The notes under the pieces: model-generated
What the model was told of the DNA's origin: nothing
The model's input: only the letters and a program-made list of their open reading frames with translations
Databases searched by the model: none
Program-made: the position numbers and the translations under genes
Part shown: positions 1 through 42,031 of the stretch, one piece after another
Layout of the letters: every line of letters begins with the position of its first letter
How positions within the stretch are numbered: position 1 is the first letter of the stretch
DNA from: Escherichia phage vB_EcoS-Ro145clw
Length of the DNA: 42,031 nucleotides
Direction: 5' to 3' (one strand)
Sequence record: MG852086.2

Positions 1-296
1 TTCTTGCACCGTTCGTTAAGACTGAGTTCGAAGGCGATGATGTGGTTACTAAGTTTGTTGGCGCAGACGGTAACGTAATCACGACTGACCCGGAACAGTT
101 CCGCAAATACCTGCGCGAACACAAAGCGTTTTCGCATTTGATTAAAGCAAATGCAGCTTCCGGCGGCGGGGCTTCCGGTGGCAAAGGCGGCGGGGCCGCA
201 CCAGCGTTTAAAGACATGAGTGAAGCGGAGCGTTTAGCTCTGTATAAATCGAACCCTGCCGAATTTGAACGGCAACTTAAAGCCCTGAGGAAATAA
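1..296 (+). CDS. scaffolding protein, C-terminal part (gene enters from before the window start)
   Basis: Open frame from nt 3 with no start codon; ends 3 nt before the capsid gene; in frame with the open ORF at 41626..42031 if the window is circularly joined. Confidence 0.5.
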   Translation, partial: LAPFVKTEFEGDDVVTKFVGADGNVITTDPEQFRKYLREHKAFSHLIKANAASGGGASGGKGGGAAPAFKDMSEAERLALYKSNPAEFERQLKALRK

Positions 297-298
297 TA

Positions 299-1348
299 AT
301 GGCAATTACCACTATCGGCGATATCGTAACTGGCAACATCCCGGTCCTGGCGTCTTATATGACCGAGGATCCGGTAGAAAAAACCGCGTTCTTCCAGTCC
401 GGTATTCTGACCCCGACTCCGTACGCTGCCGAGATTGCTCGTGGCCCGTCCAATATCGCTAATATTCCTTTCTGGAAAGCGATTGATACCTCTATCGAGC
501 CTAACTACTCGAACGATGTGTATCAGGACATCGCTACCCCGCGTAATGTGCAAACCGGTGAGATGATGGCCCGCGTTGCGTACCTGAACGAAGGTTTTGG
601 TCAGGCGGACCTGACTGTTGAACTTACCAGCCAGAATCCGCTGCAATCCGTGGCGTCCCGTCTGGATAACTTCTGGCAGCGCCAGGCGCAACGCCGTCTG
701 ATTGCTACCGCGCTCGGCCTGTACAACGACAACGTAGCCGCTACCGATGCTTACCACGAGCAGAATGACATGGTAATCGACGTGTCCGCTACTCTGGGCT
801 TCGACTCCGGCGCGTTCATCGACGCTACCCAGACTATGGGTGATGCTCTGATGGGCAACGGCGGTGAAGTGTTGGGTGCTATCGCGATGCACAGCTTCGT
901 TTATGCGCAGGCGCGTAAGCAGCAGCTTATCGACTTCATTCGTGATGCTGACAACAACACCATGTTTGCCACCTACCAGGGCTACCGTGTGATTGTTGAC
1001 GACAGCATGACCGTAGTCGGTACCGGCCCGAGCCGTAAGTTCATCTCCATCATCTTTGGCAATGGCGCTATCGGTTACGGCGAAGGCTCCCCGGCCAATC
1101 CGCTGGCCTACGAGCGCGAAGAATCCCGCGGCAACGGCGGTGGCGTTGAAACCCTGTGGACCCGTAAGACCTGGTTGCTGCATCCACTGGGCTACAGCTT
1201 CACCAGCACAGTAATCACCGGTAACGGCACCGAGACTGTCGCACGTTCTGCTTCCTGGCAGGACCTGGCGAACGCCTCCAACTGGAACCGTGTGGTTGAG
1301 CGTAAGCATGTACCGATTGCCTTCCTGGTAACTGGTGTCGGGGCTTAA
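299..1348 (+). CDS. major capsid protein (putative)
   Basis: 349 aa ORF with SD GAGGA upstream; directly follows scaffold-like ORF; followed by a strong intrinsic terminator; call is positional, no motif-level proof. Confidence 0.65.
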   Translation: MAITTIGDIVTGNIPVLASYMTEDPVEKTAFFQSGILTPTPYAAEIARGPSNIANIPFWKAIDTSIEPNYSNDVYQDIATPRNVQTGEMMARVAYLNEGFGQADLTVELTSQNPLQSVASRLDNFWQRQAQRRLIATALGLYNDNVAATDAYHEQNDMVIDVSATLGFDSGAFIDATQTMGDALMGNGGEVLGAIAMHSFVYAQARKQQLIDFIRDADNNTMFATYQGYRVIVDDSMTVVGTGPSRKFISIIFGNGAIGYGEGSPANPLAYEREESRGNGGGVETLWTRKTWLLHPLGYSFTSTVITGNGTETVARSASWQDLANASNWNRVVERKHVPIAFLVTGVGA

Positions 1349-1365
1349 GGTTAAGATATAATCGG

Positions 1366-1391
1366 GAGGGACTTCGGTCCCTCTTTTCATT
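1366..1391 (+). terminator. intrinsic terminator after capsid gene
   Basis: Stem GAGGGAC / GTCCCTC with TTCG tetraloop followed by TTTTCATTT. Confidence 0.6.
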
Positions 1392-1407
1392 TACTAAGAG
1401 GTAAATT

Positions 1408-1707
1408 ATGGCTAAGACCGGAAAAGGCTTGCCGCGCAGCCTTCAGAACGTCGATTTCGGCGACTTTGACATCCCAGTAACGCCGGCTACTACCAGCGTA
1501 GTTGGTGGGGTTAAAAAGTCAGCTACTGTGGCTGCACCTGCGGCCATTACCGCTGGCGAAGGAGCGCAGTCTGCTGATGCTCCAACTAAGACAGAGTTCG
1601 ATGCTCTTGTAGCCGAGTACAACAAACTTCGAACTGATGTTACCGCGCTGCGCACTACCGTAGCAAATCTGTTGACTGCGCTTAAAAACGCAGGAACCGT
1701 AAGCTAA
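1408..1707 (+). CDS. hypothetical head-associated protein with C-terminal coiled-coil-like segment
   Basis: 99 aa ORF, SD AAGAGG; Ala/Thr-rich linker then heptad-like C-terminus; function unknown. Confidence 0.45.
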   Translation: MAKTGKGLPRSLQNVDFGDFDIPVTPATTSVVGGVKKSATVAAPAAITAGEGAQSADAPTKTEFDALVAEYNKLRTDVTALRTTVANLLTALKNAGTVS

Positions 1708-1719
1708 AGGAGCTTAAAA

Positions 1720-2070
1720 ATGGTTGATGTAATCAAACGTCGTATTACCGGAGTTTCTGACGATTCTCCTGCCGACGGTCAGGTTGAAATCGACATGGCA
1801 AATATCTCACCAGCATCTTTTTCTACCGCGCTTGCGGCTACTACCGCAGTTACAGCAGGGAATACAATGACTCTTACCGTAGTGGTAACTGGCGGTCTGG
1901 AGCCGTATTCCTACCAGTGGTACAAAGATAACAACGCTATCGCTGGCGCAAACGCTGCTTCCTATGCGAAGGCGTCCACTACTACCGCAGATTCAGGCAC
2001 GTATAAAGTGGTTGTTCACGACGTATATGGTAATATTATCTCCAGTAGCACCATAGCAACTGTATCTTAA
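1720..2070 (+). CDS. Ig-like domain protein (possible capsid decoration or accessory structural protein)
   Basis: 116 aa; SD AAGGAG; C-terminal YQWYKDNNAIAG...DSGTYKVVVHD pattern typical of bacterial Ig-like domains. Confidence 0.55.
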   Translation: MVDVIKRRITGVSDDSPADGQVEIDMANISPASFSTALAATTAVTAGNTMTLTVVVTGGLEPYSYQWYKDNNAIAGANAASYAKASTTTADSGTYKVVVHDVYGNIISSSTIATVS

Positions 2071-2075
2071 TACCG

Positions 2076-2091
2076 CGGCCCTTCGGGGCCG
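2076..2091 (+). other. GC stem with UUCG-type tetraloop, no U-tract (RNA stability or processing element?)
   Basis: CGGCCC TTCG GGGCCG directly after the stop of the 1720..2070 ORF; no T-run follows. Confidence 0.3.
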
Positions 2092-2106
2092 TAATAAGGA
2101 AAGGTC

Positions 2107-2286
2107 ATGGCAGATAATTATGTAATCCGCGAAAAGTACACCCACGTTGATGTTGTTGACGGTCAGGTGACGCCAGTTCGCGGTGTGGTAGAAGAGGATG
2201 AACTGGTAGCGGTTCAACCGGAGAACGAAGAAGCGCGCAACAACGGTGGTGGTGTTAAGCGTCGTCGCCGTAAGTCGGAGGAATAA
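2107..2286 (+). CDS. small hypothetical protein (59 aa), basic C-terminus
   Basis: ATG preceded by AAGGAAAGG; fills the gap between annotated ORFs; below the 60 aa cut-off of the ORF track. Confidence 0.4.
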   Translation: MADNYVIREKYTHVDVVDGQVTPVRGVVEEDELVAVQPENEEARNNGGGVKRRRRKSEE

Positions 2287-2289
2287 TTC

Positions 2290-2802
2290 ATGCCGCTAAT
2301 CGTGGAAGATGGGTCGATAGTACCTGACGCTGACAGTTACGTTAGCCTGGCTGATGCCCGCGCGTTAGCGGCTAATTATGGCTTTGAGCTGCCGGAAGAC
2401 GATACCGCAGCAGAGGTGGCCTTGCGCAACGGCGCTACTTATGTCGGGCTTGCAGAACCGCAGATGTGCGGTCGTCGTGTATCCGCAGAGCAGTCTCTTG
2501 CGTACCCCCGCACCGGCGTTACGTTAAACGGATTCCCTGTAGCGAACAATGTCATTCCGAAGCAGGTAATTCTTGCGCAGGTAATCGCCGCTGTTACGTA
2601 TGGTGTAGGTACGGAAGTGCGAGCTAACTCTGATGGGCGTTCCGTGCAGACTGAGCGCGTAGAAGGCGCAGTGACCGTGACATACTTCAACAACGGCAAC
2701 AGTGGCGCTACGACCGCAATTACCGCCGCGGACGATGCCTTACGCCCGTTACTGTGTGGCGGACTTAACAATGGCTTCTCCTTTAACGTGTACCGGGGTT
2801 AA
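2290..2802 (+). CDS. head-tail connector/adaptor protein (gp6-like, putative)
   Basis: 170 aa; SD GGAGGA; N-terminal SYVSLADARAL...EDD pattern resembles HK97 gp6-type adaptor N-termini; position in head-completion block. Confidence 0.45.
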   Translation: MPLIVEDGSIVPDADSYVSLADARALAANYGFELPEDDTAAEVALRNGATYVGLAEPQMCGRRVSAEQSLAYPRTGVTLNGFPVANNVIPKQVILAQVIAAVTYGVGTEVRANSDGRSVQTERVEGAVTVTYFNNGNSGATTAITAADDALRPLLCGGLNNGFSFNVYRG

Positions 2803-2804
2803 AA

Positions 2805-3419
2805 ATGGCGAAGACTAAAACAGAGATGTTTACCCTTATAGGCGCTAATCTTCCAGATAACACCGACAAACTTATCACCCCCGCAGCATTGCGCGAGGTA
2901 ATGACGCAGATGGCCGACTCGCCTATTTACGCCACTCCGGGTGTTAAAGAGGTAGAAGTTCTCCGTGCCGCGTCAACCGTGGCACAAGCGCCTACCGCAG
3001 TAGATACGGCATTGCAGTTAACTTTCGGCTCCGCTCAGGGGAGTGCATCTGACCCGGTAATGATTAATGCTGCGGGGCTGGTTACGTTCAACACCGCAGG
3101 TAACTACGCCGTTCGCATCAAGTTACAGGCCGGGCGCACCGGGGCCAGCGGTACATCTATCCTGCTATCGCGCATCCTCGTCAACGGCGCTCAATACGGT
3201 TCCCCCGCAGCAACTAAGCTGGTAAGCGCCGACATAACAATTCCTATTGAGTCCCGCGTTGTTATTGGCCCAACCGCAGGCCAGACGTTTGCCGTTCAGA
3301 TTATGCGGGATAGCGCCGGGAGTAACTTCGGCGGCGTATATCCGCAAGCGGCTACGGTAACTGCATGGGGTACAGCACCATCTGCGCTACTGGTTATCTC
3401 GAGACTGGAGGCTGCCTGA
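2805..3419 (+). CDS. hypothetical structural protein
   Basis: 204 aa ORF in the head-tail joining block; no recognisable motif. Confidence 0.45.
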   Translation: MAKTKTEMFTLIGANLPDNTDKLITPAALREVMTQMADSPIYATPGVKEVEVLRAASTVAQAPTAVDTALQLTFGSAQGSASDPVMINAAGLVTFNTAGNYAVRIKLQAGRTGASGTSILLSRILVNGAQYGSPAATKLVSADITIPIESRVVIGPTAGQTFAVQIMRDSAGSNFGGVYPQAATVTAWGTAPSALLVISRLEAA

Positions 3420-3778
3420 TGAGCACCGATTTCAGTAAACGTATGCAAGGCGTAGGTACGCGCCTGCTAACCAAATTCGGTAGCACGGTATCTCTGGTTC
3501 GCGCTGGCTCGAAAGTGTGGGACGAAGTTCTCGGCGAATACGTCTGGTCTGCGGATGAAGTGTTGCCGTTGAAGGCCGTTCCGGTTCCTGTTAACGCAGG
3601 ACTGGTAAACGGTACGACGATTCAGGCAGGTGACATGATCGTTAAGGCTGATTACAGCGTCGTTCCGAAGATGGAAGACAAGGTGCAATTTGGCGGCGAG
3701 CAATGGTCTATCGAAGCCATTGAGAAGAAGATGGTTAATGATGATGTCGTGGCCTACTTTATCCAGGTGAGAAAATGA
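3419..3778 (+). CDS. head closure / head-tail joining protein (putative)
   Basis: Start moved to ATG at 3419 overlapping upstream stop (TGATG); about 119 aa; size and position fit a head-closure protein. Confidence 0.4.
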   Translation: MSTDFSKRMQGVGTRLLTKFGSTVSLVRAGSKVWDEVLGEYVWSADEVLPLKAVPVPVNAGLVNGTTIQAGDMIVKADYSVVPKMEDKVQFGGEQWSIEAIEKKMVNDDVVAYFIQVRK

Positions 3779-4173
3779 CACCATTTGAACAGTCTATTCA
3801 GAATTTTATAAAGAAGGCCAAAAAGAACCCTGAACTGGTGGTTCGCCAGGTCACGATTAAATTATATTCTCAGATTATAATGGCAAGTCCCGTTAAGACG
3901 GGTAGATTCAGGATGAATTGGCAGGTCAGTAATAACAAGCCAGCAACGGGTGTTTTAATAGCAGACGACCCTTCCGGGAGCAGAGCTATAGGTCGGATGA
4001 CAAATTACGTTATATCATCTCCTGAGTGGGAAAATTTCTGTTTTACAAATAATTTGCCATATGCGGAAAGGTTAGAATATGGGTACTCACAACAAGCACC
4101 TCAAGGCATGGTCCGTGTGACTGTCGCCAGATTTCAACGTCTACTCAACGAAGCTGCGGCGAGGGCAGATTGA
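3775..4173 (+). CDS. HK97 gp10-like neck/tail-completion protein
   Basis: 132 aa; ATGA overlap with upstream gene; motifs PVKTGRFRMNW and NLPYAERLEYG resemble the HK97 gp10 family; markedly AT-rich with rare AGA/AGG/ATA codons. Confidence 0.5.
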   Translation: MTPFEQSIQNFIKKAKKNPELVVRQVTIKLYSQIIMASPVKTGRFRMNWQVSNNKPATGVLIADDPSGSRAIGRMTNYVISSPEWENFCFTNNLPYAERLEYGYSQQAPQGMVRVTVARFQRLLNEAAARAD

Positions 4174-4586
4174 TGGGCTACTTTGAGGACTTAACCAAAG
4201 CGTTTGATGTGCCGTTGGTGGCCTTCGGGACCGCAAACGGCATCAGGGTTGCGCTTGAAAATATCGACGCGCCGACGTCAACCGATACGCCGTATCTGGC
4301 GAGTTACATGTTGCTGGCAGATACGGAACAGGCGGATTTGTTCTTCACCGAGCAACGCTCAGGTGTTTATCAGGTCAACATTAACTACGCGTCGGTGAAA
4401 GGTAGCGCGCCAATCAATAAAATGGCAGACTTACTTAACACGGTGTTTAAAGCAGGTAAGTCATTTTCACGTAACGACATCTGCGCCGAGGTTCAATCAG
4501 TTAGCCTGGGGCCGCTGATTGTAGAAAACGGATGGGCCAAAAGACCATTGTCAATTAACTTTATTGCATTCACCAAGAGGCTGTGA
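4173..4586 (+). CDS. tail terminator/completion protein (putative)
   Basis: 137 aa; start ATG 4173 overlapping upstream stop; SD GAGGG; positional call immediately before major tail gene. Confidence 0.4.
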   Translation: MGYFEDLTKAFDVPLVAFGTANGIRVALENIDAPTSTDTPYLASYMLLADTEQADLFFTEQRSGVYQVNINYASVKGSAPINKMADLLNTVFKAGKSFSRNDICAEVQSVSLGPLIVENGWAKRPLSINFIAFTKRL

Positions 4587-4588
4587 AT

Positions 4589-5755
4589 ATGGCTACAACT
4601 CCTTTTAAGGGCGCGAATACCGCGCAATTCTATGTGGCGGAAGTGACCCCGGGCGTAACACCAAGTAACCCGGTATGGTCGCCGTTGCGTAGCACTGGCG
4701 GCGTTCCTGCCGTAACCCGCGATGCGCTGACTTCCAACGAACTGGACGGCAGCCGTGAAACTACATCCATCCGCACTGGCAATAAGCAGGTAAGCGGGGA
4801 GTATGCCATCGAACTTAGCTCTCGTAGTCAGGATGATTTCCTGGCTGGCGCGATGACTTCTACGTGGCAGGATGGGGTAGAGATTACGGGTGCCGAAATT
4901 ACTGTCGCCCCCGCAGGTAAAACATTCACCCGCGCTGCCGGTAGCTTCATTACTGACGGTGTAGAAGTTGGTGACCTTATTGCGTTCACCGACTTAACCG
5001 GCGACAACGCAAAACCGTTTATCGTGACCGCGGTTTCTGCTCTTGTAGTTACGGGTGCGGGCATTCAGCACACGCTGACAGCAGAGACTGTAACCACCGA
5101 CGCTAAAACTGGCGATAAACTGGAAACCGGTAACGCATGTAAGACGTTCTCCATCCTGACATGGTTCAAAGGACAGTGCGGGAACCCTGACGCGTACATG
5201 TTGACCAAAGGCGTGGAAATCTCCGGTTTCACCATTGAACAGGCCGTAAACGCGATGGTGACAGGCAGCTTCCCGTTCATCGGCCTGAGTCAGGAGATTC
5301 TTACCACGCCGCCGTCTGGCTCTGATTTCTCTCAGGTGACGTTCACGGACGAGCCGTTCTCTTCTGTAGATGTGTCTGTGTTCGACGGTTCTACGCCGTT
5401 GCGTTGCGATACTCTCACTATCACCAACGATAACGGTGCTTCCGCGCAGTTCGAACTCGGCAACAGTAGCGTCGCGTTCGTGGAACGGGGGCGCGCAGCT
5501 AACACCTTTTCCATCTCCGGTAAGCTGTACGACATGACGATGATTCAGAAGTTTATCAACGAGCAGCAGGTAGAGATTAACTCTATTCTGGCGGGGGTAA
5601 ACGGGGCTATGTCTTTCAGTTTGAAACGTGCGGAACTTACGGCGGTTACGCCTGAGATTGGCGGACCTGAGTCAATCACCCAGAGCATAGAAGGACAGTC
5701 CACAGGCAATCAATATCAATCTTCTATTGTAATACAGCGTATTAGCTACGCGTAA
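4589..5755 (+). CDS. major tail (tube) protein (putative)
   Basis: 388 aa from ATG 4589 with SD AAGAGG 8 nt upstream; Thr/Ser/Gly-rich; position between completion proteins and chaperones. Confidence 0.55.
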   Translation: MATTPFKGANTAQFYVAEVTPGVTPSNPVWSPLRSTGGVPAVTRDALTSNELDGSRETTSIRTGNKQVSGEYAIELSSRSQDDFLAGAMTSTWQDGVEITGAEITVAPAGKTFTRAAGSFITDGVEVGDLIAFTDLTGDNAKPFIVTAVSALVVTGAGIQHTLTAETVTTDAKTGDKLETGNACKTFSILTWFKGQCGNPDAYMLTKGVEISGFTIEQAVNAMVTGSFPFIGLSQEILTTPPSGSDFSQVTFTDEPFSSVDVSVFDGSTPLRCDTLTITNDNGASAQFELGNSSVAFVERGRAANTFSISGKLYDMTMIQKFINEQQVEINSILAGVNGAMSFSLKRAELTAVTPEIGGPESITQSIEGQSTGNQYQSSIVIQRISYA

Positions 5756-5759
5756 GTAA

Positions 5760-5779
5760 AAGGCCCCGAAAGGGGCCTT
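5760..5779 (-). terminator. GC hairpin AAGGCCCC GAAA GGGGCCTT, terminator oriented for the minus strand
   Basis: Perfect 8 bp stem; A-run on plus strand just before it gives a U-tract on the minus strand after HNH gene 5781..6275. Confidence 0.5.
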
Positions 5780-5780
5780 A

Positions 5781-6275
5781 CTATTTACCGTGGTTCTCGT
5801 GGAACCCCAAATCTCTTTCAGCAACTCTCCTCGCGGCAACTGCATCTAGTATCGTCTTAAAGCACCCGATATGTGTTTTTACGTTATTGTTGAATATCTG
5901 CGCGTACCACAACCTTTCTTTCGCGTTCCAGTAGACTCCGGTTACTCCTGATTTATTATTACGCTGTTTTGACATATTTTTATGGTTTTCCGCATTGGAC
6001 TTTTTAGCTAAGTTAAGCGGTCTATTGTTTATTCGGTCATGGTCTAGATGGTCTATTTGATCTGACGAGGTTAGCTTATTGTTAGGATTGTTTAAGTCCC
6101 AAGCTATACGGTGCGCCGCATGCCATTTACCCCGGAAAAATATCCTTCTATATCCGTCTCGCTGGACGGTACCTGCTTCCTCTCCAGCCTTAGCCCTCCC
6201 GGACCGGGTTACTCTGTTAAATATCCTTCCTGAAATTAAGTCGTATATGAAAAATTCATTCCAATCCATAATCAT
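5781..6275 (-). CDS. HNH homing endonuclease with AP2-type DNA-binding domain
   Basis: 164 aa; HNH core GKWHAAHRIAWDL...IDHLDHDRINNRPLNL; AP2-like SGVTGVYWNAKERLWYAQI; AT-rich; SD AGGAG. Confidence 0.8.
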   Translation of the reverse strand: MIMDWNEFFIYDLISGRIFNRVTRSGRAKAGEEAGTVQRDGYRRIFFRGKWHAAHRIAWDLNNPNNKLTSSDQIDHLDHDRINNRPLNLAKKSNAENHKNMSKQRNNKSGVTGVYWNAKERLWYAQIFNNNVKTHIGCFKTILDAVAARRVAERDLGFHENHGK

Positions 6276-6288
6276 CTCCTATTGTGAT

Positions 6289-6311
6289 AAGGCCCCGAAA
6301 GGGGCCTTTTT
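6289..6311 (+). terminator. second copy of the identical hairpin AAGGCCCCGAAAGGGGCCTT followed by T5 (plus-oriented terminator)
   Basis: 20/20 identity with 5760..5779; followed by TTTTT on the plus strand. Confidence 0.5.
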
Positions 6312-6312
6312 C

Positions 6313-6543
6313 TTACTCATCAATATTACTCCTGTACTCCCGTAACTTCTCCAGACTCTCAATTGCTTCCGCTAAGTCGGTTCCTGTGTCCTTGTGCCCC
6401 CGCAAGCCCATACACAATAGCTTCTTCAATGCGTGCTGTAACGCCGGGTCGCGGATGTCGAAGGCACGTAGCACGTCGTAAACGTCTACTGTCATAGTGC
6501 TGCCGTGAGTGTTTGTCATTGTGCGGTTGTATTTTGAAGTCAT
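6313..6543 (-). CDS. hypothetical protein (76 aa)
   Basis: SD GGGGAG upstream on the minus strand; preferred over the overlapping 6359..6550 frame. Confidence 0.4.
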   Translation of the reverse strand: MTSKYNRTMTNTHGSTMTVDVYDVLRAFDIRDPALQHALKKLLCMGLRGHKDTGTDLAEAIESLEKLREYRSNIDE

Positions 6544-6556
6544 AAATCAATCTCCC

Positions 6557-7027
6557 CTACTCATGGTTTTCATGAAAACCGTATTTACTCTCGGCGGCTT
6601 TACGCGCGGCAACCGCTACATCAAAATCGTCGTAAAGCCCTAAATGCACTTGTTTGTAGTTAACTTTTATAAACGCGCGCCACTTACCCGCGGCTTTGTG
6701 GAAACTTACACCTGTAGCCCCGGATTTATTTATCTTTCTCATAGTTTTATTTTTACTGTCCCCTGTATTGTCGGTGGCGCGTAGATTTTCTATTCTATTG
6801 TCTAGCCTGTTATGGTTTATGTGGTCTATTTGAGTTTTCCTGTCTAAGTCGCATTTATTATAAAGACACCATGCTATGCGGTGGACATACACTGTTTTAC
6901 CACCCATACCGCAGCACAGATAGCCTCTTACACCAACCGTACCAACCTCAGCACCAGTAGATATCCTGGTAACCTGCCCCGTCTCAGGGCAGTATTTAAA
7001 TTGTTTTGAAACATCAAGATACTTCAT
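6557..7027 (-). CDS. HNH homing endonuclease with AP2-type DNA-binding domain (paralog of 5781..6275)
   Basis: 156 aa; HNH core HRIAWCLYN...IDHINHNRLDNRIENL; AP2-like SGATGVSFHKAAGKWRAFI; shares C-terminal GFHENH with the other HNH. Confidence 0.8.
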   Translation of the reverse strand: MKYLDVSKQFKYCPETGQVTRISTGAEVGTVGVRGYLCCGMGGKTVYVHRIAWCLYNKCDLDRKTQIDHINHNRLDNRIENLRATDNTGDSKNKTMRKINKSGATGVSFHKAAGKWRAFIKVNYKQVHLGLYDDFDVAVAARKAAESKYGFHENHE

Positions 7028-8154
7028 CTTAGCATCTCCGGTGAGATTGAAAGCCTACCTACTTCCCCGAACTCTGAACTATAGGTTATGACATTAGCGG
7101 ACCTCTTAGACATCCACCCGCCGCGAGAAGCATATGCATCTTTCGCCGCGAGAGTGCGATGTTGTTCCACTACCATATTCCTACTTTCTACAATCTTTTG
7201 ATGGTGGAGATGCCCGACATGTGCGTAACTGTACTCGCTTTCGCCAAATGCTTTTCTGAACTTAGCTATCATAATGGGTTCGACCACCTCAAACCGGCAT
7301 TTATGCCCGTGTGTAAAGAACAGTGTCGTTTTACCGTGTTGCACCATCTTGTAAACATCCGGCGACGTATCGACGAACACACGCGGCTCATTGTCGTACA
7401 GCGTACTGAACATCTCAGCCAACCAAATCATTCCGCTTTCGTCGTGGTTCCCTTGCACGATAAGCAAGCGAACATTTTTATGCTTAACCAGCGCCATACC
7501 AACAACACGGCGTACCATACGAATCATGTAGCGGACTAGTTTCTGGTAGCGCGTGTCCGCATCAAGAACATGACCGCTCGCTGGCGTAACGGCATCCAGA
7601 CTATCGAAGTGTGCGAAGTCCCCGAGCAGATTAATGACTCCTGTTCCTGCATCTGGCGCTTTCTGGAATGCCGCATCGAACCATCGGGAGAACAGGTCTT
7701 CAGCAATCTTCATATCCCAGTCGTCGCCGCTCTCGTCGGCCCAGGCCAGCATGCCGAGATGGAAATCAGATACCGTGTAAAGATTGAGTAGTTTGTCGTC
7801 ACGTTTGGCTCGAGTCGCTTTAACAGGCGCAACTGGGGTAATCTCTGACTTCATGCCTTCAACCACGGCTTTCATCAACTCAACCTGACGTTCGGCATCG
7901 GTGTCGGTCTTAACCCATTGCAACTTAGTGTTGCCGAACTCGTCTACCAGTGACGACGTTCCTTTAATCTTGTAGCCGTCTGGCACAAGGTGACTAACAT
8001 CACGACCATGACCTACGCCTTTCTTCGCCAGCTTCGCTTTACGGATACGAATAACGCGGTCTGAGATGCCGTATTTACGGGCAATGTCGATATTCTTCAT
8101 CCCGACGTTCAATTCTTCCTGTAACTGTTCGTCGGTTATTTTCTTCTGGGCCAT
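7024..8154 (-). CDS. N-terminal HTH domain fused to calcineurin-like metallophosphoesterase
   Basis: 376 aa; HTH-like IDIARKYGISDRVIRIRKAKL; MPP motifs SDFHLG, GDFAHFD, QGNHDES, THGH, HVGHLHH in canonical order; SD GAGGAAG. Confidence 0.65.
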   Translation of the reverse strand: MAQKKITDEQLQEELNVGMKNIDIARKYGISDRVIRIRKAKLAKKGVGHGRDVSHLVPDGYKIKGTSSLVDEFGNTKLQWVKTDTDAERQVELMKAVVEGMKSEITPVAPVKATRAKRDDKLLNLYTVSDFHLGMLAWADESGDDWDMKIAEDLFSRWFDAAFQKAPDAGTGVINLLGDFAHFDSLDAVTPASGHVLDADTRYQKLVRYMIRMVRRVVGMALVKHKNVRLLIVQGNHDESGMIWLAEMFSTLYDNEPRVFVDTSPDVYKMVQHGKTTLFFTHGHKCRFEVVEPIMIAKFRKAFGESEYSYAHVGHLHHQKIVESRNMVVEQHRTLAAKDAYASRGGWMSKRSANVITYSSEFGEVGRLSISPEMLR

Positions 8155-8192
8155 GCTTACTTCCTCGTGTTTAGGATTTGTCCTATACTAGC

Positions 8193-8384
8193 TCACTTCT
8201 CGTTAACATTCGAGTTGCACGCCCAGATTAAAATAAATACCCACGGCAGCAGAACCCAACCAAGAAACAGGTTAGCCATGAATATCGCCAACTTCGCTTT
8301 ATGGTTACGGAAATATGCAACCAGGAAAGGCGCGAAATAAGCGAGCAGTGCAAACAGAATTAAGGAAACTGGTAAACTTGACAT
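8193..8384 (-). CDS. small membrane protein, superinfection-immunity (Imm)-like family (putative)
   Basis: 63 aa from the second ATG (SD AAGGGG); two hydrophobic segments; YFAPFLVAYFRNHK...NLFLGWVLLPW resembles the Imm-type superinfection immunity family as remembered. Confidence 0.45.
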   Translation of the reverse strand: MSSLPVSLILFALLAYFAPFLVAYFRNHKAKLAIFMANLFLGWVLLPWVFILIWACNSNVNEK

Positions 8385-8414
8385 TTTAAACCCCTTCATT
8401 GTTGGTGTAAGTGA

Positions 8415-8443
8415 ATAGTACCCTATTATATTGGGGTGTGCAA
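8415..8443 (-). promoter_or_regulatory. sigma70-like promoter TTGCAC-N17-TACTAT with embedded AATAG-N4-CTATT inverted repeat (site A)
   Basis: Minus strand reads TTGCACACCCCAATATAATAGGGTACTATTCACTT; nearly identical to sites at 29385, 30614 and 40699. Confidence 0.5.
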
Positions 8444-8551
8444 GTAATGTGATAGAATAATTTTGCGCCTAGTGTCGCACACGAAAAGCGGGTGGTTCCC
8501 GTCTGGCGCATTTATCGATAACCTGTAACCTCTTAACCAAAGGATTAAAGA

Positions 8552-8971
8552 ATGAAACTTTCTGATTTTTATTTCGAAGAGAAAGCACTGGTAGGCAAGA
8601 AAATGCCGATTCTGCTGCCGAATGGCGAAGACTCCGGCGAGTGGCTTAATGTTGTAAGCCCTGATGCGGATGCCGCCGTTAAAGCGGGGCGTGCTTTCAT
8701 TATCGCGTACCGTCGCGGACTGGCGCGTTTTGAAGAACTGGAAAAAACCGCTAAAGCCTCCGGCGACTATACAGAATATAACCTGGCGATTAATGAACTG
8801 GCGGAAGACCTCAACCGGCAACTCGCGGCTGAAGTCGTAAACGGCTGGAGCTTCGACGACGAGCCTTTCTCTAAGGAAGCGTTTAACAAATTGCTCGACC
8901 AGTTCAAAGGGCTTGGAACCCAGGTAGCCGCGTTCCATAACGCTGAGCGCAAAGCATTACAGGAAAAGTAG
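8552..8971 (+). CDS. tail assembly chaperone (gpG-like, putative)
   Basis: 139 aa acidic ORF with SD AAGGA immediately upstream of the tape-measure gene; followed by a -1 frame overlapping ORF. Confidence 0.5.
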   Translation: MKLSDFYFEEKALVGKKMPILLPNGEDSGEWLNVVSPDADAAVKAGRAFIIAYRRGLARFEELEKTAKASGDYTEYNLAINELAEDLNRQLAAEVVNGWSFDDEPFSKEAFNKLLDQFKGLGTQVAAFHNAERKALQEK

Positions 8972-9336
8972 ACGCGCTGTACAGGTTCGCCACCTACGAG
9001 TTTGTGGATAAGCATAAAATCAGAGAGTTTGATTCTATAGCTGACGGACATGAACAGGCGCTTATCGCGATGGGTGTAATCGATAAGAAAAAACGTGCAG
9101 CGCGACGGGGTGGGCCAGAATGTCCGCCCCTTTTCATATCCACCTTTGAGACGTATTGCGACATTAAGTTTACGCGACACGTGCGCGAGGACGCTGTAGT
9201 ATTGTTTGCAAGAGAATCCGTTACGTGGCAAGACCTGAAAGCCTATCTCGACGTTACACAAAAACAGCTTAGCCTGTTCGAGATAGACATTATCATGGGC
9301 TTAGAAGCAATCTTTGAAGGTAGAAACCATGGCTGA
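8947..9336 (+). CDS. -1 frame extension ORF (gpT-like; candidate G-T frameshift product)
   Basis: Frame -1 relative to 8552..8971 is open from 8947 to TGA at 9334..9336; overlaps the last 8 codons of the chaperone gene; candidate slip region AGGAAAAG at 8961..8968; independent GTG at 9004 also possible. Confidence 0.4.
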   Translation, partial: AQSITGKVDALYRFATYEFVDKHKIREFDSIADGHEQALIAMGVIDKKKRAARRGGPECPPLFISTFETYCDIKFTRHVREDAVVLFARESVTWQDLKAYLDVTQKQLSLFEIDIIMGLEAIFEGRNHG

Positions 9337-11599
9337 TATCGCTAGCTTGATAGTACGAGTATCCGCAACCGGCGTCGATAAAGTCACATCACAACTGAAC
9401 GGGCTTACTAAAGCCGCAGGCGCTGCGGCTGCCGCCGTTGTCAGCCTGGAAACCGCTAAGCAGGTGTTCAGTGCGCTGGTGGACTCCCAGCGAAACTTCG
9501 ATAAGCTGAACTCCGGCCTCATCACAATGACCGGGAGTGCTGAGAACGCGGCTAAGGCTTTCAGCGTCCTGCAACAGTTCGCGAAAGAAACCCCGTACGG
9601 CCTCAACCAGGCGGTGGAAGGCTTTACTAAACTTGTAGCCCTCGGCCTGAACCCCAGCAAAGAGGCGTTAATCTCCTACGGCAACACCGCCGCTGCGATG
9701 GGTAAAGACCTTAATCAGATGATTGAGGCCGTGGCGGACGCCAGTACATTTGAATTTGAGCGACTGAAAGAGTTCGGTATTAAGTCTTCCCAACAGGCAG
9801 ATACCGTTTCGTTCACGTTCCGCGGCGTAACGACCACAGTTAAGAAGAACTCCGAAGAAATTCAGAAATACCTGCTAAACATCGGTAACACTGATTTCGC
9901 CGGGGCGATGGAAACGCGTTCGAAAACCCTTGACGGGCAGTTATCTAGCCTCGCGGACTCCTTTGACGGCCTTGTACTTGCGGTGGCGCAATCAGGTTTC
10001 GGCGACGCCGTAGGTGAGCAAGCTGCGACAGCGGAAGATGCCATCACGGCCCTAACCGATGCCATCGCGTCTAATGAGATAGCAGCCACGCTCCAGGATT
10101 GGGTGACACTGTTCAATGAATCGTTCAAGTTTATTTCTGACGCTTTGAACGATCTGGCATACGACACCGAGGACAAATCCGTGGATATGTCCGACTCGCT
10201 GGGGACTATCCCGGACGCTATTCGTGAGTGGTTGCCTGACATTCAGCAGACATTCCACGAGGTTATTGCGTGGTTCCAGCGCATTGACGATTACGCGGTC
10301 GCGTTAGGCCAGACCCTCGCCGACGTGTTCGACCCGAGCAAAACGGCAGCGCTAACATTTAAAAACCTGACCGCAGAGGCCGACGCCGCATACGCCGCCA
10401 GCATAAAACGCGCAGAGGCCGAATCACAGGCTATCACCAACAGGTCTAAGCAGCGTAAGAAAGAAATTGAGGAACAGCGCAAGCAGTATGACGAGCGCAA
10501 GAAGCAAGAAATTGACTTAGCCAGCCTTGTTAATAAAAAGAGCGGAAATGGTGGAACCGGAAATACCAACGACAAAGACGCGAAAGCCGCCGCTAAGAAA
10601 GCGGAGCAATTGCGTAAACAGGCCCAGGATTATCTCGACACTTTGGCCCGTCAGAACAACGACGAATTAAAGGCTATTGACGCACAGGAACAGCAGAAAC
10701 TGGCTAAGGCAAAAGAGTTCTACAACCAGGGCGCGTTGGCTCTGAAAGAATACGAGCAAGCAAAAACGGCTATCGTCCTCGAAGCCGGACAAGCACGGCA
10801 GGAAGAGCTGGATAAGCGAGAGAAAGAACGGCAGGAAAAGCAGCAGAAAGGTGAAGACTTCATGGCTCAGATTATGGGTCAGAATGCCGCCGAGCTTGAG
10901 CTTCTGGAAATTCAGGAACAACAAAAACTGGACGTTGCGGACCGATACCGCGAACAGAACCTTATTAATGAGGAGCAGTACCAGGCTGCGGTTAATGCCA
11001 TAAATGACCAATATGCTTTGAAGCGCGCCAACGCTACAGGTAACGCTTTCGGGATGATGGCGGATAACATGAAGGCCTCACTAGGGGAGGCGTCGTCCGC
11101 GTACAAAGCATTCGCTATTGCTCAGGCCACAATCGCCACATACACCTCCGCTATTGAGGCTTATAAATCAGCGTCCGCTATCCCCGTGATTGGCTGGGTT
11201 ATGGGGCCAATTGCCGCCGCCGCCGCCGTAGCCGCCGGTATGGCTAACATAGGTAAGATTCGTTCGGCTCGTGAACAGGGTGGTCAATTATCCGCGGGCC
11301 AGATGTCCACCATCGCTGAACGCGGTAAACCGGAGGTTATCATGCCTGCGGGGGCATCGCGTGTGCGCACCGCGCAGCAGATGAAAGAGATTATGGGGCA
11401 AAACGGCGGAAACTCCGGCGGTGACAGCGTGACAATTGTCAACAACACCACCGGGCGAGTTGATTCTGCGGTAACAGAACGTGATGACGAAGGGCGTTTA
11501 CGTATTATAATCAGTGAAACAGTATCGGCGGCGTTACAGGACAGCAACAGCGCAATCTCTAAGTCACGCCGTGCTACACGAAACCAGCCGGGGTATTAA
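9329..11599 (+). CDS. tail tape measure protein
   Basis: 756 aa from ATG 9329 (SD GAAGG); long coiled-coil middle with repeated EQQKL segments; C-terminal hydrophobic Ala/Gly-rich segment; follows chaperone pair. Confidence 0.8.
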   Translation: MADIASLIVRVSATGVDKVTSQLNGLTKAAGAAAAAVVSLETAKQVFSALVDSQRNFDKLNSGLITMTGSAENAAKAFSVLQQFAKETPYGLNQAVEGFTKLVALGLNPSKEALISYGNTAAAMGKDLNQMIEAVADASTFEFERLKEFGIKSSQQADTVSFTFRGVTTTVKKNSEEIQKYLLNIGNTDFAGAMETRSKTLDGQLSSLADSFDGLVLAVAQSGFGDAVGEQAATAEDAITALTDAIASNEIAATLQDWVTLFNESFKFISDALNDLAYDTEDKSVDMSDSLGTIPDAIREWLPDIQQTFHEVIAWFQRIDDYAVALGQTLADVFDPSKTAALTFKNLTAEADAAYAASIKRAEAESQAITNRSKQRKKEIEEQRKQYDERKKQEIDLASLVNKKSGNGGTGNTNDKDAKAAAKKAEQLRKQAQDYLDTLARQNNDELKAIDAQEQQKLAKAKEFYNQGALALKEYEQAKTAIVLEAGQARQEELDKREKERQEKQQKGEDFMAQIMGQNAAELELLEIQEQQKLDVADRYREQNLINEEQYQAAVNAINDQYALKRANATGNAFGMMADNMKASLGEASSAYKAFAIAQATIATYTSAIEAYKSASAIPVIGWVMGPIAAAAAVAAGMANIGKIRSAREQGGQLSAGQMSTIAERGKPEVIMPAGASRVRTAQQMKEIMGQNGGNSGGDSVTIVNNTTGRVDSAVTERDDEGRLRIIISETVSAALQDSNSAISKSRRATRNQPGY

Positions 11600-11602
11600 A
11601 CT

Positions 11603-12097
11603 ATGTCTTCTTTAAGGTTCCCAATGTCCCTTCGGCCAATAGTGTCGAAGGGGTACTCCCAAACGCGAGGGAGTAATATCTGGCGTACAGAAGTTCAGGG
11701 TGGCGTACCTCGCCAGGGGCGTGATACATACTTTGAACCGGTGCCGATTAGCGTTACCCTGGTCGTATCGTCACTAGGCCGCCAGGCTTTCTATAGCTTC
11801 CTGAATAACATAGACGGCGGTGCGTCGTCGTTCATCATGCCCCACGACACCGGGTTAGGTATCGAAGACCACCAGGTGCTTATTACGTCAGACATTAGTG
11901 ACAGTACTGATGACGGTAAGAACTGGGTTATTACGTTCACAGCAACAGCAGAACGCACTGCGATTCAGGAAGACACATGTCTTACGAAGAATCTTCCTGA
12001 TTTGTTCGGTTGCTATGGTGATTGTTTAGGAGGGTTCCTCAAAGCATACGGAACCGCGCAATCAACGTTTCCACGAATTTGGGACCCGATGCAATGA
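11603..12097 (+). CDS. minor tail protein, lambda gpM-like
   Basis: 164 aa; GYSQ...SVTLV...FLNNIDGG resembles lambda gpM (GYSQR...SVTLSV...FLEEHGG); follows tape measure. Confidence 0.55.
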   Translation: MSSLRFPMSLRPIVSKGYSQTRGSNIWRTEVQGGVPRQGRDTYFEPVPISVTLVVSSLGRQAFYSFLNNIDGGASSFIMPHDTGLGIEDHQVLITSDISDSTDDGKNWVITFTATAERTAIQEDTCLTKNLPDLFGCYGDCLGGFLKAYGTAQSTFPRIWDPMQ

Positions 12098-12609
12098 GCC
12101 AGGAATCAGTAGAAGCCGCATATCGCCGTAAGCTGGCTTCTAACCCTGACGGCGAAATTGACTACACGACGCTGGAGATAGTTCACCCGCTTCTTTCGAA
12201 GCGGTATTTGCTTGTTCGCGGAACTTCCGACCTAACGGCGACGTTAGAGACTGGTGAAGTCGTTACGTTTGAGGCTACGCCTATGGAGGCTAAAGGGGCC
12301 GCCAACAATAACGACATGGACCAGCGAGCATCGTTCGCATTGCCCGATATTGGAAACCAGTTAGACGATGAGATGGATAGGATACCGCCCGATAATACCG
12401 TGTTGCCTAAGTTTATATTCCGCCGTTTTGTTAGTACCGATTTGTCTTACCCGGCTGACGGGCCTGTTGTGTACGAGTTGCAGTCGATAAACCAGGAGAA
12501 GGGGTTATTCACGGCGGATGTTGGCGTTCCTATGTTGAACCAAAGAGCCACTGGCGAGTTAATGACTCCTTCAGTAATCCCATTGTTACGTGGTATTTTG
12601 TCTACATGA
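12094..12609 (+). CDS. minor tail protein (gpL-position, putative)
   Basis: ATG 12094 overlaps upstream stop (ATGA); 171 aa; positional call. Confidence 0.45.
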   Translation: MSQESVEAAYRRKLASNPDGEIDYTTLEIVHPLLSKRYLLVRGTSDLTATLETGEVVTFEATPMEAKGAANNNDMDQRASFALPDIGNQLDDEMDRIPPDNTVLPKFIFRRFVSTDLSYPADGPVVYELQSINQEKGLFTADVGVPMLNQRATGELMTPSVIPLLRGILST

Positions 12610-12971
12610 ACATTAATTCTTATACTGGTCTTCCGTATGATTTTCGCCGCCGTAATTGCTGGCACCATGTGTGTAACGTTCGCGCGGACGCGGGGCTCCC
12701 CACGCCCGAGTTTAACGTCGCTTCGCCAACACAGATTAATGATGCCTTTGAAGAAGGCCATAAAGACACTAAAGGCCTCGTACACGTAGAAACTCCGCAA
12801 AACTTCGATGTCGTTCTGATGGCAACGCGACACAGAAACCGTGTAATCTGGCACGCTGGCGTATATTATGGTGGTATGGTCAGTCATTGCGAGCTAGCTA
12901 GTCGCCAGGTACGGTTAGACCGACTGGAAGACTTGCGCGAAACTTATGCGGAGATAGAATTTTGGCGCTGA
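12606..12971 (+). CDS. small NlpC/P60-like cysteine peptidase-domain tail protein (gpK-like, putative)
   Basis: 121 aa; ATGA overlap; conserved Cys (RRRNCWHHV) and downstream His (VIWHAGVYY, MVSHCE) spaced like NlpC/P60 catalytic residues. Confidence 0.45.
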   Translation: MNINSYTGLPYDFRRRNCWHHVCNVRADAGLPTPEFNVASPTQINDAFEEGHKDTKGLVHVETPQNFDVVLMATRHRNRVIWHAGVYYGGMVSHCELASRQVRLDRLEDLRETYAEIEFWR

Positions 12972-15517
12972 TATTACACTACACCCGTAACGAAGACGGT
13001 ACTTTCGACCGCAAACGGTACAACGTACCGCCGATGGAATACGTCGTTGCTAACATCCCTGACGGGGTGCCGGTACGTATTTACCGGGGCGAGATTGGCG
13101 AGGATACGGAAGTAACGGAAGATTTCGAAGCGCTGAAAGAAGACGACGTATTCCATATTATCGAAGGTGCTGGTGGCGGTGGCGGTTTTCTCGGAAAACT
13201 GCTTGACCCATTGGGTGTGCTTAAGTTTATCACTAAACTGATTTCCCCGTCGCAGAAAACGCCTAAAACTAGTTTAGCTAACCAGCAGGCGGAGTCGCCA
13301 AACAACAACCTGACGGACCGAAACAATAAACCTCGCCCGTATGAGCGGTCGTATGATATTTGCGGCAGGGTACAGACTATCCCTAATGACCTCATGACTA
13401 CCTATAAAATATTCGATGAATCCGGCCGAATTATCGAGTATGGATACTACGACGCCGGTCGAGGTTACCTGGATATCAAAGCAGAAGACATTACTGACGG
13501 CGATACTAAAGTACAGGAGATTACAGGTACATCTGTCGCGGTGTATGCGCCGTTTACATCGCCTAACAATACAAATACTCCTCAGCTTCTGGTGGGGGAA
13601 CCTATCAATCAGAATCTTTATATAACTATCGCTTCTAATGAAGTAGACGGAGCCGTTCTTAAAGCCCGTAACGATATAAGGGTTAACCCTAGCGACACGG
13701 GCCGTGTGAGATATGACTCTGCTACAAAAATTGGATACCTGTATGATGGCACGGGGGATTCTGGCTTCGCGGAAATATTATCTGTTGGCGATACCGCGTC
13801 GTTCAATAACTTTGACGTTCCGGACGTAACAAATACCAACGGCAACTTTCGTGTTCTTTATGTCGATAACTTCGAGCTGCGGGTCGACACCGGCGGCGCG
13901 TCTAACTGGGCTGCTTTAGGTTCAACCACCTATTCACTTTCCCCGAGAAGTGACACGTGGGTGGGCCCTGTGAATACGTATGAAAGAACATTAACCGACT
14001 GGACCACCTTAAACCGCCTGGAAGTTGAACGAGTAGTTGCTAACATTGCCGCCGCGAATGGCATGTACAAGGACAACGGCAGTAAATTGCGCACCGCTGT
14101 AACTGTAGAGCTTCAATATCAGCTACTAGATGAATCCGGGGCACCGTACGGAAGCATTTACTCGAAACAGGCCACTATATCCGGGCGGTCCGCAGATTAC
14201 ACCGGGGTCACCATTTACGCCGACCTGCCCGTGCGGTCGAAAGTCAGGGTACGCGCCCGGCGTGTTACCAACCTGGACCTCGATTTCGAGGGCACCGTGG
14301 TAGACGAGGTTTCCTACATCAACCTTTACGGGCAGGTCCGCGACACTACGCCGCATTACGGCAACCGTACTACTGTACACTCTGCACGTAAGCAGACGCC
14401 GCGGGCCGCAGAGATTAAGCAGCCGCAGCTACGTATGGTCGCGACGGAGATGGTGTACAAATACCTCGGCAACGGCGTATTTGACGCGGTTATGACACCT
14501 AATACCCAAGCCGTTCAGTCGTTAATACGCCTGGCGCGGGACCCAGTAGTAGGAAACCTCAATCTCACCACGGCTAACATGGATAAGTTGTTGGCTACGC
14601 AAGCAGAGATTGAAAATTATTTCGGAAATGCTGAGGCTGGGCAGTTCTGCTACACATTCGATGATTACAAAACGACTATGCAGGACATCATCAGCACAAT
14701 AGCTGATGCTATTTTCTGCACGCCATATCGTAAAGGGCAAGACATATTACTGGATTTCGAGCGCCCTCGTATGGGGCCGGAGATGGTATTCACCCACCGC
14801 AGTAAAACAACGGCATCCGAGAGGTGGACTAGGACATTCAACGACGCTCAGGTATACGATAGTCTTAAGTTCTCCTACATCGACCCAGATACCAACGTAA
14901 AAGAGACTATTAGCATTCCAGCCGAAGGTGGTGTTAATACCGAAACGTATGACTCCAAGGGTATACGTAATTATCGCCAGGCGTACTGGGCGGCGTACCG
15001 CCGCTACCAGAAAAACCTGTTGAAGAAGGTAACGGTATCATTCACGGCGACAGAAGAAGGGATTTTTGCAATGCCTGGGCGTGCGGTAAGTGTGGTAAAA
15101 GGTTCGCGTATGGCTCCACAAGACGGCTATGTAATCGCCGTTAACGGGCTTACGCTTACTCTTTCTCGGCCGGTCGCGTTTACTCCTGGGGATGACCACT
15201 CACTGATTCTTAAGAAGCGAGACGGGGGAGTTCAAAGTGTTGCCGTTGTGCCTGGAAGCCACGACCGTGAAGTGGTTATGCTATCCGCGCCGCAGGAGGC
15301 AATTTACACGGGGAATAGCGCACTAAAAACTGAGTTTTCATTCGGCAACGAAGCAAGGCATAATGCTCAGATGATTCTTGTTTCTACAGTTGACCCCGGA
15401 GATGACAGAACAGTTAAGATTACCGGGATTAACTATGAAGCAGATTTCTATAAATACGACGGCGTCGCGCCTTTCGGTCGCGGTTTCTCCGACGGATTCA
15501 GCAACGGTTTTAGTTAA
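12962..15517 (+). CDS. tail tip / host-specificity protein with gpI-like N-terminal region
   Basis: 851 aa, TTG start with SD GGAGA; N-terminus (VRIYRGEIG...GAGGGGGFLGKLL...) resembles lambda gpI-type assembly domain; large C-terminal body; position before tailspike. Confidence 0.55.
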   Translation: MALILHYTRNEDGTFDRKRYNVPPMEYVVANIPDGVPVRIYRGEIGEDTEVTEDFEALKEDDVFHIIEGAGGGGGFLGKLLDPLGVLKFITKLISPSQKTPKTSLANQQAESPNNNLTDRNNKPRPYERSYDICGRVQTIPNDLMTTYKIFDESGRIIEYGYYDAGRGYLDIKAEDITDGDTKVQEITGTSVAVYAPFTSPNNTNTPQLLVGEPINQNLYITIASNEVDGAVLKARNDIRVNPSDTGRVRYDSATKIGYLYDGTGDSGFAEILSVGDTASFNNFDVPDVTNTNGNFRVLYVDNFELRVDTGGASNWAALGSTTYSLSPRSDTWVGPVNTYERTLTDWTTLNRLEVERVVANIAAANGMYKDNGSKLRTAVTVELQYQLLDESGAPYGSIYSKQATISGRSADYTGVTIYADLPVRSKVRVRARRVTNLDLDFEGTVVDEVSYINLYGQVRDTTPHYGNRTTVHSARKQTPRAAEIKQPQLRMVATEMVYKYLGNGVFDAVMTPNTQAVQSLIRLARDPVVGNLNLTTANMDKLLATQAEIENYFGNAEAGQFCYTFDDYKTTMQDIISTIADAIFCTPYRKGQDILLDFERPRMGPEMVFTHRSKTTASERWTRTFNDAQVYDSLKFSYIDPDTNVKETISIPAEGGVNTETYDSKGIRNYRQAYWAAYRRYQKNLLKKVTVSFTATEEGIFAMPGRAVSVVKGSRMAPQDGYVIAVNGLTLTLSRPVAFTPGDDHSLILKKRDGGVQSVAVVPGSHDREVVMLSAPQEAIYTGNSALKTEFSFGNEARHNAQMILVSTVDPGDDRTVKITGINYEADFYKYDGVAPFGRGFSDGFSNGFS

Positions 15518-15529
15518 AGAGGACTCTAT

Positions 15530-17620
15530 ATGTCAAGCGGATGCGGTGACGTTTTAAGCTTGGCGGATTTACAAACCGCCAAGAAACACCAGATTTTTGA
15601 AGCCGAGGTTATCACCGGTAAATCCGGCGGTGTTGCTACGGGAGCTGATATCGATTACGCGACCAACCCTGTTACCGGCCAGACTCAAAAGACGCTACCC
15701 GCCGTGTTGCGTGACGCTGGTTTTTCACCCGTGTCATGGGACTTCGCCACTGGCGGAACGTTAACAGTTAGTGACCGCGACAAAGTGGTGTACGACCCTG
15801 TAAGTGAAACATGGTACTCATACGCAGGTACACTACCTGTTACAGTCCCCGCTGGTTTTAACCCTGTTGGTAATGCGGACTGGAAGCCGCAGACAGACCC
15901 GGATTTGAGGTCCGATTTAACCGCCCCATCATCGGGTCTTATTGTCGATGCATCCAATATTTTCATCAAAGCTAGTTCTCCTGGTACAAAGGATGTTCCG
16001 TTAAACACATTTGCGGGCCAGATGGTTAGTTTACTTAATTTCCAGGGAGTGGTAGCCGATGGTATAACCGATACACGAGCCGGGGTGCAAGCTGCGATAG
16101 ACGCGTGTGCTCTCGCTGGGGTTACGTTATATATCCCAGACGGTGTGTATGCTTTCGGAAACTTCTTCACCCAACCTTCTAATTCTAAGCTAGTTTTCGG
16201 TGAAAATGCATGGTTTAAACTACTAAATAACACCACCTGGCCTGGGCTTGGCGGTATAGGCCACTTCCACAACACCGGAACTAACTACAATGATTTCCTT
16301 AATACGGACGGTGAAACTATTAAGTATGTAGAAGCTACCAATGTAGTCACTGTAGGAATGAAGCTGGACTGTAACAATATTGAGGGTGAAAACGGCATTT
16401 CATCAGCATGGGGTTCTAATATCCGCCATATCCGCCCTATAGTTAAGAATACAGTACACACAAACACCGCTCTAGGCGGTAGGGCGTTTCAGATAGAAGG
16501 TGAGCTAAACCAAGATATTGTAGTATCAGATGCCACTATTATTGATTGCTCTATTGGGTGCAATAGCCAAGGTTTAGCAGGCAGCACAACCGCCAACACC
16601 CGCGCAGTAACTTACGACGGTATTTTCATGAAAAATGTTGGAGTACCATTTAACATCGATGGGCAGGTATCCAACCCCGAAACCGCAGACGGCAGAGTAC
16701 ATTCAGTAACCGCATACAATGTAACATTGCATAATTGTGGCGGGCCGAAAGCACCATTTGCATCCCAATTAGACGGCGGCATTATTTGCGGGGATCGTGG
16801 GGCTGGTTTAGCAATATACGGTCTTCGTTTGATAAATGAGGATTCTTATGGTGGTATAGGCGCGGTGTTTAGAGGGGTTATTTATAACGTAGCTATACAC
16901 GACGCAGATTTAACAGCCCCTTATATTAGTGCCATTGTCGACCACACTCCGCCGGGGTTTGGCTCACCATCACTGGCAGCATTAGGCGGTTTTGTGTCGA
17001 CAAGGAACGTTAAAGTAAACGCGAATATTGACTACATAGCTAATGGGCCTAACAACAGTATAGGTCCTCACAGCCTTAGATTAGATATAGATATGGCTAA
17101 GGCATCTATTACAACATTGTTTGGTTCGAGCATAGCCTCGGACCCTACCACGCTGGCTATGGTGGAAATATTAGATACCAACACCGGGACAAGTAGTGGG
17201 TATCGGTCCTTTGGGGACATATACCGTGAAGGCAACTCCCCATCTGTCTGTATAAAACGAAAAGATTCCATCGGGCCTGTAGTCCCGGTTGATGCGTCTG
17301 GCGCGAGTCTACCCCTTACCCCTAATGGGGTCCAACGTTTTGTTAGAAATGGAAATACCGTCACAATATCTATCGATGTAACTTACCCAACCACAGCGGA
17401 CTCTCGCCCTGCGACCATATCAGGTATTCCGGTTCCAGGAGTAACAGGAGTAAATTATTGCGGCATTGGTACTGTTCTTAACGGTGCTGCTGCTGGTACT
17501 ATTGCGGTGGTTAAAGGTGGGGAAAATTTTATAAGACTTTTAACTCCAACCGGCTCCAATACCCTAAACAGTGATTTATCTGGTAAAAATATTTCTATAT
17601 CACTTACGTATATGTTCTGA
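15530..17620 (+). CDS. tailspike / receptor-binding depolymerase with pectate-lyase-like beta-helix
   Basis: 696 aa; SD AAGAGGA; GC-rich N-terminal anchor domain; central GVTDTRAGVQAAIDACALAGVTLYIPDGVYAF typical of pectate_lyase_3 beta-helix N-cap; AT-richer C-terminal two thirds. Confidence 0.7.
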   Translation: MSSGCGDVLSLADLQTAKKHQIFEAEVITGKSGGVATGADIDYATNPVTGQTQKTLPAVLRDAGFSPVSWDFATGGTLTVSDRDKVVYDPVSETWYSYAGTLPVTVPAGFNPVGNADWKPQTDPDLRSDLTAPSSGLIVDASNIFIKASSPGTKDVPLNTFAGQMVSLLNFQGVVADGITDTRAGVQAAIDACALAGVTLYIPDGVYAFGNFFTQPSNSKLVFGENAWFKLLNNTTWPGLGGIGHFHNTGTNYNDFLNTDGETIKYVEATNVVTVGMKLDCNNIEGENGISSAWGSNIRHIRPIVKNTVHTNTALGGRAFQIEGELNQDIVVSDATIIDCSIGCNSQGLAGSTTANTRAVTYDGIFMKNVGVPFNIDGQVSNPETADGRVHSVTAYNVTLHNCGGPKAPFASQLDGGIICGDRGAGLAIYGLRLINEDSYGGIGAVFRGVIYNVAIHDADLTAPYISAIVDHTPPGFGSPSLAALGGFVSTRNVKVNANIDYIANGPNNSIGPHSLRLDIDMAKASITTLFGSSIASDPTTLAMVEILDTNTGTSSGYRSFGDIYREGNSPSVCIKRKDSIGPVVPVDASGASLPLTPNGVQRFVRNGNTVTISIDVTYPTTADSRPATISGIPVPGVTGVNYCGIGTVLNGAAAGTIAVVKGGENFIRLLTPTGSNTLNSDLSGKNISISLTYMF

Positions 17621-17625
17621 TAACT

Positions 17626-17646
17626 AAGGCCCCAACGGGGCCTTTT
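17626..17646 (+). terminator. intrinsic terminator after tailspike
   Basis: AAGGCCCC AACG GGGGCCTT followed by TTTT; variant of the 5760/6289 hairpin. Confidence 0.55.
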
Positions 17647-17648
17647 AT

Positions 17649-17789
17649 CTACTCTTCTGATAACTTCTCCAGTACAAACGCCAGTTGCGCATTAGCGGCG
17701 TCTCTTTGCTGCCGTAGTCGTAGAACTTCTTCTTCAAGTTCCTTGATACGTTTTTGCAATGCTGGAATAGGGGCTATGATGTTCATCAT
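17649..17789 (-). CDS. small hypothetical protein (46 aa, coiled-coil-like)
   Basis: ATG overlaps stop of upstream minus-strand ORF (ATGA); below ORF-track cut-off. Confidence 0.3.
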   Translation of the reverse strand: MMNIIAPIPALQKRIKELEEEVLRLRQQRDAANAQLAFVLEKLSEE

Positions 17790-17974
17790 TCGAACTCCAC
17801 CAAATCACCGTTAAAGAACTCGGCAACTATATAACCAGAATCGGGGTCATAGTCTGCTATACTTTCTGCTCCGCTTTCATCCACCACTCGGTACTCTATG
17901 CCGTTGTAGATGGTCTGGTATTCCTCGCCTTCTATAAAATCATCGATTGTGGAACTTACGCAAAACAGTTTCAT
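17786..17974 (-). CDS. hypothetical protein (62 aa)
   Basis: ORF translationally coupled to helicase gene upstream. Confidence 0.4.
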   Translation of the reverse strand: MKLFCVSSTIDDFIEGEEYQTIYNGIEYRVVDESGAESIADYDPDSGYIVAEFFNGDLVEFE

Positions 17975-19395
17975 TTCTTACCTCGTCTCTTCATGTAATT
18001 AAGCAACTCTTCCTGTACAGATTTTTTCTCGTCCGTACGCGCGGCAACAACCTCGTCCAGCGTGTCCTTAGCAACGATGTGATAGAGGAACACCGGGCGC
18101 TCGTGGCCTGCCTGTTTCTGGCGTACAGGGCCTATACGCTCGACGACCTGCAAATAGTGCTCAAGGTTCCAGCCTTGCGAGATGAATGCCAGATGATGCC
18201 CGCCGTCCTGTAAATTCAAACCATGCCCGGCTGACGCAGGGTGTACGCATAAGATTTCTATTTCCCCGCGGTTCCACGCTTCCATCTGCTTATTGCCCTT
18301 AGCACCTTTTGCGAACGCCTGCGCCTGCGGGAATCGCTTAAGGATGCGCTCCAGTTCGTGCTTAAACTGATAGGCCACCAGTAACGGCGCCCCCTGTAAC
18401 TCCTCAACAATTGACTCCAGTGCGTCCAGTTTTGTGTCGTGCACTTTCTCCCATTCTTTCGTCGCTTCGCCGTCTGGCCCCGACACATACACGGCACCGG
18501 AGGCAATTTGCAAGCACTTTGACGTCTTCGCCGCGGCGTTAGCCGCCTCAACTTCTCCGCTCTCCAGTTCCGCGAATAACTTCTCCTCCATATCTATGTA
18601 CGCCTGACGTGCTTTCTTCGGCAGGTCGATTTCCACCGGTACGATAACAGGCGCTTCACATCCGAACCACTCGGCGGCGTCAATCGTGAGACTAATGTCC
18701 TTCATCTTCTGGTGAATCTCATTATCCGCACCCGGGCGCGCATGATATTCACGGGCCATAGCTGATTTGCCTTTCTGTACCGAGTTAAACCAGCGGTCGG
18801 TGAATGCCGTATATGAAGAACCAAGACGCTCGCCCGCGTCGATAAACCAGTTCTGCCCCCACAAGTCTTTGAGGCCGTTTGGTGATGGTGTGCCGGTGAG
18901 GTTAATGAATCGCTTGACCTTGCCGAACGCCACTTTACTAAGAGCCTTCGCGCGCTTGCTTCCGCCGGAACGGCTGCGGAACGATTTCAGCTTCGTGCTT
19001 TCATCGGCAACGATAACCGTAAAAGGCCAGTCGTCTTTGCCGTAGTAGTCAATCAGCCACTCGATAACTTCGTAGTTAGTGCACACCACGTTGGCGTCTG
19101 ACTCCAGCGCCGCGATACGGCGCTTCTCTGAGCCAGTGGCATCGACGACGCGCAGACACGGGAAACCCCACTTAGTTTGTTCTGCGGGCCACGTACCAGA
19201 CGCAACACGTAACGGGGCGAGGATTAACACGCGGTCCTCTTCCGTAAGCTGCCCGTTGCGGAACAGGCGGTTTAGAACCCACATCGTTGCGGAACTTTTG
19301 CCCGCGCCCATCGAGGCCCAAATATTACAGCGCGGATGCCGTAGCATGAACGAAGTCATGAGTTTCTGGTACTCTCGCCTTTGAAACTTACTCAT
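17971..19395 (-). CDS. SNF2-family DEAD/DEAH-box helicase
   Basis: 474 aa from ATG 19395 (SD GAGGTG); Walker A GAGKS, motif II VADESTK, motif III LTGTPSPN, C-terminal helicase domain. Confidence 0.8.
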   Translation of the reverse strand: MSKFQRREYQKLMTSFMLRHPRCNIWASMGAGKSSATMWVLNRLFRNGQLTEEDRVLILAPLRVASGTWPAEQTKWGFPCLRVVDATGSEKRRIAALESDANVVCTNYEVIEWLIDYYGKDDWPFTVIVADESTKLKSFRSRSGGSKRAKALSKVAFGKVKRFINLTGTPSPNGLKDLWGQNWFIDAGERLGSSYTAFTDRWFNSVQKGKSAMAREYHARPGADNEIHQKMKDISLTIDAAEWFGCEAPVIVPVEIDLPKKARQAYIDMEEKLFAELESGEVEAANAAAKTSKCLQIASGAVYVSGPDGEATKEWEKVHDTKLDALESIVEELQGAPLLVAYQFKHELERILKRFPQAQAFAKGAKGNKQMEAWNRGEIEILCVHPASAGHGLNLQDGGHHLAFISQGWNLEHYLQVVERIGPVRQKQAGHERPVFLYHIVAKDTLDEVVAARTDEKKSVQEELLNYMKRRGKK

Positions 19396-19651
19396 TTTGC
19401 AAATCACCTCGTTCTTTGGCGAACCTTAACGCCCTTCTGGCGGCCGATGAGTTTGAAGTATATCTGTGGCCGCATGTTTTGCATTCTAACTTCGGCGTTC
19501 CGTTTTTAGTTTCTCCGATAACAATGACATTACGCCACCTGATAAAGCTACTGTCTCTGTGGCCGTCTCTGGTGGAAAATGATGACGCAAGCCAGGCGCC
19601 CTCCCACTCCCGCAAACACTTAACACATCGCAAGCTATGATGTACTGTCAT
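19388..19651 (-). CDS. zinc-ribbon protein (hypothetical)
   Basis: 87 aa; CVKC ... CKTCG pairs; ATGA coupling to upstream gene; several rare AGA/AGG codons lower confidence. Confidence 0.4.
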   Translation of the reverse strand: MTVHHSLRCVKCLREWEGAWLASSFSTRDGHRDSSFIRWRNVIVIGETKNGTPKLECKTCGHRYTSNSSAARRALRFAKERGDLQNE

Positions 19652-19842
19652 TTTGCCACCAGTACCAGTTCTTTACGCCCAAACGCCGTAACATTGCCCG
19701 TCACATCTTCGATAACCAGTTTACCGTTCGACTCGACGAACACAGTATCAACGGCAACAGGCCGGCGTGTCTTAACGTTGAAAATCATGTCGCCAGGTAC
19801 GATGTCGCGTGCCGGTTTGCGGTCATATTCGTATTTATTCAT
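19648..19842 (-). CDS. hypothetical protein (64 aa)
   Basis: ORF in minus-strand operon; no motif. Confidence 0.4.
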   Translation of the reverse strand: MNKYEYDRKPARDIVPGDMIFNVKTRRPVAVDTVFVESNGKLVIEDVTGNVTAFGRKELVLVAK

Positions 19843-20045
19843 TATTCGTCTTCCTCTGTGCAGTAGTTTTCTAGTACATAATTCAGTGCGTTACGTTTTG
19901 CCTCGTCTATACATATGCACAGTCGGTCAAATTCAAGATCATCTAAAACAGATTCAGCGCCAACTAATCCCTCCAATGCGGTTACAATGTCGCCATCATA
20001 TTTTTCGTACATGTACTTAACGATGTGCGGGTCTAACTTTCTCAT
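19842..20045 (-). CDS. hypothetical protein (67 aa), acidic C-terminus
   Basis: ORF in minus-strand operon; no motif. Confidence 0.4.
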   Translation of the reverse strand: MRKLDPHIVKYMYEKYDGDIVTALEGLVGAESVLDDLEFDRLCICIDEAKRNALNYVLENYCTEEDE

Positions 20046-20077
20046 TTCTCAATTCCTTATATTGTTGGTGTGTGTGG

Positions 20078-20362
20078 TTAACTATAATAGTTCACTATTA
20101 GGTCGTCAACCTCTTCTTTTGTTCCTACTACAAAAACATTTGCGCCACGTTTACGAAGCCGTTTGTGCTCCCGCAACTGATGGTCCTCCGGTTCCGTGTT
20201 TTCATCCTTCTTCACCTCTACAAACCATATCACTCCTCCTGGAAGGGCGACTAACAGGTCAGGCGCTCCGTTTCTACCCTCGTACGACAGCTTACGAACG
20301 AGGCCGCCAATAGCCTCGAATCGGTCTTTTGCGTATTTCTGTATTTTGCCTTCCGGGGTCAT
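20078..20362 (-). CDS. VRR-NUC domain nuclease
   Basis: 94 aa from ATG 20362; GAPDLLVALPGGVIWFVEVKK matches the PD-(D/E)XK core of VRR-NUC proteins. Confidence 0.65.
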   Translation of the reverse strand: MTPEGKIQKYAKDRFEAIGGLVRKLSYEGRNGAPDLLVALPGGVIWFVEVKKDENTEPEDHQLREHKRLRKRGANVFVVGTKEEVDDLIVNYYS

Positions 20363-20511
20363 TAGCGCAGAACCCAAGTAAGGAAAGCCCCTCCTAGAAC
20401 GGCAATACCGACAAACTTAAAGAACAGACCGTAACAGAACATCGCAGCTATTCCCGCGCCGGATAACAGTGCGAGCATGGTTACTGTCGCCCAAAATACA
20501 AACATTGTCAT
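20362..20511 (-). CDS. small hydrophobic membrane protein (49 aa)
   Basis: SD GAGGGG 8 nt upstream; stop overlaps VRR-NUC start (TAATG); almost entirely hydrophobic. Confidence 0.35.
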   Translation of the reverse strand: MTMFVFWATVTMLALLSGAGIAAMFCYGLFFKFVGIAVLGGAFLTWVLR

Positions 20512-20593
20512 AATACGCACCCCTCACGTTTCGTATGCGCAATGCCACAGCGCGGACAGATTCGACAGTCTTCTTCATAGAACCAGTAAATTT

Positions 20594-20725
20594 TCATTCC
20601 AGCACCCACAGATAAATTGCGATTAACATACACAATACGGCAACCATCATTCCGTATTGACCTTCGTGACAGTAAACCCCGGCGGCGAATCCCGCCAGCG
20701 CCGTAACAATCAGTTTACTTAGCAT
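20594..20725 (-). CDS. small hydrophobic membrane protein (43 aa)
   Basis: SD GAGAGGTGG upstream immediately after polymerase stop; hydrophobic. Confidence 0.35.
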   Translation of the reverse strand: MLSKLIVTALAGFAAGVYCHEGQYGMMVAVLCMLIAIYLWVLE

Positions 20726-20737
20726 TAGAACCACCTC

Positions 20738-22915
20738 TCACTTAGCGTACCGGTACATTTCGCTGCCTTCTGCTACAAGAGGGAATCCCTCAGCCCATTC
20801 AGGTAATTCGCACATCAATCGTTCGAGTTCAGCCACATTGTATTCAGGCGAATCTGGCGTCTCGCAGATAATTTCATCGTGTACATGAAGTACAATCGGG
20901 TAGCCGTTTGCTTCAACGTTAAGTAGCGCATTAGCCAGCAAGTCACGGCACAGTGCCTGGGTACAGTTTTCCACCAGTTTCCCGGAGTACGTGTACTGGA
21001 AGCCCCACTGACGAGTTAACTGGTTTTCACCTTGGTACTTGATGCGCACGTTAGTAGAAACTTTCCCGTCTTCGTCCGTCTCTTTCGATACACTTAAACC
21101 TACGCCAGGGTAGGACATTACGCGGCCTGACGGCAACGTCATGCGCAACCACCAACCAGCTACCTTGTTGCCGTTGTTATCTGTTTCTACGTTGCGTGAA
21201 AACTTAACGCCACGAGGACCAGCGGTGAACTCTTTCCCTGGATTACGTATTGCCGCCATAGCTGCGTCTTCGATATCACGCCAGAAAGCTACAGTCTCAG
21301 GGTGCGACTCGCGCCACATGCGCTTGATAGCGTCACATGTACGCCAGACTTTCTTATCCAGAATATATGATGGTCGGTCATCTTTTTCACCAGGACGCGG
21401 TGGCCGCTTGGCTTCCTGAATACGCGCCCACTCGTACCCACGTGCGGTAGCGGCCCAGATGTGGTCAGGGAAAGTACCGTCCATTGTTTTAGCCATATCA
21501 ACCAGGTCAAGGCCGAGGTTCTTGGCGAACTGAACGAAAGCCCCTACGCCGCCAGCGTAGCCGAGTCCCAACTCGCAAGCTTTGCCTATCTGGCGAAGGT
21601 CTTTACGTTCTTTCTTAATGTAATCCGGTTCCAGGCCAAACATCTTGCCCGCCGTTACGCAATAAATATCCAGCCCGGCCCGGAAAGTATCGAGCGCGGC
21701 TTCTTCGCCCGCCAGCCATGCCAGCCCGCGACCTTCAACGTTAGAGTAATCTGCAACAACAAACTTGTGCCCTGCTTCCGGGATAATGCAGCTGCGCACC
21801 GTAGATGCCGTTAGCTTGGCTACATCAAACCGACGATGCGCACGTCCTTTCAGCAACGCAGAAATCCCTTTATCCAGCTCATCGTCATGATAGTACCCGC
21901 GGGCCAGGTTCTGTGGCTGGAAGCCTTTACCGGCGAATCGTAGCGTACGTTTAGCCCCGCCGTACTGGATGCAACCGCGGCGGCGGTCGTCAGAAGAACG
22001 ACCCAGCAATAACGGTGTGTATTTCGTTGACGCGGTGGACGCCGCTCCGAGGCGCATTTCGACAATATCACGGGCATCGTCGGGTAAATCCTCGTCAGCC
22101 AGCAGGTCAAACAACGTTGCTTTTTGCGCGTTATGAATGCGGTTCGCAGGGGCCAGTTCCTGCAATGCCGGTAGAAAGTCTTTTCCGGTTAATGAACAGC
22201 CGAATTTACGTTGAGATTCCTCCTGCAACTCCCCCTTATGCCGTGTTATGGCTTCAATAGCGGCTTCTGCCAGCGCAATATCAACCTTGAACCCGCGGTC
22301 GTTGATTAACTGGTCCAGTTCCAGTACGCGGTCCTCGAACTCAGAGTTGCCCCACGACGGCATTTTTTGAAACACTTCACGCATCGAAGTGATATCACTA
22401 ATAGCGTACTTGATGAATAACGCCCACTCCTCCGGGTGCGTCTCAGACGTATAGCGGCGTATTTTGTAATTCTTCGGGGTCGGCTTGGTGAATCTCTTTA
22501 TTAACGCCTTACCGCGTTTGTCCTTGGCGTTCTCTGCAGATACTTCCAGCACTTCACACAAAACAGCCAATTTCCCCGGCAGCGCGTGGCGAAAAGCACA
22601 GGTCATTGTATCTATAACGCTGCTTACAGGTATGTCATAGCCCCAGCAGTTGCGGATAACTAAGCGGTCAAACATATTGAAGTTATGACCTACAATCTTA
22701 ATATCCCCTCTCATTGCCTTACGCAGGCCAACTTTCAGGTCGCGCGGCATATCGCTGCCGTCTGTGCAGTCCCAGCAACGCACCTCGCCGTCGTCGAACG
22801 CGTAGGTGCATATCAGAATTTCTGTAGATGGGTGTTCGGCGTAGGCATAACTGCCGACAACCGTTATGTCTAATTCACAAAAAGTTTCTGTATCAAGATA
22901 AAGTAATTCGTTCAT
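20738..22915 (-). CDS. family A DNA polymerase with N-terminal 3'-5' exonuclease domain
   Basis: 725 aa; exo motifs YLDTETF and VGHNFNMFD; pol motif A ADYSNVEGRGLAWLAGEE, motif B RQIGKACELGLGYAGG, motif C VLHVHDEIICE. Confidence 0.85.
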   Translation of the reverse strand: MNELLYLDTETFCELDITVVGSYAYAEHPSTEILICTYAFDDGEVRCWDCTDGSDMPRDLKVGLRKAMRGDIKIVGHNFNMFDRLVIRNCWGYDIPVSSVIDTMTCAFRHALPGKLAVLCEVLEVSAENAKDKRGKALIKRFTKPTPKNYKIRRYTSETHPEEWALFIKYAISDITSMREVFQKMPSWGNSEFEDRVLELDQLINDRGFKVDIALAEAAIEAITRHKGELQEESQRKFGCSLTGKDFLPALQELAPANRIHNAQKATLFDLLADEDLPDDARDIVEMRLGAASTASTKYTPLLLGRSSDDRRRGCIQYGGAKRTLRFAGKGFQPQNLARGYYHDDELDKGISALLKGRAHRRFDVAKLTASTVRSCIIPEAGHKFVVADYSNVEGRGLAWLAGEEAALDTFRAGLDIYCVTAGKMFGLEPDYIKKERKDLRQIGKACELGLGYAGGVGAFVQFAKNLGLDLVDMAKTMDGTFPDHIWAATARGYEWARIQEAKRPPRPGEKDDRPSYILDKKVWRTCDAIKRMWRESHPETVAFWRDIEDAAMAAIRNPGKEFTAGPRGVKFSRNVETDNNGNKVAGWWLRMTLPSGRVMSYPGVGLSVSKETDEDGKVSTNVRIKYQGENQLTRQWGFQYTYSGKLVENCTQALCRDLLANALLNVEANGYPIVLHVHDEIICETPDSPEYNVAELERLMCELPEWAEGFPLVAEGSEMYRYAK

Positions 22916-22924
22916 TATTTCGAC

Positions 22925-22944
22925 CCTTTGTAAAAAGGCCCAAT
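22925..22944 (-). terminator. hairpin AAGGCCC AATAAA GGGCCTT, attenuator/terminator oriented for the minus strand
   Basis: A-run precedes it on the plus strand (U-tract on minus); lies between the SSB-like gene and polymerase gene. Confidence 0.4.
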
Positions 22945-22973
22945 AAAGGGCCTTAATTAAACTGATTCAAGTA

Positions 22974-23603
22974 TTAACCACGGCGACGACGTTCTCGGCG
23001 CGGTGCTTCATCTTCTTCGTCGTCTTCAAGGTCATTGACGCTCGCAGCAACTTTAGAGCCTCCAAACGCTTTACCTTCGCCGACGTATTTAATCGCCAGC
23101 AGGTTAACGCCGAGGACTTTGTATTTCTGGCTGAACCAGATTTCAACGCTTACGTTAGCAACGCAGCCGCTGTAAACCTGTTCGCCTTCAATCTGTTCAC
23201 CGTCTACGTTGAAGTCCTGCTCTACCTGAGTCTCACCTTTTTTAGAGGTTACAATCAGCGGTTGTTTCTGTGCCTTCGCTTTGAAGTAGAAACCTTCCGG
23301 GAAGTCTTCAAAAGGATTATCACGCTCGGCAATGTCTTTAATCGCGCATTTATCCATGTGCTTGCCTTCGCCGTAGTTTGACTTCATCCACTTCTCGGCA
23401 GCGGCGGCACCAAGTGCTTCTTCTACAACCGCATAAACGGTGTCGTACATTTCGTCGATTTGCGCATGGTCAGACGGCAGGATGATAGTCGCGCTGTACT
23501 GGCCTTTAGTGATTGAGCCATCATCGTTTTCACGGTCTTTTTCGCGTTCGAATACGTTAACCCATGCAGTGTTTACTTTACGCAGATTTAATTTCATTCC
23601 CAT
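22974..23603 (-). CDS. SSB-like protein (gp2.5/DUF2815-type, putative) with acidic then Arg-rich C-terminus
   Basis: 209 aa; sits between Cas4-like exonuclease and DNA polymerase as in known phage replication modules; DLEDDEEDE tail. Confidence 0.4.
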   Translation of the reverse strand: MGMKLNLRKVNTAWVNVFEREKDRENDDGSITKGQYSATIILPSDHAQIDEMYDTVYAVVEEALGAAAAEKWMKSNYGEGKHMDKCAIKDIAERDNPFEDFPEGFYFKAKAQKQPLIVTSKKGETQVEQDFNVDGEQIEGEQVYSGCVANVSVEIWFSQKYKVLGVNLLAIKYVGEGKAFGGSKVAASVNDLEDDEEDEAPRRERRRRG

Positions 23604-23656
23604 TTGATTTCTCGCTTTTAAGTTTACTCCGGGAAGCTGCCCGGCCAGTGATTAGA

Positions 23657-23685
23657 ACTATAATAGCTAACTATTCAGGTGTCAA
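23657..23685 (-). promoter_or_regulatory. strong sigma70-like promoter TTGACA-N17-TATAGT containing AATAG-N4-CTATT (site E)
   Basis: Minus strand reads TTGACACCTGAATAGTTAGCTATTATAGT; about 50 nt upstream of ATG 23603. Confidence 0.5.
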
Positions 23686-23689
23686 CACT

Positions 23690-23845
23690 TTATTTAAACG
23701 TTTCTTTTGTCATACGGATAATTTTCGCCGATTCGTCCCTAATTATCATGCTGAATACCTGGTATATGACTTTGCTCCTGCCTAGCTTCGCTCCGTTTCG
23801 ATGCTGTTGTATGTAGCTTTTATGCAATTCTTGAATCGTACTCAT
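23690..23845 (-). CDS. small hypothetical protein (51 aa)
   Basis: ATG 23845 overlaps exonuclease stop (ATGA) with SD GGGGGA; ends 4 nt before promoter site E. Confidence 0.35.
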   Translation of the reverse strand: MSTIQELHKSYIQQHRNGAKLGRSKVIYQVFSMIIRDESAKIIRMTKETFK

Positions 23846-25083
23846 TCCAAATCCCCCTCTGTTACTTGATTCCACTCAGGCCGTTTATCGTCTGCCGTTG
23901 CAACGCATGGTGCTCCTGGCTTACGAGTAATGAAGTCTTTCAGTTCTTCTTCCGGCACAACTTTAACAGCTTCGGTTGGCGTCATGAGCACTTGCTTCAT
24001 TAGCGCGATGCCGTATTTGCTTGCCACTTTCTCCGCGTCTTTCCACGCGCGATTACCCGGACGACCTTCTACCAGCTTGTAACCCGGCACTTTCTTGCCA
24101 GAATGCAAAGCGGCAGCCATAGCTTTCTCAACCTTGTCGATGTGCTGGCGCAACAACGGCAACTTCTCATACTCGGCGACGAGTTGCTCAGGTGTCAGTT
24201 CCAGTGCAAAATCGTCCTCCAGTTCTTCCGCCAGCACCGCGTTAACGGTTTTTGTACGCGCTGCGCACTGTTCTGAGAACCGACACCACTGGCAACCATC
24301 GACCGACGGCTTGAAGTCCGACGCTTTCAGGTTCTTCTTTCCACGGAAATAGGCATCAAGGGCCCGCAGCGCTCGTTTCCGTGCGAACTTAGCGAACAGT
24401 TCCAGACCTTCAACCGAGATGTCCCACTCCGACGCGCCACCAGCATACGGCTGGAAGATGACCAGGCGAACTACTGTGATGTTATAACGTCTCTTGAGTC
24501 GGCGATAAACACCGAGAGCGTAAAGCATAAGCTGCTTGTTTTCTTTCGCTTCAACACGATGCCGTCCTGTTTTCAGGTCGCCTATAATGAGCATGTGCCC
24601 ATCGGTGTTAGACAGCTCCTGAACGGCAACGAGGTCAGCAGTTCCGAACGTCTCAACGCCTTCATAGCCCGGATGCAATACCTCAGTAAGATTGACGCGC
24701 ATTTCCAGCTTGGCGTAAGTGGCAACGTCGATAATCGCTTTGCAGTAGTCTGTGTACTTGCGCACCTGTTCAATCATGTCAGCCGTAATCAGTACCGCAC
24801 CTTTCATCGGGCTGATTAGTGCCTTAATCTGACCTTTACCCTCATCCAGCACGTAAGCACCGACTTCACGCTCCAACGGCAGCGCAGTGCCTTTGATGTA
24901 CTGGTTTAGATGTACCTCAGCTATTGTGTGCATAGCTGTGCCTAATACCGCAGATTTACCTGACGTGTTAGGGATATCTTTTTCACAGGCCAGCGATGCG
25001 GCGCAGCTTAACCACTTTTTGGCACCTGACGGCGACAGTAAGGCGTGCACATCGTTATTGCCGCCGCGTTCTTTTAAAATCAT
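23842..25083 (-). CDS. PD-(D/E)XK exonuclease with Cas4-like Cys cluster (DUF2800-like)
   Basis: 413 aa from ATG 25083 (SD GGGAGGT); N-terminal Cys plus CQWCRFSEQC; nuclease core GTADLVA...IIGDLKTG...EAKENKQLMLYA. Confidence 0.7.
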   Translation of the reverse strand: MILKERGGNNDVHALLSPSGAKKWLSCAASLACEKDIPNTSGKSAVLGTAMHTIAEVHLNQYIKGTALPLEREVGAYVLDEGKGQIKALISPMKGAVLITADMIEQVRKYTDYCKAIIDVATYAKLEMRVNLTEVLHPGYEGVETFGTADLVAVQELSNTDGHMLIIGDLKTGRHRVEAKENKQLMLYALGVYRRLKRRYNITVVRLVIFQPYAGGASEWDISVEGLELFAKFARKRALRALDAYFRGKKNLKASDFKPSVDGCQWCRFSEQCAARTKTVNAVLAEELEDDFALELTPEQLVAEYEKLPLLRQHIDKVEKAMAAALHSGKKVPGYKLVEGRPGNRAWKDAEKVASKYGIALMKQVLMTPTEAVKVVPEEELKDFITRKPGAPCVATADDKRPEWNQVTEGDLE

Positions 25084-25351
25084 TCCGTACCTCCCACTGG
25101 TCAATTAAATGCCGCGTCTGGTGCTGGCAGTGCATAGCCCACCCATACATCGACTCGAAGACATAAAAGTCAGGTTTGGCGAAGGTCGTTCGCTTAATCT
25201 GCGACACGCGGCGACCTATATCTTTAGGGCGCGGTACTTTGCCTAAGTACGCCATCTCTTCCATCCGGTGCGCACCTGACGGCGCACGCAACAGCCACAA
25301 CGCCTCTGTGTTATCCCGCCTGTCGATGGCGCGGTAGAGTTGGTAAATCAT
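25055..25351 (-). CDS. hypothetical protein (98 aa)
   Basis: SD GAGGT 9 nt upstream; overlaps exonuclease start by about 29 nt. Confidence 0.4.
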   Translation of the reverse strand: MIYQLYRAIDRRDNTEALWLLRAPSGAHRMEEMAYLGKVPRPKDIGRRVSQIKRTTFAKPDFYVFESMYGWAMHCQHQTRHLIDQWEVRNDFKRTRRQ

Positions 25352-25371
25352 AATTCCGAACCTCAGTTAAA

Positions 25372-25387
25372 GCGGCCCGAAGGCCGC
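25372..25387 (-). terminator. weak hairpin GCGGCC CGAA GGCCGC (possible attenuator)
   Basis: Perfect 6 bp stem; only a short U-run on the minus strand. Confidence 0.3.
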
Positions 25388-25394
25388 AGGATAG

Positions 25395-25895
25395 TTATTC
25401 TTCTTCGAAATATTTGTTCTTGATTGCCGTCAGGCGTTCCAGATATTCAGCCAAGTCTTCGTCTTTAATCGCCGCAATCTTCATCTTCTTACCTGTGAAC
25501 TCTTCCAGCAGTTCATCGGAATCGTCGCACGCGGCATCGCTCGGACCTTCATTAATTGCATCGTCGATGGCCTGAATCTGGTCACGCAGAGACTGGTAAT
25601 CGACTTCTTCCTTCCCTTCTTCCGGCTCTGGCTCTGGCTGCTCTACTTTAGCTTTACGCGGCTTGCGTTTTGGCTTCTCTTCTTCTGCTGATTTAGTGTC
25701 GACGATGTCTTCACCTTCGACCGGGATTTCTTTTGTTGCTTCTTTTGCGCACTCGTCTACCGCTTCTTTGGTATACATTACCGTCTCTACTTCTAGTGGC
25801 GCGGCAACCCGAACAACTTGTTTCGCGCTGTTCGCAGCAATCAGTTCATGTGCAACTACGAAACGTTCCAGTAATTTTAAGAATTGGTCTAACAT
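25395..25895 (-). CDS. highly acidic early protein (function unknown; DNA-mimic candidate)
   Basis: 166 aa very rich in Glu/Asp with Pro-Glu repeats (EQPEPEPEEGKEE); first gene downstream of promoter site F. Confidence 0.5.
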   Translation of the reverse strand: MLDQFLKLLERFVVAHELIAANSAKQVVRVAAPLEVETVMYTKEAVDECAKEATKEIPVEGEDIVDTKSAEEEKPKRKPRKAKVEQPEPEPEEGKEEVDYQSLRDQIQAIDDAINEGPSDAACDDSDELLEEFTGKKMKIAAIKDEDLAEYLERLTAIKNKYFEEE

Positions 25896-25926
25896 TTGTT
25901 TCTCTCCTCTCGTTTGGTATGGGCTA

Positions 25927-25956
25927 ACTATAATAGCTGACTATTCATGATGTCAA
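25927..25956 (-). promoter_or_regulatory. sigma70-like promoter TTGACA-N18-TATAGT containing AATAG-N4-CTATT (site F)
   Basis: Minus strand reads TTGACATCATGAATAGTCAGCTATTATAGT; divergent from the XRE gene. Confidence 0.5.
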
Positions 25957-25976
25957 TGGGCTTTTCTAAAATAATT

Positions 25977-25990
25977 AATATGGTACTATT
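25977..25990 (+). promoter_or_regulatory. operator-like AATAT-GGTA-CTATT overlapping a TGgTACTAT extended -10 (site G) upstream of XRE gene
   Basis: One mismatch from the AATAG-N4-CTATT consensus; weak -35; about 30 nt upstream of ATG 26021. Confidence 0.35.
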
Positions 25991-26020
25991 CACATATCAA
26001 CTGACTAAGGAGTGATTAAC

Positions 26021-26236
26021 ATGCAACCATCTGAACTAGGCATCCGTGTAGAACAGCGCCGTAAAGAACTCGGCATCTCCCAGCGCCGTCTGGCTGTCCT
26101 GACGGGAGTTTCTCAGGGCGCAATTAATCAGCTTGCACTCGGAGTAACTCAGGACGTCCGCCCGGCAACGCTGTTTAAACTGGCGGAAGTGCTGGAAGTA
26201 GACGCCAAGTGGCTGGCGTTAGGTGAAGGGGCTTAA
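26021..26236 (+). CDS. XRE-family (Cro/CI-type) HTH transcriptional regulator
   Basis: 71 aa from ATG 26021 with SD AAGGAG; ELGISQRRLAVLTGVSQGAINQLALG is a textbook HTH_XRE motif. Confidence 0.75.
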   Translation: MQPSELGIRVEQRRKELGISQRRLAVLTGVSQGAINQLALGVTQDVRPATLFKLAEVLEVDAKWLALGEGA

Positions 26237-26250
26237 TGCCCCTTTCTTTT
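26226..26250 (+). terminator. intrinsic terminator after XRE gene
   Basis: AAGGGGC TTAAT GCCCCTT followed by TCTTTTT; stop codon lies in the loop. Confidence 0.6.
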
Positions 26251-26253
26251 TAC

Positions 26254-28494
26254 CTATTCCAAATCTTCCTCTGTAACTTTCAGCATCTCATTCGGTTCGT
26301 ATATTGTCTTCGGCCTTAATCTGTCACCTATCTTTTCGGGTATCCGGTATGTGCCGGGGGCAACTTCACCGTTAACATCACACCCGAGCATCAACTCACC
26401 GTCTTTCAGCATCTTCTCAAGATGGTGGTTGGTGATGGCGTGGTCCCCCGAGTTCGCCACTATCTGCCGTTGGGTAAAACCTCGTCCGGTGTCGTCGGAC
26501 TGTTGCAGGTCTTCCAGCGCGGCGAGTATTGATTCCTTACGCCCTTCATCCTTCCCGCGTTTTACAGCATTCTTTACGTTTTCTTTACCTTCCTTTGTCA
26601 GCCCTTCTTCCCGCTCTTTCTCCTCGTCAGTTTTGAATGGCTCGAAGCCCCACGGCATCAACACAAGCGCCTTGTGTGGTTCCGGCAGGTCGAGGTTTAC
26701 GATTGTGCCGTATTCCTCCGTGCTGCCCAGGAACTCCACCGCGCGGTACTCTTTCGGCGGTGGCGCTTCACGGAACTGTACCGACTCCAGCACCATACCA
26801 ACCGTCTTCTGTTGAGGCCCGTGCTTAAATTTAGAGTGGTATACGTTTATCTGACGGTCGGTTGCGCGTTCAATTGTCAGCTCCACGTCGACACCCGCAT
26901 ACAGCGCCCCACTGCCACGGGCTTTCTTTCCACCCTTCGGGGTATGGTGAACAACGCCCACCGCAGCTTTGGTTGCGTCGCGTACTTCTTTCAGGATGGC
27001 AATGACTTTACCCATGCCGATTGCCGTCGATGAACTGTTCTCGTCGAACTTATCAATCGTCAGGGCCAGGGTCTGGTTGAGGGTATCGAACGCGACCATC
27101 CCAATTGGCTCGTCACCCGCGGTTTCGCGCATCAACTTAATCAGGCTTTTCAGTTTTCCGACTTCACCCATGTCGATGACATGTACATAATCTTTACCTT
27201 CCTCGCCATATTTAGCCGCGAGTGCGTCGATGCGTGTGCGTGTAGCAGCACCACCCTCACCGTCGATATAGAAATGGTGGCAACGCTGGGTATCTGCCCC
27301 TGCAAACCGGTATCCGGCGGCGCTAAGGTACATCATCCCCAGCGTATAGAACGATTTGTACGTGCCAGATTCCCCGACGATATCCCAGATACAATCCGAC
27401 GGCATGTACCCTTCAACGACGAAATCAGCCTTTACCGGTTCCGGTAACTCGTCCTCCTCTGGATCCTCGTCGTCTTCCAGGTCGTCCAGGCTGCATGAAA
27501 CATATTCACGTGCACCCCATCCGATGGCCTCTGCAACTTCACTGAACGGCAGCCCGGTCGCATCGCACGCGTATTTCCACACATCTTTCGGTGGCATGCC
27601 TTCTGTCGCCGCAATGTCGGTGTCGTGAATCATGGTTACGTTCGGCGCTTCGTACCCTTCACGTGGGAAACACAGCAGGAAGTCGTCCGGGCGTGGCGTC
27701 GGGTCGCTGTAGTTTTCTGCGTGTTCTGGTGTGGCAGGCATCTTAAGGCCGCGAGGCGTCATGATGCCGCCGTACTCAAACGCCAGCGATTCAAACGCAT
27801 CTGTAAACGCGGTGCGCAGTTCTTCCGGAATCTGGTAGTCAGATGCGCTGCTTACCTCGTAATCCGGGATGCCTTCCAGTAACTCGTCAGGGTCAATCAG
27901 GTCATTGCGGCGCGCCCAGATAACGGTAGAGCCGACCGGCGGCAGGTACATAGGCTGAGACAGAGTGAACCCGCTGCGGTCGGCACCCATGCCTTTGAAG
28001 AAGTGCTCCAGCAATCCGTGACGAACGCGGATGATGTCACCACCTTCAACCGGACGCCCCAGCGGCATGACGACGCGAAAGCGCGGTGACTCATCGGTAT
28101 GTGATGCCGTAGTGTAAAGGCACATAGCCTGACGGCTGCGCTTAACCAGGCACACCACTTCCTGATACTCTTCCGGCGTTGCGCTGTCGAAGTCCAGGTA
28201 CGCCAGCGACGATTTACTTACAGACGCGTCACAGCGATAAAAGAAGCCTTTGCGCGCTTGCTTAAAGTCACCGGTTTCCGGGTCTTTTACGGTGCTGTGC
28301 GTAGCGTCGCACGCGGCAGTAACATAGCCAGGTGCTGTCTTCGGGTTAATTCCGTCGCGAACGGAATCGAGTGGACGGATTAACTCTTTCAGGTCGTCCA
28401 GTGTTGCCGTGTGTGTTGTTCTGACGTTTATATCCTTTTTCTCCGCCCGCGCGTTGCGACGAGACCACGAGTAGGATAAGATTGCATCGGACAT
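26254..28494 (-). CDS. primase-helicase-like replication protein (N-terminal primase-like region plus RecA/AAA_25-like ATPase)
   Basis: 746 aa; SD GAAGGAAA; P-loop IVGESGTYKS and Walker-B-like MVAFDTLNQ; Lys/Glu-rich linker; C-terminal tail ...VTEEDLE. Confidence 0.65.
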   Translation of the reverse strand: MSDAILSYSWSRRNARAEKKDINVRTTHTATLDDLKELIRPLDSVRDGINPKTAPGYVTAACDATHSTVKDPETGDFKQARKGFFYRCDASVSKSSLAYLDFDSATPEEYQEVVCLVKRSRQAMCLYTTASHTDESPRFRVVMPLGRPVEGGDIIRVRHGLLEHFFKGMGADRSGFTLSQPMYLPPVGSTVIWARRNDLIDPDELLEGIPDYEVSSASDYQIPEELRTAFTDAFESLAFEYGGIMTPRGLKMPATPEHAENYSDPTPRPDDFLLCFPREGYEAPNVTMIHDTDIAATEGMPPKDVWKYACDATGLPFSEVAEAIGWGAREYVSCSLDDLEDDEDPEEDELPEPVKADFVVEGYMPSDCIWDIVGESGTYKSFYTLGMMYLSAAGYRFAGADTQRCHHFYIDGEGGAATRTRIDALAAKYGEEGKDYVHVIDMGEVGKLKSLIKLMRETAGDEPIGMVAFDTLNQTLALTIDKFDENSSSTAIGMGKVIAILKEVRDATKAAVGVVHHTPKGGKKARGSGALYAGVDVELTIERATDRQINVYHSKFKHGPQQKTVGMVLESVQFREAPPPKEYRAVEFLGSTEEYGTIVNLDLPEPHKALVLMPWGFEPFKTDEEKEREEGLTKEGKENVKNAVKRGKDEGRKESILAALEDLQQSDDTGRGFTQRQIVANSGDHAITNHHLEKMLKDGELMLGCDVNGEVAPGTYRIPEKIGDRLRPKTIYEPNEMLKVTEEDLE

Positions 28495-28552
28495 GTTGTG
28501 TTTCCTTCAGCAAGTAATTTGGCCTCGGCGTTCACCGCGTCGGGGCTTTCTT

Positions 28553-28786
28553 TTATTCCAGGTCTTCTAAAGTAGCGGTCATTCCGCGAACTTCTGCAAC
28601 AGCGCTATATTTCCCGCCAACGTTTTTTACGACACCGGATTTAACCAGCACGCGTAACGACGCTTCAATAATGGCGGAACTATAGTACTTAAAATAACTG
28701 CGGCGCAAGTCAAGAACACTACACGACCCTTTTTTACGTGTAAGCGAAACTACCGCCGTAAATACTCGTGACTGGAACTCTGTCAT
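28553..28786 (-). CDS. hypothetical protein (77 aa) ending in LEDLE
   Basis: ORF coupled to upstream AlpA-like gene; shares the C-terminal DLE tail with primase and exonuclease. Confidence 0.4.
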   Translation of the reverse strand: MTEFQSRVFTAVVSLTRKKGSCSVLDLRRSYFKYYSSAIIEASLRVLVKSGVVKNVGGKYSAVAEVRGMTATLEDLE

Positions 28787-28953
28787 TTCACATTCTCCTT
28801 AATCCACGCTTCCACTTTATCCGGGTCAAACGTACCTGGCTGACGGCGGCCCATAATGCGGATACAGCAATCAGGGAACTTCCCACTCTTTAACCAGTTA
28901 TTCAGCGTTCGACGAGTAACCCCGATACGCTCGGCTACCTCATTCTGCGTCAT
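28783..28953 (-). CDS. AlpA/Xis-like HTH DNA-binding protein
   Basis: 56 aa from ATG 28953 (SD GAGGG); MTQNEVAERIGVTRRTLNNWLKSGKFP...VEAWI fits the AlpA-type HTH pattern. Confidence 0.55.
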   Translation of the reverse strand: MTQNEVAERIGVTRRTLNNWLKSGKFPDCCIRIMGRRQPGTFDPDKVEAWIKENVK

Positions 28954-28985
28954 TCTCAAACCCTCATTATCAGTTAACGAAACCA

Positions 28986-29014
28986 AGTATACATTGCGAA
29001 TAATGGGAAATCAA
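28986..29014 (-). promoter_or_regulatory. sigma70-like promoter TTGATT-N17-TATACT
   Basis: Minus strand reads TTGATTTCCCATTATTCGCAATGTATACT about 30 nt upstream of ATG 28953. Confidence 0.45.
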
Positions 29015-29293
29015 ACATAATCTCACCTATTGACATTACGGAAATCTTCGTTTAAGGTGCTTCTATATCTTAGTTACTTTGATTCCTGTTCACCTTGTAA
29101 AACCCGCCGAAAACGAGCGCACAACGCGAAGTGTTAGGCGGCAGTTTACTGAACATTCGAATTATCGTAACTTCCCTTCCTTAGTATCTCAGTTGCCCTG
29201 GGCAAGCTCTATTCTCATCGGCAGCATATCTCTTAAGTAACTGATTTTTTTAATGTGCTGTAGATTCGCAACCGTAAAAATGTAACGATTATT

Positions 29294-29317
29294 GGGCAGG
29301 CTTAAGGCCTGCCCTTT
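29294..29317 (+). other. GC hairpin GGGCAGGC TTAAG GCCTGCCC followed by TTT inside long intergenic region
   Basis: Perfect 8 bp stem; no gene upstream on the plus strand. Confidence 0.35.
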
Positions 29318-29384
29318 AGTTACCAAGTAATAAGAATAAAGGCACATCCCTACCTGAAGAATCACAACGGCAACGAATCTTTGC

Positions 29385-29413
29385 TTGCATACCCCAATAT
29401 AATAGGCTACTAT
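29385..29413 (+). promoter_or_regulatory. sigma70-like promoter TTGCAT-N17-TACTAT with AATAG-GCTA-CTATT (site C)
   Basis: TTGCATACCCCAATATAATAGGCTACTATTCACTT; near-identical to site A; about 30 nt upstream of ATG 29448. Confidence 0.5.
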
Positions 29414-29447
29414 TCACTTATCGAAACGAGACAGAGGGGTGAGGGTT

Positions 29448-29633
29448 ATGTTTAAGAAGGGTCAGTTGGTCAGGGACAAACAAACCGGCGATTTATTCGA
29501 GGTAATAGAATCGAATTTAATGTGGTTTGGTTTTGTAGAGGTTAATAGCGCGGCGGGCTACGGAAAGGGTTTACTTCGTAAGTGCGATTTAGAACTCATC
29601 GGCAACAATTTTAAATTCAAAGGGGCGAAGTGA
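29448..29633 (+). CDS. hypothetical early protein (61 aa)
   Basis: ATG with SD GAGGGG/GAGGG; first gene after promoter site C. Confidence 0.45.
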   Translation: MFKKGQLVRDKQTGDLFEVIESNLMWFGFVEVNSAAGYGKGLLRKCDLELIGNNFKFKGAK

Positions 29634-29887
29634 TGGAAGAATTAATTTGTATTGAATCTGAACCAGATGTGCAGGGTTGGTTTGTAAAAGGTAACAAGTA
29701 TTCGTCTGGAGTATATTACGACGGCCGTCGATACGTTTTAGATGAAGACGGTGATGAATGGGATTTAGAGGACGCGGTTGGAGGAACTTTAACTATTAGT
29801 TTCTTCAATGCTGTTGCCGCCTCATTCACAACGGCATCGAATCATGATGCGAGTGCCGACGACTCTGAGGGAGGTTGCCGTGAATAA
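29633..29887 (+). CDS. hypothetical acidic early protein (84 aa)
   Basis: ATG overlaps upstream stop (TGATG); acidic. Confidence 0.45.
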   Translation: MEELICIESEPDVQGWFVKGNKYSSGVYYDGRRYVLDEDGDEWDLEDAVGGTLTISFFNAVAASFTTASNHDASADDSEGGCRE

Positions 29888-29947
29888 TTACCCGTTTATT
29901 TTAATTGTCAGCGCCGTTTATGTGGCGCACGCGTTATGGGGGTTGGT

Positions 29948-30112
29948 ATGAGAGAAGCATTTGAACGCTGGGCCGTAGTCGAGGGGCTGCCGGTTAACAA
30001 GGGTTCGAAGAAAGAGTACCTGAACGTTAAGACGCGTCTCGCGTGGCGGGCGTGGAAAGCTGGCGTTCGAACTGCGATGAATAAGGAGGTGAAACATGAG
30101 CGAGTGGATTAA
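29948..30112 (+). CDS. small hypothetical protein (54 aa)
   Basis: SD GGGGG 5 nt upstream; overlaps next gene start by 17 nt; below cut-off. Confidence 0.3.
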   Translation: MREAFERWAVVEGLPVNKGSKKEYLNVKTRLAWRAWKAGVRTAMNKEVKHERVD

Positions 30113-30305
30113 GTGTAGTGAGCAGATGCCACCTAAAATGACCGGAGTTCTGGTTGCTACTGAGTTCTGGCATAAAGGTGACTGGCGTATGAAGTGGGCT
30201 ACTTATGTGCCTGGGCATCCGGATGCTGACGATGGGTGGCTGATTCCTGGTGCTTCCTGGAAGCCATCACACTGGATGCCGTTACCAGAGCCACCGGAAG
30301 TGTGA
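30096..30305 (+). CDS. DUF551-like small phage protein
   Basis: 69 aa; strong SD AAGGAGGTG; N-terminal WIKCSEQMPP and C-terminal HWMPLPEPP resemble the DUF551 family. Confidence 0.5.
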   Translation: MSEWIKCSEQMPPKMTGVLVATEFWHKGDWRMKWATYVPGHPDADDGWLIPGASWKPSHWMPLPEPPEV

Positions 30306-30337
30306 TGTTCAATAGTTTGGGATTTTACTGAGTGACT

Positions 30338-30375
30338 TACGCTGCTACACAGCAGCGTATCATTTTTCTCATTTT
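30338..30375 (+). terminator. intrinsic terminator
   Basis: ACGCTGCT ACAC AGCAGCGT followed by ATCATTTTTCTCATTTTT. Confidence 0.55.
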
Positions 30376-30429
30376 TGTTCTATTTCACCAAACGCAACAA
30401 TCGACGAGACTATTGCAGGAGATGCAACA

Positions 30430-30606
30430 ATGAAAACGTTCACAGAGAAACTTATGGAGTGCGTTGCGAAGCGAGATGCTGCGGCTCGTAGTTACCGTAA
30501 ATGCGCCAACTGCGGCAGCGGGCAGGTACAGTTAATCTCGTACCTGGGCGACTCGGTTACGCATAAGTGTCGAAAGTGCTGTCACGTGAATGCGCAACCC
30601 CAATAA
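30430..30606 (+). CDS. small zinc-ribbon-like protein (58 aa)
   Basis: SD AGGAG 9 nt upstream; CANCG ... CRKCC pattern; below cut-off. Confidence 0.4.
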   Translation: MKTFTEKLMECVAKRDAAARSYRKCANCGSGQVQLISYLGDSVTHKCRKCCHVNAQPQ

Positions 30607-30613
30607 AATTTAC

Positions 30614-30642
30614 TTGCACACTTGAATAGAATAGGCTACTAT
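30614..30642 (+). promoter_or_regulatory. sigma70-like promoter TTGCAC-N17-TACTAT with AATAG-GCTA-CTATT (site D)
   Basis: TTGCACACTTGAATAGAATAGGCTACTATTCATTT; leader then GAGAGGAGAGACAGAG before ATG 30673. Confidence 0.5.
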
Positions 30643-30672
30643 TCATTTACACGAACGAGAGGAGAGACAGAG

Positions 30673-30822
30673 ATGGTTACTTTGATGGTTATGGAGTTTG
30701 AAAACAGCGCAGCAACTTACCGCGAGATTACTATGGTGCAGGCGTATCACCTGGCCTCAAACGGCAACTTCTACAAGGCTCAAATCATCAATGAGTTTGG
30801 GGTAATTGACTATGAATTTTAA
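30673..30822 (+). CDS. hypothetical early protein (49 aa)
   Basis: ATG with SD GAGAGGAG; first gene after promoter site D. Confidence 0.4.
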   Translation: MVTLMVMEFENSAATYREITMVQAYHLASNGNFYKAQIINEFGVIDYEF

Positions 30823-31081
30823 CAGTTACACCGTGACTGTTGATTTTGAGGGGCTGGAGTTGCCCCTCCCTAACAACTACCGGTACATAACTCGAGACCG
30901 TTTCGGGTTTATCCAGGGGTGGCGTAACAAACCAACAGACACTGAGTTCGGGATGTCAGGAGGGGAAGAGTTGCCGATTACTTTTGGGCATCAGAGTAGC
31001 AACGAAGAACTTAAAACGGTGATTCGTAAGTATCGCCGCCGTAACACCGGGCTTATCGCAATAACAGGCGCTGCTGAATAA
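30812..31081 (+). CDS. hypothetical protein (89 aa)
   Basis: ATG 30812 overlapping upstream gene end; no motif. Confidence 0.4.
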   Translation: MNFNSYTVTVDFEGLELPLPNNYRYITRDRFGFIQGWRNKPTDTEFGMSGGEELPITFGHQSSNEELKTVIRKYRRRNTGLIAITGAAE

Positions 31082-31100
31082 GCTAGAGGAGAGACAGAAG

Positions 31101-31211
31101 ATGAAAGATTATAGCGAAGTAACTTTAGGTGAGTTGCAGGACGAGTACGAAGATACGCTGTACCCGTTCATCTGCGACGGAGATTACAACGGCGTCTATA
31201 ACGGGGAGTGA
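31101..31211 (+). CDS. small acidic hypothetical protein (36 aa)
   Basis: SD AGGAGAGACAGA (same leader motif as 30657..30672); below cut-off. Confidence 0.3.
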   Translation: MKDYSEVTLGELQDEYEDTLYPFICDGDYNGVYNGE

Positions 31212-31216
31212 AGAAT

Positions 31217-31579
31217 ATGAGTAACAAAAACGAAGTATTCGAGTACCTGATTGACCAACTACGGCAACAGGTAAACAGCAATCAGTGCGAAGACCTGGCG
31301 CACGAGGTGCAGTCACTTAAGAATCAGTTACGCGATGCGTCGGCGCTGGTGGCTGAGTTACAGAGTGAGTTGCAGCATCAGATTGACCTGGCGGCGGGTG
31401 TGTATAGATGGTCTACCGCATATTTCGACGAGAAAGGTAAAGTCACCAGGGTGGAGCGCGGGGTTAAGAGCGAGCAATCAGGTTGCCGTAAAGAAGATAC
31501 ACAGGAATGCGGGCATGATTGGTACTTTTACGATAAAGGCACATCGATGATGTGCAAGAAATGCGGGCTGAAGAAATGA
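31217..31579 (+). CDS. coiled-coil protein with C-terminal zinc-ribbon-like motif
   Basis: 120 aa from ATG 31217 (SD GGGGAG); CRKED..C-H ... CKKCG. Confidence 0.45.
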   Translation: MSNKNEVFEYLIDQLRQQVNSNQCEDLAHEVQSLKNQLRDASALVAELQSELQHQIDLAAGVYRWSTAYFDEKGKVTRVERGVKSEQSGCRKEDTQECGHDWYFYDKGTSMMCKKCGLKK

Positions 31580-31779
31580 CCAGCATCTTATTTATCTGGG
31601 TATTATACGCGGGCCAGATGCAACTAGCGGCATCAGAAACGTTTTACTCGATGGAGGCGTGCCAGTCAGCGGCACGCGCCGCAGAGAACGCGCACTTCCT
31701 GTTTCAGGGAGACAAGCCCAACGATTCAGAGGTGCGCGCTATCTGCTCACCTAAGCGACTTGGTAAACAGGAGAAGTAA
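31576..31779 (+). CDS. hypothetical protein with N-terminal hydrophobic/signal-like segment (67 aa)
   Basis: ATGA overlap with upstream gene; MTSILFIWVLYAGQMQLAAS hydrophobic N-terminus. Confidence 0.4.
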   Translation: MTSILFIWVLYAGQMQLAASETFYSMEACQSAARAAENAHFLFQGDKPNDSEVRAICSPKRLGKQEK

Positions 31780-31781
31780 TT

Positions 31782-31964
31782 ATGGTACAGAGATATAGCT
31801 ACAACCCGATGTTCGGGTTTACTCCTGATGTTGAAGGCGGGTTAGTGCTTTACGAAGATTACGTGAAACTCGAAGCCGAGTTACAGAAATACAAAGACCA
31901 GTTCCCTGATTACGTCGAGTGCGCTAATTGTGGGTCGGTTACACATGTGGAAGGGGTGGAGTGA
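31782..31964 (+). CDS. hypothetical protein (60 aa)
   Basis: ORF with C-terminal CANCG motif; coupled to neighbours. Confidence 0.4.
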   Translation: MVQRYSYNPMFGFTPDVEGGLVLYEDYVKLEAELQKYKDQFPDYVECANCGSVTHVEGVE

Positions 31965-32257
31965 TGTCGTTAGCAACTGACATCCTGAAACGAAGCGGCC
32001 TCGCGCCGCTGTCACCAAGAGCGAACACCCAGATATACAAGCGCCGCCGTAACGCGCTGTTCCCTGAGATTCAGGCCAGACTCAAAGCTGTCCGCGCCTG
32101 TGGATTCCAGAACGGGAAGGCCGTGAATCTCGGTGAGTTTAAAACAAAGGAACGAGCGGCAATCGCTAATCGGCTATTTAATTACTGGAAATCGCTCGGG
32201 TATGAAGATATTCCGACGAAACCACAGAGACGACAATACATCTGGAGACACAAATAA
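31964..32257 (+). CDS. hypothetical basic protein (97 aa)
   Basis: ATG 31964 overlaps upstream stop (TGATG); Arg/Lys-rich. Confidence 0.4.
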   Translation: MSLATDILKRSGLAPLSPRANTQIYKRRRNALFPEIQARLKAVRACGFQNGKAVNLGEFKTKERAAIANRLFNYWKSLGYEDIPTKPQRRQYIWRHK

Positions 32258-32287
32258 ACCGTTATTAAGATAATTCCTAACCGTGCT

Positions 32288-32327
32288 ATCCTCCAGTTAC
32301 TGCATACTTAATACGCACCTGGAGGAT
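32288..32327 (+). promoter_or_regulatory. stem-loop sequestering the holin ribosome-binding site
   Basis: ATCCTCCAG (32288..32296) pairs perfectly with CTGGAGGAT (32319..32327), which contains the SD GGAGGA for the TTG start at 32333. Confidence 0.35.
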
Positions 32328-32332
32328 TCATC

Positions 32333-32641
32333 TTGGATAAACTTACTGAAACAGTGACAGGCTGGCTTCTGGCTGCCGCACTCGCCGGAGGGGTAATCGG
32401 ACTACGACAACATAAGTCCGCTATTTCCGGCCCTATTGACGGATTCTGCTTTATTGCAACTGGCTTCACCTGCGCCGTATTTGGTGCGCCCCTCGCCGCT
32501 CAATGGTTTGGAATCACGGGCGAGCGCGAAATCGCTGGCCTTGGCTTCATTATCGCTATTCTCTGGATGCCTATCTATTCCCGTCTCTCCGGTATCGTCG
32601 CTGGAGAATACATCGCACGTCGAGGAGGCACAGATGAATGA
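32333..32641 (+). CDS. holin (putative, about 3 transmembrane segments)
   Basis: 102 aa, TTG start with SD GGAGGA 6 nt upstream; three hydrophobic segments and charged C-terminus; immediately upstream of endolysin cassette. Confidence 0.5.
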   Translation: MDKLTETVTGWLLAAALAGGVIGLRQHKSAISGPIDGFCFIATGFTCAVFGAPLAAQWFGITGEREIAGLGFIIAILWMPIYSRLSGIVAGEYIARRGGTDE

Positions 32642-32906
32642 GTTATTCTGGTTCGGCGGTATGCTGGCAATCGGAGGCACATCGCTGTTTAATGTGTATC
32701 ACCCCAGCGTGGACGACGGGCTATTCGGTCGGGTGCTCTATATCCTGACCGCTATTGTCTGCGCCGCCGGATGTATCCACCTGTTACAGGGCAGTATGTC
32801 ACCTACGCTGCCTGAGACATTAATCACATTAGTTGCGCTGCGTCAGATTCGTCATGCGTGGCTGTCGTACGGAGGACATAAGCGTGTCTCGAAACATTTC
32901 AGATAA
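32634..32906 (+). CDS. second small membrane protein of the lysis cassette (holin/antiholin-like, putative)
   Basis: 90 aa from ATG 32634 with SD GAGGAGG 5 nt upstream; two hydrophobic segments. Confidence 0.4.
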   Translation: MNELFWFGGMLAIGGTSLFNVYHPSVDDGLFGRVLYILTAIVCAAGCIHLLQGSMSPTLPETLITLVALRQIRHAWLSYGGHKRVSKHFR

Positions 32907-33372
32907 TGGGCTGCATTTCACCGCCGCGTTCGAGGGGTTCCGCGGGGCCGCCTACCGCGCTACGCCGAACGAGAAGTACCTGACGATAGGCTATGGGCAC
33001 TACGGGCCGGACGTAACACCTGGCAAGACCATCACCCCCGGGCAAGGCCTCCTGCTACTTAATCGTGATATGGCTAAGGCTGCAGCTGCGGTTGATGCTG
33101 CAGCGCACCATTCGCTGACACAGGCACAGTTCGACGCTGTGTGTGACCTGGTCTATAATGCAGGTGCAGGTGTGATTGCAGCTACCACCGGCACGGGTAA
33201 GGCGCTGCGCTCGGGGGATATTGCAACGCTGCGGGCTAAGCTGGCGCTGTTTATCAACCAGAACGGCAAGCCGTTACTCGGCCTGCGGCGCCGTACTGCC
33301 GGACGTCTTGCACTGTTCGACGGTAAACTGTGGCAGGAGGCCGAGGCTATTGGGCGCGCGGTGAAAGGTTGA
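32884..33372 (+). CDS. endolysin, T4-lysozyme-like glycoside hydrolase (GH24)
   Basis: 162 aa from GTG 32884 with SD GGAGGA 7 nt upstream; FEGFRGAAYRATPNEKYLTIGYGH matches the lysozyme catalytic Glu ... TIGxGH motif. Confidence 0.75.
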   Translation: MSRNISDNGLHFTAAFEGFRGAAYRATPNEKYLTIGYGHYGPDVTPGKTITPGQGLLLLNRDMAKAAAAVDAAAHHSLTQAQFDAVCDLVYNAGAGVIAATTGTGKALRSGDIATLRAKLALFINQNGKPLLGLRRRTAGRLALFDGKLWQEAEAIGRAVKG

Positions 33373-33437
33373 CACCTGAGACTAATCCGACGATACTTAA
33401 ATCACCTCCTGTTTCATCCCTCTGCTCTCCAGTTTTA

Positions 33438-33469
33438 TCCCGGCCCTGACCCAGCCGGGATTTTTTTTT
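33438..33469 (+). terminator. strong intrinsic terminator after endolysin
   Basis: TCCCGGC CCTGACCCA GCCGGGA followed by nine T. Confidence 0.7.
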
Positions 33470-33491
33470 ATCTATTTTCTGTAATGACTAG

Positions 33492-33520
33492 TTGACTATT
33501 ACCTACGACCCTATTATATT
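33492..33520 (+). promoter_or_regulatory. sigma70-like promoter TTGACT-N17-TATATT
   Basis: TTGACTATTACCTACGACCCTATTATATT upstream of the small-gene string starting at 33554. Confidence 0.45.
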
Positions 33521-33553
33521 TACTTCATCGACAACGAGAACGGAGTAGAGAAG

Positions 33554-33631
33554 ATGAGTAACTTCCATAATGAGCATGTGATGCAGTTCTATCGTCATAA
33601 TCTGAAAACTAAAGGAGTGTTTGGGAAATGA
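33554..33631 (+). CDS. tiny hypothetical ORF (25 aa)
   Basis: SD GGAG upstream; stop overlaps next start (ATGA); very short so weakly supported. Confidence 0.25.
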
Positions 33632-33777
33632 AAATCACAGATATCGAAGCATTCAAAGACGCACAACTGATGGCACGCATCGCCGTCAATAACCTGAGCA
33701 GCAATATCCCGGCTGACGCGTTCTGGGCCGCCGCGATGCGGGTACTGAAAGCAGCTTATGTAGGAGAGAAGAAATGA
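33628..33777 (+). CDS. small hypothetical protein (49 aa)
   Basis: SD AAGGAG; ATGA coupling on both sides; antisense to the rejected minus ORF 33686..34192. Confidence 0.35.
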
Positions 33778-33944
33778 GCGAAGAAATTAGAGAACGAAGT
33801 AAAGTACTTCTACCGTTGTGGGTGGGATATAAAGTCGGCCACACCCCGTTCCCAACACGTGAGGAACTGATGAAACGTAACAGTTTCCCGGGGCCGGACA
33901 AGAACAAGTATCTCAATCGCATGTGGGGAGAGCGTAAAGAATGA
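33774..33944 (+). CDS. small hypothetical protein (56 aa)
   Basis: ATGA coupling on both sides. Confidence 0.35.
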   Translation: MSEEIRERSKVLLPLWVGYKVGHTPFPTREELMKRNSFPGPDKNKYLNRMWGERKE

Positions 33945-34186
33945 CTGACCGTGAATACGAAAAGATGATGGTAGAGGCGGTTAACGGCGGCGTAGACATC
34001 GGTCACGTGATGCACGTCCTGAATACTAAAATCGCGGTAGCGGAGCAAATGGTTGAGTCGCTTTATGAGACCCGCCGCGAACTGATTAACCGCTTCAACC
34101 TGAACAAGTGCGAACATGAGTTCGACTACAATCCGAAGGATATGTGCGGGCAGTGTATTAAATGCGGGGTACAGCGTCATGCCTAA
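33941..34186 (+). CDS. small zinc-ribbon-like protein (81 aa)
   Basis: CEHEF ... CGQCIKCG motif; coupled starts. Confidence 0.45.
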   Translation: MTDREYEKMMVEAVNGGVDIGHVMHVLNTKIAVAEQMVESLYETRRELINRFNLNKCEHEFDYNPKDMCGQCIKCGVQRHA

Positions 34187-34457
34187 AATCACAATCGCAT
34201 CACTCGAGCGCCGTATTATGGTGCTTGAGTCAGAGAAACAGACGTTAGGCGGGCAACTGTCAATTAACGGTGAGTTTCAACTGGAGGCGTTTAAGCAGTT
34301 ACTCACATTAACGGCGGACATAGAAAATATTGTCGCCCTTCTAGAGTCAGGGGAATGGGGCGAGCATTGCGCAGAATCGGAGTTAGGCCAACGGCTTGAG
34401 TCGGAGATTACTAACATGCTTAGTGGTCTTGGGTGGTCGCCAGATGAAAGCACCTGA
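34179..34457 (+). CDS. hypothetical protein (92 aa)
   Basis: ATG 34179 overlapping upstream gene end; helical prediction by eye. Confidence 0.4.
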   Translation: MPKITIASLERRIMVLESEKQTLGGQLSINGEFQLEAFKQLLTLTADIENIVALLESGEWGEHCAESELGQRLESEITNMLSGLGWSPDEST

Positions 34458-34626
34458 GCCAGTAGTTATCGATGGCGTCCTGTGGAAACCTTACTCGGTT
34501 AACCACATCGACGCCGACGGGAAGAAGTTTAGCTTCTACATTTTTGCAATTAGCCGTGAGCACGCCGCTTGTGTGGTTGACGATATACGAGAAACGGCGT
34601 GGCTTGGTGATGAGATAGTGGGGTGA
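34444..34626 (+). CDS. hypothetical protein (60 aa)
   Basis: ATG 34444 in frame with ORF-track ORF 34396..34626. Confidence 0.4.
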   Translation: MKAPEPVVIDGVLWKPYSVNHIDADGKKFSFYIFAISREHAACVVDDIRETAWLGDEIVG

Positions 34627-34630
34627 GAGT

Positions 34631-34714
34631 ATGAGTCTTGGAGTGGTTATTGGTCTGGTCGGTCTTAGTTACTTCATTGGGTTATTGGTTGGATTTCTGT
34701 GGGGTAGATACTAA
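34631..34714 (+). CDS. tiny hydrophobic peptide (27 aa)
   Basis: SD GGGGTGAGAG upstream; stop overlaps next start (TAATG); single hydrophobic helix. Confidence 0.25.
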   Translation: MSLGVVIGLVGLSYFIGLLVGFLWGRY

Positions 34715-34995
34715 TGGCACGTACCGTTGCCGCGAGATTCACTGATATTGAATCTGCGATAGAAGAAGCTGTTTATAATAAATTCTGCAACCCCTCTGCT
34801 ACGCACAACTACGGAGTTATTGTTAAATACGGCAAGTTTGAAATTAGGAGAGTTCGCACCGGTCGCCCGCACGAGTTTTTATGGACAACAGAAAGCCTAG
34901 TCCCGCGGTGCCACATTTACACAAGCGGCGCACATACGATTTTTGTAGACCTTAACAAGAAAGATATTACCGTCACTAAAGGAGAGACAAATTGA
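34714..34995 (+). CDS. hypothetical protein (93 aa)
   Basis: ORF with coupled start; no motif. Confidence 0.4.
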   Translation: MARTVAARFTDIESAIEEAVYNKFCNPSATHNYGVIVKYGKFEIRRVRTGRPHEFLWTTESLVPRCHIYTSGAHTIFVDLNKKDITVTKGETN

Positions 34996-35228
34996 TTACC
35001 AGCATTCCTAAACTGATTGAAGAGTACGGAAGTATGTCGGAGACCTGCCGACAAACCGGTATCTGCGAAATGACGATTGCCAAGTACAGCAAAGACGTGA
35101 ACTGCGAGCGCCACGTAATTTATAACAACCGTCTGATGACGCACGTTAAGACAAGCCCGGTGTTATTCACGCGCCGCGGTATCACTAAAACTGAGCAACG
35201 TATTGCTAAAGAGGAGAGTGGGGGATGA
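34992..35228 (+). CDS. hypothetical protein, possible HTH (78 aa)
   Basis: TTG start with SD AAGGAGAGACA; SMSETCRQTGICEMTIAKYS is HTH-like. Confidence 0.4.
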   Translation: MITSIPKLIEEYGSMSETCRQTGICEMTIAKYSKDVNCERHVIYNNRLMTHVKTSPVLFTRRGITKTEQRIAKEESGG

Positions 35229-35407
35229 TTGATATTTTGAGGGCTACAAATGCTGCCGGTGACCTGGTGTTTTGGTTGGCCTTTCTCGGTGTGCTGATAA
35301 AACAACCGACTTTGTTTAACGTTATTCCTCGCTATCTGTGGTGGCCTATGTTTTTAGGCATGGGAGTATCAGGAGTGGCTGGTATCCTTTTGTGGTTTTT
35401 CAAATGA
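35225..35407 (+). CDS. small membrane protein (60 aa, two hydrophobic segments)
   Basis: ATGA-type coupling; hydrophobic. Confidence 0.4.
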   Translation: MIDILRATNAAGDLVFWLAFLGVLIKQPTLFNVIPRYLWWPMFLGMGVSGVAGILLWFFK

Positions 35408-35510
35408 GGCTACTAATCATCCCGAACGCCTGGGCTATCGCTGTAGCTAACGACCATTACGGCGGCGACGGTAAAAGAGCACCACGACACGGCCTATATA
35501 ACTGATACAA

Positions 35511-35530
35511 GCCCTCTACGGAGGGCTTTT
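35511..35530 (+). terminator. intrinsic terminator closing the early plus-strand block
   Basis: GCCCTC TACG GAGGGC followed by TTTT. Confidence 0.6.
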
Positions 35531-35531
35531 C

Positions 35532-35561
35532 TGTACATCCCGCCTAATCCCCTTATATAAT
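35532..35561 (+). promoter_or_regulatory. possible promoter TGTACA-N18-TATAAT upstream of TerS
   Basis: Perfect -10 TATAAT at 35556..35561; weak -35. Confidence 0.3.
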
Positions 35562-35626
35562 CCCTTTAGACGCGTAGGGCGCGTCTGGTGCGCTCTGATG
35601 GTCAGACGCATATGCAAGGGGATTAT

Positions 35627-36172
35627 ATGAAGCTGAAACTCAAGCAGCCATCGCCAGAGGTGGTGCAAGCTGCGCATGAAGAAGCTGTTAGCGCGAACCG
35701 TCGCCGTAAACGGCCGCGCGGTAAACAGAGCCTTTATCAATCGTCCCGTAATTCCGCTGCGTTGTGGGACCCGGACTATTGTGACGAATTGATTCGTTTC
35801 TTCGACCGCACGTCATGGGAACTTGTGCCTACGTCCAAAGGTGACGAACGCCCGCTGATTCAGGATAAGCCACCGTCACTGGCCCGCTTTGCCTTACACA
35901 TCGGCGTCACTATCCCGATTATTAAGCTGTGGCTGCGTGAGATTCCCGCATTTGCAGAAGCCTATGAAACTGCACAGGCGCTGGAAGAGGCGTACTTCAC
36001 TGAGACAGGCGCGGCGGGCATCTCCGCTACGTTTGCCGCTGCGAAGCTGGGCCTTAGCAAAGAGAAACCGGTTGAATCCACCGAAAAAACGGCGCCGACT
36101 GAGATTATTTTCAGTGTTGCAGAGCCTGTAGGTAAAATCGTAACAACGAATATGGGCGAGGTAGAGGAATGA
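35627..36172 (+). CDS. terminase small subunit (putative)
   Basis: 181 aa from ATG 35627 with SD AAGGGG; basic N-terminus; immediately upstream of and overlapping TerL start. Confidence 0.55.
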   Translation: MKLKLKQPSPEVVQAAHEEAVSANRRRKRPRGKQSLYQSSRNSAALWDPDYCDELIRFFDRTSWELVPTSKGDERPLIQDKPPSLARFALHIGVTIPIIKLWLREIPAFAEAYETAQALEEAYFTETGAAGISATFAAAKLGLSKEKPVESTEKTAPTEIIFSVAEPVGKIVTTNMGEVEE

Positions 36173-37419
36173 GTATTCAGCTATCCGCCCCTCAGGCGCT
36201 GTTTCTTAATTGCGATAACAAATACAAAGCCTACGTCGGCGGCTTCGGCAGCGGCAAAACATTTGTTGGCTGCCTAGACCTGCTTACGTTTATGCTTAAG
36301 CATCCCGGTACACGCCTTGGCTACTTTGGACCAACATATCCGGCTATCCGAGACATCTTCTATCCGACATTCGAGGAAGCGGCTAACCTGCTAGGCCTCG
36401 ATGTGCTTGTTAAATCTGGGGACAAAGAGGTAGTGGTTACCCGTGGTAAGACAGTGCTCGGGACAGTTATCTGCCGGTCGATGGATAACCCAGGCTCGAT
36501 AGTCGGCTTCAAAATCGCGGCTGCGGTCGTGGATGAGCTCGATGTATTGAGTCGCGAGAAAGCTGAGCTGGCGTGGAACAAAATCGTAGCCCGTATGCGT
36601 CTGGTCATCCCGGGCGTAATCAACCACATCTCCGTAACCACGACACCGGAAGGATTCAAGTTCGTCTACGCCAAGTTCAAAGAGAACCCGACGCCGAGCT
36701 ACTCTATGGTGCAGGCATCAACTCATGAGAACGCCAGATTCCTGCCGCCGGATTATATTAGCTCGCTGACAGAGACTTACCCGGCGCAGTTGATTAACGC
36801 ATATCTTAACGGTGAGTTCGTCAACCTGACATCCGGCAGCGTGTATTACGCATACGACCGCCGTAAGCATCGCAGCAAAGAGACAATTCAGCCTGGCGAC
36901 ACGCTGTACATCGGGCAGGACTTCAACGTTACGAAGAATGCCAGCGCCGTGTATGTGCAACGTAAAGACGGCTGGCACGCGGTAGCGGAACTGAAAGGAC
37001 TGTTCGATACGCCGGACACCGTGCGCGTAATTACTGAGAAGTGGAAGTCACAAGGCCACCGCATCGTCGTTTACCCTGACGCCAGCGGCAAGAACCGCAA
37101 GACCAACTCGGCGTCAATCTCTGATATTGCATTACTCCAGCAGGCCGGGTTCGATGTGCGGGCTAAATCAGCCAACCCGCCGGTTAAGGACCGTGTTTTA
37201 GCCGTGAATACCGCGCTGGAAAAAGGTAAGCTGTGGGTTAACGACCACTTATGCCCCGAGATAGCCAAGACGCTGGAGCAACAGGCATATGACGATAACG
37301 GAGAGCCAGCTAAAGACGGCATCATTGACCATATGGCAGATGCGCTCGGCTATCCTGTAGTTTACGAGATGCCAGTGGTTAAACCAGTAATCAACATCCC
37401 GGTGACTTTCGCACTTTAA
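36169..37419 (+). CDS. terminase large subunit
   Basis: 416 aa; Walker A GGFGSGKT, Walker B AAAVVDELD; C-terminal nuclease-like region; ATGA overlap with TerS. Confidence 0.85.
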   Translation: MSIQLSAPQALFLNCDNKYKAYVGGFGSGKTFVGCLDLLTFMLKHPGTRLGYFGPTYPAIRDIFYPTFEEAANLLGLDVLVKSGDKEVVVTRGKTVLGTVICRSMDNPGSIVGFKIAAAVVDELDVLSREKAELAWNKIVARMRLVIPGVINHISVTTTPEGFKFVYAKFKENPTPSYSMVQASTHENARFLPPDYISSLTETYPAQLINAYLNGEFVNLTSGSVYYAYDRRKHRSKETIQPGDTLYIGQDFNVTKNASAVYVQRKDGWHAVAELKGLFDTPDTVRVITEKWKSQGHRIVVYPDASGKNRKTNSASISDIALLQQAGFDVRAKSANPPVKDRVLAVNTALEKGKLWVNDHLCPEIAKTLEQQAYDDNGEPAKDGIIDHMADALGYPVVYEMPVVKPVINIPVTFAL

Positions 37420-37431
37420 GAGGATTATTCA

Positions 37432-38907
37432 ATGTTAACTATGAACGGTCAGAATCAGGGTGTTAAGACGAAACACCAGGAATGGCTGCATCACTTCGAT
37501 AAATGGCAGAAGGTACGTCACGCACTGGAAGGCGACCTTATTCGCTATCTGCGCAACGTCGGGAAGAACGAGCCTGACCCGACCTACGCGGCACAGCGCC
37601 AGGAAGAATATGAGAACGGCGCTATCTGCTACAACTTCACTAAACGTACCCTGGCGGGGATGGTCGGCAGTGTCATGCGCAAAGACCCTGAGCAGATTAT
37701 CCCCCCTGAACTTGAGTACCTGTTACGCAATGCTGATGGTTCCGGTGTCGGGCTGTGGCAGCACGCACAGGATACTTTGATGGAGATTGACTCGGTGGGC
37801 CGTGGCGGGCTGCTGGTGGACGCCCCTGAGACAGCTGCGGCAACGGCAGCAGAACAGAACGCAGGATTATTAAACCCGGTCATTGCATTCTACACCACGG
37901 AGAACATCATCAACTGGCGACTGACACGCGTCGGTTCAGTCAACCGTGTGACTATGGTCGTGCTGCGTGAGGTATGGGAATACTCAGAACCGGGGGCAGA
38001 GTTTGAAACCAAGTTCGGTGAACAGTTCCGCGTCCTCGACCTGATTGATGGTCGTTACCGCCAACGCATCTATCGCTTCGATGTCGAAGGCGGCGCTCAG
38101 GACGAAGTAATCGAAATATTCCCGGAACTCGGCGAACAGTTACGTGGCAAAATCCCGTTCACGTTTATTGGCGCAAGCAACAACGACGCCACTATCGACG
38201 ATGCGCCTTTGCTGCCGTTGGCCGAGCTAAACATAGGACACTTCAGAAATTCGGCTGATGTGGAAGAGGCCAGCTTTATAGTAGGCCAGCCCACTCTGTT
38301 CATCGCCCCCGGCGATAATATGAGCATGGAGCAATGGAAAGAAGCCAACCCCCACGGCATCCGCATGGGGTCGCGTTCTGGTCACAACATTGGCTACGGC
38401 GGCACTGCGTTTCTGGTTCAGGCGGCGGAAACTAACCTCGCCAAACAGAACATGCTGGATAAAGAGAATCAGGCCATCCAGATTGGCGCACAGCTTATTA
38501 CCCCGACGCAACAAATCACCGCTGAATCGGCCCGCCTGCAACGAGGTGCGGATACGTCCGTTATGGCGACAATCGCACGCAACGTAAGCATGGCGTACAC
38601 CGATGCGCTACGCTGGGTAGCTGCGATGCTTGGGCTTCGTGAGGATACTGAGATTGAGTTCAAGCTGAATATGGAGTTCTTCCTGCAACCGATGACCGCC
38701 CAGGACCGTGCTCAGTGGATGGCCGACATCAACGCCGGTCTGTTACCAGCTACCGCTTACTACGCGGCATTGCGCAAGGCGGGTGTAACTGACTGGACAG
38801 ATGAGGATATTCAGAACGCTATTGAAGACGCGCCGCTGCCGGTTTTTACACAGACTACCGGGGAAATTCCGGCTACAGCACAGCAGGATGAAGAGGCGCA
38901 GCAATGA
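37432..38907 (+). CDS. portal protein (putative)
   Basis: 491 aa directly after TerL and before MuF-like gene; acidic C-terminus; positional plus size. Confidence 0.65.
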   Translation: MLTMNGQNQGVKTKHQEWLHHFDKWQKVRHALEGDLIRYLRNVGKNEPDPTYAAQRQEEYENGAICYNFTKRTLAGMVGSVMRKDPEQIIPPELEYLLRNADGSGVGLWQHAQDTLMEIDSVGRGGLLVDAPETAAATAAEQNAGLLNPVIAFYTTENIINWRLTRVGSVNRVTMVVLREVWEYSEPGAEFETKFGEQFRVLDLIDGRYRQRIYRFDVEGGAQDEVIEIFPELGEQLRGKIPFTFIGASNNDATIDDAPLLPLAELNIGHFRNSADVEEASFIVGQPTLFIAPGDNMSMEQWKEANPHGIRMGSRSGHNIGYGGTAFLVQAAETNLAKQNMLDKENQAIQIGAQLITPTQQITAESARLQRGADTSVMATIARNVSMAYTDALRWVAAMLGLREDTEIEFKLNMEFFLQPMTAQDRAQWMADINAGLLPATAYYAALRKAGVTDWTDEDIQNAIEDAPLPVFTQTTGEIPATAQQDEEAQQ

Positions 38908-39959
38908 GCAAGCTATCGCAGATGATTATCAGCCATCAAATATGGCTACAGAGACTAGGAACGCAAACAGCGTCGCTGTCCGTCCCCTTCGTCAATAAGA
39001 TGCGTGCGGAGGTGCGCGACGCGGTGCTTAAGTTCGGTGACGACGCGCGCACAGTGAAGAAGCTGAATAAAATGCTGACAAGCCTGGATGGCGTGCTGGA
39101 TGACGTCACCGGCGATTGGAAGAGCACGATAGAGAAGAGCCTTCGCGAGATTGCCGACTACGAGAATAAGTGGTTTATCCATACGCTGGAGGCCAACACG
39201 AAGCCGAAAACGTTTATTACCGGACCTACGGCAGAAGAACTGTGGTCGCGTATCAAGTTCGCACCACTGGCGATGGGTAACTCACCTGTCGGCGTTATGG
39301 ACCTGATGTCAGGCTGGGCGCAGACCGAGCGTAACCGCCTTGTGCGCGGCGTACAGACCGGCTTTGTGCAGGGGCAGACAACCCACCAAATTGTCTCTGC
39401 CGTTGTGGGCCCCGGTGGCCTGGCCGATATATCTGAGCGCAACGTAATGACGGTAGTCCGAACAGCAGTGAGTCACGTATCGAACACGGCGCGAGACTCT
39501 GTGTACGACAGCAACAGCGATATTGTGAGCAAATATCAGTGGGTATCTACGCTCGACAGCCGTACTTCGACTGTATGTAAGTCGCGCGACGGCCAGAAAT
39601 ATGACATAGGTAGAGGGCCGATGCCCCCCGCCCATCCGAACTGCCGCAGTACCACTATCCCGGTAATCGAAGATGACTTCCTGGACTTTCTCGACGAGGG
39701 GGCTAAGCGGGCGGCTAAGGGTGCGGACGGCGGTACTCAGGTAAGCGCAGACACCACCTATTACGAGTTCCTGAAGCAACAACCGGCATGGTTTCAGGAC
39801 CAGGCGCTCGGCCCTGTTCGCGGTAAGATTTTCCGCGGCAGCGGTATATCGCCGGAAGAGTTTCGCGTAATATCTGTAGATGGTTTCGGGAATCCGCTCA
39901 CGCTTAAGCAGATGGCGGAACTCGATAAACGTGTTGCTGATTATCTGAAAGGGGAATAA
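38904..39959 (+). CDS. head morphogenesis protein (Mu F / SPP1 gp7-like)
   Basis: 351 aa; QWVSTLDSRTSTVCKSRDGQKY resembles the conserved Mu-F core; ATGA overlap with portal. Confidence 0.6.
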   Translation: MSKLSQMIISHQIWLQRLGTQTASLSVPFVNKMRAEVRDAVLKFGDDARTVKKLNKMLTSLDGVLDDVTGDWKSTIEKSLREIADYENKWFIHTLEANTKPKTFITGPTAEELWSRIKFAPLAMGNSPVGVMDLMSGWAQTERNRLVRGVQTGFVQGQTTHQIVSAVVGPGGLADISERNVMTVVRTAVSHVSNTARDSVYDSNSDIVSKYQWVSTLDSRTSTVCKSRDGQKYDIGRGPMPPAHPNCRSTTIPVIEDDFLDFLDEGAKRAAKGADGGTQVSADTTYYEFLKQQPAWFQDQALGPVRGKIFRGSGISPEEFRVISVDGFGNPLTLKQMAELDKRVADYLKGE

Positions 39960-40420
39960 TGATGGGCTTTTTCAAAATTACTGATGTACCGTCGCGCCGC
40001 GTAGTCCAGTTTGCCCGTGTGTCTGGCTCTGGCGAGAACGTGGTGTTTATTGATGATGAAAGTGAACTGGGTACTCCTGTAGACGATATGCCGTTTGCCG
40101 ACAAGACCGGTATTGCGCTACCAGCGGCGGGTATGCTTTACGAGATTCCGTATCTGGCTGATGCAGGTGATGTTTATTTCTCGGTACAACCTAAAGATGC
40201 AGAACTGACAGACGGCAGCGCGACTATCACTGTCGAAGTTAAGGCGGGTAAAGCCCCCTATGCGCTGGCATGGTACAAAGACGGCAAGGAAGTGGTAAAT
40301 GCCCCGGAAGAGGCTTTGTCACTGACGGTTAACGCCGCGGGTGAATACTTCGTTAAAGTTACTGATGCCAATGGAGTGGAGGCGGTTAGCAAAGCGGCGA
40401 AGGTTACTAAGCCAGAATGA
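39959..40420 (+). CDS. Ig-like domain protein (structural accessory, putative)
   Basis: 153 aa; C-terminal YALAWYKDGKEV...AGEYFVKVTDANG Ig-like pattern similar to 1720..2070. Confidence 0.5.
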   Translation: MMGFFKITDVPSRRVVQFARVSGSGENVVFIDDESELGTPVDDMPFADKTGIALPAAGMLYEIPYLADAGDVYFSVQPKDAELTDGSATITVEVKAGKAPYALAWYKDGKEVVNAPEEALSLTVNAAGEYFVKVTDANGVEAVSKAAKVTKPE

Positions 40421-40423
40421 TAA

Positions 40424-40450
40424 AAGGCCCCATTATGGGGCCTTAGTTTT
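40424..40450. terminator. bidirectional terminator between convergent genes
   Basis: AAGGCCCC ATTAT GGGGCCTT with T-run on the plus side and A-rich on the other; variant of the recurring hairpin. Confidence 0.55.
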
Positions 40451-40673
40451 AAACTTCCACGTCTATCACCAAATCATCAGGCATGGTTATGACTATTTTA
40501 TCGTTTTCATAGAACGGGCTAAGAGGCTCATTTTCAGGCTGCAAACGTAAAGTTAGCTTTTTATCACCAAAATAATCTATGTAACGAACCCAGTACCACT
40601 CGTCGAATACCTGTACCTTTTCTCCGGGGCGTACATCTCTAGCCTTCTTTTGATTCGTAAATCTAATCGGCAT
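40449..40673 (-). CDS. hypothetical protein (74 aa), minus-strand single-gene island
   Basis: SD AGGAGG upstream; own promoter (site B) and terminator. Confidence 0.45.
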   Translation of the reverse strand: MPIRFTNQKKARDVRPGEKVQVFDEWYWVRYIDYFGDKKLTLRLQPENEPLSPFYENDKIVITMPDDLVIDVEV

Positions 40674-40698
40674 AAATACCTCCTGTTTAAGTTAACTG

Positions 40699-40727
40699 AA
40701 TAGTACCCTACTATATTGGGGTGTGCA
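40699..40727 (-). promoter_or_regulatory. sigma70-like promoter TTGCAC-N17-TACTAT with AGTAG-GGTA-CTATT (site B)
   Basis: Minus strand reads TTGCACACCCCAATATAGTAGGGTACTATTCAG; near-identical to site A. Confidence 0.5.
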
Positions 40728-40794
40728 AACTATTTGTTTATGTATTCCAGTTATTCCGCTCAATTGTAAATGTTGGAATAAACTATTCGAATAG

Positions 40795-40823
40795 TTGACT
40801 TTTCACTGAAAATGTGCTAAGCT
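40795..40823 (+). promoter_or_regulatory. sigma70-like promoter TTGACT-N17-TAAGCT with TG extended -10, preceded by palindrome CTATTCGAATAG
   Basis: TTGACTTTTCACTGAAAATGTGCTAAGCT; perfect 12 bp palindrome at 40783..40794. Confidence 0.45.
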
Positions 40824-40829
40824 CCACCT

Positions 40830-41026
40830 GAGCTTGTGAAGTATGAACAAGCGACCGCGGCGCGGGCAGGTAACGGAGCGGGACGTAAGTCCTGAGTGTA
40901 GTTACGCTGACGCGTTCGGAAGGGCCATACTCTATTGCTTGTGTAAAAAGTAACGGGTTTACTGAGATTACGCCGTTTCTATGTTTAAATGATAAGGCCT
41001 AGCGCCCCGCTTTATGGCGGGGCTTT
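40830..41026 (+). ncRNA. candidate small non-coding transcript (about 200 nt) between promoter and terminator
   Basis: No ORF with SD longer than about 36 codons; bounded by promoter 40795..40823 and hairpin GCCCCGC TTTATG GCGGGGC TTT at 41004..41026. Confidence 0.3.
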
Positions 41027-41047
41027 ACTTATCGAGAAAGGGGAAAC

Positions 41048-41434
41048 ATGAATCTTAAAGCAACTGTCATGGCAGGAGCATGTTTCATCATCCTGGTTTA
41101 CGCACACGGCATCTACCAGTATCGCAGCGGCTGGAACGAGGGCCGGGCGAATCTCATTTCGCAGCAACAGCAGAAAGCACAAGCTGAGTTAGCGAAGAAA
41201 ACACAACGGCAGCAGCAGGATGAATCAAAGGCCGCGGCCGCTGACAACGAAGGCAAGACGAAATCAGAGGTGATTACCCGTGAAGTCGTTAAGTACATTA
41301 AAACGCCTGGTCGCAGCGTGTGCACTTTCGACCCTGAGCGCGTGCAGCTCAAGTCCCGCGCCGTCGCAAACGCCAATTCCATCCCCGGATACGACGATGA
41401 TGCAGCCGCCGTGCAAACTGGCACCGCCAAGTAG
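41048..41434 (+). CDS. i-spanin (Rz-like, putative)
   Basis: 128 aa; SD AAAGGGGA; N-terminal transmembrane segment then Gln/Lys-rich coiled-coil-like region; contains overlapping lipoprotein ORF. Confidence 0.5.
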   Translation: MNLKATVMAGACFIILVYAHGIYQYRSGWNEGRANLISQQQQKAQAELAKKTQRQQQDESKAAAADNEGKTKSEVITREVVKYIKTPGRSVCTFDPERVQLKSRAVANANSIPGYDDDAAAVQTGTAK

Positions 41435-41543
41435 CGACGCTGACGAGGATTTGGCTGTCGACGTTCAGAACGCCGAATGCGCACGGCAATTGCGCCTGAA
41501 AGTGTTCATGTTGCAGGATTACGTGAGGAATATTCTGGAATAG
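41280..41543 (+). CDS. o-spanin (Rz1-like lipoprotein, putative), overlapping Rz in the +1 frame
   Basis: GTG start with SD GAGGTG; signal peptide ending in lipobox LSAC; Pro-rich mature region; extends past the Rz stop. Confidence 0.45.
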   Translation: MKSLSTLKRLVAACALSTLSACSSSPAPSQTPIPSPDTTMMQPPCKLAPPSSDADEDLAVDVQNAECARQLRLKVFMLQDYVRNILE

Positions 41544-41625
41544 TTGCCTTGCATGTTGGAATAATTTATTCTTGACATGTAAATCCGGGTGGCCCGGGTT
41601 CCAACGTCCAGGGGACATACTGACT

Positions 41626-42031
41626 ATGAATCGTTTTTTACGTTATCCGTTCCAGGAAGAAGCTGGGGCAGAAGATAAATCCGCCGGCGGTGACGCGCCG
41701 AAAATGTTCACCGCTGAAGAAGTTCAGGCGCTGATTGAGAAAGAAGTTGCCGGGCTTAAGGCCAATCAGGAAGCATTGCTGGCGGAGAAGAAAGAAGCTG
41801 CCCGTAAAGCAAGAGAGGCTGAAGAAGAACGGCAGCGCGCACACCAGGAGGCATTAAAAGCCGCCGGTAAGATGGACGAGTTCGAAAAGACGATTCGTAG
41901 CCAGTATGACCCGGTGTTAGCAGAGAAAGATGGTCGCATCACCAAAATGGCTGAGCGCATCCTCGGCAGCGAACGTAAAGCGGTGTTAGGCTCTTTCGCT
42001 GGTGACTTTATTACCCCGGAAGCAGTAGACA
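41626..42031 (+). CDS. scaffolding protein, N-terminal part (gene runs off the window end)
   Basis: ATG 41626 with SD GGGGA; Ala/Glu/Lys-rich helical sequence; no stop before window end; frame matches the ORF entering at 1..296. Confidence 0.5.
   Translation, partial: MNRFLRYPFQEEAGAEDKSAGGDAPKMFTAEEVQALIEKEVAGLKANQEALLAEKKEAARKAREAEEERQRAHQEALKAAGKMDEFEKTIRSQYDPVLAEKDGRITKMAERILGSERKAVLGSFAGDFITPEAVD

Follow-up and report, generated by a model that had tools for sequence, protein, structure and literature searches.

Two copies of a conserved terminator hairpin flank an HNH endonuclease gene in an Escherichia phage of the genus Kagunavirus

Introduction

How does a phage genome come to carry the same terminator-like hairpin on both sides of a free-standing endonuclease gene, exactly where two transcription units converge, and what does the pair do to expression of the gene between them? 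The question is raised by Escherichia phage vB_EcoS-Ro145clw (MG852086.2), whose 42,031-nt sequence was analysed as a whole and is called the window here. Over the queried region the window is 100% identical to MH051334 (Ro145c2YLVW; Kagunavirus, Guernseyvirinae), with a rotated start. A preliminary description of this DNA had pointed out the hairpin pair and proposed that it was the footprint of an endonuclease cassette inserted beside a terminator, or a recombination hotspot, and that it would insulate the endonuclease gene. Our literature search found no paper on the two hairpins; the phage is named in a single paper, on tailspikes, and Kagunavirus papers mention homing endonucleases in passing.

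Results

A 20-bp hairpin repeat with one-sided U-tracts

The 20-mer AAGGCCCCGAAAGGGGCCTT is present in two copies in the window, T1 on the left (5760-5779) and T2 on the right (6289-6308), which are identical at 20/20 positions and 529 bp apart from start to start (Table 1). The identical hairpin on both sides of a minus-strand HNH gene, as first described, is thus confirmed. As the adjoining bases differ on both sides (A/T before, A/T after), the identity is exactly 20 bp long. No third copy was detected in the window with up to three mismatches allowed, and 100 dinucleotide shuffles gave a chance expectation of 0 matches. Each copy folds into an 8-bp stem with 6 GC pairs and a 4-nt loop (-14.9 to -15.8 kcal/mol), that is, the stable GC-rich stem with a short loop of an intrinsic terminator. 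An Rfam scan of 5500-6600 gave no match at gathering score, only generic hairpin noise.

The two copies differ in what follows the stem. T1 has its U-tract on the minus strand only (CCUUUUAC), where the AAAA ahead of T1 reads UUUU, and its plus-strand 3' sequence is ACUAUUUACC; T1 is therefore the predicted terminator for the HNH gene and its minus-strand operon. T2 carries a strong U-tract on the plus strand, and its minus-strand 3' sequence, AUCACAAU, has none; we therefore predict that T2 acts as a leaky attenuator in front of the HNH gene. Counting U among the first 8 nt after GGGGCC gave 7/8 on the plus strand after T2 and an interrupted 5/8 after T1 (UUACUAUU), and on the minus strand 6/8 after T1 and 3/8 after T2 (UUAUCACA). 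Under a stricter rule of the terminator scan, T2 on the plus strand was the sole terminator-like call of the pair. What had been said earlier about the U-tracts is correct if upstream and downstream are taken relative to the HNH gene.

Table 1. Position, strand and character of the features around the repeat and of the related hairpins (window coordinates)
Feature	Position	Strand	Remarks
Tail tube gene	4583..5755	+	Pfam Phage_tube_2, E 2.8e-37; also called tail tube in the records of relatives
Tail-tube 3' haplotype linked to HNH1	5684..5759	+	Nearly invariant in the five HNH-positive genomes
T1, left hairpin	5760..5779	.	8-bp palindromic stem and 4-nt loop
HNH1, free-standing HNH endonuclease gene	5781..6275	-	164-aa ORF
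HNH1 leader	6276..6288	-	13 nt, with Shine-Dalgarno AGGAG at 6276-6280
T2, right hairpin	6289..6308	.	Strong plus-strand U-tract UUUUUCUU (TTTTTC)
orf76	6313..6543	-	PHROG 2452; small and conserved, precedes HNH1 in the minus-strand operon
HNH2, second free-standing HNH gene	6557..7027	-	HNH1 paralogue between orf76 and the metallophosphoesterase gene
Metallophosphoesterase gene	7024-8154	-	ORF and Pfam match
Related terminator hairpin	17626..17644	.	AAGGCCCCAACGGGGCCTT; convergent junction after the tailspike gene
Related hairpin	22935..22954	.	AAGGCCCAATAAAGGGCCTT; within the minus-strand replication cluster, U-tract on the minus strand
Related terminator hairpin	40424..40444	.	Another convergent junction

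Including T1 and T2, the window holds five related hairpins. The other three had already been listed as variants of the same stem and all exist, although the one given as 22925..22944 is 10 nt off and lies at 22935-22954. Two of them coincide with mosaic breakpoints: at the 17626 hairpin, homology to relatives begins at query 723-727, equivalent to ~17622 of the window, and to the right of the 40424 hairpin the gene is swapped, with a 74-aa ORF in the window versus a RusA-like gene in relatives.

Genes at the convergent junction

The tail tube gene is the last of its plus-strand late block, and its TAA stop codon (5753-5755) ends 4 nt ahead of T1. From the other side, the stop codon of HNH1 lies 1 nt from T1. 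The true start of HNH1 is probably the second ATG, at 6269, because an AGGAG lies 6 nt upstream, the GenBank entry starts there and orthologues are 162 aa long. HNH1 matches Pfam HNH_3 (E 5e-6; 26.5 bits, cut-off 24.8) and PHROG 99, 'HNH endonuclease' (1.7e-49); a sequence search of the PDB returned no match to any solved structure. Between the window and phage KMB36, HNH1 codons differ by 15 synonymous versus 3 nonsynonymous changes, which indicates purifying selection and a gene kept as a protein.

Upstream of HNH1 in the minus-strand operon, orf76 runs into T2, with its stop codon (6313-6315) in the outer arm and the U-tract. The paralogue HNH2 is 38% identical to HNH1, with the DH...N...N motif visible in the alignment; it has no flanking hairpins and is present in phage 590B and absent in Bas76. 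A donor of HNH1 elsewhere in the window was considered and rejected, the only match being a 40-nt stretch of HNH2.

Empty and occupied sites among relatives

To compare occupied with empty sites, we took a census anchored on the tail-tube protein, which covered ~45 related loci taken from phage records in GenBank and from IMG/VR. HNH1 was found in 5 of these, always at the junction of the tail tube gene and orf76: in the window, KMB36, Kagunavirus 536P11 and two IMG/VR contigs. Each of the five carriers has two hairpins. In contrast, each of 33 HNH1-less sites (590B, Bas76, Snoke and ~30 IMG/VR contigs among them) has one hairpin in the interval from the tail-tube stop codon to the first gene on the minus strand, and orf76 directly adjoins it in 14 of the 33. 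Occupied and empty sites differ by a 509-nt insert plus exactly one 20-nt hairpin. This alignment bears out the earlier proposal of an endonuclease cassette beside a terminator; two hairpins with no gene between them, the arrangement named in advance as speaking against it, did not occur in any of the ~45 loci. In a DNA-level search of GenBank phage records, HNH1 was present in three phages only, and the next protein matches were below 47% identity.

The suspicion of a hotspot was likewise borne out, as the same site holds HNH1, a different plus-strand HNH gene or an ant/Rha gene. The plus-strand HNH gene occupies the slot in fPoEco01 and contig L015, with another hairpin upstream. A minus-strand ant/Rha gene with hairpin copies on both sides fills it in Shelanagig (a Jerseyvirus), JSSK01 and contigs L031 and L088, and in L088 the ant gene is flanked by exact 20-mers. 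An origin of the L031 ant insert from a terminator of the 40424 type, with which it has the flank CCTTAGTTTTAAA in common, was tried and rejected: ant is native to the slot in Jerseyviruses, and ectopic hairpin-to-hairpin transfer is therefore unsupported for L031.

The insert moves with the end of the tail tube gene

If a cassette had integrated through the hairpins, both edges of the shared sequence would be expected there; the left one is not. KMB36 and 536P11 show 3 differences in ~605 nt across 5684-6288, and just outside they are 16-28% divergent (on the left at 5300-5499, on the right from 6309). These edges define a block made up of the last ~85 nt of the tail tube gene, T1, HNH1 and the 13-nt leader, with T2 as its right edge. 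Compared with typical HNH-less relatives, the tail-tube 3' haplotype differs at about 15-20 mostly synonymous positions; by codon, there are 14 synonymous and 2 nonsynonymous differences among 26 codons. The haplotype at 5684..5759 thus moves together with HNH1 and is a candidate region for a homing or recombination site. At the right-hand join no homology was demonstrated, and a microhomology at the join of T2 and HNH1 (CCCCG in an L192-like upstream sequence) was judged too weak to claim.

HNH1 therefore combines an HNH domain, an intergenic site and presence/absence polymorphism, as free-standing HNH homing endonuclease genes do, and it has moved with flanking markers into different backbones, as in co-conversion. 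The transfer of the block would fit homing and also ordinary recombination.

More distant relatives show the HNH gene with a single hairpin. A search of a large protein collection, the sole source of intermediate orthologues, yielded HNH1 orthologues of 162 aa with 64-75% amino acid identity, and at least seven of their contigs were recovered (L192, L194, L195-L201). In all of these the HNH gene is convergent with a tail tube gene whose protein is ~72% identical to that of the window, the exact 20-mer separates this pair, and the HNH start overlaps the stop of the gene upstream, which encodes a YebO-like small protein or the metallophosphoesterase. None of the contigs has a hairpin upstream of the HNH gene. 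This common layout indicates that an HNH gene as last cistron, followed by one shared terminator, is long-standing in the sister lineages, and on these comparisons the two-hairpin state appears peculiar to the HNH1 lineage of E. coli Kagunaviruses. The searches did not turn up the actual donor, with an HNH1 more than 75% identical and one hairpin; the direction of transfer is therefore read from the distribution and the block structure.

The hairpin of empty sites is a predicted bidirectional terminator

At empty sites a longer palindrome is built around the 20-bp core, and the stop codons of both convergent genes fall in its outer arms. The palindrome of Snoke reads TAAGGAAAAGGCCCC-TTTC-GGGGCCTTTTCCTTA, and in Snoke and JSSK01 the stop codons lie within a 15-bp perfect stem. 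Unlike T1 and T2, the hairpins of HNH-less sites have tracts on both sides. Flanked by an A-tract and a U-tract, the empty-site hairpin has the structure of a bidirectional intrinsic terminator, and in the records of Snoke and Shelanagig the single hairpin is annotated as such.

The same 20-mer, letter for letter, is a generic terminator among phages: it occurs in at least 120 IMG/VR stretches, on contigs of 30-68% GC and with unrelated flanks. That two copies are identical therefore says little, taken by itself, about common descent.

The loop of the hairpin flips often. At empty sites the 4-nt loop is GAAA or TTTC, in both orientations, and the rarer loops likewise form reverse-complement pairs (GGAA/TTCC, AAAC/GTTT). 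Among the five HNH1 genomes, the T1 loop is GAAA in 5/5, and the T2 loop is TTTC in 3/5 and GAAA in 2/5. Direct identity at 20/20 positions, as in the window, is thus one of two states that can replace each other, and it does not extend to all HNH1 genomes, since the loops are opposite in three of the five; in genomes with the inverted loop, T1 and T2 are identical at 16/20 positions. We had considered telling the resident copy by the way its loop points and rejected this, as both orientations, along with reverse-complement mutant loops, are found at empty sites. Minute loop inversions at hairpins have been described for chloroplast non-coding DNA. There, as here, a 4-nt loop occurs in both orientations between perfectly palindromic arms, although the type of genome is different. 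The loop inversions bear only on whether the copies are 20/20 or 16/20 identical in a given genome.

Predicted expression of HNH1

The preliminary description had the hairpins insulate the HNH gene from late plus-strand read-through. This is unsupported, as neither copy has a good U-tract facing the gene. From the geometry of the tracts we would instead predict that transcription leaks into the gene from either side and is stopped firmly only where it leaves. The insertion would have split the bidirectional terminator such that each copy retains only its outer U-tract.

No minus-strand promoter-like site was seen in 6276-6560, from orf76 to HNH1, and the interval between T2 and HNH1 is too short for a promoter. 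From this and the mere 13 nt after T2, we infer that HNH1 is promoterless and probably expressed by read-through rather than insulated. A minus-strand promoter-like match (10/12) at 8453-8425 could serve the orf76 operon. Minus-strand transcripts of this operon would partly read through T2, which has no U-tract on that strand, would be translated for HNH1 and would then stop at T1. In the opposite direction, plus-strand late transcripts would meet the weakened T1 first and be halted by the strong T2 at the latest, so that some antisense transcription across HNH1 seems likely.

Discussion

Probable import of T1 next to the recipient's T2

We consider it reasonably probable that T1 and T2 descend from one conserved bidirectional terminator, one copy being imported and the other resident. 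Most likely, judging from the compared genomes, T1 came with HNH1 and T2 is the recipient's own. The history could have run as follows. In the Guernseyvirinae, the terminator lies between the plus-strand tail tube gene and the minus-strand operon that converges on it (metallophosphoesterase ... orf76). The last cistron of that operon in sister lineages is a gene for an HNH endonuclease of the homing type, translationally coupled to the gene upstream and followed by the single hairpin. A segment comprising the end of the tail tube gene, the hairpin and the HNH gene may then have recombined into a subset of E. coli Kagunaviruses, with the left crossover in tail-tube homology and the right join at or within a few nt of the terminator copy that the recipient already had. 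HNH1 would thereby have come to lie between the imported T1 and the resident T2. The slot of the recipient may have been empty or may have held ant between two terminators; weak evidence favours ant. Later, the block would have spread among divergent Kagunavirus backbones by homing or homologous recombination. Where the preliminary description saw a duplication arising from insertion, the block and the single-hairpin orthologues thus point to a probable juxtaposition of donor and recipient terminators.

Other explanations

A sub-variant of this history, in which nothing was duplicated when HNH1 arrived, would have the recipient arranged as tube-T1-ant-T2-orf76, as in Jerseyviruses, with HNH1 replacing ant and bringing along T1 and the end of the tail tube gene. 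T2 would have lost its A8 run only later, which would have removed the minus-strand U-tract and allowed read-through. Ant-bearing Jerseyvirus and Kagunavirus genomes do have both T1 and T2, and the inner flank of T2 matches at 6/8 nt between the HNH1 type (GTTGCGAT followed by AAGG) and the ant type (GTCACGAT followed by A8G(G)CCCC), for which we estimate a chance of ~0.004. However, the likeness spans just 8 nt and the window's own copy matches at 4/8, the inner flank of T1 has no similarity, and most surveyed Kagunaviruses have empty slots. We therefore regard replacement of ant as possible, if somewhat unlikely.

The left boundary of the block weighs against readings in which the hairpin itself is what moves or recombines. 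One of them is a shuffling of the kind known for PeSLs (promoter-early stem-loops) of T4-type phages, where the hairpin is a recombination site and a circular or linear cassette of gene plus one hairpin would integrate into the resident hairpin and excise from it, reversibly and with various cargo, by recombination inside the 20-bp palindrome. The topology is that described for PeSLs, an ORF with two motifs versus a single motif in a relative (PMC2839356). Unrelated cargo, ant/Rha, is bracketed by the hairpin in this slot (L031, L088, JSSK01, Shelanagig), and in L077, an unrelated phage of 33% GC, two exact 20-mer copies flank an ORF. The right boundary of the HNH1 block also lies at the hairpin, and related hairpins coincide with the mosaic breakpoints at 17626 and 40424. 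Yet the left boundary is ~85 nt inside the tail tube gene and not at T1, the homology available is only 20 bp with 8-bp arms and comes with no promoter module, the distant orthologues carry their HNH gene with one hairpin and not as a two-site cassette, and terminators would in any case be expected at gene boundaries. On balance such shuffling seems unlikely to us. A bolder version, which we consider quite unlikely, makes the 20-bp palindrome an active landing or exchange site, through hairpin or cruciform strand exchange with 8-bp arms or because the HNH protein targets the hairpin. It is equally unlikely that, as this version would have it, HNH1, ant/Rha and the ORF of the AT-rich phage are all cargo of such a site and the loop flips a footprint of exchange. 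If true, it would be a minimal, promoter-less analogue of PeSL shuffling across unrelated siphoviruses.

Direct repeats around an insert also recall a target-site duplication, in which staggered cuts around the hairpin or its cruciform are filled in, as with transposons. In the window and KMB36 there is indeed one extra 20-bp copy, and the copies are direct repeats. The insert, however, encodes HNH only and no transposase or integrase, and it has no terminal inverted repeats besides the hairpins themselves; the loops are inverted relative to each other in 3/5 genomes, the transferred block reaches into the tail tube gene, and orthologues have the hairpin without duplication. Taken together, these points make a target-site duplication extremely unlikely. 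Chance convergence, finally, would have the cassette bring a generic terminator that happened to be identical to the resident one, and the spread of the exact 20-mer over at least 120 stretches of widely different GC content and unrelated flanks speaks for it. The 20-mer is nevertheless rare per terminator, and all distant relatives hold it beside the tail tube gene, for which descent is the simpler reading; we think convergence very unlikely.

Import of T1 beside a resident T2 makes the arrangement probably an ordinary consequence of the traffic of homing-endonuclease genes between phages. It offers a natural example of how a selfish endonuclease gene can settle at the junction of convergent units, apparently without destroying termination in either direction, and of terminators marking the seams of phage mosaicism. 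It also puts forward the last ~80 bp of the tail tube gene plus the hairpin as a candidate homing site, and T2 as a candidate attenuator of endonuclease expression. Were the hairpin a recombination site after all, the PeSL idea would extend from T4-like phages to small siphoviruses. This would matter for the engineering of Kagunaviruses as well, because the intergenic slot evidently tolerates cargo.

Comparison with known systems

A close counterpart of HNH1 is mobE of phage T4, a promoterless free-standing HNH gene that is transcribed from upstream through a weak terminator (PMC2790892). Both are small HNH ORFs between conserved genes, present or absent among close relatives (PMC2790892; review PMC2988022), and in both, polymorphisms in the flanks are inherited with the gene (PMC2790892; PMC2988022). 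Transcription from upstream with no promoter of its own and a weak intrinsic terminator that limits the transcript, as reported for mobE (PMC2790892), is also what we predict for HNH1. The terminators differ in origin and position: that of mobE is part of the 5' coding region of the gene itself, and phages lacking mobE do not have it (PMC2790892), whereas T2 precedes the ribosome-binding site of HNH1 and is a copy of the host phage's intergenic terminator. Nicking and homing have been shown for mobE (PMC2790892; PMC2988022) and are putative for HNH1, which belongs to the HNH_3/PHROG 99 group.

PeSLs are mobile regulatory cassettes of T4-type phages (PMC2839356, PMC4122927). In common with the hairpins described here, their stem-loops are repeated at several intergenic sites, where they mark the boundaries of indels (PMC2839356, PMC4122927), and a variable ORF can lie between two copies in one phage while a relative has one copy (PMC2839356). 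Two-copy and one-copy states of this kind occur for both HNH1 and ant. PeSL stem-loops act as terminators or attenuators (PMC2839356, PMC4122927), the same role that the sequence suggests for T1 and T2. PeSLs are, however, motif-conserved composites of ~100 bp with a strong sigma-70 promoter (PMC2839356, PMC4122927); here there is only the 20-bp core of a terminator, no promoter-like site adjoins T1 or T2, which departs from the promoter and stem-loop composition of a PeSL, and the left edge of the HNH1 block is not at a hairpin.

The element itself resembles bidirectional Rho-independent terminators, which have a GC-rich palindromic stem with an A-tract and a U-tract and lie between convergent stop codons. 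What sets the window apart from an ordinary one is that an HNH gene splits the element and each half keeps one tract. Overall, this is a well-resolved new instance of known events and not a new kind of element.

Other genes at the tube/orf76 junction

The junction between the tail-tube gene and orf76, a small minus-strand gene, is occupied in the window by the minus-strand HNH endonuclease gene HNH1 and in other loci by different genes (see table). In fPoEco01 and L015, a plus-strand HNH-like gene has a hairpin of its own ahead of it (GAGAGGGGTCGTGCCCTCTC, then a T-run) and the resident hairpin behind it, and the TAAAACT flank is kept past its stop codon. Four loci carry an ant/Rha (KilAC) gene, bracketed in each by two hairpin copies. 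An A8-A9 run in the upstream copy predicts a strong minus-strand terminator, and the downstream copy in JSSK01 forms a perfect 15-bp stem with both stop codons inside it.

The exact 20-mer that flanks HNH1 also occurs twice, in direct orientation, in L077, an unrelated AT-rich phage (33% GC). One ORF of ∼230 aa, for which no Pfam match was found, lies between these copies. L077 and fPoEco01 share an identical flank, ACGATAAAACT, which in L077 is the left one.

Features at the tube/orf76 junction and at related sites
Feature	Locus and position	Strand	Remarks
Different HNH-like gene	L003 (fPoEco01) 1474-2237; also L015	+	tube/orf76 slot
ant/Rha (KilAC) gene	L031 3106-3922; L067 (Shelanagig); L068 (JSSK01); L088 871-1674	-	tube/orf76 slot
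Two exact direct 20-mer copies	L077 (IMGVR_UViG_3300000553_000395) 7490-7509 and 8250-8269
Loop pair GAAA/TTTC	loci L013-L066		tube/orf76 hairpin
Loop pair GGAA/TTCC	GGAA in L016, TTCC in L026
Loop pair AAAC/GTTT	AAAC in L066, GTTT in L028 and L035
HNH2, second free-standing HNH gene	window 6557-7027	-	between orf76 and metallophosphoesterase gene

Loop variation of the hairpin

We compared the loops of the tube/orf76 hairpin, whose counterparts in the window lie at 5760-5779 and 6289-6308, across loci L013-L066. The 4-nt loops come as reverse-complement pairs between genomes, which suggests that the loop has inverted repeatedly within its perfectly palindromic arms. In L021, L022 and L033, the run of T that follows the hairpin (orthologous to window 6307-6312) is lengthened to T8-T12, and the right copy of L014 carries a stem mutation (AAGACCCC...). 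For the left copy of the window, plus-strand RNA of 5739-5800 is predicted to extend the stem to ∼29 bp, G-U pairs included, at -30.6 kcal/mol; here the tail-tube gene's last bases would pair with the antisense of the HNH1 3' end.

A second HNH gene and breakpoints at related hairpins

HNH2, 38% identical to HNH1, is inserted without any flanking hairpin. Its counterpart in 590B shows 98% identity; Bas76 has no HNH2, and orf76 there overlaps the phosphoesterase gene. An additional HNH gene lies upstream of the decoration-protein gene in fPoEco01. GenBank annotates HNH1 and HNH2 alike only as 'hypothetical protein'; the 42,031-nt window is a rotated, slightly shorter form of the 42,145-nt GenBank record, with window 4583 matching record position 16512.

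Two related terminator stems elsewhere in the window adjoin exchanged sequence. At window 17622-17644, homology with most relatives starts 4 nt ahead of the 17626 hairpin. On the left side of this hairpin the tailspike gene is swapped as a unit, and the breakpoint of the swap falls at the terminator. In the stretch 40445-40700, right after the 40424 hairpin and AGTTTTA, lies a 74-aa minus-strand ORF, replaced in fPoEco01 and VIPECOTPH05A by a 173-aa RusA-like gene; past this swap, common sequence restarts at CTCCTGTTTAAGTTAAC.

Follow-up and report, generated by a model that had tools for sequence, protein, structure and literature searches.

A predicted minus-strand accessory module between two late gene units of a Kagunavirus, probably common to the Guernseyvirinae

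The DNA analysed here, a stretch of 42,031 nucleotides referred to below as the window, comes from a phage of the genus Kagunavirus in the Guernseyvirinae, Escherichia phage vB_EcoS-Ro145c2YLVW, with 99.9% identity to its GenBank record. As a first-pass annotation of this DNA had stated, five open reading frames on the minus strand lie between the tail-tube and tail-chaperone genes (Table 1), and they form a separately signalled unit whose predicted promoter is of the same type as those of two plus-strand small-gene operons. Their products, entered in GenBank as the hypothetical proteins gp38-gp42, can be given sensible names. The first is a membrane protein that resembles Imm: it matches Imm_superinfect (PF14373) at 48.3 bits against a cut-off of 27.9, as well as phrog_1039, 'immunity to superinfection', and its homologue in Salmonella phage S100 reaches 56.7 bits with PF14373. 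Translation from the ATG at 8384, which is preceded by a ribosome-binding site, yields the 63-aa product of the GenBank entry.

Table 1. Features of the locus and of related sites, in positions of the window.
Feature	Coordinates	Strand	Basis or remarks
Hairpin copy A	5760..5779	.	minus-strand T-rich tail (TTTTACTT) kept; plus-strand tail weak
HNH2	ORF 5781-6275, 164 aa; with GenBank start 6269, 5781..6269	(-)	HNH_3 profile, phrog_99
Hairpin copy B (AAGGCCCCGAAAGGGGCCTT)	6289..6308	.	plus-strand T-tract kept; minus strand without T-tract
76-aa gene	6313..6543	(-)	matches C-terminal part of phrog_2452
HNH1	6557..7027, 156 aa	(-)	HNH_3 profile, phrog_99
HNH1-linked allele, metallophosphoesterase 3' end	7024..7300	(-)	identity, carriers vs non-carriers
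HTH-metallophosphoesterase, main conserved cargo	7024..8154, 376 aa	(-)	phrog_704
Imm-like two-helix membrane protein	8193..8384, 63 aa; ORF reaches 8399, 68 aa	(-)	PF14373, phrog_1039
Island 1 promoter-operator cassette (predicted)	8408..8443	(-)	four near-identical copies
Candidate extended -10 promoter TG-a-TAGAAT, distal tail genes	8450..8458	(+)	conservation across 38 sequences
Structured 5' leader, int-alpA-like	8462..8526, core 8465-8509	(+)	Rfam RF02996 covariance match
Tail assembly chaperone, first gene of restarted tail unit	8552..8971	(+)	PF08748
Cassette-like promoter, 1-mismatch palindrome, then 71-aa Cro/CI-type HTH gene (ATG 26022)	25977..26236	(+)	HTH_3 47.2 bits
Island 2, same design	40424..40728	(-)	cassette 40693-40728, promoter 40700-40728, gene 40449-40673 (74 aa), hairpin 40424-40444

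The second gene had been described as a fusion of a helix-turn-helix (HTH) domain with a metallophosphoesterase. The sequence agrees with the second part of that description: the 376-aa protein matches PHROG 704 at 1.7e-164, and it retains each of the five catalytic motifs of calcineurin-like metallophosphoesterases (DxH, GDxxD/H, GNHD/E, H and GHxH), as D130xH, G178DxxH, G235NHD, H282GH and G314HxH, which are invariant in six homologues, down to 39% identity. The N-terminal HTH is tentative (GerE, 17.9 bits vs 23.5); a 94%-identical protein carries the NCBI name 'winged helix-turn-helix domain-containing'. Metallophos_2 (25.6 vs 27) and Metallophos (19.4 vs 21.5) both score below their Pfam cut-offs, and no PDB metallophosphoesterase chain was found at E<=1 by single-sequence or profile searches. 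The annotation name of a Mre11/SbcD-type DNA repair exonuclease is not supported, as homology to solved Mre11/SbcD nucleases was not detected in the PDB search at E<=1. Homologues are present in 2038 phage records.

Both endonucleases had been called HNH-AP2 proteins, of which the HNH part is retained. HNH_3 (PF13392) exceeds its cut-off of 24.8 in HNH1 (38.6) and in HNH2 (26.5), and phrog_99 is matched by both (1e-54 and 2e-49, respectively), but AP2 (PF00847) is below threshold in HNH1 (19.7 vs 33.3) and has no match in HNH2. HNH2 is a paralogue of HNH1 with 38% identity, in an alignment that covers the AP2-like region of HNH1. These two homing-endonuclease genes are the only recent insertions in the module. 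Compared with phage 26 and Bas74, HNH1 accounts for an insertion of exactly 480 bp; its start codon overlaps the metallophosphoesterase stop codon, and its segment is 97-100% identical across genera, far over background. The adjacent flank (7024-7300) is 96-99% identical to that of the HNH1 carriers S100 and HSE2, compared with 64-88% for pink, K1G, phage 26 and KMB36, which lack HNH1, and the allelic difference is also seen in the protein sequence. Presence or absence at an identical site and co-conversion of the flank, the two marks of a homing endonuclease looked for, are thus both seen with HNH1, and the 7024-7300 tract reads as co-converted, a clear homing signature. HNH2 is likewise present in some relatives and absent from others, being found elsewhere only in KMB36 and Kagunavirus 536P11, and no clear co-conversion tract was resolved for it. 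It leaves no space for a promoter of its own, and its insertion is flanked by a duplicated hairpin. Among 50,697 records, both HNH genes occur together in this phage only. In phage 26, Bas74, pink and others, the 76-aa gene comes immediately 3' of the one for the metallophosphoesterase; its origin as a remnant of the K1G ATPase was considered, and rejected by comparison.

The terminator proposed between the tail-tube and downstream tail genes was confirmed as a hairpin with a plus-strand T-tract (6289-6308), and a second, identical copy that had been missed is found at 5760-5779, with only a partial T-tract on each strand. An intrinsic-terminator scan passed the former on the plus strand and the island 2 hairpin on the minus strand (40444-40424). 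Phage 26 and K1G have one single ancestral hairpin, and the same hairpin is found at every convergent junction in three genomes. The insertion of HNH2 appears to have duplicated this ancestral bidirectional terminator and left two one-way halves, the strand asymmetry of copies A and B being read from the T-tracts alone. The late region as a whole is seemingly composed of at least three units split by predicted AAGGCCCC...GGGGCCTT terminators, and the islands occupy the gaps between units; in the paper on the relative fBC-Eco01, structural genes are described as lying in 'three clusters'. The second, single-gene island with the same promoter type is indeed present, with the gene coordinates corrected (Table 1). 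Its gene is common only to this phage and ZCEC5, and its slot, vacant in K1G, is occupied by different genes in other relatives.

The predicted promoter of island 1 consists of the hexamers TTGCAC (-35, 8443-8438) and TACTAT (-10, 8420-8415), 17 nt apart, with a palindrome, AATAG-N4-CTATT, at 8414-8427. The repetition of this promoter, already recognised from the first reading of the sequence, was confirmed: in addition to 8415-8443 (-), copies lie at 29385-29413 (+), 30614-30642 (+) and 40700-40728 (-), giving four matches to TTGCAC-N17-TACTAT in the window against 0.17 expected, with conservation over approximately 36-45 nt around them. The cassette occupies the same position in K1G, GZMU_E2010, phage 26 and Bas74. 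Its promoter function is inferred because only 7 of 12 positions agree with the sigma-70 consensus TTGACA-N17-TATAAT, at the ideal 17-nt spacing; a generic consensus promoter scan did not list it, and chose ATCACA-N17-TATAAT inside it. The 14-bp palindrome belongs to a larger family (10 matches vs 1.0 expected) and overlaps about eight promoters: those of island 1, two small-gene operons, island 2, three members in the replication block with strong, near-consensus sequences (TTGAC(A/G)-N17-TATAGT), and one Cro-type HTH gene. K1G and pink have the same palindrome pattern, with N4 varying. An independent PHIRE consensus has been published for fBC-Eco01 (tgAATAGTa-ccTATTat-T, seven copies) and proposed as a phage promoter.

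The palindrome family points to transcription by host RNA polymerase, co-regulated with early and replication genes. Since the palindrome is shared with about seven other promoters, the unit is probably co-regulated with non-structural genes by one dimeric DNA-binding protein, and the 71-aa Cro/CI-type HTH protein is a candidate operator-binding regulator. The palindrome could instead be a structural feature of the promoter. RNA-seq of the relative K1B4 places the Imm gene in one temporal cluster with genes for DNA polymerase and methylase, apart from the structural genes; that low-MOI, unsynchronised and low-resolution series labels the Imm class 'late'.

It had been argued that the downstream tail genes need a promoter of their own or read-through past the terminator, and a candidate extended -10 was found upstream of the chaperone gene. 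Its TG and hexamer are invariant in 38 distinct upstream sequences, while the base between them may be a, c, t or g; the counterparts are TGnTATTCT in Jerseyvirus and TAAAAT in a distant relative, L021. The hexamer ends exactly 6 nt before an RNA stem in the window's group, in Jerseyvirus and in L021. The distal tail genes probably restart from this conserved promoter, although the TAGAAT/TATTCT element might, instead of a -10, represent a half-site for a regulator. The restart and island promoters stand back-to-back within approximately 40 bp.

The RNA stem belongs to a structured leader, in the core of which two hairpins are enclosed by an outer stem. On the plus-strand reading, pairing is retained in 194 of 196 cells, with compensatory changes, and these changes, together with G-U pairs, favour the plus strand. 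The region's top match, a significant one, is RF02996 (int-alpA), an orphan RNA found beside integrase genes of P4-like elements; the score of 31.7 bits is under the gathering score of 35.8, with an E of 0.008 over the whole 42-kb window. The versions in phages span 26.7-31.7 bits (L021 27.5, pink 26.7). Canonical members score 52-75 bits and lie just 3' of a P4-type integrase, with alpA, C4/CI RNA and a P4-alpha-like primase nearby, a context confirmed in two loci (L075 and L084). The leader aligns to the full model (positions 1-71), sharing CUAG, GAAAAGCGGG and CCCG(C/U)CUGG. No integrase or alpA gene was found near it; it precedes the tail chaperone gene of a virulent phage, and it is retained in L021, which is without the island.

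The first-pass annotation had presented the five genes as an island that breaks a contiguous late operon, and had suggested comparison with related phages. That comparison does not uphold the claim. In a census of 33 complete related loci, 32 agree with this phage in the position, orientation and promoter of the Imm and metallophosphoesterase genes, with the Imm slot varying in some relatives; this core lies at the exact locus in K1G, phage 26, Bas74, HSE2, KMB36, GZMU_E2010 and the Salmonella phages pink and S100. The first gene encodes an envelope protein in every case. The 3' cargo is a swap zone with at least 13 architectures. L021 has no metallophosphoesterase at the locus, but its junction keeps a minus-strand membrane-protein gene, the bidirectional terminator and the same leader; together with the conservation of the core in Kagunavirus and Jerseyvirus, this junction places the break in the operon as ancestral to the subfamily. 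The unit is antisense in a positional sense only, as it overlaps no late ORF and has bidirectional terminators at its bounds. By these comparisons, from which the anatomy and conservation of the module, the mobility of HNH1 and the repeat families are read, the module is a standard and already sequenced feature of Kagunavirus and Jerseyvirus, not peculiar to this phage.

The reading preferred here, to which a probability of about three in four is given, is that the region is a subfamily-wide accessory module of the Guernseyvirinae, transcribed as a self-contained minus-strand unit between two plus-strand late units, one running from the head genes through the tail tube and the other comprising chaperone, tape measure and fibres. 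Within this scheme, the activity of promoters and terminators, the timing of expression, the regulator's identity and the protein functions are predictions. Host RNA polymerase would start at TTGCAC-N17-TACTAT, overlapped by the palindrome through which one dimeric protein probably acts, and the transcript would code for the Imm-type membrane protein, the HTH-metallophosphoesterase and lineage-specific cargo, here the conserved 76-aa gene and two homing HNH endonucleases. HNH1 would have inserted exactly at the junction of the metallophosphoesterase and 76-aa genes, and HNH2 at the terminator, duplicating it. Because hairpin B lacks a U-tract on the minus strand, most minus-strand transcripts would run through it and end at hairpin A; tail-tube transcripts would leak past hairpin A and end at hairpin B, antisense to HNH2. 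The distal tail genes would restart at the extended -10, with a transcript that opens with the int-alpA-like leader.

Two other explanations are each considered improbable. That this phage acquired the five genes recently, as an island in a late tail operon that had been contiguous until then, would agree with the dip of GC content to 0.45 at 6-7 kb, with the two HNH insertions, with the metallophosphoesterase homologues of T1-like and Vibrio phages, which sit among early or replication genes outside the tail block, and with the lack of that gene in L021; for the core, however, it is already largely refuted by the occurrence of Imm, metallophosphoesterase and promoter at the locus in every Kagunavirus and Jerseyvirus examined, and by what the L021 junction keeps. 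The unit might instead be mainly a transcriptional device, in which head-on transcription delays or insulates the tail genes and the cargo is incidental. Conservation extends to position, orientation, promoter and terminators, whereas much of the cargo is swapped freely, a minus-strand gene is kept at the junction even in L021, and the two promoters are back-to-back; yet each unit is confined by bidirectional terminators with no late ORF overlapped, the metallophosphoesterase is strongly conserved with its catalytic motifs intact, and the envelope protein always encoded by the first gene argues for selection on the products. Least credible is that the cassette is no host promoter at all but a signal by which small gene cassettes recombine or move, or the promoter of a phage-encoded polymerase (as proposed in the fBC-Eco01 paper), for although the cassette and AAGGCCCC hairpin flank variable gene slots, PHIRE detected it as a 'phage promoter' and its sigma-70 match is modest, the annotations of this genome, K1G and pink contain no RNA polymerase gene, all copies aim into downstream genes at ribosome-binding-site distance, the replication-block members are near-consensus (TTGACA-N17-TATAGT), and -35, -10 and 17-nt spacing are invariant in the four copies.

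An extension of the accessory-module reading, speculative and itself unlikely, is that the promoters at 8.41-8.46 kb form a switch: a phage HTH protein on the palindrome would shut the island and about seven other non-late promoters, and the extended -10 transcript would begin with a true, diverged RNA of the int-alpA class that controls expression of the genes for chaperone, tape measure and fibres. A phage late operon would then be the first functional context for an orphan class of RNA that is otherwise known from P4-like satellites alone, which would suggest that satellites either copy this phage machinery or are themselves read by it. Of the findings here, only the int-alpA-like leader that begins the distal tail operon could raise a new question. 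For the island, the picture shifts from a 'foreign insertion' to a fixed accessory module with swap slots, and little else changes. The module exemplifies how virulent siphoviruses may park exclusion and nucleic-acid-metabolism genes between late operons and how homing endonucleases may reshape such a module, including the apparent split of a bidirectional terminator into one-way halves, and a single family of promoters with the palindrome may link accessory, early and replication genes. The BASEL collection now includes kagunaviruses, which also serve as engineering chassis, and a map of likely promoters, terminators and dispensable slots is therefore of practical use.

The closest counterparts are K1G (ORF18-21) and the SETP3/Jersey-type Salmonella phages, with a module at the same locus between tail-tube and tail-chaperone genes and in the same orientation. 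They have in common with this phage the Imm and metallophosphoesterase genes (approximately 90% nucleotide identity in K1G), the terminator hairpin and a promoter cassette that is identical; K1G differs in having a polynucleotide kinase/phosphatase and a P-loop protein in place of HNH1, the 76-aa gene and HNH2. The likeness to T4 Imm lies in a domain match over threshold, a small two-helix membrane protein and a predicted non-late promoter; in some relatives, however, another gene takes the slot, and its product carries a signal peptide in pink and resembles YebO in L021. As with the free-standing homing endonucleases of T-even phages (seg/mob) and the HNH-AP2 endonucleases, the HNH genes are intergenic insertions within an operon, present or absent at the same site in relatives, and HNH1 has a co-converted flank of approximately 270 bp in the neighbouring gene. 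They differ in that their cleavage activity is a prediction, that the AP2 of HNH1 is under the Pfam threshold, and that HNH2 lies behind a hairpin and is without a promoter of its own. The leader shares with int-alpA RNA (RF02996) a three-helix layout and the conserved unpaired bases CUAG, GAAAAGCGGG and CCCG(C/U)CUGG, but its hairpins are shorter, it is without the U-run, and it would form the 5' end of a transcript of tail genes. In lambdoid phages, the morons in the concept of Hendrix and Juhala are promoter-gene-terminator units between late genes. Both islands have, by sequence prediction, such a promoter and terminator (cassette and AAGGCCCC hairpin), and they share with morons the place between structural genes, the accessory or exclusion-type cargo, and presence/absence variation, seen in island 2 and in the 3' slots of island 1. 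In contrast to morons, they are carried by a virulent phage rather than a prophage, their promoters would belong to a phage-wide palindrome-bearing family instead of being independent, and island 1 has a core that does not vary in presence within the subfamily.

The first-pass annotation had read the five minus-strand genes between the tail-tube and tail-chaperone genes (island 1) as an insertion into the late tail operon. That reading fails for the core of the island, which homologous phages carry at the same locus, and holds for the two HNH endonuclease genes alone. A minus-strand metallophosphoesterase gene and a small envelope-protein gene lie between the tail-tube and chaperone genes in all eight phages compared, namely K1G, GZMU_E2010, phage 26, Bas74, KMB36 and HSE2 (Kagunavirus) and the Salmonella phages pink and S100 (Jerseyvirus). 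Among 33 complete loci surveyed by tblastn there are at least 13 architectures, 32 of the loci having the metallophosphoesterase gene. The exception belongs to a distant relative (L021; tail tube 66% identical). Its junction retains a single minus-strand gene, for a membrane protein, together with a bidirectional terminator and the leader RNA of the other phages, and may represent a minimal or ancestral form. Since homologous metallophosphoesterases of T1-like and Vibrio phages are placed among early or replication genes, location in the tail block is a trait of the subfamily Guernseyvirinae. Genes on the reverse strand at this locus already appear in the genome papers published for relatives, which place the structural genes in three clusters. 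The subfamily is well sampled, and within it the island is an ordinary feature that had been sequenced before and consists of parts of known kinds.

By megablast, positions 5000-9500 of the window are 100% identical to Escherichia phage vB_EcoS-Ro145c2YLVW (MH051334/NC_073322; Kagunavirus, Guernseyvirinae). Over its whole length, and allowing for a rotated start point, the window matches NC_073322 at 99.9% identity with 31 mismatches, and has one 114-bp repeat unit fewer within the central tail-fibre gene (repeat near 13213-13285). GenBank names the five minus-strand ORFs hypothetical proteins gp38-gp42. All five are present in the sequence as first annotated, and the domain assignments proposed for them stand to different degrees. 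The Imm-like first gene matches the Imm_superinfect profile at 48.3 bits (cut-off 27.9) and probably starts at position 8384, where a ribosome-binding site accompanies the ATG. The proposed HTH-metallophosphoesterase fusion, a 376-aa protein, matches PHROG 704 at 1.7e-164 and keeps all five metallophosphoesterase motifs, and its N-terminal HTH is detected weakly; in the PDB, neither the sequence nor a profile found a match for the phosphoesterase domain. Both supposed HNH-AP2 endonucleases (HNH1 and HNH2), which are paralogues of 38% identity, contain HNH_3, with the AP2 part below threshold. NCBIfam gave no match for any island protein, PADLOC gave only weak 'homing endonuclease' matches, and among the matches listed in a large protein search (at least 120) all were at least 94% identical. 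Since the 76-aa ORF matches longer PHROG families in their C-terminal parts, it was considered as a possible relic of the P-loop gene of K1G; this idea was rejected, as BLASTP found no similarity between the two. The ORF is an intact conserved gene that in many relatives follows directly on the metallophosphoesterase gene.

Coordinates of the features discussed (window positions unless another genome is named)
Feature	Position	Strand	Remark
Hairpin AAGGCCCC-N3-5-GGGGCCTT, window	5760 (copy A), 6289 (copy B), 17626, 40424		17626-17644: convergent junction of last tail-fibre gene and minus-strand replication block
Same hairpin, K1G	12303, 24829		
Same hairpin, pink	9605, 20049, 31079		
Palindrome starts	8414, 29401, 30630, 40699		four cassettes
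Palindrome starts	20086, 23662, 25932	-	replication-block promoters, TTGAC(A/G)-N17-TATAGT, palindrome in spacer
Palindrome start	25977		cassette-like promoter before 71-aa Cro/CI-type HTH gene
Cro-type HTH gene	26022-26236		orientation opposite to neighbours
Leader RNA	8462-8526	+	predicted 5' end of chaperone/tape-measure transcript
Terminator-like hairpin	9107-9130	+	inside second tail-chaperone reading frame, upstream of tape-measure gene
Central tail-fibre ORF	12962-15517	+	continuous (851 aa); split into gp49 and gp50 in NC_073322
Island 2 gene	40449-40673	-	
Island 2 cassette	40693-40728	-	
Island 2 hairpin	40424-40444		
Noncoding stretch	40729-41047	+	320 nt, upstream of spanin genes
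Intrinsic terminator	41004-41023	+	in noncoding stretch, just before ribosome-binding site
L021 (IMGVR_UViG_2162886012_000023)	1400-1900	-	single gene, YebO-like single-pass membrane protein; metallophosphoesterase absent
S100 (L101)	1740-2411		Rha/ANT-type regulator gene
L084 (Gulbenkiania mobilis)	968-7985		P4-like integrative element

In its minimal form (phage 26, Bas74, pink) the island comprises the Imm, metallophosphoesterase and 76-aa genes, and in K1G-type phages a polynucleotide kinase/phosphatase and a P-loop protein replace the last of these. In S100, a Rha/ANT-type gene occupies the slot adjoining the tail-tube gene, where the window has HNH2; the terminator-proximal slot therefore takes unrelated cargo. 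HNH1 accompanies the 76-aa gene in many E. coli and Salmonella phages and HNH2 accompanies it in KMB36 and 536P11 only, the two endonuclease genes being found together in the window phage only. The HNH1 insertion, 480 bp long, lies precisely where the metallophosphoesterase stop codon and the 76-aa gene start codon overlap. Compared with S100, HNH1 is 97-100% identical and the 270 bp next to it in the metallophosphoesterase gene 96-99%, beyond which identity drops to 60-88%. Phages lacking HNH1 are 64-88% identical over those 270 bp and 90-97% over most of the remaining gene. Judged from these identities, the pattern is the footprint to be expected of homing with co-conversion.

HNH2 is bounded by two identical copies of a terminator hairpin (A and B) of which relatives have one. 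The T-tract on the plus strand has stayed with copy B, the T-rich tail on the minus strand with copy A. With the tails divided in this way, island transcripts would continue past B, across HNH2, and end at A, and tail-tube transcripts would pass A and end at B, antisense to HNH2. The same hairpin, AAGGCCCC-N3-5-GGGGCCTT, stands at every convergent junction of the window, K1G and pink, and is the predicted general bidirectional terminator of the phage. Islands 1 and 2 are each placed between a AAGGCCCC...GGGGCCTT terminator and a divergent promoter region, and in its predicted organization the late region is modular. A further, strong terminator-like hairpin, GGGGTGGGCC...GTCCGCCCC followed by TTTTCATATC, precedes the tape-measure gene and could be an attenuator or be tied to the chaperone frameshift.

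The repeated promoter cassette reported at the head of the island was confirmed: TTGCAC-N17-TACTAT occurs four times in the window against 0.17 expected, the conserved part taking in the spacer as well as about 10 nt further downstream. It contains a 14-bp palindrome, AATAG-N4-CTATT, which has 10 matches in the window at no more than one mismatch against 1.0 expected. The palindrome overlaps about eight promoters, including three strong minus-strand promoters of the replication block, and the set looks like a single operator family. The palindrome pattern recurs in K1G and pink, where N4 is variable, as would be the case in an operator. The fBC-Eco01 paper describes seven PHIRE repeats and credits them to a phage RNA polymerase; their consensus, tgAATAGTa-ccTATTat-T, is the reverse complement of the AATAG-N4-CTATT element. 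Such a polymerase is not encoded by these phages. The island is therefore probably transcribed by the host polymerase and co-regulated with early and replication genes. The one RNA-seq data set available, for the kagunavirus K1B4 (PMC12645636), in which the Imm gene clusters with genes for DNA polymerase and methylase and not with structural genes, fits such co-regulation; absolute timing lies beyond that experiment, which is too coarse for early versus late (phage reads at most 8.9%, time points extending to 120 min, latent period 30 min). The transcriptional predictions of the first-pass annotation appear reasonable and gain comparative support, and the palindrome-bearing promoter family and the structured distal-tail leader are the parts that deserve experiment.

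The predicted second, one-gene island was recovered with its gene, cassette and hairpin. K1G has no gene in this slot, and other phages have different ones there. The adjacent noncoding stretch has operator-like repeats (GTATTCC/TTATTCC, GGAATAA, TATTCGAATA), followed by TTGACT-N17-(TGc)TAAGCT, by a conserved leader whose GUAA-capped hairpin covaries in Salmonella phage pink, and by an intrinsic terminator just before the ribosome-binding site. Such an arrangement is reminiscent of a late promoter whose leader is terminated; the stretch gave no Rfam match. TTATTCC was rejected as a genome-wide motif, not being enriched (7 versus about 5 expected), and its repeats cluster locally at 40.74-40.79 kb only.

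Conservation is higher in the 108 nt that separate the island promoter from the chaperone ATG than in the surrounding genes. In 38 distinct upstream sequences a conserved stem is preceded, at exactly 6 nt, by the end of a -10-like hexamer, a candidate promoter element from which the downstream tail genes would restart; the hexamer reads TG-n-TAGAAT in Kagunavirus, TG-n-TATTCT in Jerseyvirus (TG being fixed and n free to vary) and TAAAAT in L021. The stem belongs to the leader RNA, which is conserved across Kagunavirus, Jerseyvirus and the distant relative without the island, and encloses two hairpins. Compensatory changes (GCGCC/GGCGC to GCGTC/GACGC; GUGU/ACAC to CGGU/ACCG) preserve the pairing, G-U pairs are workable on the plus strand only, and 194 of 196 cells are paired in a direct tally on ungapped phage sequences.

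Of the Rfam families, int-alpA RNA gives the best match both for the leader region and for the window as a whole, with an alignment that spans the full model at 31.7 bits (E 0.008; gathering score 35.8); the Jerseyvirus and L021 leaders score 26.7-27.5 bits. Because these scores sit below the gathering score, the phage leader is labelled int-alpA-like, a predicted likeness, and is not filed as a family member. The 81-nt element had no blastn match in 5,426 E. coli genomes, and a literature search found no paper on int-alpA RNA function. Canonical int-alpA RNAs retrieved from bacterial genomes score 52-75 bits and differ in context, being found immediately 3' of integrase genes of the P4 type, with alpA, a C4/CI RNA and a P4-alpha-like primase close by. 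The P4-like integrative element of Gulbenkiania mobilis shows this context neatly and can serve as a reference for the family; its order is integrase, canonical int-alpA RNA, AlpA, KilA-N protein, C4/CI antisense RNA and Toprim-DUF927 primase.

Follow-up and report, generated by a model that had tools for sequence, protein, structure and literature searches.

An HTH-metallophosphoesterase of the T1 gp16 family encoded antisense to the tail genes of a Kagunavirus phage

The window, that is, the whole stretch of DNA analysed here, comprises 42,031 nucleotides of Escherichia phage vB_EcoS-Ro145clw (MG852086.2). Its segment 5700-9400 is 100% identical to MH051334.1 (Escherichia phage vB_EcoS-Ro145c2YLVW; Guernseyvirinae, Kagunavirus), and the window overall is circularly permuted with respect to that record, a 114-bp gap lying outside 5700-9400. 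An island of minus-strand genes interrupts the tail cluster: on one side lies the tail tube gene (4583..5755, plus strand), on the other the genes for the tail assembly chaperone (8552..) and the tape measure (9314..). The first gene of the island encodes a small membrane protein of the superinfection-immunity family, the Imm-like neighbour named in a preliminary description of this DNA. The second encodes an HTH-metallophosphoesterase (MPE), which is labelled ‘hypothetical protein’ in MH051334.1 (Ro145c2YLVW_00041, AVZ45595.1). The stop codon of the MPE gene overlaps the ATG of an HNH-AP2 homing endonuclease gene (ATGA), and the island continues with a 76-aa gene, a GC hairpin and a second HNH gene (Table 1).

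Table 1. Features of the minus-strand island and of the HTH-metallophosphoesterase that it encodes (aa, residue numbers in the 376-aa protein).
Feature	Position	Strand	Evidence or remark
Sigma-70-like promoter of the island (candidate)	8415..8443	minus	-35 TTGCAC 8443..8438, 17-nt spacer, -10 TACTAT 8420..8415
Imm-family (superinfection immunity) small membrane protein gene, first in island	8193..8399	minus	PF14373 E 9.3e-13; PHROG 1039 E 1.1e-22
HTH-metallophosphoesterase (MPE) gene	7024..8154	minus	ORF list; ATG start, 376 aa + stop
Predicted three-helix HTH domain, aa 1-46 (helices 8-16, 21-28, 32-44)	8017..8154	minus	basic, pI 10.1
Predicted beta-hairpin and long helix, aa 61-105, in the region linking HTH and catalytic domain	7840..7974	minus	secondary structure, pLDDT about 90
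Calcineurin-like metallophosphoesterase domain, aa 119-376	7027..7800	minus	
Motif I SDFHLG, aa 129-134	7753..7770	minus	D130 and H132 invariant
Motif II GDFAHFD, aa 178-184	7603..7623	minus	G178 and D179 invariant; H182 and D184 at least 90%
Motif III QGNHDES, aa 234-240	7435..7455	minus	N236 and H237 invariant
Motif IV THGH, aa 281-284	7303..7314	minus	H282 invariant
Motif V HVGHLHH, aa 312-318	7201..7221	minus	G314 and H317 invariant; H315 at least 90%
HNH-AP2 homing endonuclease gene	6557..7027	minus	Pfam HNH_3 E 8.5e-10; PHROG 99
76-aa gene	6313..6543	minus	PHROG 2452 E 2.4e-36
GC hairpin, between the 76-aa gene and the second HNH gene	6289..6308		
Second HNH gene, last in island	5781..6275	minus	

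The HNH-AP2 insertion is variable: megablast coverage gaps reveal its absence from many relatives, including Salmonella phage pink, where the MPE gene and the 76-aa gene overlap directly. Synteny with phages pink and KE16 places the 76-aa gene after the MPE gene in Guernseyvirinae, and Jerseyvirus retains the core order of small gene, MPE gene and 76-aa gene; HNH genes come and go. A promoter scan also returned a candidate overlapping the tabulated one, ATCACA-N17-TATAAT. Promoter-like sites were no more numerous here than in shuffled sequences, so conservation is the sole argument for the island promoter: TTGCA-N17-TAyTAT, with both hexamers and their spacing, is kept in two Jerseyvirus genomes, in which the flanks diverge.

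The 376-aa protein carries the complete ordered motif set of its superfamily, DxH, GD, GNH(D/E), H and GHxH. The preliminary description had read the ORF as five MPE motifs preceded by an HTH-like segment, and all six peptides that it quoted occur in the stated order. Across 133 aligned homologues of 31-50% identity, D130, H132, G178, D179, N236, H237, H282, G314 and H317 never vary; the alignment starts after Met1, which lowers its own numbering by one. All nine lie in the motifs that make up the two-metal centre, so that the family is almost certainly one of active hydrolases. It is also large, with 1,151 relatives at E ≤1e-30 and 4,647 at E ≤1e-3 in a HMMER search of 1.84 billion cluster representatives, the latter figure counting metagenomic clusters at 50% identity.

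Profile searches and structure prediction had been proposed as checks, and their results diverged. The Pfam models stayed below their gathering scores (Metallophos_2, 25.6 bits versus 27; Metallophos, 19.4 versus 21.5), and the relatives’ metallophosphoesterase scores are likewise under threshold. In contrast, the predicted structure contains the alpha/beta sandwich of the calcineurin-like superfamily together with a tri-helical HTH fold. The MPE assignment stands despite the Pfam miss, because in so divergent a family the motifs and the fold outweigh an HMM score. A phmmer search of PDB sequences with the protein gave no match even at E 10, an NCBIfam search nothing meaningful, and the family profile run against the PDB only marginal GerE, Mre11 and SbcD matches, all at E >0.03. 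Structure matches in BFVD were uncharacterised phage MPEs throughout.

The predicted N-terminal HTH, whose HTH-like stretch comprises residues 22-42, is of the resolvase/LuxR type. The protein scores E 0.033 against Pfam GerE, and the profile search of the PDB gave GerE at E 0.031. Homologues give weak matches to GerE, Sigma70_r4_2, HTH_23 and HTH_24, and one relative (P0133) exceeds the Pfam cut-offs of HTH_11, Sigma70_r4 and HTH_24. In 133/133 aligned homologues motif I is preceded by 99-168 residues, the consensus of which displays an HTH pattern (..G.S..AA..LG..). The hairpin-helix module that follows the HTH is family-specific and conserved: G74 and W80 are nearly invariant across the 133 homologues, and K82 is invariant in 12/12 of the closest ones. 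In a fold search with a 117-residue N-terminal model the best matches spanned only the ~45 residues of the HTH, and the search found no structural analogue of the hairpin-helix module (aa 61-105).

Full-length matching to PHROG 704 (E 1.7e-164), which aligns aa 3-375 with positions 1-389 of a 390-position profile, places the protein in a known family. T1 gp16 (ST16, YP_003929.1) is 46% identical over its full length and Bas01_0050 of the BASEL phage Bas1 (QXV76181.1) 47% identical end to end, with two gaps; the proteins agree in length, architecture and invariant residues. By sequence, the window protein is the Kagunavirus orthologue of T1 gp16 and Bas01_0050, and its standing as an active HTH-MPE of their family is nearly certain. 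The N-terminal HTH and hairpin-helix ahead of the MPE domain belong to the architecture of PHROG 704. The HTH-MPE fusion highlighted in the preliminary description is thus a real architecture but not a special one, since the family shares it; the gene is an ordinary copy of a widespread phage gene family, with no novel fusion. PHROG 704 bears the name ‘DNA repair exonuclease’ as an annotation. PHROGs 20703 and 20762 resemble split halves of the protein and may represent naturally disrupted alleles. Close relatives have been deposited as ‘metallophosphoesterase’, ‘calcineurin-like phosphoesterase’, ‘winged helix-turn-helix domain-containing protein’ and ‘DNA repair exonuclease’.

In tblastn searches the family was found in 2,038 of 50,697 phage records, with at least 80% of the query covered in 1,957. 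The carriers include Kagunavirus, Jerseyvirus, Dhillonvirus, T1-like Drexlerviridae and Klebsiella Webervirus-type phages, and further matches come from Vibrio, Flavobacterium and Roseobacter-group phages. According to a 2026 paper the gene is a persistent one in Drexlerviridae, with 508 carriers among 522 (PMC13164509). Bacterial species genomes contain 77 loci encoding a family member, mostly in Proteobacteria; the one locus viewed in detail is a lambdoid prophage of Pseudomonas. The finding is no discovery in itself and must count as already known, because the sequence is in GenBank and the family is public, catalogued and annotated in hundreds of genomes with essentially the same domains. 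Our literature search found no functional study of T1 gp16, of a Kagunavirus phosphoesterase or of T1 host DNA degradation.

The position of the gene differs between phage groups. In Guernseyvirinae it lies with the Imm gene in an antisense island flanked by the tail tube and tail chaperone genes, whereas in Drexlerviridae it is the last gene of a helicase/methylase operon and is followed by holin-endolysin-spanin; in T1 and AKS96 a terminator is annotated directly behind the gene. Dhillonvirus carries it downstream of the lysis genes and ahead of TerS. In the Pseudomonas lambdoid prophage it occupies the slot between NinG/Rap and holin, which is roughly the NinI/Q position on the lambda map. 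A tail or virion protein, as the location within the tail cluster might suggest, was rejected given the opposite strand, the separate promoter and the other positions in other families. We also surveyed three genes per side at 49 bacterial-genome loci, using a crude gene caller. Upstream, an endolysin, spanin or holin gene was present in ~1/3 of the 49 loci and NinG in three; downstream were integrases, nucleoside deoxyribosyltransferase, dNMP phosphatase, pyrophosphatases and HNH genes. No neighbour was universal among these loci, and a fixed partner gene was rejected. In the window phage the replication module (helicase, Pol I, a Gp2.5-like SSB/annealing protein, a PHROG 69 exonuclease and a helicase-primase) is distant from the MPE gene and on the same strand. 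No SbcC/Rad50 is annotated among the 71 features of the phage record, and none was found in the ORFs of the replication module.

Evidence on cellular effects comes from the Bas1 orthologue, whose orthology to the window protein our analysis confirmed. In a February 2026 preprint on the DRT7/UG10 reverse transcriptase, four Bas1 escapers were isolated; Bas1 evades DRT7 via missense or frameshift mutations in Bas01_0050, co-expression of Bas01_0050 with DRT7 was impossible because Bas01_0050 is toxic in E. coli, and lambda escapers had lost gam, the RecBCD inhibitor (bioRxiv 10.64898/2026.02.16.706125). Residue-level data on the Bas01_0050 mutations are absent from the text and supplement of that preprint. 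The escapers and the toxicity indicate that the orthologue is dispensable for plaques, harmful to the cell and required for DRT7 action; by analogy, the same may hold for the window protein. Two analogues have experimental data. The pre-early protein T5 A1 is both required and sufficient for the degradation of host DNA; it is a predicted metallophosphatase with features of double-strand-break-repair nucleases and of the proofreading subunits of polymerases (bioRxiv 10.64898/2026.04.02.716235). Gp48 of mycobacteriophage A10ZJ24, an early and toxic phosphodiesterase, causes damage to the host genome and acts against defence (PMC12287305). In addition, the T1-like phage Bas12 is countered by a defence system whose signal is m6-dAMP set free when host DNA is degraded, which fits the breakdown of host DNA by T1-like phages.

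The reading that we favour, with moderate confidence, is that the protein is a DNA-tethered phosphodiesterase or nuclease that attacks host DNA, is dispensable for plaques and is expressed from the conserved sigma-70-like promoter antisense to the tail genes. Host RNA polymerase would transcribe the MPE gene together with the Imm-like gene from this promoter, presumably early. The HTH, perhaps with the hairpin-helix module, would tether the enzyme to duplex DNA, and the two-metal centre (D130/H132, D179, N236/H237, H282, H315/H317) would cleave phosphodiester bonds of the DNA. The main target would be the host chromosome or DNA ends derived from it; the attack would shut off host and defence gene expression and may supply nucleotide salvage. 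The gene would be toxic on its own yet dispensable for plaques, and the cell state that it creates would be the cue used by DRT7. That the substrate is DNA appears probable; that the main target is the host chromosome is possible but somewhat less likely than not. A DNA-tethered nuclease would account for the toxicity, the dispensability, the gam parallel in DRT7 escape, the occasional nucleotide-salvage neighbours and the fold. The preliminary description had wavered between a DNA nuclease/phosphodiesterase and a signalling-nucleotide hydrolase, and it is the former that gains partial support here, the latter appearing improbable.

Several of these observations also fit an enzyme that processes the phage’s own DNA. 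As a true ‘DNA repair exonuclease’, the protein could trim or open phage DNA ends or replication and recombination intermediates in Mre11-like fashion, with the Gp2.5-like annealing protein and the exonuclease as its partners. The fold neighbours Mre11, SbcD and DP1 fit such a role, the window phage encodes both the Gp2.5-like SSB/annealing protein and the PHROG 69 exonuclease, in the replication region of Drexlerviridae the gene stands last in the helicase/methylase operon, the gene follows the recombination genes NinB and NinG/Rap in the lambdoid Pseudomonas prophage, and the lambda gam parallel indicates DNA-end metabolism. However, the gene here lies far from the replication module, in the tail cluster beside the Imm gene and under its own promoter; the Bas1 orthologue is toxic alone in E. 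coli and dispensable; and the protein has neither a Rad50/SbcC partner nor a capping domain. We regard processing of the phage’s own DNA as unlikely.

The signalling-nucleotide idea, extended to small-molecule phosphodiesterases in general, would have the enzyme hydrolyse cyclic (oligo)nucleotide immune signals, Ap4A, NAD-derived signals or (d)NTP derivatives for counter-defence or metabolism, with the HTH as a regulatory or localising addition. An HTH-type N-terminal consensus across the aligned family is hard to reconcile with an enzyme of soluble ligands, and signal hydrolysis would not predict strong toxicity in E. coli K-12. Moreover, loss of the gene gives escape from defence rather than sensitisation, and a PADLOC search (anti-phage defence and counter-defence families) yielded no family for the protein at E up to 1. 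We judge this explanation improbable.

Repair of RNA ends is a still weaker candidate, and we think it very unlikely. Like the calcineurin-type domain in bacterial Pnkp, the enzyme would be a 2',3'-cyclic phosphodiesterase/3'-phosphatase and, together with a polynucleotide kinase, would heal tRNAs cut by host anticodon nucleases. A polynucleotide kinase gene is most often the next gene in SH3-less phages, including Webervirus-type Klebsiella phages, and T1 also encodes pnk. That adjacency, however, is confined to a subset of the family, and the record of the window phage, in which most genes are ‘hypothetical’, annotates neither a polynucleotide kinase nor an RNA ligase; DNA nucleases are the nearest neighbours by fold, the HTH suits duplex DNA, and the toxicity would be left unexplained.

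Least probable of all is a protein that is primarily a transcription regulator of late genes or the lysis cassette (activator or autorepressor), with the phosphoesterase as sensor or accessory, or, as a variant, a NinI-like Ser/Thr protein phosphatase: the HTH is of the sigma-region-4/LuxR type and the gene lies directly upstream of holin-endolysin-spanin in Drexlerviridae (508/522), adjoins lysis genes in Dhillonvirus and in about 1/3 of the bacterial-genome loci and falls between NinG and holin in the lambdoid prophage, but the catalytic residues are invariant, PPP motifs are missing and frameshift mutants are viable, and on the viability of the Bas1 frameshift mutants an essential late-gene activator, as lysis-cassette adjacency might suggest, was rejected.

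The interest of the locus lies in a very common phage gene whose orthologue a preprint links to toxicity and DRT7 escape. We raise, as a speculative extension that we consider doubtful on present evidence, that the HTH-MPE family is the host-chromosome-degrading nuclease of T1-like, Dhillonvirus and Guernseyvirinae siphophages, that its T1 member is possibly the product affected in the classical T1 mutants that fail to break down host DNA, and that the DNA damage or ends it produces cue DRT7 and perhaps other damage-sensing defences. A host-DNA-degrading nuclease of small siphophages would explain the host shutdown by T1-like and Kagunavirus phages, the detection of these phages by damage-sensing defences and their evasion of such defences once the gene is knocked out. 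If true, this would bear on the choice and engineering of therapeutic phages from these groups.

Among characterized systems, the nearest fold neighbours of the MPE domain are the DNA nucleases Mre11, SbcD and the exonuclease of archaeal PolD, DP1. The predicted fold has the nuclease-domain fold and the two-metal site in common with Mre11/SbcD, but identity to Mre11, SbcD and DP1 is only 12-17%. The C-terminal capping domain of Mre11/SbcD is missing: the protein ends 58 residues past motif V, and in the model this tail consists only of core strands and short helices. Instead of a Rad50/SbcC or DP2 partner and an OB fold, the window protein has its N-terminal HTH and hairpin-helix. Membership of the Mre11/SbcD family was rejected on the lack of a capping domain and of a Rad50/SbcC partner.

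Other phage enzymes of the superfamily were compared as well. The mycobacteriophage cluster A MPEs (A10ZJ24 Gp48; Bxb1 gp47) share the five motifs, but they measure about 255 aa, have motif I already at residue 10 and thus lack an HTH or other N-terminal module, and specific homology to Bxb1 gp47-type MPEs was rejected in favour of a relationship at the superfamily level only (hhalign probability 10%). Lambda NinI, the lambda protein phosphatase of the PPP family, is likewise a phage enzyme of the calcineurin-like superfamily; neither the PPP signature (GDxHG, GDxVDRG, GNHE) nor the PPP fold was found in the window protein.

T5 A1 may be a functional parallel. The fold resemblances named by its authors are the same fold neighbours that we found for the window protein, and in many A1-family proteins of some 530 aa Pfam detects an HTH at the N terminus, a parallel architecture. 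Unlike the window protein, T5 A1 comprises 556 aa, has a large extra N-terminal region and also plays roles in second-step DNA transfer. Homology was rejected at the family level (hhalign probability 15% for the family profile against A1); a profile-profile comparison with T5 A1 gave a probability of 17% in the HTH region only, and similarity beyond motif III and the HTH was not significant. If the family does degrade host DNA, as T5 A1 does, the HTH-MPE would match T5 A1 in function as a single protein. By analogy, the family would appear to work most like the Mre11/SbcD/DP1-type nucleases and T5 A1.

An HNH or HNH-AP2 homing endonuclease gene lies directly 3' of the HTH-metallophosphoesterase (MPE) gene in four separate lineages: the Kagunavirus of the window, T1, Bas1/AKS96 and the Jerseyvirus KE16. 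In the window, the ATG of the HNH-AP2 gene overlaps the MPE stop codon (ATGA). The MPE gene may serve repeatedly as a target or landing site for homing. Two separate families, PHROG 20703 and PHROG 20762, correspond to portions of the MPE protein, namely its N-terminal half (aa 1-195) and a C-terminal stretch (aa 260-374), and some phage records have two CDS annotated over the gene (JK_64P in JK06; gp04/gp05 in RDJL Phi 1). Split or truncated alleles seem to be in circulation, which would fit an MPE gene that is dispensable and selected against by some defences.

Features flanking the MPE gene and in the adjoining tail region (window positions unless a locus, L, of another phage is named)
Feature	Position	Strand	Remark
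HNH-AP2 homing endonuclease gene	6557..7027	-	directly 3' of MPE gene
76-aa ORF	6313..6543	-	conserved directly after MPE gene in Guernseyvirinae
Second HNH copy	5781..6275	-	280 bp beyond first HNH gene
HNH(-AP2) gene, L005	42028-42510		directly downstream of MPE gene
HNH(-AP2) gene, L009	39208-39693		directly downstream of MPE gene
HNH(-AP2) gene, L003	7203-7694		directly downstream of MPE gene
HNH(-AP2) gene, L008	5171-5671		directly downstream of MPE gene
Near-invariant block	about 8465..8510	-	Kagunavirus vs Jerseyvirus; upstream of island promoter
Tail assembly chaperone gene	8552..8971	+	PHROG 15027
Second short ORF	9004..9336	+	between chaperone and tape-measure genes

The product of the 76-aa ORF might act together with the MPE protein as its partner, or regulate it. 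In Salmonella phage pink this ORF and the MPE gene overlap. Its alignments to longer PHROGs cover only their C-terminal third (positions 150-220 of 235 in phrog_2452; positions 172-237 of 246 in phrog_17613, labelled 'ATPase'), and it has no match in Pfam.

The divergent region separating the Imm and tail chaperone genes contains a block, CAG(A/G)CGGGAACCACCCGCTTTTC...GTGCGAC..TAG.CGC, with almost no change from Kagunavirus to Jerseyvirus. On the minus strand, a T run comes after a short GC hairpin within this block, which might act as an insulating terminator or have a regulatory role. Beyond it, the chaperone gene and the short ORF preceding the tape-measure gene show the usual arrangement of a putative programmed frameshift product. 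Compared with GenBank record MH051334.1 (phage vB_EcoS-Ro145c2YLVW), the window is a circular permutation, with window position 1 at about record position 11930. An in-frame stretch of 114 bp (38 codons) is missing from the window at about 13230, just upstream of the tail-fibre gene (record about 25160-25283). The window therefore reads across this gap as a single 851-aa ORF (12962..15517) in place of the two CDS of the record. Around 11701, 13161, 14381 and 16241, a few 30-mers also have no match between the two.

Lysis cassettes repeatedly adjoin the MPE gene across Drexlerviridae, Dhillonvirus and bacterial-genome loci. The gene is upstream of the holin gene in Drexlerviridae, follows a lysozyme gene in Dhillonvirus (L007), and is downstream of endolysin/spanin genes in about one-third of the loci from bacterial genomes (L011-L087); in Guernseyvirinae it is not adjacent to the lysis cassette.

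Finally, relatives of about 530 aa occur in the family of A1, the metallophosphatase-type pre-early host-DNA-degradation factor of phage T5 (P0343, P0345-P0347, P0349, P0373 and P0385), several of them encoded on contigs of about 45 kb. In these proteins the N-terminus of A1 is replaced by a Pfam-recognised HTH (HTH_23, HTH_38, HTH_7 or CENP-B_N), so the HTH-metallophosphoesterase fusion form also exists in this host-DNA-degradation factor family.

What the first reader, a model, noticed from the sequence alone, without database searches (positions are those of the whole stretch)
8193..8384. Imm-like small membrane protein at the head of the antisense island
The 63 aa product (MSSLPVSLILFALLAYFAPFLVAYFRNHKAKLAIFMANLFLGWVLLPWVFILIWAC...) has two hydrophobic segments and a YF-P...NLFLGW pattern that I remember as characteristic of small superinfection-immunity membrane proteins. 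It is the first gene after an early-type promoter, which fits a superinfection-exclusion or membrane-level injection block.
Basis: partly seen in the sequence, partly recalled or inferred. Interest (0 to 1): 0.5.

Follow-up and report, generated by a model that had tools for sequence, protein, structure and literature searches.

The report
Phage superinfection-immunity (Imm) membrane protein
This is a real, strongly conserved 63-residue membrane-protein gene of the same family as phage T4's Imm, which stops a second phage from injecting its DNA; close relatives of this phage already carry that annotation, so it is ordinary, and no one has tested the function in this phage group.

Summary
The window is Escherichia phage vB_EcoS-Ro145c2YLVW (Kagunavirus, Guernseyvirinae). 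The ORF at 8193..8384 (minus strand, 63 aa, with a ribosome-binding site) is a real gene: dN/dS is 0.05-0.08 over 32 alleles. It passes Pfam PF14373 Imm_superinfect (48.6 bits, cut-off 27.9) and PHROG 1039, the same families that hold T4 Imm. It keeps the two T4 Imm residues whose mutation weakens exclusion (R33/W50 = R26/W43 here). AlphaFold gives a confident four-helix membrane fold (pLDDT 96.6). Relatives such as K1G gp23 (about 98% identical) are already annotated "immunity to superinfection", so the call is not new.

Most likely mechanism, inferred rather than shown: an inner-membrane protein that blocks DNA entry of superinfecting phages by engaging their tape measure protein (TMP), as a 2026 preprint reports for T4 Imm. 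New supporting context:
- The gene sits back to back with the tail-chaperone/TMP genes in all 36 Guernseyvirinae loci examined.
- Homologues lie directly next to a TMP gene in 22 of 72 other viral loci.
- Its promoter-like element recurs in front of the phage's clusters of small genes.

Expression timing, exclusion and the target are untested. Interest is low to moderate.

The parts
8193..8384 (-). imm: 63-aa Imm_superinfect (PF14373) membrane protein; predicted helices 3-16, 18-25, 31-41, 45-55; basic loop at residues 26-31; R26 and W43 match T4 Imm R33 and W50
8391..8396 (-). Shine-Dalgarno AAGGGG, 6 nt before the ATG; an SD is kept in all three Imm groups (CAGGAG or GAGG in the others)
8415..8443 (-). 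Conserved promoter-like element TTGCAC-N17-TACTAT. Both hexamers are kept in Kagunavirus and Jerseyvirus. It is one of four near-identical copies in this genome.
8425..8453 (-). Overlapping alternative promoter match ATCACA-17-TATAAT (10 of 12). The -35 hexamer is not conserved outside Kagunavirus.
7024..8154 (-). Metallophosphoesterase / 'DNA repair exonuclease' (phrog_704). It starts 38 nt after the imm stop with no terminator between, is probably co-transcribed, and follows imm in all 36 Guernseyvirinae loci.
8552..8971 (+). Tail assembly chaperone gene, transcribed divergently from imm (167-nt intergenic region)
9329..11599 (+). Tape measure protein (756 aa), the proposed target of Imm by analogy with T4. 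Its C-terminal third is the part conserved between divergent TMP alleles.
11171..11245 (+). The only transmembrane-like hydrophobic segment of the TMP (residues 615-639, AIPVIGWVMGPIAAAAAVAAGMANIG region)
29385..29413 (+). Second copy of the promoter element, in front of a run of small plus-strand genes (the first is 64 aa, phrog_12538)
30614..30642 (+). Third copy of the promoter element, in front of a second run of small plus-strand genes (the first is 50 aa, phrog_4653)
40700..40728 (-). Fourth copy of the promoter element, in front of a lone antisense 74-aa gene (40449..40673, phrog_8705)

Best explanation
The gene encodes a small inner-membrane protein of the T4 Imm family. It is made from its own sigma-70-type promoter, independently of the surrounding tail genes. 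It most likely makes the infected cell refractory to DNA injection by phages that adsorb later (superinfection exclusion). The most likely mode of action is the one just reported for T4 Imm: the turn around the invariant Trp (W43 here) and the conserved core containing R26 engage the membrane-inserting part of the incoming phage's tape measure protein. [quoted passage not shown] Shown here: the gene is real and under strong purifying selection; it belongs to the family; the residues functional in T4 are kept; the fold is confidently predicted; it has a conserved promoter; and it is genetically linked to the TMP gene. Inferred, not shown: membrane location and topology, the exclusion phenotype, its specificity, TMP binding, and expression timing.
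For: - Family membership: PF14373 at 48.6 bits against a cut-off of 27.9 and phrog_1039 at 3e-22. T4 Imm scores in the same two families (58.2 bits; 6.6e-32). Direct BLASTP against T4 Imm gives 26% identity over 54 residues, E = 8e-10.
- Functional residues: bioRxiv 10.64898/2026.03.06.709160 reports that T4 Imm co-purifies with a TMP (gp29) fragment, was reconstructed with it by cryo-EM, and loses activity with W50A and R33A. These residues align to W43 and R26 here and are nearly invariant in the family.
- Fold: the AF2 model has pLDDT 96.6 and pTM 0.80 with four short helices. The only viral fold matches with probability 1.00 are four proteins named superinfection-immunity and one unnamed entry.
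- Selection: dN/dS is 0.05-0.08.
- Linkage to the TMP gene: the arrangement TMP<-TAC<-|->imm->MPE is found in all 36 Guernseyvirinae loci in which these genes are present; a few loci are cut at a contig end. The same divergent arrangement occurs in Swiduovirus swi2, whose TMP shows almost no sequence similarity to this one. A similar layout occurs in Klebsiella phage KP591P1, whose record ends before any TMP gene.
- Wider survey: among 72 other viral loci with a homologue, 20 have a TMP_3-type TMP, all within 2.3 kb and 19 within 735 nt, with none at 2.5-8 kb. Two more have a lambda-type TMP starting about 50 nt downstream.
- Plausible target region: the TMP C-terminal third, including its single hydrophobic segment, is the part conserved (66-100%) across TMP alleles that otherwise share about 53% identity.
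- Precedent: HK97 gp15, an unrelated exclusion protein whose inhibition depends on the incoming phage's tail region, is likewise encoded between the chaperone and TMP genes (PMC3594210; the T4 preprint, describes it as interacting with the TMP).
- Not the lysis system: the phage group has its own holins, endolysin and spanins elsewhere.
Against: - No exclusion experiment exists for any Guernseyvirinae Imm.
- T4 gp29 and this TMP share no detectable sequence similarity, so the T4 interface cannot simply be transferred.
- The Imm core is almost invariant across Kagunavirus and Jerseyvirus, while the TMP alleles differ by about 47%. Recombinants exist: L012 and L024 carry the 'wrong' Imm N-terminal type for their TMP allele, and L009 has a different TMP C-terminus with a 98%-identical Imm. 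There is therefore no allele-specific pairing.
- The family has at least 5354 clusters at 50% identity with a very conserved core. That fits a conserved partner or a structural constraint at least as well as it fits fast-evolving phage targets.
- Homologues occur in phages without a tape measure protein (N4-like Moovirus), and about 70% of surveyed loci have no TMP nearby.
- The only transcriptome places the orthologue in a late-peaking class.
- The T4 mechanism itself rests on a preprint with a low-resolution complex.
Confidence: 0.6

Rival explanations
1. It excludes superinfecting phages, but it does so by acting on a host inner-membrane component needed for DNA entry (a channel or receptor in the style of ManYZ or PtsG), or on the bilayer itself, not on the tape measure protein.
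For: The core sequence is extremely conserved across thousands of bacterial and phage homologues and does not track TMP divergence or TMP allele swaps. Homologues exist in N4-like podoviruses that have no TMP. No sequence similarity links the T4 TMP and the Kagunavirus TMP.
Against: T4 Imm co-purifies with the TMP fragment, and a point mutant at the interface loses activity (preprint). The recurrent placement of imm directly beside TMP genes of at least two Pfam TMP families is hard to explain if the target were a host protein.
Confidence: 0.2
2. It is a membrane-stabilising or lysis-timing factor: it protects against lysis from without or 'secondary traumatisation', or has holin/antiholin-like activity, rather than blocking DNA entry.
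For: [quoted passage not shown] The Kagunavirus K1B4 paper lists the orthologue among late-peaking genes and links it to lysis.
Against: There is no holin family hit in Pfam or PHROGs. The phage group has two holins, an endolysin and spanins elsewhere. The gene is not in the lysis cassette. The T4 effects on lysis can be a consequence of blocked injection.
Confidence: 0.12
3. It works with the downstream metallophosphoesterase and repair genes of the same operon, for example as a membrane anchor or regulator, and has nothing to do with superinfection.
For: imm and the metallophosphoesterase gene are adjacent, probably co-transcribed, and co-occur in all 36 Guernseyvirinae loci.
Against: Outside Guernseyvirinae the partner that recurs is the TMP gene, not a phosphoesterase. 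T4 Imm acts alone from a plasmid. The rest of the island is variable: polynucleotide kinase and ATPase in K1G, HNH endonucleases here.
Confidence: 0.03

Closest known systems
Phage T4 Imm (UniProt P08986; PF14373 Imm_superinfect; phrog_1039)
   Same: Same Pfam and PHROG families. Both are small proteins with two hydrophobic segments separated by a basic loop. They share the YxxPxxxAxxR ... (L/F)xW ... W ... W core, including the residues important in T4 (R33/W50 = R26/W43). Both are expressed by a virulent phage.
   Different: Only 26% identical. This protein is 63 aa against 83 aa and lacks T4's hydrophilic C-terminal tail of about 20 residues. It has Pro47 where T4 and nearly all family members have Gly. 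It is closer to the family consensus than T4 Imm is (H28, N38 and G42 are kept here but not in T4). It belongs to a siphovirus whose TMP is unrelated in sequence to gp29. The gene lies next to the TMP gene, whereas T4 imm lies between genes 43 and 42, far from gene 29.
K1G gp23 and the SETP3/Jerseyvirus orthologues annotated 'immunity to superinfection'
   Same: Orthologues at the same position, 94-100% identical within the K1G-like group and 63-77% identical in Jerseyvirus.
   Different: Nothing substantive. In this phage's own GenBank and RefSeq records the gene is only 'hypothetical protein'. None of the annotations rests on an experiment.
HK97 gp15 (YebO-like superinfection exclusion moron)
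   Same: A small inner-membrane protein that blocks genome entry. Its inhibition depends on the tail region of the incoming phage, and the T4 preprint describes it as interacting with the TMP. [quoted passage not shown]
   Different: No sequence relationship: nothing matched beyond the five families listed, none of them YebO-like. HK97 gp15 is expressed from a prophage, whereas this phage group is described as lytic.
[quoted passage not shown]
   Same: The proposed logic is the same: a small polytopic inner-membrane protein that intercepts an incoming pore-forming helical domain. In both cases the immunity gene is kept next to the gene for the pore-former.
   Different: This is an analogy only, drawn by the T4 preprint. 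There is no homology and no structural match.
T5 Llp and Cor-type exclusion proteins
   Same: Phage-encoded exclusion acting at the cell envelope.
   Different: Those are outer-membrane lipoproteins that inactivate the receptor (FhuA). This protein has no lipobox or signal peptide and is predicted to be integral to the inner membrane.

Membership tests
PF14373 Imm_superinfect / phrog_1039 (T4 Imm family) | Profile match above the curated threshold over the whole 42-position domain | tested here: met
   48.6 bits against a gathering cut-off of 27.9, covering profile positions 2-42 of 42. phrog_1039 E = 3.3e-22. T4 Imm scores 58.2 bits and 6.6e-32 in the same models.
PF14373 Imm_superinfect / phrog_1039 (T4 Imm family) | Small protein with two hydrophobic segments separated by a short basic loop | tested here: met
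   63 aa. Hydrophobic residues 4-25 and 32-56. Loop R26-N-H-K-A-K31.
PF14373 Imm_superinfect / phrog_1039 (T4 Imm family) | Conserved core residues, including those whose mutation reduces T4 exclusion (R33, W50) | tested here: met
   R26 and W43 align to R33 and W50 and are at least 90% conserved among 120 family members. One departure: Pro47 in place of the usual Gly, in all Guernseyvirinae.
PF14373 Imm_superinfect / phrog_1039 (T4 Imm family) | Shared predicted fold | tested here: met
   AF2 pLDDT 96.6. The top five Foldseek matches in BFVD have probability 1.00 and query TM-scores of 0.68-0.77; four are named superinfection-immunity proteins and one is unnamed. E-values are weak (7e-3 to 7e-2) because the protein is short. 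No solved structure of the family exists in the PDB copy.
PF14373 Imm_superinfect / phrog_1039 (T4 Imm family) | Inner-membrane location with the N-terminus in the periplasm | not testable with these tools
   Only hydropathy and the positive-inside rule are available. The original topology paper (Lu et al. 1993) could not be read.
PF14373 Imm_superinfect / phrog_1039 (T4 Imm family) | Confers exclusion of superinfecting phage at the DNA-entry step when expressed alone | not testable with these tools
   Needs plating and DNA-entry assays. No published test for Guernseyvirinae was found.
PF14373 Imm_superinfect / phrog_1039 (T4 Imm family) | Binds the tape measure protein of the excluded phage | tested here: inconclusive
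   Only indirect evidence: the gene is adjacent to TMP genes in Guernseyvirinae, in Swiduovirus and in 22 of 72 other loci. There is no allele-specific co-variation.
PF14373 Imm_superinfect / phrog_1039 (T4 Imm family) | Expressed early in infection | tested here: inconclusive
   It has its own conserved sigma-70-like promoter, shared with the small-gene clusters, and the same orientation as the replication genes. The K1B4 transcriptome, however, lists the orthologue as late-peaking.
Holins / antiholins | Match to a holin family, or a position in the lysis cassette | tested here: not met
   No holin model appears among the Pfam or PHROG hits. Holins, endolysin and spanins are encoded elsewhere.
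Known anti-phage defence systems (PADLOC) and NCBIfam named families | Profile match | tested here: not met
   No PADLOC families matched. The only NCBIfam hit is noise at 9.2 bits against a cut-off of 90.

The most novel reading that the evidence does not exclude
In siphoviruses and their prophages, Imm-family proteins are dedicated blockers of the tape-measure-protein membrane channel. They are kept genetically coupled to the TMP gene: directly upstream of it, between the chaperone and the TMP, or back to back with the chaperone/TMP operon. The arrangement would parallel colicin and immunity gene pairs. The very conserved Imm core would then recognise a conserved structural feature of the membrane-inserting TMP region, rather than a lineage-specific sequence. 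That would make the family a general probe for how long-tailed phages cross the inner membrane.
Probability: 0.4. Interest if true: 0.55.

Novelty: already known. Interest (0 to 1): 0.3.

Why it matters
The call itself only upgrades a 'hypothetical protein' label in one phage record. The family is of current interest because the T4 member has just been reported to bind the tape measure protein. Kagunavirus and Jerseyvirus phages are small, tractable and used in phage therapy and biocontrol, where exclusion between cocktail members affects efficacy. If the siphovirus Imm also targets the TMP, three things would give a simple genetic system for studying DNA passage through the inner membrane. 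These are the tight gene linkage seen here, the natural Imm/TMP recombinants (L009, L012, L024), and the conserved TMP C-terminal membrane segment. They would also help predict which phages in a cocktail exclude each other.

Tried and rejected
- NCBIfam and PADLOC scans gave nothing.
- A profile search of PDB sequences and a Foldseek search of PDB gave no relative, so no experimental structure can be used.
- An Rfam scan of the whole window gave nothing.
- The word-indexed homologue search returned only 9 clusters. The exhaustive search was needed for a useful alignment.
- T4 Imm could not be included in the structure job.
- The classic T4 imm papers (Lu & Henning 1989; Lu et al. 1993) are not held, so T4 topology is cited second-hand from the preprint.
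- I looked for Imm-TMP co-variation. The Imm N-terminal type (MSSLPV.. versus MTGITM..) mostly follows the TMP allele, but exceptions L012 and L024 show this is linkage, not specificity.
- I tested whether a GG..SAG....E.G.PE motif after the TMP hydrophobic segment is common to Imm-adjacent TMPs. It appears in only 4 of 19 siphovirus-type TMPs checked and not in T4 gp29, so I dropped it.
- Clustering the surveyed loci by Imm identity was too coarse, because the core is too conserved: 5 of 36 clusters were TMP-adjacent, P = 0.03 at a 5% null.
- My first near/far comparison was biased by truncated ORFs. I redid it with open-ended reading frames and with TMP-based clustering.
- The generic promoter scan of the region is not above chance (5 sites found, 5.4 expected). 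The promoter claim rests on conservation and on the repeated element instead.
- The 76-aa ORF at 6313..6543 is not a remnant of K1G's ATP-binding protein: BLASTP found no alignment.

Full report
**Identity of the window.** A 2.4-kb stretch around the finding is 100% identical to Escherichia phage vB_EcoS-Ro145c2YLVW (MH051334 / NC_073322; host STEC O145). It is 86-95% identical to many Kagunavirus phages of the subfamily Guernseyvirinae. In that record the gene is 'hypothetical protein'. In K1G (RefSeq), P AB-2017, EM1, Bas74 and others the orthologue is annotated 'superinfection immunity protein' or 'immunity to superinfection'.

**The observation.**
- The ORF lies on the minus strand at 8193..8384 and gives exactly the 63-aa product quoted.
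- An AAGGGG Shine-Dalgarno sequence sits 6 nt upstream (8391..8396).
- A longer 68-aa reading from ATG 8399 is excluded, because three relatives have a stop codon just upstream of the MSSLP start.
- Hydropathy shows two hydrophobic stretches (4-25 and 32-56) separated by R26-N-H-K-A-K31.
- I compared 32 distinct alleles from 36 IMG/VR Guernseyvirinae loci. dN/dS is 0.05 within the K1G-like group and 0.08 over all pairs, while synonymous sites approach saturation between genera. This is a genuine, strongly constrained protein-coding gene.

**What it is.**
- Pfam PF14373 (Imm_superinfect) matches at 48.6 bits (cut-off 27.9, E = 7.5e-13) over the whole domain. PHROG 1039 'immunity to superinfection' matches at 3.3e-22.
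- I fetched T4 imm from NC_000866. It falls in the same Pfam and PHROG families and aligns directly with this protein (26% identity over 54 residues, E = 8e-10).
- An exhaustive HMMER search finds 5354 cluster representatives (50% identity clusters) at E <= 1e-3, so the family is very large.
- In alignments of 80-120 members the consensus is YFxPxxVAxxRxHxxxLAIFxLNLFLGWTxxGWVxALVWAC. P19 is invariant, and Y16, F17, A23, R26, H28, I34, N38, G42, W43, W48 and W54 are at least 90% conserved.
- The Guernseyvirinae proteins fit this consensus better than T4 Imm does, except for Pro47 in place of the usual Gly.
- With this alignment, AlphaFold2 gives a very confident model (pLDDT 96.6, pTM 0.80) with helices 3-16, 18-25, 31-41 and 45-55. 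Its only meaningful fold matches in the viral library (probability 1.00) are four proteins named superinfection-immunity and one unnamed entry.
- No relative has a solved structure. There is no hit in NCBIfam or PADLOC.

**Variation within the subfamily.** There are three Imm groups:
- K1G-like: MSSLPVSLILFALLA..
- ST20-like: MTGITMFFLIIIVLV..
- Jerseyvirus (59 aa): M(S/G)V.IGIIAF..

They differ almost completely in the first helix. From Y16 to V60 the two Kagunavirus groups are nearly identical and the Jerseyvirus group differs at only a few positions. Only hydrophobicity seems required of helix 1, while the core is tightly constrained.

**How it probably works.**
- A 2026 preprint (bioRxiv 10.64898/2026.03.06.709160) reports that T4 Imm co-purifies with a membrane fragment of the T4 tape measure protein gp29 and was reconstructed with it by cryo-EM.
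[quoted passage not shown] W50A and R33A reduce exclusion.
[quoted passage not shown] - By homology, I therefore take the most likely function to be exclusion of superinfecting phage at the DNA-entry step, probably through the incoming TMP.
- This is inference. The TMPs of T4 and of this phage have no detectable sequence similarity.

**Evidence from gene position.**
- In all 36 Guernseyvirinae loci in which the genes are present, the order is TMP <- chaperone <- | -> imm -> metallophosphoesterase.
- The rest of the antisense island varies: polynucleotide kinase plus ATPase in K1G, two HNH endonucleases and a 76-aa ORF here.
- The same back-to-back arrangement of imm with a DUF6246 gene and the TMP gene occurs in Swiduovirus swi2. 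A similar layout occurs in Klebsiella phage KP591P1, whose record ends before any TMP gene. The swi2 TMP is essentially unrelated in sequence to this one.
- The arrangement is not found in T4, in Obolenskvirus or in the N4-like Moovirus.
- I then surveyed 72 further, diverse viral loci that carry a homologue, with 8-kb flanks. A TMP profile finds a TMP_3-type TMP in 20 of them. All 20 are within 2.3 kb of imm, 19 are within 735 nt, and none lies at 2.5-8 kb.
- Two more loci have lambda-type TMPs starting about 50 nt downstream of imm. Pfam confirms the TMP calls in aggregate.
- If a TMP were placed at random within the sequenced flanks, 38% would fall in the near zone. That gives P of about 4e-9 for 20 loci. 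The loci are not independent, and for about 8 independent TMP lineages P is about 4e-4.
- The arrangements include imm -> TMP, imm -> chaperone -> TMP, divergent and convergent.
- HK97 gp15 is an unrelated exclusion protein whose inhibition depends on the incoming phage's tail region, and the T4 preprint describes it as interacting with the TMP. It is also encoded between the chaperone and TMP genes (PMC3594210). A further unrelated TMP-directed exclusion protein has been described in mycobacteriophages.
- This linkage is the main new support for a TMP-directed mechanism in siphoviruses.

**Limits of that argument.**
- Kagunavirus carries two TMP alleles that share about 53% identity. The Imm N-terminal type usually follows the allele, but L012 and L024 are recombinants. 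L009 combines a 98%-identical Imm with a TMP that has a different C-terminal region. There is thus no allele-specific pairing.
- If Imm binds the TMP, it must bind something conserved. The C-terminal third of the TMP is indeed the conserved part (66-100% against 13-36% in the middle). It contains the single hydrophobic segment (residues 615-639) preceded by Ala-rich amphipathic sequence.
- About 70% of the surveyed loci have no TMP nearby, and the N4-like podoviruses that carry a homologue have no TMP at all. TMP binding therefore cannot be the universal mode of action of the family.
- A host-target model remains a serious rival.

**Expression.**
- The 167-nt intergenic region is far more conserved across genera than synonymous sites are.
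- Two overlapping sigma-70-like matches precede imm: ATCACA-17-TATAAT (10 of 12) and TTGCAC-17-TACTAT. Only the second has both hexamers conserved in Jerseyvirus.
- This second match is part of a conserved block of about 45 nt that occurs four times in the genome. The sites are 8415..8443 (-), 29385..29413 (+), 30614..30642 (+) and 40700..40728 (-). For the degenerate pattern 0.33 matches are expected by chance, and none for the 29-mer with up to 3 mismatches.
- Each copy is followed by a Shine-Dalgarno sequence and the ATG of a small gene. K1G has three copies at the equivalent sites.
- imm therefore shares a promoter class with the two rightward clusters of small genes of unknown function. 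It is oriented like the replication genes rather than the late genes.
- The one available Kagunavirus transcriptome classifies the orthologue as peaking at 110-120 min, with DNA polymerase and methylases. The latent period in that culture was 30 min.
- That transcriptome shows the gene is not co-regulated with the flanking tail genes, but it cannot settle the timing.

**Rivals considered.**
- Holin or antiholin-like role: unlikely. No holin family matches, and the phage group has a complete lysis set elsewhere.
- Functional tie to the downstream phosphoesterase: unlikely. Outside this subfamily the recurring neighbour is the TMP gene, not a phosphoesterase.
- Spurious ORF: excluded by the dN/dS values.

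**Verdict.** The gene is an ordinary member of a known family, already annotated in sister phages, so novelty is low. What this analysis adds:
- the functional residues defined in T4 are conserved here;
- the fold is confidently predicted;
- the imm-TMP gene linkage is recurrent across viral lineages;
- the promoter belongs to a repeated class in this genome.

Function, specificity, target and timing all remain to be tested.

Noticed in passing
window 8415..8443 (-), 29385..29413 (+), 30614..30642 (+), 40700..40728 (-); L045 (K1G) 14753, 37043, 38366: A conserved promoter-like element of about 45 nt (TTGCAC-ACCCCAATATAATAGGG-TACTAT-TCACTTA) occurs four times in this genome. Each copy lies just upstream of a small gene. 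K1G has three copies at the equivalent sites. The spacer is as conserved as the hexamers, which suggests more than plain sigma-70 recognition, for example a regulator site.
   Followed up: partly
window 8465..8509 (+): A conserved structured element lies in the imm / tail-chaperone intergenic region: an outer 5-bp stem enclosing two hairpins. On the plus strand, 12 of the 14 pairs stay paired in all 31 distinct Guernseyvirinae sequences, and the other two each fail in a single sequence. Changes include GC<->CG, UA<->GC and G-C<->G-U. RNAalifold energy is -19.6 on the plus strand against -10.7 on the minus strand. The element begins right after a plus-strand extended -10 (TGATAGAAT, 8450..8458), so it would be the 5' end of the chaperone/TMP mRNA. 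There is no Rfam family.
   Followed up: partly
L053-L124 (IMG/VR loci), e.g. L097:1698-1913 with TMP 1971-6422; L104:7980-8330 with TMP 8374-13743; L110:7938-8141 with TMP 4984-7893: Imm homologues sit immediately beside tape-measure genes in 22 of 72 diverse viral loci. Two Pfam TMP families and several gene orientations are represented. No TMP was detected further away within 8 kb.
   Followed up: yes
L083:7941-8291, L104:7980-8330, L079:7521-8189: Some homologues carry extra domains. Two have a C-terminal SHOCT-like amphipathic tail (..KLE.LA.L.ERG.(L/I)T.EEF..EK..(I/L)L). One is a 222-aa form with a large N-terminal extension (apparently with a signal peptide) in front of the Imm core.
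   Followed up: no
window 5781..7027 (-): Downstream of the metallophosphoesterase, this phage has two HNH_3 homing-endonuclease genes (6557..7027, with an AP2-like tail, and 5781..6275) and a 76-aa phrog_2452 ORF (6313..6543). K1G has polynucleotide kinase and an ATP-binding protein at this position. The leftmost HNH gene lies beyond a perfect palindromic hairpin (6289..6308) and is absent from most relatives.
   Followed up: partly
window 40449..40673 (-): A lone antisense 74-aa gene (phrog_8705, function unknown) has its own copy of the repeated promoter. It is inserted between the head-decoration gene and the spanin genes. K1G has no gene at this position, so it looks like a moron.
   Followed up: partly
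L009, L012, L024 (IMG/VR Kagunavirus loci): Kagunavirus carries two very different chaperone/TMP alleles (about 53% identity; one is Jerseyvirus-like), with recombination breakpoints close to imm. L009 has a third, mosaic TMP with a different C-terminal membrane region. These are natural material for testing Imm specificity.
   Followed up: partly
PMC12645636 and PMC9825357 (literature): Two genome papers describe the Kagunavirus Imm orthologue as 'involved in cell lysis' and 'likely to be involved in gene regulation'. Neither statement is supported by the sources they cite, so the annotation has drifted in the literature.
   Followed up: yes

What the first reader, a model, noticed from the sequence alone, without database searches (positions are those of the whole stretch)
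8947..9336. Candidate -1 programmed frameshift between tail chaperone ORFs
The ORF in the -1 frame relative to the chaperone gene 8552..8971 is open from 8947 to 9336 and overlaps the last eight chaperone codons, the classic gpG/gpGT arrangement upstream of a tape-measure gene. The only A-rich run inside the overlap is AGGAAAAG (8961..8968, reading CAG GAA AAG TAG in the zero frame), which is not a canonical XXXYYYZ heptamer, so the slip mechanism, if any, would be unusual.
Basis: partly seen in the sequence, partly recalled or inferred. Interest (0 to 1): 0.5.

Follow-up and report, generated by a model that had tools for sequence, protein, structure and literature searches.

The report
Tail chaperone G/GT frameshift site
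This is the usual phage trick of making a long and a short tail-assembly chaperone from one gene by a -1 ribosomal slip, here on a slightly off-consensus site (G_GAA_AAG next to the stop codon) that sister phages already have annotated, so it is real but ordinary.

Summary
The window is Escherichia phage vB_EcoS-Ro145c2YLVW (Kagunavirus, Guernseyvirinae). Gene 8552..8971 is a tail assembly chaperone (G). The -1 frame is open from 8947 to 9336, encodes a Phage_TAC_18 domain (T), and ends on the tape-measure start.

In 73 distinct relatives' junction contexts, down to about 41% T-protein identity, the zero frame always ends in NNA_AAG. The stop follows directly in 72. Third-codon-position variability switches from the zero frame to the -1 frame exactly at this junction. 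GTG 9004 is not conserved, and ATG 9070 would leave out 34 conserved codons. No conserved start, downstream RNA structure or upstream SD-like stimulator was found.

When the 5' codon is GAA, as here, the preceding base is always G, although that codon encodes six different amino acids. This indicates tandem re-pairing: tRNA-Glu GAA to GGA, tRNA-Lys AAG to AAA. Rare relatives carry the canonical G_GGA_AAG or A_AAA_AAG at the same position.

The predicted products are G (139 aa, 15.6 kDa) and GT (261 aa, 29.6 kDa). RefSeq K1G, K1H and K1ind1 and GenBank Shemara already annotate the joined CDS. PHROG 15027 is a fusion-length profile. There is no experimental proof. Interest is low.

The parts
8552..8971 (+). 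Tail assembly chaperone gene G, zero frame: 139 aa, 15.6 kDa, stop TAG 8969-8971. It has an AAGGA Shine-Dalgarno sequence upstream.
   Evidence: ORF list. Pfam Phage_TAC_4 at 21.7 bits against a cut-off of 21.1. PHROG 15027 at 5e-69 and PHROG 313 at 7e-28, both 'tail assembly chaperone'. Anti-SD duplex energy -5.4 kcal/mol. Mass.
8962..8968 (+). Slip site G_GAA_AAG, with core A_AAG at 8965-8968. tRNA-Lys re-pairs from AAG to AAA, and tRNA-Glu re-pairs from GAA to GGA with a G.U pair in the middle position.
   Evidence: A_AAG is invariant in 73 distinct junction contexts. GAA is always preceded by G (50 of 50), across seven different preceding codons. In L098 and L102 a -1-frame stop lies one codon 5' of AAA, which confines the shift to C_GCA_AAG.
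8969..8971 (+). G stop codon TAG immediately 3' of the slip site. It is the probable pause element. The next base is A.
   Evidence: The stop is adjacent to AAG in 72 of 73 contexts: TAG 46, TAA 25, TGA 1. The base after the stop is A or C in 70 of 72. The one exception, L071, has AAG TTA TAG.
8947..8968 (+). The stretch in which a -1 shift is possible in this phage: the -1 frame is open and the zero frame is still coding.
   Evidence: The preceding -1-frame stop is TGA 8944-8946.
8968..9336 (+). T segment, read in the -1 frame from GTA 8968 to TGA 9334-9336. It adds 122 aa, giving GT = 261 aa and 29.6 kDa, with junction ...ALQEK|VDALYRFA...
   Evidence: Pfam Phage_TAC_18 at 1e-18. PHROG 15027 profile positions 138-259 of 259. 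tblastn matches in 493 phage records reach back to residues 1-7 of the -1 ORF. Conservation runs from KV.AL onward. -1-frame wobble periodicity starts at the junction.
9329..11599 (+). Tape measure protein gene. Its ATG 9329 overlaps the T stop by 8 nt (ATGGCTGA).
   Evidence: Pfam TMP_3 at 1e-9 and 38.8 bits, below the 41-bit cut-off. Annotated as the tape measure protein in MH051334 and in relatives.
4589..5755 (+). Tail tube (major tail) gene, the upstream partner in the canonical tube-G-GT-TMP order. Here it is separated from G by a 2.8 kb block of minus-strand genes.
   Evidence: Pfam Phage_tube_2 at 2.8e-37. GenBank start. Intervening genes.

Best explanation
A programmed -1 ribosomal frameshift at G_GAA_AAG (8962-8968), the last two sense codons of the tail assembly chaperone gene, produces two proteins from one start codon.

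Most ribosomes terminate at TAG 8969 and release G (139 aa). A minority slip back one base: tRNA-Lys re-pairs from AAG to AAA, and tRNA-Glu re-pairs from GAA to GGA with a G.U pair in the middle position. These ribosomes read GUA next and continue to TGA 9334, producing GT (261 aa).

Shown here: the anatomy, the family assignment, the invariance of A_AAG plus stop, the constraint on the base before GAA, the frame switch in coding constraint at the junction, and the lack of a conserved start or RNA structure.

Inferred:
- That the shift actually occurs, and at a low percentage.
- That the adjacent, weak-context stop codon (UAG-A) supplies the pause, giving the tRNAs time to slip either during translocation or afterwards from the E/P or P site.
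- That G binds the tape measure protein and T recruits the tube protein, by analogy with lambda gpG/gpGT.
For: Family and gene order:
- G matches Phage_TAC_4 and PHROGs 15027 and 313. T matches Phage_TAC_18. The TMP gene follows immediately.
- PHROG 15027 is a 259-position profile. G covers positions 1-138 and T covers 138-259, so it was built from fusion-length proteins joined at this K.

Conservation in relatives:
- All 13 annotated loci and all IMG/VR loci examined have T in the -1 frame, open across the G stop.
- In 73 distinct contexts A_AAG is invariant and the stop is adjacent in 72. Positions 0 to +5 of the site have zero entropy, against 1-1.9 bits for their neighbours.
- The amino acid of the 5' codon varies (Glu, Ala, Ser, Gly, Lys), but its third base is always A.
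- GAA is always preceded by G, across seven different codons for six amino acids. The background frequency of G at third codon positions nearby is 0.24.
- RP180 has the lambda heptamer G_GGA_AAG, and L076 and L078 have the dnaX heptamer A_AAA_AAG, at the same position.
- Wobble periodicity switches from the zero frame to the -1 frame at the junction.

No independent start:
- GTG 9004 is GTC or GTT in Bas74 and K1ind1.
- ATG 9070 lies 34 conserved codons downstream, and the corresponding codon is Ile in FSL SP-031.
- Anti-SD duplex energies upstream of GTG 9004 and ATG 9070 are at background level, -2.2 and -2.5 kcal/mol.

Prior annotation and literature:
- Joined CDSs are annotated in RefSeq K1ind1, K1G and K1H and in GenBank Shemara.
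- A_AAG is the most shift-prone tetramer in E. coli (PMC4066793).
- NNA_AAG sites are used by IS1222 and occur in B. subtilis cdd (PMC5009743).
Against: - There is no experimental evidence for a fusion protein in any Guernseyvirinae phage that I could find.
- No conserved downstream structure exists (consensus energy -0.44 kcal/mol; single-sequence z-score -1.35). I saw no conserved upstream SD-like stimulator by eye in the upstream flanks listed.
- Without a stimulator, Z_ZZN tetramers were barely above background in E. coli, 0.147% against 0.112%.
- The exact sequence G GAA AAG was used in vitro as a poorly slippery control and gave mainly zero-frame product (PMC6924986).
- Many GenBank records annotate T as a separate gene starting at CTG or TTG 5 nt after the stop.
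- One genome paper on a related phage says there is no canonical slippery sequence (PMC6776780).
Confidence: 0.85

Rival explanations
1. T is a separate protein. It is made by independent initiation, or by termination-reinitiation after the G stop, at CTG 8977, GTG 9004 or ATG 9070. No fusion is made.
For: - Many depositors annotate it this way. Bas74, Ent1, Golestan and Schulenburg start T at the CTG or TTG 5 nt after the stop. MH051334 starts it at ATG 9070.
- AGGA lies 12 nt upstream of CTG 8977, with a duplex energy of -4.3 kcal/mol.
- In the Jerseyvirus lineage that codon is TTG, a legitimate start.
- Pfam Phage_TAC_18 covers only residues 40-124 of the -1 ORF.
Against: - CTG is not a normal bacterial start codon, and it is the form found in most lineages.
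- GTG 9004 is not conserved.
- ATG 9070 would leave 34 conserved -1-frame codons untranslated, yet they show coding periodicity from the junction onward.
- The SD-like AGGA is absent in the GCA and TCA lineages.
- This model does not explain the nucleotide-level invariance of A_AAG or of the G before GAA.
- It does not explain why T never drifts out of the -1 frame relative to G.
Confidence: 0.08
2. The fusion is made by RNA polymerase slippage on the A run (one extra A... strictly, one fewer base read) rather than by the ribosome.
For: The site contains an A run, and the fusion product would be nearly identical. L076 and L078 carry A6.
Against: - The run is only A4 in this phage and A3 in the GCA and TCA lineages. 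From general knowledge, productive transcriptional slippage in bacteria needs runs of about 7-9 or more.
- The invariant G after AAA and the G before GAA are what tRNA re-pairing predicts, not what polymerase slippage predicts.
Confidence: 0.02
3. The overlap is incidental. T is a decaying or non-functional ORF and only G matters.
For: None beyond the absence of experimental data.
Against: T is conserved at 41-55% protein identity across about 490 phage genomes, with -1-frame wobble periodicity. It belongs to curated chaperone families.
Confidence: 0.01

Closest known systems
Bacteriophage lambda gpG/gpGT tail assembly chaperones (slip site G_GGA_AAG; Levin 1993 and Xu 2004, 2013, 2014, as summarised in PMC5009743)
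   Same: - Two overlapping ORFs lie directly upstream of the tape measure gene, with T in the -1 frame and without its own start.
- The A-site codon is AAG, slipping to AAA on the single E. coli tRNA-Lys.
- No RNA structure is needed, and a low-level shift is expected.
- One relative, RP180, carries exactly the lambda heptamer at the same position.
   Different: - The P-site codon is GAA rather than GGA, so re-pairing to GGA has a G.U pair in the second position.
- The slip site is the very end of G, abutting the stop codon.
- The tube gene is not adjacent; 2.8 kb of minus-strand genes intervene.
- G and T belong to other Pfam TAC families (Phage_TAC_4 and Phage_TAC_18) than lambda's.
Annotated ORF22A/22B (K1G), ORF19A/19B (K1H) and ORF21A/21B (K1ind1) in RefSeq, the 'tail assembly chaperone frameshift product' of Salmonella phage Shemara, and PHROG 15027
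   Same: These are the same genes in the same subfamily. K1ind1 is identical to the window over the whole slip region. The joined CDS spans G start to T stop. The fusion-length PHROG profile has its junction at the same Lys.
   Different: They are annotations only. The record for this phage (MH051334) lists two 'hypothetical proteins' and truncates T to ATG 9070. None of the sources I could read describes the slip-site logic or tests it.
NNA_AAG hexanucleotide -1 frameshift sites (IS1222 G_CGA_AAG; Bacillus subtilis cdd A_CGA_AAG; Licznar 2003, as reviewed in PMC5009743)
   Same: The core A_AAG is read by tRNA-Lys, with a 5' codon that cannot fully re-pair. The GCA_AAG and TCA_AAG lineages of this family are of exactly this type. 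In cdd the site also lies close to the end of the ORF (my recollection).
   Different: According to that literature as I recall it, IS1222 and cdd rely on a downstream structure or an upstream SD-like stimulator. None is conserved here. The window's own variant, G_GAA_AAG, keeps partial P-site re-pairing and is under selection for it.
E. coli dnaX A_AAA_AAG
   Same: The same A-site event (AAG to AAA) on the same tRNA. Two relatives, L076 and L078, have this exact heptamer.
   Different: dnaX uses an upstream SD-like sequence and a downstream stem-loop and shifts at about 50% (per PMC6924986, and general knowledge). Neither stimulator is conserved here, and a far lower rate is expected.
'Shifty stop' or post-translocation slippage with a stop codon in the A site (Weiss 1987; Horsfield 1995; from memory, apart from the citation in PMC5009743). 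[quoted passage not shown]
   Same: The slip site directly abuts the zero-frame stop in 72 of 73 contexts, usually in a weak A or C +4 context.
   Different: Stop dependence has not been demonstrated here. The adjacency could simply reflect where the G protein ends.

Membership tests
gpG/gpGT-type frameshifted tail assembly chaperone pair (Xu, Hendrix & Duda 2004) | The gene pair lies between the major tail (tube) gene and the tape measure gene, immediately upstream of the latter. | tested here: met
   T's stop overlaps the TMP ATG 9329. The tube gene at 4589..5755 is upstream but separated by a 2.8 kb minus-strand insert. Relatives have the same order.
gpG/gpGT-type frameshifted tail assembly chaperone pair (Xu, Hendrix & Duda 2004) | The second ORF overlaps the 3' end of the first in the -1 frame and has no start codon or RBS of its own. 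| tested here: met
   -1 frame, 25-nt overlap. The -1 relation holds in all loci examined. There is no conserved ATG, GTG or TTG, and SD scores are at background level.
gpG/gpGT-type frameshifted tail assembly chaperone pair (Xu, Hendrix & Duda 2004) | A slippery sequence lies inside the overlap and is conserved among relatives. | tested here: met
   The strict X_XXY_YYZ form is not met. A near-cognate heptamer, G_GAA_AAG, with an invariant A_AAG core is present and conserved in 73 of 73 contexts.
gpG/gpGT-type frameshifted tail assembly chaperone pair (Xu, Hendrix & Duda 2004) | Sequence membership in tail assembly chaperone families. | tested here: met
   Phage_TAC_4 at 21.7 bits against a cut-off of 21.1 (marginal), and Phage_TAC_18 at 67.5 bits against 27. 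PHROG 15027 at 5e-69 and 3e-70, and PHROG 313 at 7e-28.
gpG/gpGT-type frameshifted tail assembly chaperone pair (Xu, Hendrix & Duda 2004) | The helical 'spiral' chaperone fold of the G domain. | tested here: inconclusive
   The AlphaFold2 model of G from a 5-sequence alignment had pLDDT 55 and pTM 0.32. It was mostly helical but too poor for a fold search. There was no PDB relative by sequence.
gpG/gpGT-type frameshifted tail assembly chaperone pair (Xu, Hendrix & Duda 2004) | Both G and GT are actually made, at a fixed ratio with G in large excess. Both are needed for tail assembly and absent from virions. | not testable with these tools
   This needs protein analysis and genetics.
NNA_AAG hexanucleotide / A_AAG tetranucleotide -1 sites (IS1222, cdd) | A_AAG in the zero frame at the shift point, in a host with a single tRNA-Lys for AAA and AAG. 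| tested here: met
   A_AAG is at 8965-8968 and invariant. The single E. coli tRNA-Lys is stated in PMC5009743 and PMC6924986.
NNA_AAG hexanucleotide / A_AAG tetranucleotide -1 sites (IS1222, cdd) | A flanking stimulator: a downstream structure or an upstream SD-like sequence at about 10 nt. | tested here: not met
   There is no conserved downstream structure. By eye, no SD-like element is conserved in the 20 nt upstream of the site in 25 representatives. The AGGA in this phage overlaps the slip site itself and is absent in the GCA and TCA lineages.
Stop-codon-assisted ('shifty stop') slippage | The stop codon lies immediately 3' of the slipping codon, and efficiency depends on termination rate. 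| tested here: inconclusive
   Adjacency is met in 72 of 73 contexts, with an A or C +4 base in 70 of 72. Dependence on termination rate cannot be tested here.

The most novel reading that the evidence does not exclude
The conserved signal across Guernseyvirinae may be A_AAG followed directly by a weak-context stop codon, not a heptamer plus RNA structure. That would make it a natural, family-wide case of stop-codon-paced -1 slippage of tRNA-Lys, either from the P site or from the E and P sites after translocation. On this reading the 5' codon only tunes the rate. The G-to-GT ratio would then be coupled to release-factor activity in the host.
Probability: 0.3. Interest if true: 0.45.

Novelty: already known. 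Interest (0 to 1): 0.22.

Why it matters
In practice this is an annotation fix. The GenBank record of this phage, and most of the roughly 490 related genomes, list G and T as separate or hypothetical genes, often with an invented CTG or TTG start or a truncated ATG start. They should carry a joined G-GT CDS with the shift at A_AAG.

For mechanism, the family offers a natural series of slip-site variants at one homologous position: G_GAA_AAG, N_GCA_AAG, G_TCA_AAG, G_GGA_AAG and A_AAA_AAG, all abutting a stop codon and without a conserved RNA structure. That series could be used to ask how much P-site re-pairing and termination pausing each contribute to low-level -1 frameshifting in E. coli. 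It does not open a new question. The gpG/gpGT paradigm and A_AAG slippage are both well established.

Tried and rejected
- **Downstream stimulatory RNA.** Folding 100 nt after the site gave z = -1.35. RNAalifold on 21 divergent relatives gave -0.44 kcal/mol, three pairs and no covariation. Rejected.
- **Rfam scan of 8400..9500.** It found no frameshift element. The only hit was an int-alpA-like motif in the leader.
- **Upstream SD-like stimulator.** None is conserved by eye in the upstream flanks. The AGGA at 8961-8964 is specific to the GAA lineages and sits too close to act as a -1 stimulator.
- **Independent starts.** GTG 9004, ATG 9070 and CTG 8977 were examined and rejected as the main route.
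- **Transcriptional slippage.** Rejected because the A run is too short.
- **The search for homologous proteins with the predicted fusion.** It returned five partial hits and no fusion-length protein, which was uninformative.
- **AlphaFold2 of G.** The PDB sequence search found nothing relevant.
- **Papers not held.** The Jerseyvirinae taxonomy paper (PMID 25663216, cited in the Schulenburg record) and Xu et al. 2004 were not in the library. I could not read what they say about this site.
- **Join coordinates.** The exact join coordinates of the RefSeq CDSs are not shown by the tool. I inferred the junction from the PHROG 15027 profile coordinates.

Full report
**What the window is.** The region 8400..9500 is 100% identical to Escherichia phage vB_EcoS-Ro145c2YLVW (MH051334 / NC_073322), a Kagunavirus of the subfamily Guernseyvirinae. 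It is 93-96% identical to K1G, K1ind1-3, RP180, Bas74 and many others. In its GenBank record the two ORFs in question are 'hypothetical protein', and the second one is annotated only from ATG 9070.

**Check of the observation.**
- ORF 8552..8971 (ATG start, 139 aa, stop TAG 8969-8971) is present.
- The -1 frame has TGA at 8944-8946 and is then open from 8947 to TGA 9334-9336.
- AGGAAAAG is at 8961..8968 and reads CAG GAA AAG TAG in the zero frame. GTG is at 9004.
- The tape measure ATG at 9329 overlaps the end of the -1 ORF.
- A 129-codon open frame has a chance probability of about 0.002 at this composition. The comparative evidence below is much stronger than that figure.

**What the ORFs are.**
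- The first ORF matches Pfam Phage_TAC_4, marginally (21.7 bits against a 21.1 cut-off). It matches PHROG 15027 (5e-69) and PHROG 313 (7e-28), both 'tail assembly chaperone'.
- The -1 ORF matches Pfam Phage_TAC_18 (1e-18) and PHROG 15027 (3e-70).
- The next gene matches TMP_3. Gene 4583..5755 is a Phage_tube_2 tail tube protein.
- PHROG 15027 is a 259-position profile. G aligns to positions 1-138, and the -1 product, starting at the slip-site Lys, aligns to 138-259. So the profile was built from fusion-length proteins joined at exactly this point.

**Comparative anatomy of the junction.** tblastn with the -1 ORF finds 493 phage records: Kagunavirus, Jerseyvirus, Cornellvirus, Serratia Eta and Tsm2, Klebsiella, Shewanella and others. 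Identity falls to about 41%, and alignments reach back to residues 1-7 of the ORF, upstream of any possible start. I read 13 annotated loci and about 77 IMG/VR loci.
- In every one, T is in the -1 frame relative to G and is open across the G stop.
- Across 73 distinct sequence contexts the zero frame ends in NNA AAG. In 72 the stop follows at once: TAG 46, TAA 25, TGA 1. L071 has AAG TTA TAG.
- The length of the -1 overlap varies from 3 to 201 nt upstream of the AAA codon. In L098 and L102 a -1-frame stop lies one codon before AAA, so the shift can only occur on C_GCA_AAG.
- Among 24 representatives, the six bases A AAG TA have zero entropy, while flanking positions have 1-1.9 bits.
- The highest-entropy codon position is zero-frame position 3 upstream of the site and -1-frame position 3 from the first codons downstream. 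Purifying selection on protein sequence therefore changes frame exactly at A_AAG.
- The T alignment shows conserved residues from the junction onward: KV.AL..FA.W.F......FD.I..GH.A.L.

**No independent start.**
- GTG 9004 is GTC in Bas74 and GTT in K1ind1, and is GTC, GTT, ATA or ATC elsewhere.
- The codon that several depositors use as the start, 5 nt after the stop, is CTG in most lineages and TTG only in the Jerseyvirus/Golestan group.
- ATG 9070 lies 34 conserved codons downstream, and the corresponding codon is Ile in FSL SP-031.
- Anti-SD duplex energies are -2.2 kcal/mol for GTG 9004 and -2.5 for ATG 9070, against a window background mean of -2.0. G's own start scores -5.4 and the TMP start -5.0.

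**How the slip probably works.**
- The 5' codon is GAA in 50 contexts, GCA in 18, AAA in 2, TCA in 1 and GGA in 1. The amino acid changes, but the third base A does not.
- With GAA, the preceding base is G in 50 of 50 contexts. The preceding codon is CAG, TCG, ATG, TTG, CTG, GCG or AAG (six amino acids). The G frequency at nearby third codon positions is 0.24.
- With GCA, the preceding base is C, A or G.
- This pattern fits tandem slippage on G_GAA_AAG. tRNA-Lys moves from AAG to the cognate AAA. tRNA-Glu moves from GAA to GGA, keeping positions 1 and 3 and forming G.U in the middle.
- The GCA and TCA lineages are pure NNA_AAG hexanucleotide sites. RP180 (G_GGA_AAG) and L076 and L078 (A_AAA_AAG) carry the canonical lambda and dnaX heptamers at the homologous position.
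- PMC5009743 describes Z_ZZN as the minimal -1 motif. It describes NNA_AAG sites in IS1222 and B. subtilis cdd, and G_GA as a recognised non-identical X_XX.
- PMC4066793 ranks A_AA.G as the most efficient tetramer in E. coli: up to 5.6% with a pseudoknot, but barely above background without a stimulator.
- PMC10885494 lists a 'twofour' motif and notes tRNA-Glu re-pairing to GGA through G.U.
- PMC6924986 used G GAA AAG itself as a weakly slippery control and obtained mainly zero-frame product.

**What supplies the pause.** A low shift rate is therefore expected, as in lambda. I found no conserved downstream structure, no conserved upstream SD-like element by eye, and no Rfam frameshift element. 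The only conserved flanking feature is the adjacent stop codon, usually followed by A or C (70 of 72 contexts). My inference is that slow termination provides the pause, so the shift can happen during or after translocation of the Glu and Lys tRNAs. This step is not shown. Either route gives the same product...ALQEK-VDALYRFA..., 261 aa and 29.6 kDa, beside G at 139 aa and 15.6 kDa.

**More distant relatives.** They keep the -1 architecture with other slip sites. Vibrio phage 2.117.O has T_TTT_TTC. Serratia phage Tlacuache has candidate CGA_AAG and A_AAA sites.

**Comparison with what is known.**
- This is the lambda gpG/gpGT arrangement (PMC5009743).
- It is already annotated as a joined CDS in RefSeq K1ind1 (ORF21A/B), K1G (ORF22A/B) and K1H (ORF19A/B), and as 'tail assembly chaperone frameshift product' in Salmonella phage Shemara.
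- K1ind1 is identical to the window throughout the slip region.
- The Shelanagig (Jerseyvirus) announcement states that the slippery sequence is present (PMC6763656). The Shashou announcement says there is no canonical slippery sequence (PMC6776780).
- Most other records, including this phage's own, annotate two separate genes.
- I found no experimental test. The finding is therefore real and correctly interpreted but already known at the level of prediction. I rate it 'already known' with low interest.
- What the analysis adds is the family-wide logic of the site: the invariant A_AAG plus stop, the selected G before GAA, and the natural series of 5'-codon variants.

**Limits.** The structure prediction of G was too poor to test the chaperone fold (pLDDT 55). 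There was no PDB relative by sequence. The large protein search returned no fusion-length entries.

**Side observations.**
- A GC-rich hairpin followed by a T run lies inside the T ORF at 9107..9130. Relatives keep it, with compensatory changes in the outer stem pairs.
- The 5' leader of G carries an Rfam int-alpA-like motif at 8462..8526. It scores 31.7 bits here and reaches the gathering score in Golestan and Bas70.
- Two HNH_3 endonuclease ORFs, a metallophosphatase-type exonuclease gene and an Imm-like gene lie on the minus strand between the tube and chaperone genes.

Noticed in passing
window 9107..9130 (+), with T run to 9140: A terminator-like hairpin, GGGGTGGGC-cagaat-GTCCGCCCC followed by TTTTCATATC (-17.9 kcal/mol), lies inside the T (-1 frame) ORF over the conserved GPECP peptide. 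It is about 140 nt 3' of the slip site and 200 nt 5' of the TMP start. Many relatives keep it, with compensatory changes in the outer pairs (AAAGGGGC/GCCCCTTT, AGAGGGGC/GCCCCTCT, AACGGGGC/GCCCCGTT), followed by ATTTTTAT. The covariation score is 0.231 against 0.109 +/- 0.026 for shuffles (0 of 500 reached it). The Jerseyvirus lineage lacks the T run. It could be a partial terminator or an mRNA 3' stabiliser that sets G against TMP dosage. It is too far away to be a classical frameshift stimulator.
   Followed up: partly
window 8462..8526 (+): Rfam int-alpA RNA motif (RF02996) in the leader, 26 nt upstream of the chaperone gene ATG. It scores 31.7 bits here (gathering score 35.8, E = 2e-4). The same position in relatives reaches the gathering score: Golestan L005 at 36.6 bits and Bas70 L007 at 35.8 bits. 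Seven more loci give weaker hits. Its role in the G-GT-TMP operon is unknown.
   Followed up: partly
window 5781..8399 (-): The tail tube gene and the chaperone gene are separated by a minus-strand block: two HNH_3 endonuclease ORFs (5781..6275 and 6557..7027), a small ORF (6313..6543), a Metallophos_2 'DNA repair exonuclease' (7024..8154) and an Imm_superinfect protein (8193..8399). K1ind1 has a polynucleotide kinase next to the exonuclease instead of the HNH ORF, so the HNH genes look like mobile insertions.
   Followed up: partly
window 9070..9336 and 8552..8971 (GenBank MH051334 20999..21265 and 20481..20900): The deposited annotation of this phage calls both chaperone ORFs 'hypothetical protein' and starts T at ATG 9070, which omits 34 conserved codons. 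Other records start T at a CTG or TTG 5 nt after the G stop. Only K1G, K1H and K1ind1 (RefSeq) and Shemara carry the joined CDS.
   Followed up: yes
L043/L108 (Raoultella phage RP180) 798..807; L076 and L078 798..807; L071 798..810: Natural slip-site variants occur at the homologous position. RP180 has the lambda heptamer G_GGA_AAG. Two metagenomic relatives have the dnaX heptamer A_AAA_AAG. L071 is the only context in which the stop is one codon further on (AAG TTA TAG).
   Followed up: yes
L111 (Vibrio phage 2.117.O) 1550..1590; L112 (Serratia phage Tlacuache) 1595..1632: The most distant G homologues (28-32% identity) also have a -1 ORF of about 122 aa running to the tape measure start, but with other candidate slip sites: T_TTT_TTC in the Vibrio phage, and CGA_AAG or A_AAA in Tlacuache. 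Both are annotated as separate hypothetical proteins.
   Followed up: partly
window 8974..8979: The codons GCG CTG (Ala-Leu) just after the junction are almost invariant at their third positions across 24 divergent relatives (entropy 0), unlike other -1-frame wobble positions nearby (1-1.9 bits). This could reflect codon preference or an unrecognised 3' context effect on the shift.
   Followed up: no

Follow-up and report, generated by a model that had tools for sequence, protein, structure and literature searches.

The tailspike gene of Escherichia phage vB_EcoS-Ro145clw seems to change in nucleotide composition along its length, which raises the question of whether its receptor-binding part was acquired by horizontal exchange and, if so, where the junctions lie. 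We analysed a stretch of 42,031 nucleotides from sequence record MG852086.2, hereafter the window, which is a rotated copy of Escherichia phage vB_EcoS-Ro145c2YLVW (99.9% identity), a Kagunavirus whose host is STEC O145. In the list of open reading frames, the gene occupies positions 15530-17620 on the plus strand and encodes a receptor-binding protein of 696 residues. It corresponds to positions 27573-29663 of GenBank MH051334 (100%/99.9% identical), where the product, AVZ45589.1, is annotated as a 'hypothetical protein'. This product matches PHROG tail spike families with E-values down to 2e-47. The gene is located right after a gpJ-like tail tip gene and ahead of a converging helicase operon, and this order is the same in the window and in five relatives, whether the gene is annotated or not. 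Both its position and its homologous anchor are thus those of Kagunavirus/Guernseyvirinae tailspikes.

The anchor corresponds to residues 1-126 (15530-15907, plus strand) and is conserved throughout Kagunavirus. Comparison of the first 420 nt with phage records gave 106 matches at 82-88% nucleotide identity, nearly all of them E. coli Kagunavirus, and phrog_29731 matches residues 1-113 (E 9e-49 to 2e-47). In the AlphaFold2 model, pLDDT is below 50 for residues 1-53 and reaches 75-90 for residues 60-120; residues ~60-122 fold, with good model confidence, into a small β domain that has a weak likeness to Pfam Tail_spike_N. The corresponding family, PF18668, stayed below its gathering threshold in a Pfam search (17.7 bits versus 25, residues 77-112), and it is present in homologues carried on other anchors. 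It is probable that the β domain and Tail_spike_N are distantly related. A sequence search against solved structures returned only a marginal match for the anchor, 9lna.

The rest of the gene has different relatives. Among phage records, the remaining 1671 nt match only the two records of this phage itself and phage P818, a member of Drexlerviridae/Nouzillyvirus with an O145 host. The two sequences are 92.6% identical over 15926-17620 at the nucleotide level and 92.5% identical in amino acids across the module, while no other DNA homology to the tailspike region is detectable in P818. The separate comparison of both parts of the gene thus gives different nearest relatives, Kagunavirus for one and P818 for the other. 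Between the window and P818, the module has a dN of 0.031 and a dS of 0.19. The resulting ratio of 0.16 shows that purifying selection keeps the protein functional, and the dS value indicates that their common ancestor is not recent. A third copy was found on a 152 kb metagenome contig of Ackermannviridae, L009, which matches 15815-17646 at 88.9% and therefore spans both ends of the module. Its baseplate genes are 99% identical to those of phage LHE287, and its nearest phages by BLAST are LHE287, YX22 and fGh-Ecl02.

Homologues of the module (36-88% amino-acid identity) are carried on anchors of Ackermannviridae, T7-like, N4-like, P22 and Drexler types. The T7-like anchor belongs to PF03906 and is encoded at the gp17 position, the P22 head-binding anchor belongs to PF09008, and one N4-like carrier is a contig (L086) assigned by BLAST. 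Two metagenome contigs combine Kagunavirus-type anchors with versions of the module that are 65% and 47% identical in amino acids. None of 70 IMG/VR loci of the same tailspike type carries it. We also considered a resident prophage as the source, which was rejected at 85% identity or more, since a search of 5,426 complete genomes of E. coli returned no near match to the module.

The limits of the module are sharp. Homology with the five Kagunavirus relatives ends at 15907-15919 and restarts at 17620-17622, exactly where the stop codon ends or at most two bases from there; the left boundary is thus resolved to about 20 nt and the right one to 2 nt. Homology with P818 starts at 15926. The break by homology falls at 15908-15926 (codons 127-133), about 30-40 nt upstream of position 15950 proposed in the first-pass annotation. 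BLAST end points, alignment and sliding identity delimit the left junction as a stretch of about 90 nt (15830-15925, plus strand) encoding LPVTVPAGFNPVGNADWKPQTDPDLRSDL, which Kagunavirus anchors and the Ackermannviridae tailspike gene have in similar form. Judged by its position and length, this stretch appears to match motifs one and two, which are given lengths of 44 and 95 nt in PMC10408124 (Pas, Latka, Fieseler and Briers 2023, Virol J 20:174). At the right junction, alignment revealed a terminator-like hairpin, AAGGCCCC-AAC-GGGGCCTTTT (17626-17646, plus strand), 6 nt past the stop codon. The same hairpin also follows the modules of Kagunavirus relatives, which are unrelated, and the homologous Ackermannviridae gene of contig L009. 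It was assessed by RNA folding (-15.9 kcal/mol, z = -3.3) and by motif search, which gave 4 occurrences in the window where 0 are expected and retrieved the motif in 49 of 84 loci. A simple terminator scan did not detect it because of the T-run rule of that scan.

The module starts with a linker or neck (residues 127-164; 15908-16021, plus strand), recognized from protein alignment, from pLDDT values below 50 at residues 123-161 and from a sliding identity of 0.90-0.95 with L009 versus 0.47-0.63 with P818. It is followed by a right-handed parallel β-helix (residues ~165-565; 16022-17224, plus strand), modelled by AlphaFold2 with pLDDT mostly between 83 and 97, and by a C-terminal β-sandwich (residues ~577-696; 17258-17617, plus strand), whose separate model has a pLDDT of 93. 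The composition break had been thought to coincide with the start of the β-helix, but the helix begins about 40 codons after the homology break. The β-helix is presumed to be the body of the spike that would bind and cleave the O145 O-antigen, which contains Neu5Ac and FucNAm (PMC7685785). The top Foldseek matches in the PDB are all tailspikes, namely CBA120 TSP3/TSP4, HK620, Det7 and Sf6 (probability 1.0; taking the best chain of each, E-values run from 3e-10 to 7e-9). All our models are monomers, and full-chain TM-scores are low since domain orientations differ in the monomer model. The term 'pectate-lyase-like' used in the first-pass annotation is justified for the fold but not for family membership by sequence: a Pfam search of the 696-residue protein left PF00295 (Glyco_hydro_28) below its gathering threshold (19.6 bits versus 22.9) and did not report PF12708 (Pectate_lyase_3). 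Some homologues at 35-37% identity do have PF12708/PF00295 in precomputed annotation, and a sequence search against solved structures gave only a marginal match, 3zpp, for the first turns of the helix. The acidic residues D280, E287, E323, D422 and D501 are invariant in 19 homologues and constitute candidate catalytic residues. Among solved structures, the β-sandwich comes closest to the Det7 tailspike, with a TM of 0.61 across about 126-130 aligned columns. The β-sandwich also shares 51% amino-acid identity with the C-terminal domain of ORF159, a 204-residue structural protein of the Dickeya phage LIMEstone1.

Does composition follow these limits? The first 378 nt of the gene have a GC content of 52.6% (GC1/2/3 = 0.571/0.500/0.508), while the remaining 1713 nt are at 45.4% (0.501/0.475/0.387). 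From anchor to module, GC1 falls by 7 points and GC2 by 2.5 points. The contrast has modest significance, with Fisher p values of about 0.01-0.02 (0.012 for all positions, 0.016 for third positions). The genome is at 50.6% GC and the backbone at 50.8%, from which the 45.4% of the module departs. The C-terminal part falls within the lowest 2.7% of genome windows of equal size, and the GC3 of the whole gene (0.409) is the lowest among the 25 genes that are 450 nt or longer (mean 0.551, sd 0.068). The gene does become AT-richer after the anchor, as the first-pass annotation had noticed, and its C-terminal part is an outlier, but the step is modest and an equally large one is seen at ~8% of positions genome-wide. 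The anchor, described there as GC-rich and conserved-looking, is indeed conserved, but its GC3 lies below the gene mean and is backbone-like. The different codon choices noted there find weak support: GC3 falls, but with amino-acid content controlled the contrast in codon fit was not significant in a within-amino-acid permutation (p = 0.13). The best single change-point in GC lies at nt 1993 of the gene, with a log-likelihood gain of 6.3 versus 3.2-3.6 at nt 378-420. AT content is highest over the last ~100 nt of the gene (from about 17522), and the GC3 of the last 291 nt is 0.268. Since the best change-point is away from the anchor boundary, composition alone fails to place the junction.

The relatives are discordant, the boundaries sharp and the arms conserved; together with the fold and the observed composition values, this makes it very likely that this tailspike is modular and consists of an anchor joined to a horizontally exchanged receptor-binding module, as the first-pass annotation had proposed. 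Residues 1-126 would fix the spike to the Kagunavirus tail tip and be inherited vertically with the backbone, while residues 127-696, comprising linker, β-helix and β-sandwich, would make up a module that binds the E. coli O145 O-antigen as its receptor and travels horizontally among unrelated lytic phages. Isolation hosts and the literature point to the O145 specificity, and the spike may also cleave this O-antigen. The entry or last replacement of the module may have occurred through homologous recombination at short conserved arms on either side of it. The left arm would be the ~90 nt encoding the anchor's end (…NPVGNADWKPQTDPDLR…), and the right arm the terminator hairpin just 3' of the stop codon. 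The low G+C of the module, chiefly at third codon positions, would mirror a shared module pool and low-GC carriers (Ackermannviridae at about 44.7%, Drexlerviridae at about 46%) and not the Kagunavirus backbone. We lean towards a transfer from a low-GC Ackermannviridae-like donor into Kagunavirus.

The meaning of the GC step itself was examined in the 70 related tailspike loci from IMG/VR, which include 45 different modules. Anchor GC exceeds module GC in all 70 of these Guernseyvirinae-type loci and in all 45 representatives of distinct module clusters, with mean differences of 6.4 points in GC and 8.4 points in GC3. The step is thus generic and silent on the date of arrival of the O145 module; it is present, as the first-pass annotation expected of a replacement, but it is not specific to this event. 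Such generality would also be expected if the step were intrinsic to tailspike modules, through the amino-acid make-up of the β-helix and/or selection for AT-ending or rarer codons (e.g. for slow co-translational folding). The concomitant fall in GC1 and GC2 agrees with this explanation, as does the absence of drift towards the backbone composition in the window lineage: three-taxon polarised substitutions gave, with small counts, 24 AT-to-GC versus 22 GC-to-AT changes and hence no signal of amelioration. However, the deficit varies with the backbone. Module and backbone GC are 45.4 and 50.8% in the window, 44.9 and 46.1% in P818, 44.6 and 44.7% in L009, and 41.4 and 42.5% in the N4-like contig, so that the deficit is 5-8 points in backbones of 49-51% GC and close to zero in low-GC ones, a pattern more in line with a common low-GC pool than with a constant offset. 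Across the copies of the window, P818 and L009, the GC3 of the module is 0.388/0.392/0.375, and in P818 the module GC3 (0.388) is above that of its own anchor (0.325). An intrinsic bias, which moreover accounts for composition only and leaves the discordant relatives unexplained, seems to us a rather doubtful cause of the step. We tentatively propose, as a somewhat better prospect although well short of established, that the receptor-binding modules of these E. coli phages constitute a gene pool of their own, low in GC (about 41-46%), whose turnover outpaces drift toward the 50-52% GC Kagunavirus backbone, and that the O145 module came from an Ackermannviridae-type donor by exchange via the anchor-end motif and the AAGGCCCC-type hairpin. 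Such a pool would explain the step found in every related locus across the 45 module types, the vanishing deficit in low-GC carriers and the lack of an AT-to-GC excess.

Transfer could also have occurred in the opposite direction or via a third party; the module would then be of old standing in Kagunavirus, and phages of Drexlerviridae and Ackermannviridae would have received it by export. The 65% and 47% identical versions on Kagunavirus-type anchors indicate that the module family may be long-standing there, which makes the direction favoured above a tentative one, and the 47% version has a GC content of 48.8% in a 52% GC backbone, as long residence predicts. Against this, the GC content of the module in the closest trio (at least 89% nucleotide identity) is 44.6-45.4%, a value of Ackermannviridae and Drexlerviridae backbones and not of Kagunavirus; the module is missing from the 70 IMG/VR loci; and the window and the Ackermannviridae copy have in common both the linker and the sequence surrounding stop codon and hairpin. 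We judge this export unlikely. That no exchange took place at all, the C-terminal part having diverged fast under diversifying selection next to a conserved anchor and the composition differing by chance, would agree with the weak within-gene statistics, i.e. the frequency of equal GC steps along the genome and the codon-fit result. It is nevertheless extremely improbable given the 92.6% identical module in a phage of another family that is otherwise unrelated over this region, the purifying and not diversifying dN/dS, and the sharpness of both boundaries.

The tailspike is a real yet ordinary mosaic, previously described in this phage. We rejected the idea of a new kind of mosaic because PMC10408124 already lists this protein, as Ro145c2YLVW_RBP (AVZ45589.1; O145), the group B founder of an O145 RBP subtype. 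That paper places in the same subtype P818_RBP, with O145 attributed to horizontal transfer and an anchor boundary at residue 229, and the RBP of a Lederbergvirus prophage (FHI58). AlphaFold2-multimer trimers were reported for Ro145c2YLVW_RBP, and conserved motifs before and after the module were proposed as recombination hotspots (PMC10408124). The O145 receptor-binding domain of the FHI58 Lederbergvirus prophage, grafted on an R2 tailocin, killed an O145 strain (PMC11762384). Module swaps on conserved anchors are how these phages change host serogroup, and they underlie the engineering of tailspikes and tailocins against STEC. The practical value of the present data is small and consists of exact junction coordinates and of the Ackermannviridae copy across both junctions. 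In this phage group, the GC step serves as a general marker of the anchor/module boundary that is easy to compute, and not as the sign of a recent event.

The architecture found here, a particle-binding N-terminus followed by a helix and a β-sandwich, is that of the solved β-helix O-antigen tailspikes (CBA120 TSP3/TSP4, HK620, Sf6, Det7, P22 type), with which the protein shares just 10-13% sequence identity. The K1-specific Kagunavirus phages K1G, K1H and K1ind and other Kagunavirus tailspikes have the same anchor, gene position, 3' hairpin and GC step, but their C-terminal modules are unrelated and no DNA homology was found to 15920-17620. Compared with PMC10408124, which contains no composition or codon analysis and does not include Kagunavirus among the genera listed with a downstream terminator motif, the new elements are the Ackermannviridae copy spanning both junctions, the occurrence of the module family on T7-like and N4-like carriers, the right boundary in Kagunavirus at the AAGGCCCC-type hairpin and the subfamily-wide GC step. 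Exchange at this hairpin, if true, would carry the published idea of a 'motif three' over to Kagunavirus. The protein falls within the O145 RBP subtype, defined by at least 30% amino-acid identity to a member across the module and a shared host serogroup, through its 92.5% identity to the P818 module and the O145 hosts of both phages. Both studies converge on the same protein, the same P818 partner and the idea of hotspots in conserved flanking motifs, and the anchor boundary published at residue 124 agrees with the one placed here at residues 126-132.

With its start point rotated, the window corresponds to Escherichia phage vB_EcoS-Ro145c2YLVW (GenBank MH051334 / NC_073322; 99.9% identical), a Kagunavirus (Guernseyvirinae) whose isolation host is Shiga-toxin-producing E. 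coli O145. Its tailspike ORF (15530-17620, plus strand, 696 aa; labelled 'hypothetical protein' in GenBank) is preceded by a gpJ-like tail tip gene (12962-15517) and is convergent with a minus-strand helicase operon. The two parts of the tailspike gene were searched separately. For the first 420 nt, 106 phage records gave matches at 82-88% identity, almost all of them E. coli Kagunavirus phages, whereas matches of the remaining 1671 nt are limited to the phage's own two records and P818 (ON062054; Drexlerviridae, Nouzillyvirus), whose host is E. coli O145. These different relatives support the proposal of the first-pass annotation that the module, i.e. the remainder of the tailspike, was swapped horizontally onto a conserved N-terminal anchor. 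The only addition from a protein search of the phage collection was a C-terminal domain of 118 aa in Dickeya Limestonevirus phages, and a large protein collection yielded 19 module relatives (query excluded) on many different N-termini. No near match of the module was found in 5,426 complete E. coli genomes. Compared with P818, the module has a dN of 0.031 and a dS of 0.19 (ratio 0.16); the tailspike protein is functional and shaped by purifying selection, and the two copies do not share a very recent ancestor.

Among metagenome contigs, a 152-kb Ackermannviridae contig (L009), with baseplate genes 99% identical to those of phage LHE287, carries the O145-type gene with a 1-nt frameshift, which splits it into successive called ORFs of 479 and 208 aa. 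Two N4-like contigs carry module relatives, a T7-like contig has a module protein in the gp17 position, two contigs with a Kagunavirus-type anchor have modules 65% and 47% identical, and one module relative bears the P22 head-binding domain PF09008. The 65% identical version lies on a 45-kb contig (L012, ERR13998736; GC 46%) whose tail module and tailspike anchor are of the Kagunavirus type; its downstream genes are quite different (PAPS reductase, a Lambda Kil-like protein, a DEAD helicase), and it may represent a different Guernseyvirinae-like lineage.

Backbone homology to five Kagunavirus relatives, determined by BLAST, stops at 15907-15919 and restarts at 17620-17622, on the last base of the tailspike stop codon or at most 2 bases from it. 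Homology to P818 runs from 15926 to 17620 (92.6% nucleotide identity). These end points place the left junction within the stretch coding for DPDLRSDL (aa 123-130), so that the break at about 15950 proposed initially lies some 30-40 nt too far downstream. Nor does the break coincide with the start of the beta-helix, as had been assumed: in an AlphaFold2 model of the tailspike (mean pLDDT 80), a low-confidence linker spans aa 123-161 and the helix starts near aa 165 (nt ~16022), some 40 codons after the break. The L009 match extends across both junctions (15815 to 17646, 88.9% identity) and overlaps the Kagunavirus anchor end on the left, the window, other Kagunavirus phages and the Ackermannviridae gene all being similar from ~15830 to 15919. 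Inside the module, the window resembles the Ackermannviridae copy at 15860-15980 and P818 at 16400-16850, which indicates that the three close copies are mosaics of one another.

Mosaicism is also seen in the tail tip gene, where a second patch (13702-13990) lacks DNA homology to any of the five nearest relatives compared and is 96.5% identical to another Kagunavirus set (Shashou, Schulenburg, Sciku, fFiEco03). Relative to MH051334, the window shows 31 mismatches overall and a 114-nt indel at 13213-13285 within this gene; the ORF is unbroken in the window (851 aa, as in phage AV104) and is split in MH051334 into two CDS (24891-25217 and 25281-27560).

The right junction is followed by a hairpin, AAGGCCCC-AAC-GGGGCCTTTT (17626-17646; -15.9 kcal/mol, z = -3.3), through which the L009 match extends. 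The same hairpin is found in the examined Kagunavirus relatives with unrelated modules and behind the Ackermannviridae gene; it is present in 49 of 84 fetched loci, and most related loci have it downstream of their tailspike gene. Its GC-rich motif (AAGGCCCC, a 3-5-nt loop, GGGGCCTTTT) has four copies in the window (5758-5779, 6289-6310, 17626-17646 and 40422-40444), against 0 expected by chance. In P818, in L012 and in an N4-like contig (L086), the hairpin behind the module is of a second type, AAAACCCCGCTTCGGCGGGGTT. In L009, the hairpin and about 35 more bases (CTTATATAGAGTTTACTGTTTGCATTA…) after the O145-type gene (L009:8174-8235) recur almost unchanged 4.6 kb further on, behind another gene (L009:12768-12840), and could be an internal recombination site. 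Two of the four copies in the window, at 5758-5779 (minus) and 6289-6310 (plus), flank the first of two paralogous HNH endonuclease genes (5781-6275 and 6557-7027, minus strand; phrog_99, E 2e-49 and 1e-54). Surrounded by plus-strand tail genes, the HNH region (5758-7027) forms the genome's other low-GC patch, and no other genes in the genome have as poor a codon fit as these two. It looks as if the first HNH gene was inserted between the stop of the upstream tail gene (5755) and that gene's original terminator.

A composition break within the tailspike gene had been proposed, and the C-terminal part is indeed AT-richer. GC falls from 52.6% in the first 378 nt (GC1/2/3 = 0.571/0.500/0.508) to 45.4% in the remaining 1713 nt (0.501/0.475/0.387; Fisher p = 0.012 for all positions, 0.016 for third positions). 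This contrast is nevertheless modest: a step of this size is found at about 8% of genome positions, and the best single change-point lies at gene nt 1993, within the very AT-rich 3' end, away from nt 400. With a genome GC of 50.6%, the anchor is backbone-like rather than GC-rich, as it had been termed, and it is the C-terminal part that stands out, ranking in the lowest 2.7% of same-sized genome windows. The tailspike GC3 (0.409) is the lowest among 25 genes of at least 450 nt (mean 0.551, sd 0.068). The different codon choices described earlier were not significant within the tailspike once amino-acid content was controlled (p = 0.13).

The composition step is not special to this tailspike. 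Anchor GC exceeds module GC in all 70 IMG/VR loci with the same anchor type, which represent 45 distinct module clusters (45/45 representatives), by 6.4 points on average (8.4 for GC3); flank GC exceeds module GC in 68 of the 70. None of these loci has an O145-type module, and five named Kagunavirus phages share the pattern. Module and backbone GC are 45.4% and 50.8% in the window, 44.9% and 46.1% in P818, 44.6% and 44.7% in L009, 41.4% and 42.5% in an N4-like contig, 43.1% and 51.0% in the T7-like contig, and 48.8% and 52.0% in a diverged Kagunavirus-like copy. The deficit is thus confined to the higher-GC backbones. Module GC3 is 0.388, 0.392 and 0.375 in the window, P818 and L009, respectively. 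On the window lineage, 24 AT-to-GC against 22 GC-to-AT changes, both small counts, give no signal of amelioration. Together these values point to a probable pool of low-GC modules, of which Kagunavirus would be a recipient.

The 'pectate-lyase-like' description of the beta-helix holds at the level of fold but not of sequence. The top Foldseek matches in the PDB are the CBA120 TSP3/TSP4, HK620, Det7 and Sf6 tailspikes (probability 1.0; best-chain E values between 3e-10 and 7e-9), whereas Pfam GH28 stays below cut-off (19.6 against 22.9 bits), as does Tail_spike_N (17.7 against 25). The last ~120 residues, modelled separately, form a beta-sandwich (pLDDT 93) whose closest counterparts are the Det7 tailspike (TM 0.61) and the receptor-binding heads of phages and reovirus. 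Residues 577-694 (17258-17611) share 51% identity with the C-terminal part of a structural 'tail spike protein' that stands alone in Dickeya phage LIMEstone1 (ORF159, 204 aa) and its relatives, which suggests that the beta-sandwich is an independently moving domain. Five acidic residues invariant in the 19 homologues (D280, E287, E323, D422 and D501) are only candidate catalytic residues.

The O145 antigen, whose constituents include Neu5Ac and FucNAm (PMC7685785), is the presumed target of the module, as judged from the isolation hosts of Ro145c2YLVW and P818 and from two studies. One groups the Ro145c2YLVW tailspike, P818 and a Lederbergvirus prophage RBP into an O145 subtype (PMC10408124); in the other, an R2 tailocin with an O145 module from that prophage lineage killed an O145 strain (PMC11762384). 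Modular tailspike exchange in Ro145c2YLVW is already known: Pas et al. 2023 (PMC10408124) list Ro145c2YLVW_RBP (AVZ45589.1) as O145 with an anchor boundary at aa 124, and P818_RBP as O145 by horizontal transfer with a boundary at aa 229. They describe 44- and 95-nt motifs at the anchor end and a 20-nt downstream terminator motif as likely recombination hotspots; Kagunavirus is absent from the genera listed with the downstream motif, and the study contains no GC or codon analysis. Our analysis extends theirs by an Ackermannviridae copy spanning both junctions, by further carriers of the module family, by the Kagunavirus hairpin as the right boundary and by the generality of the GC step.
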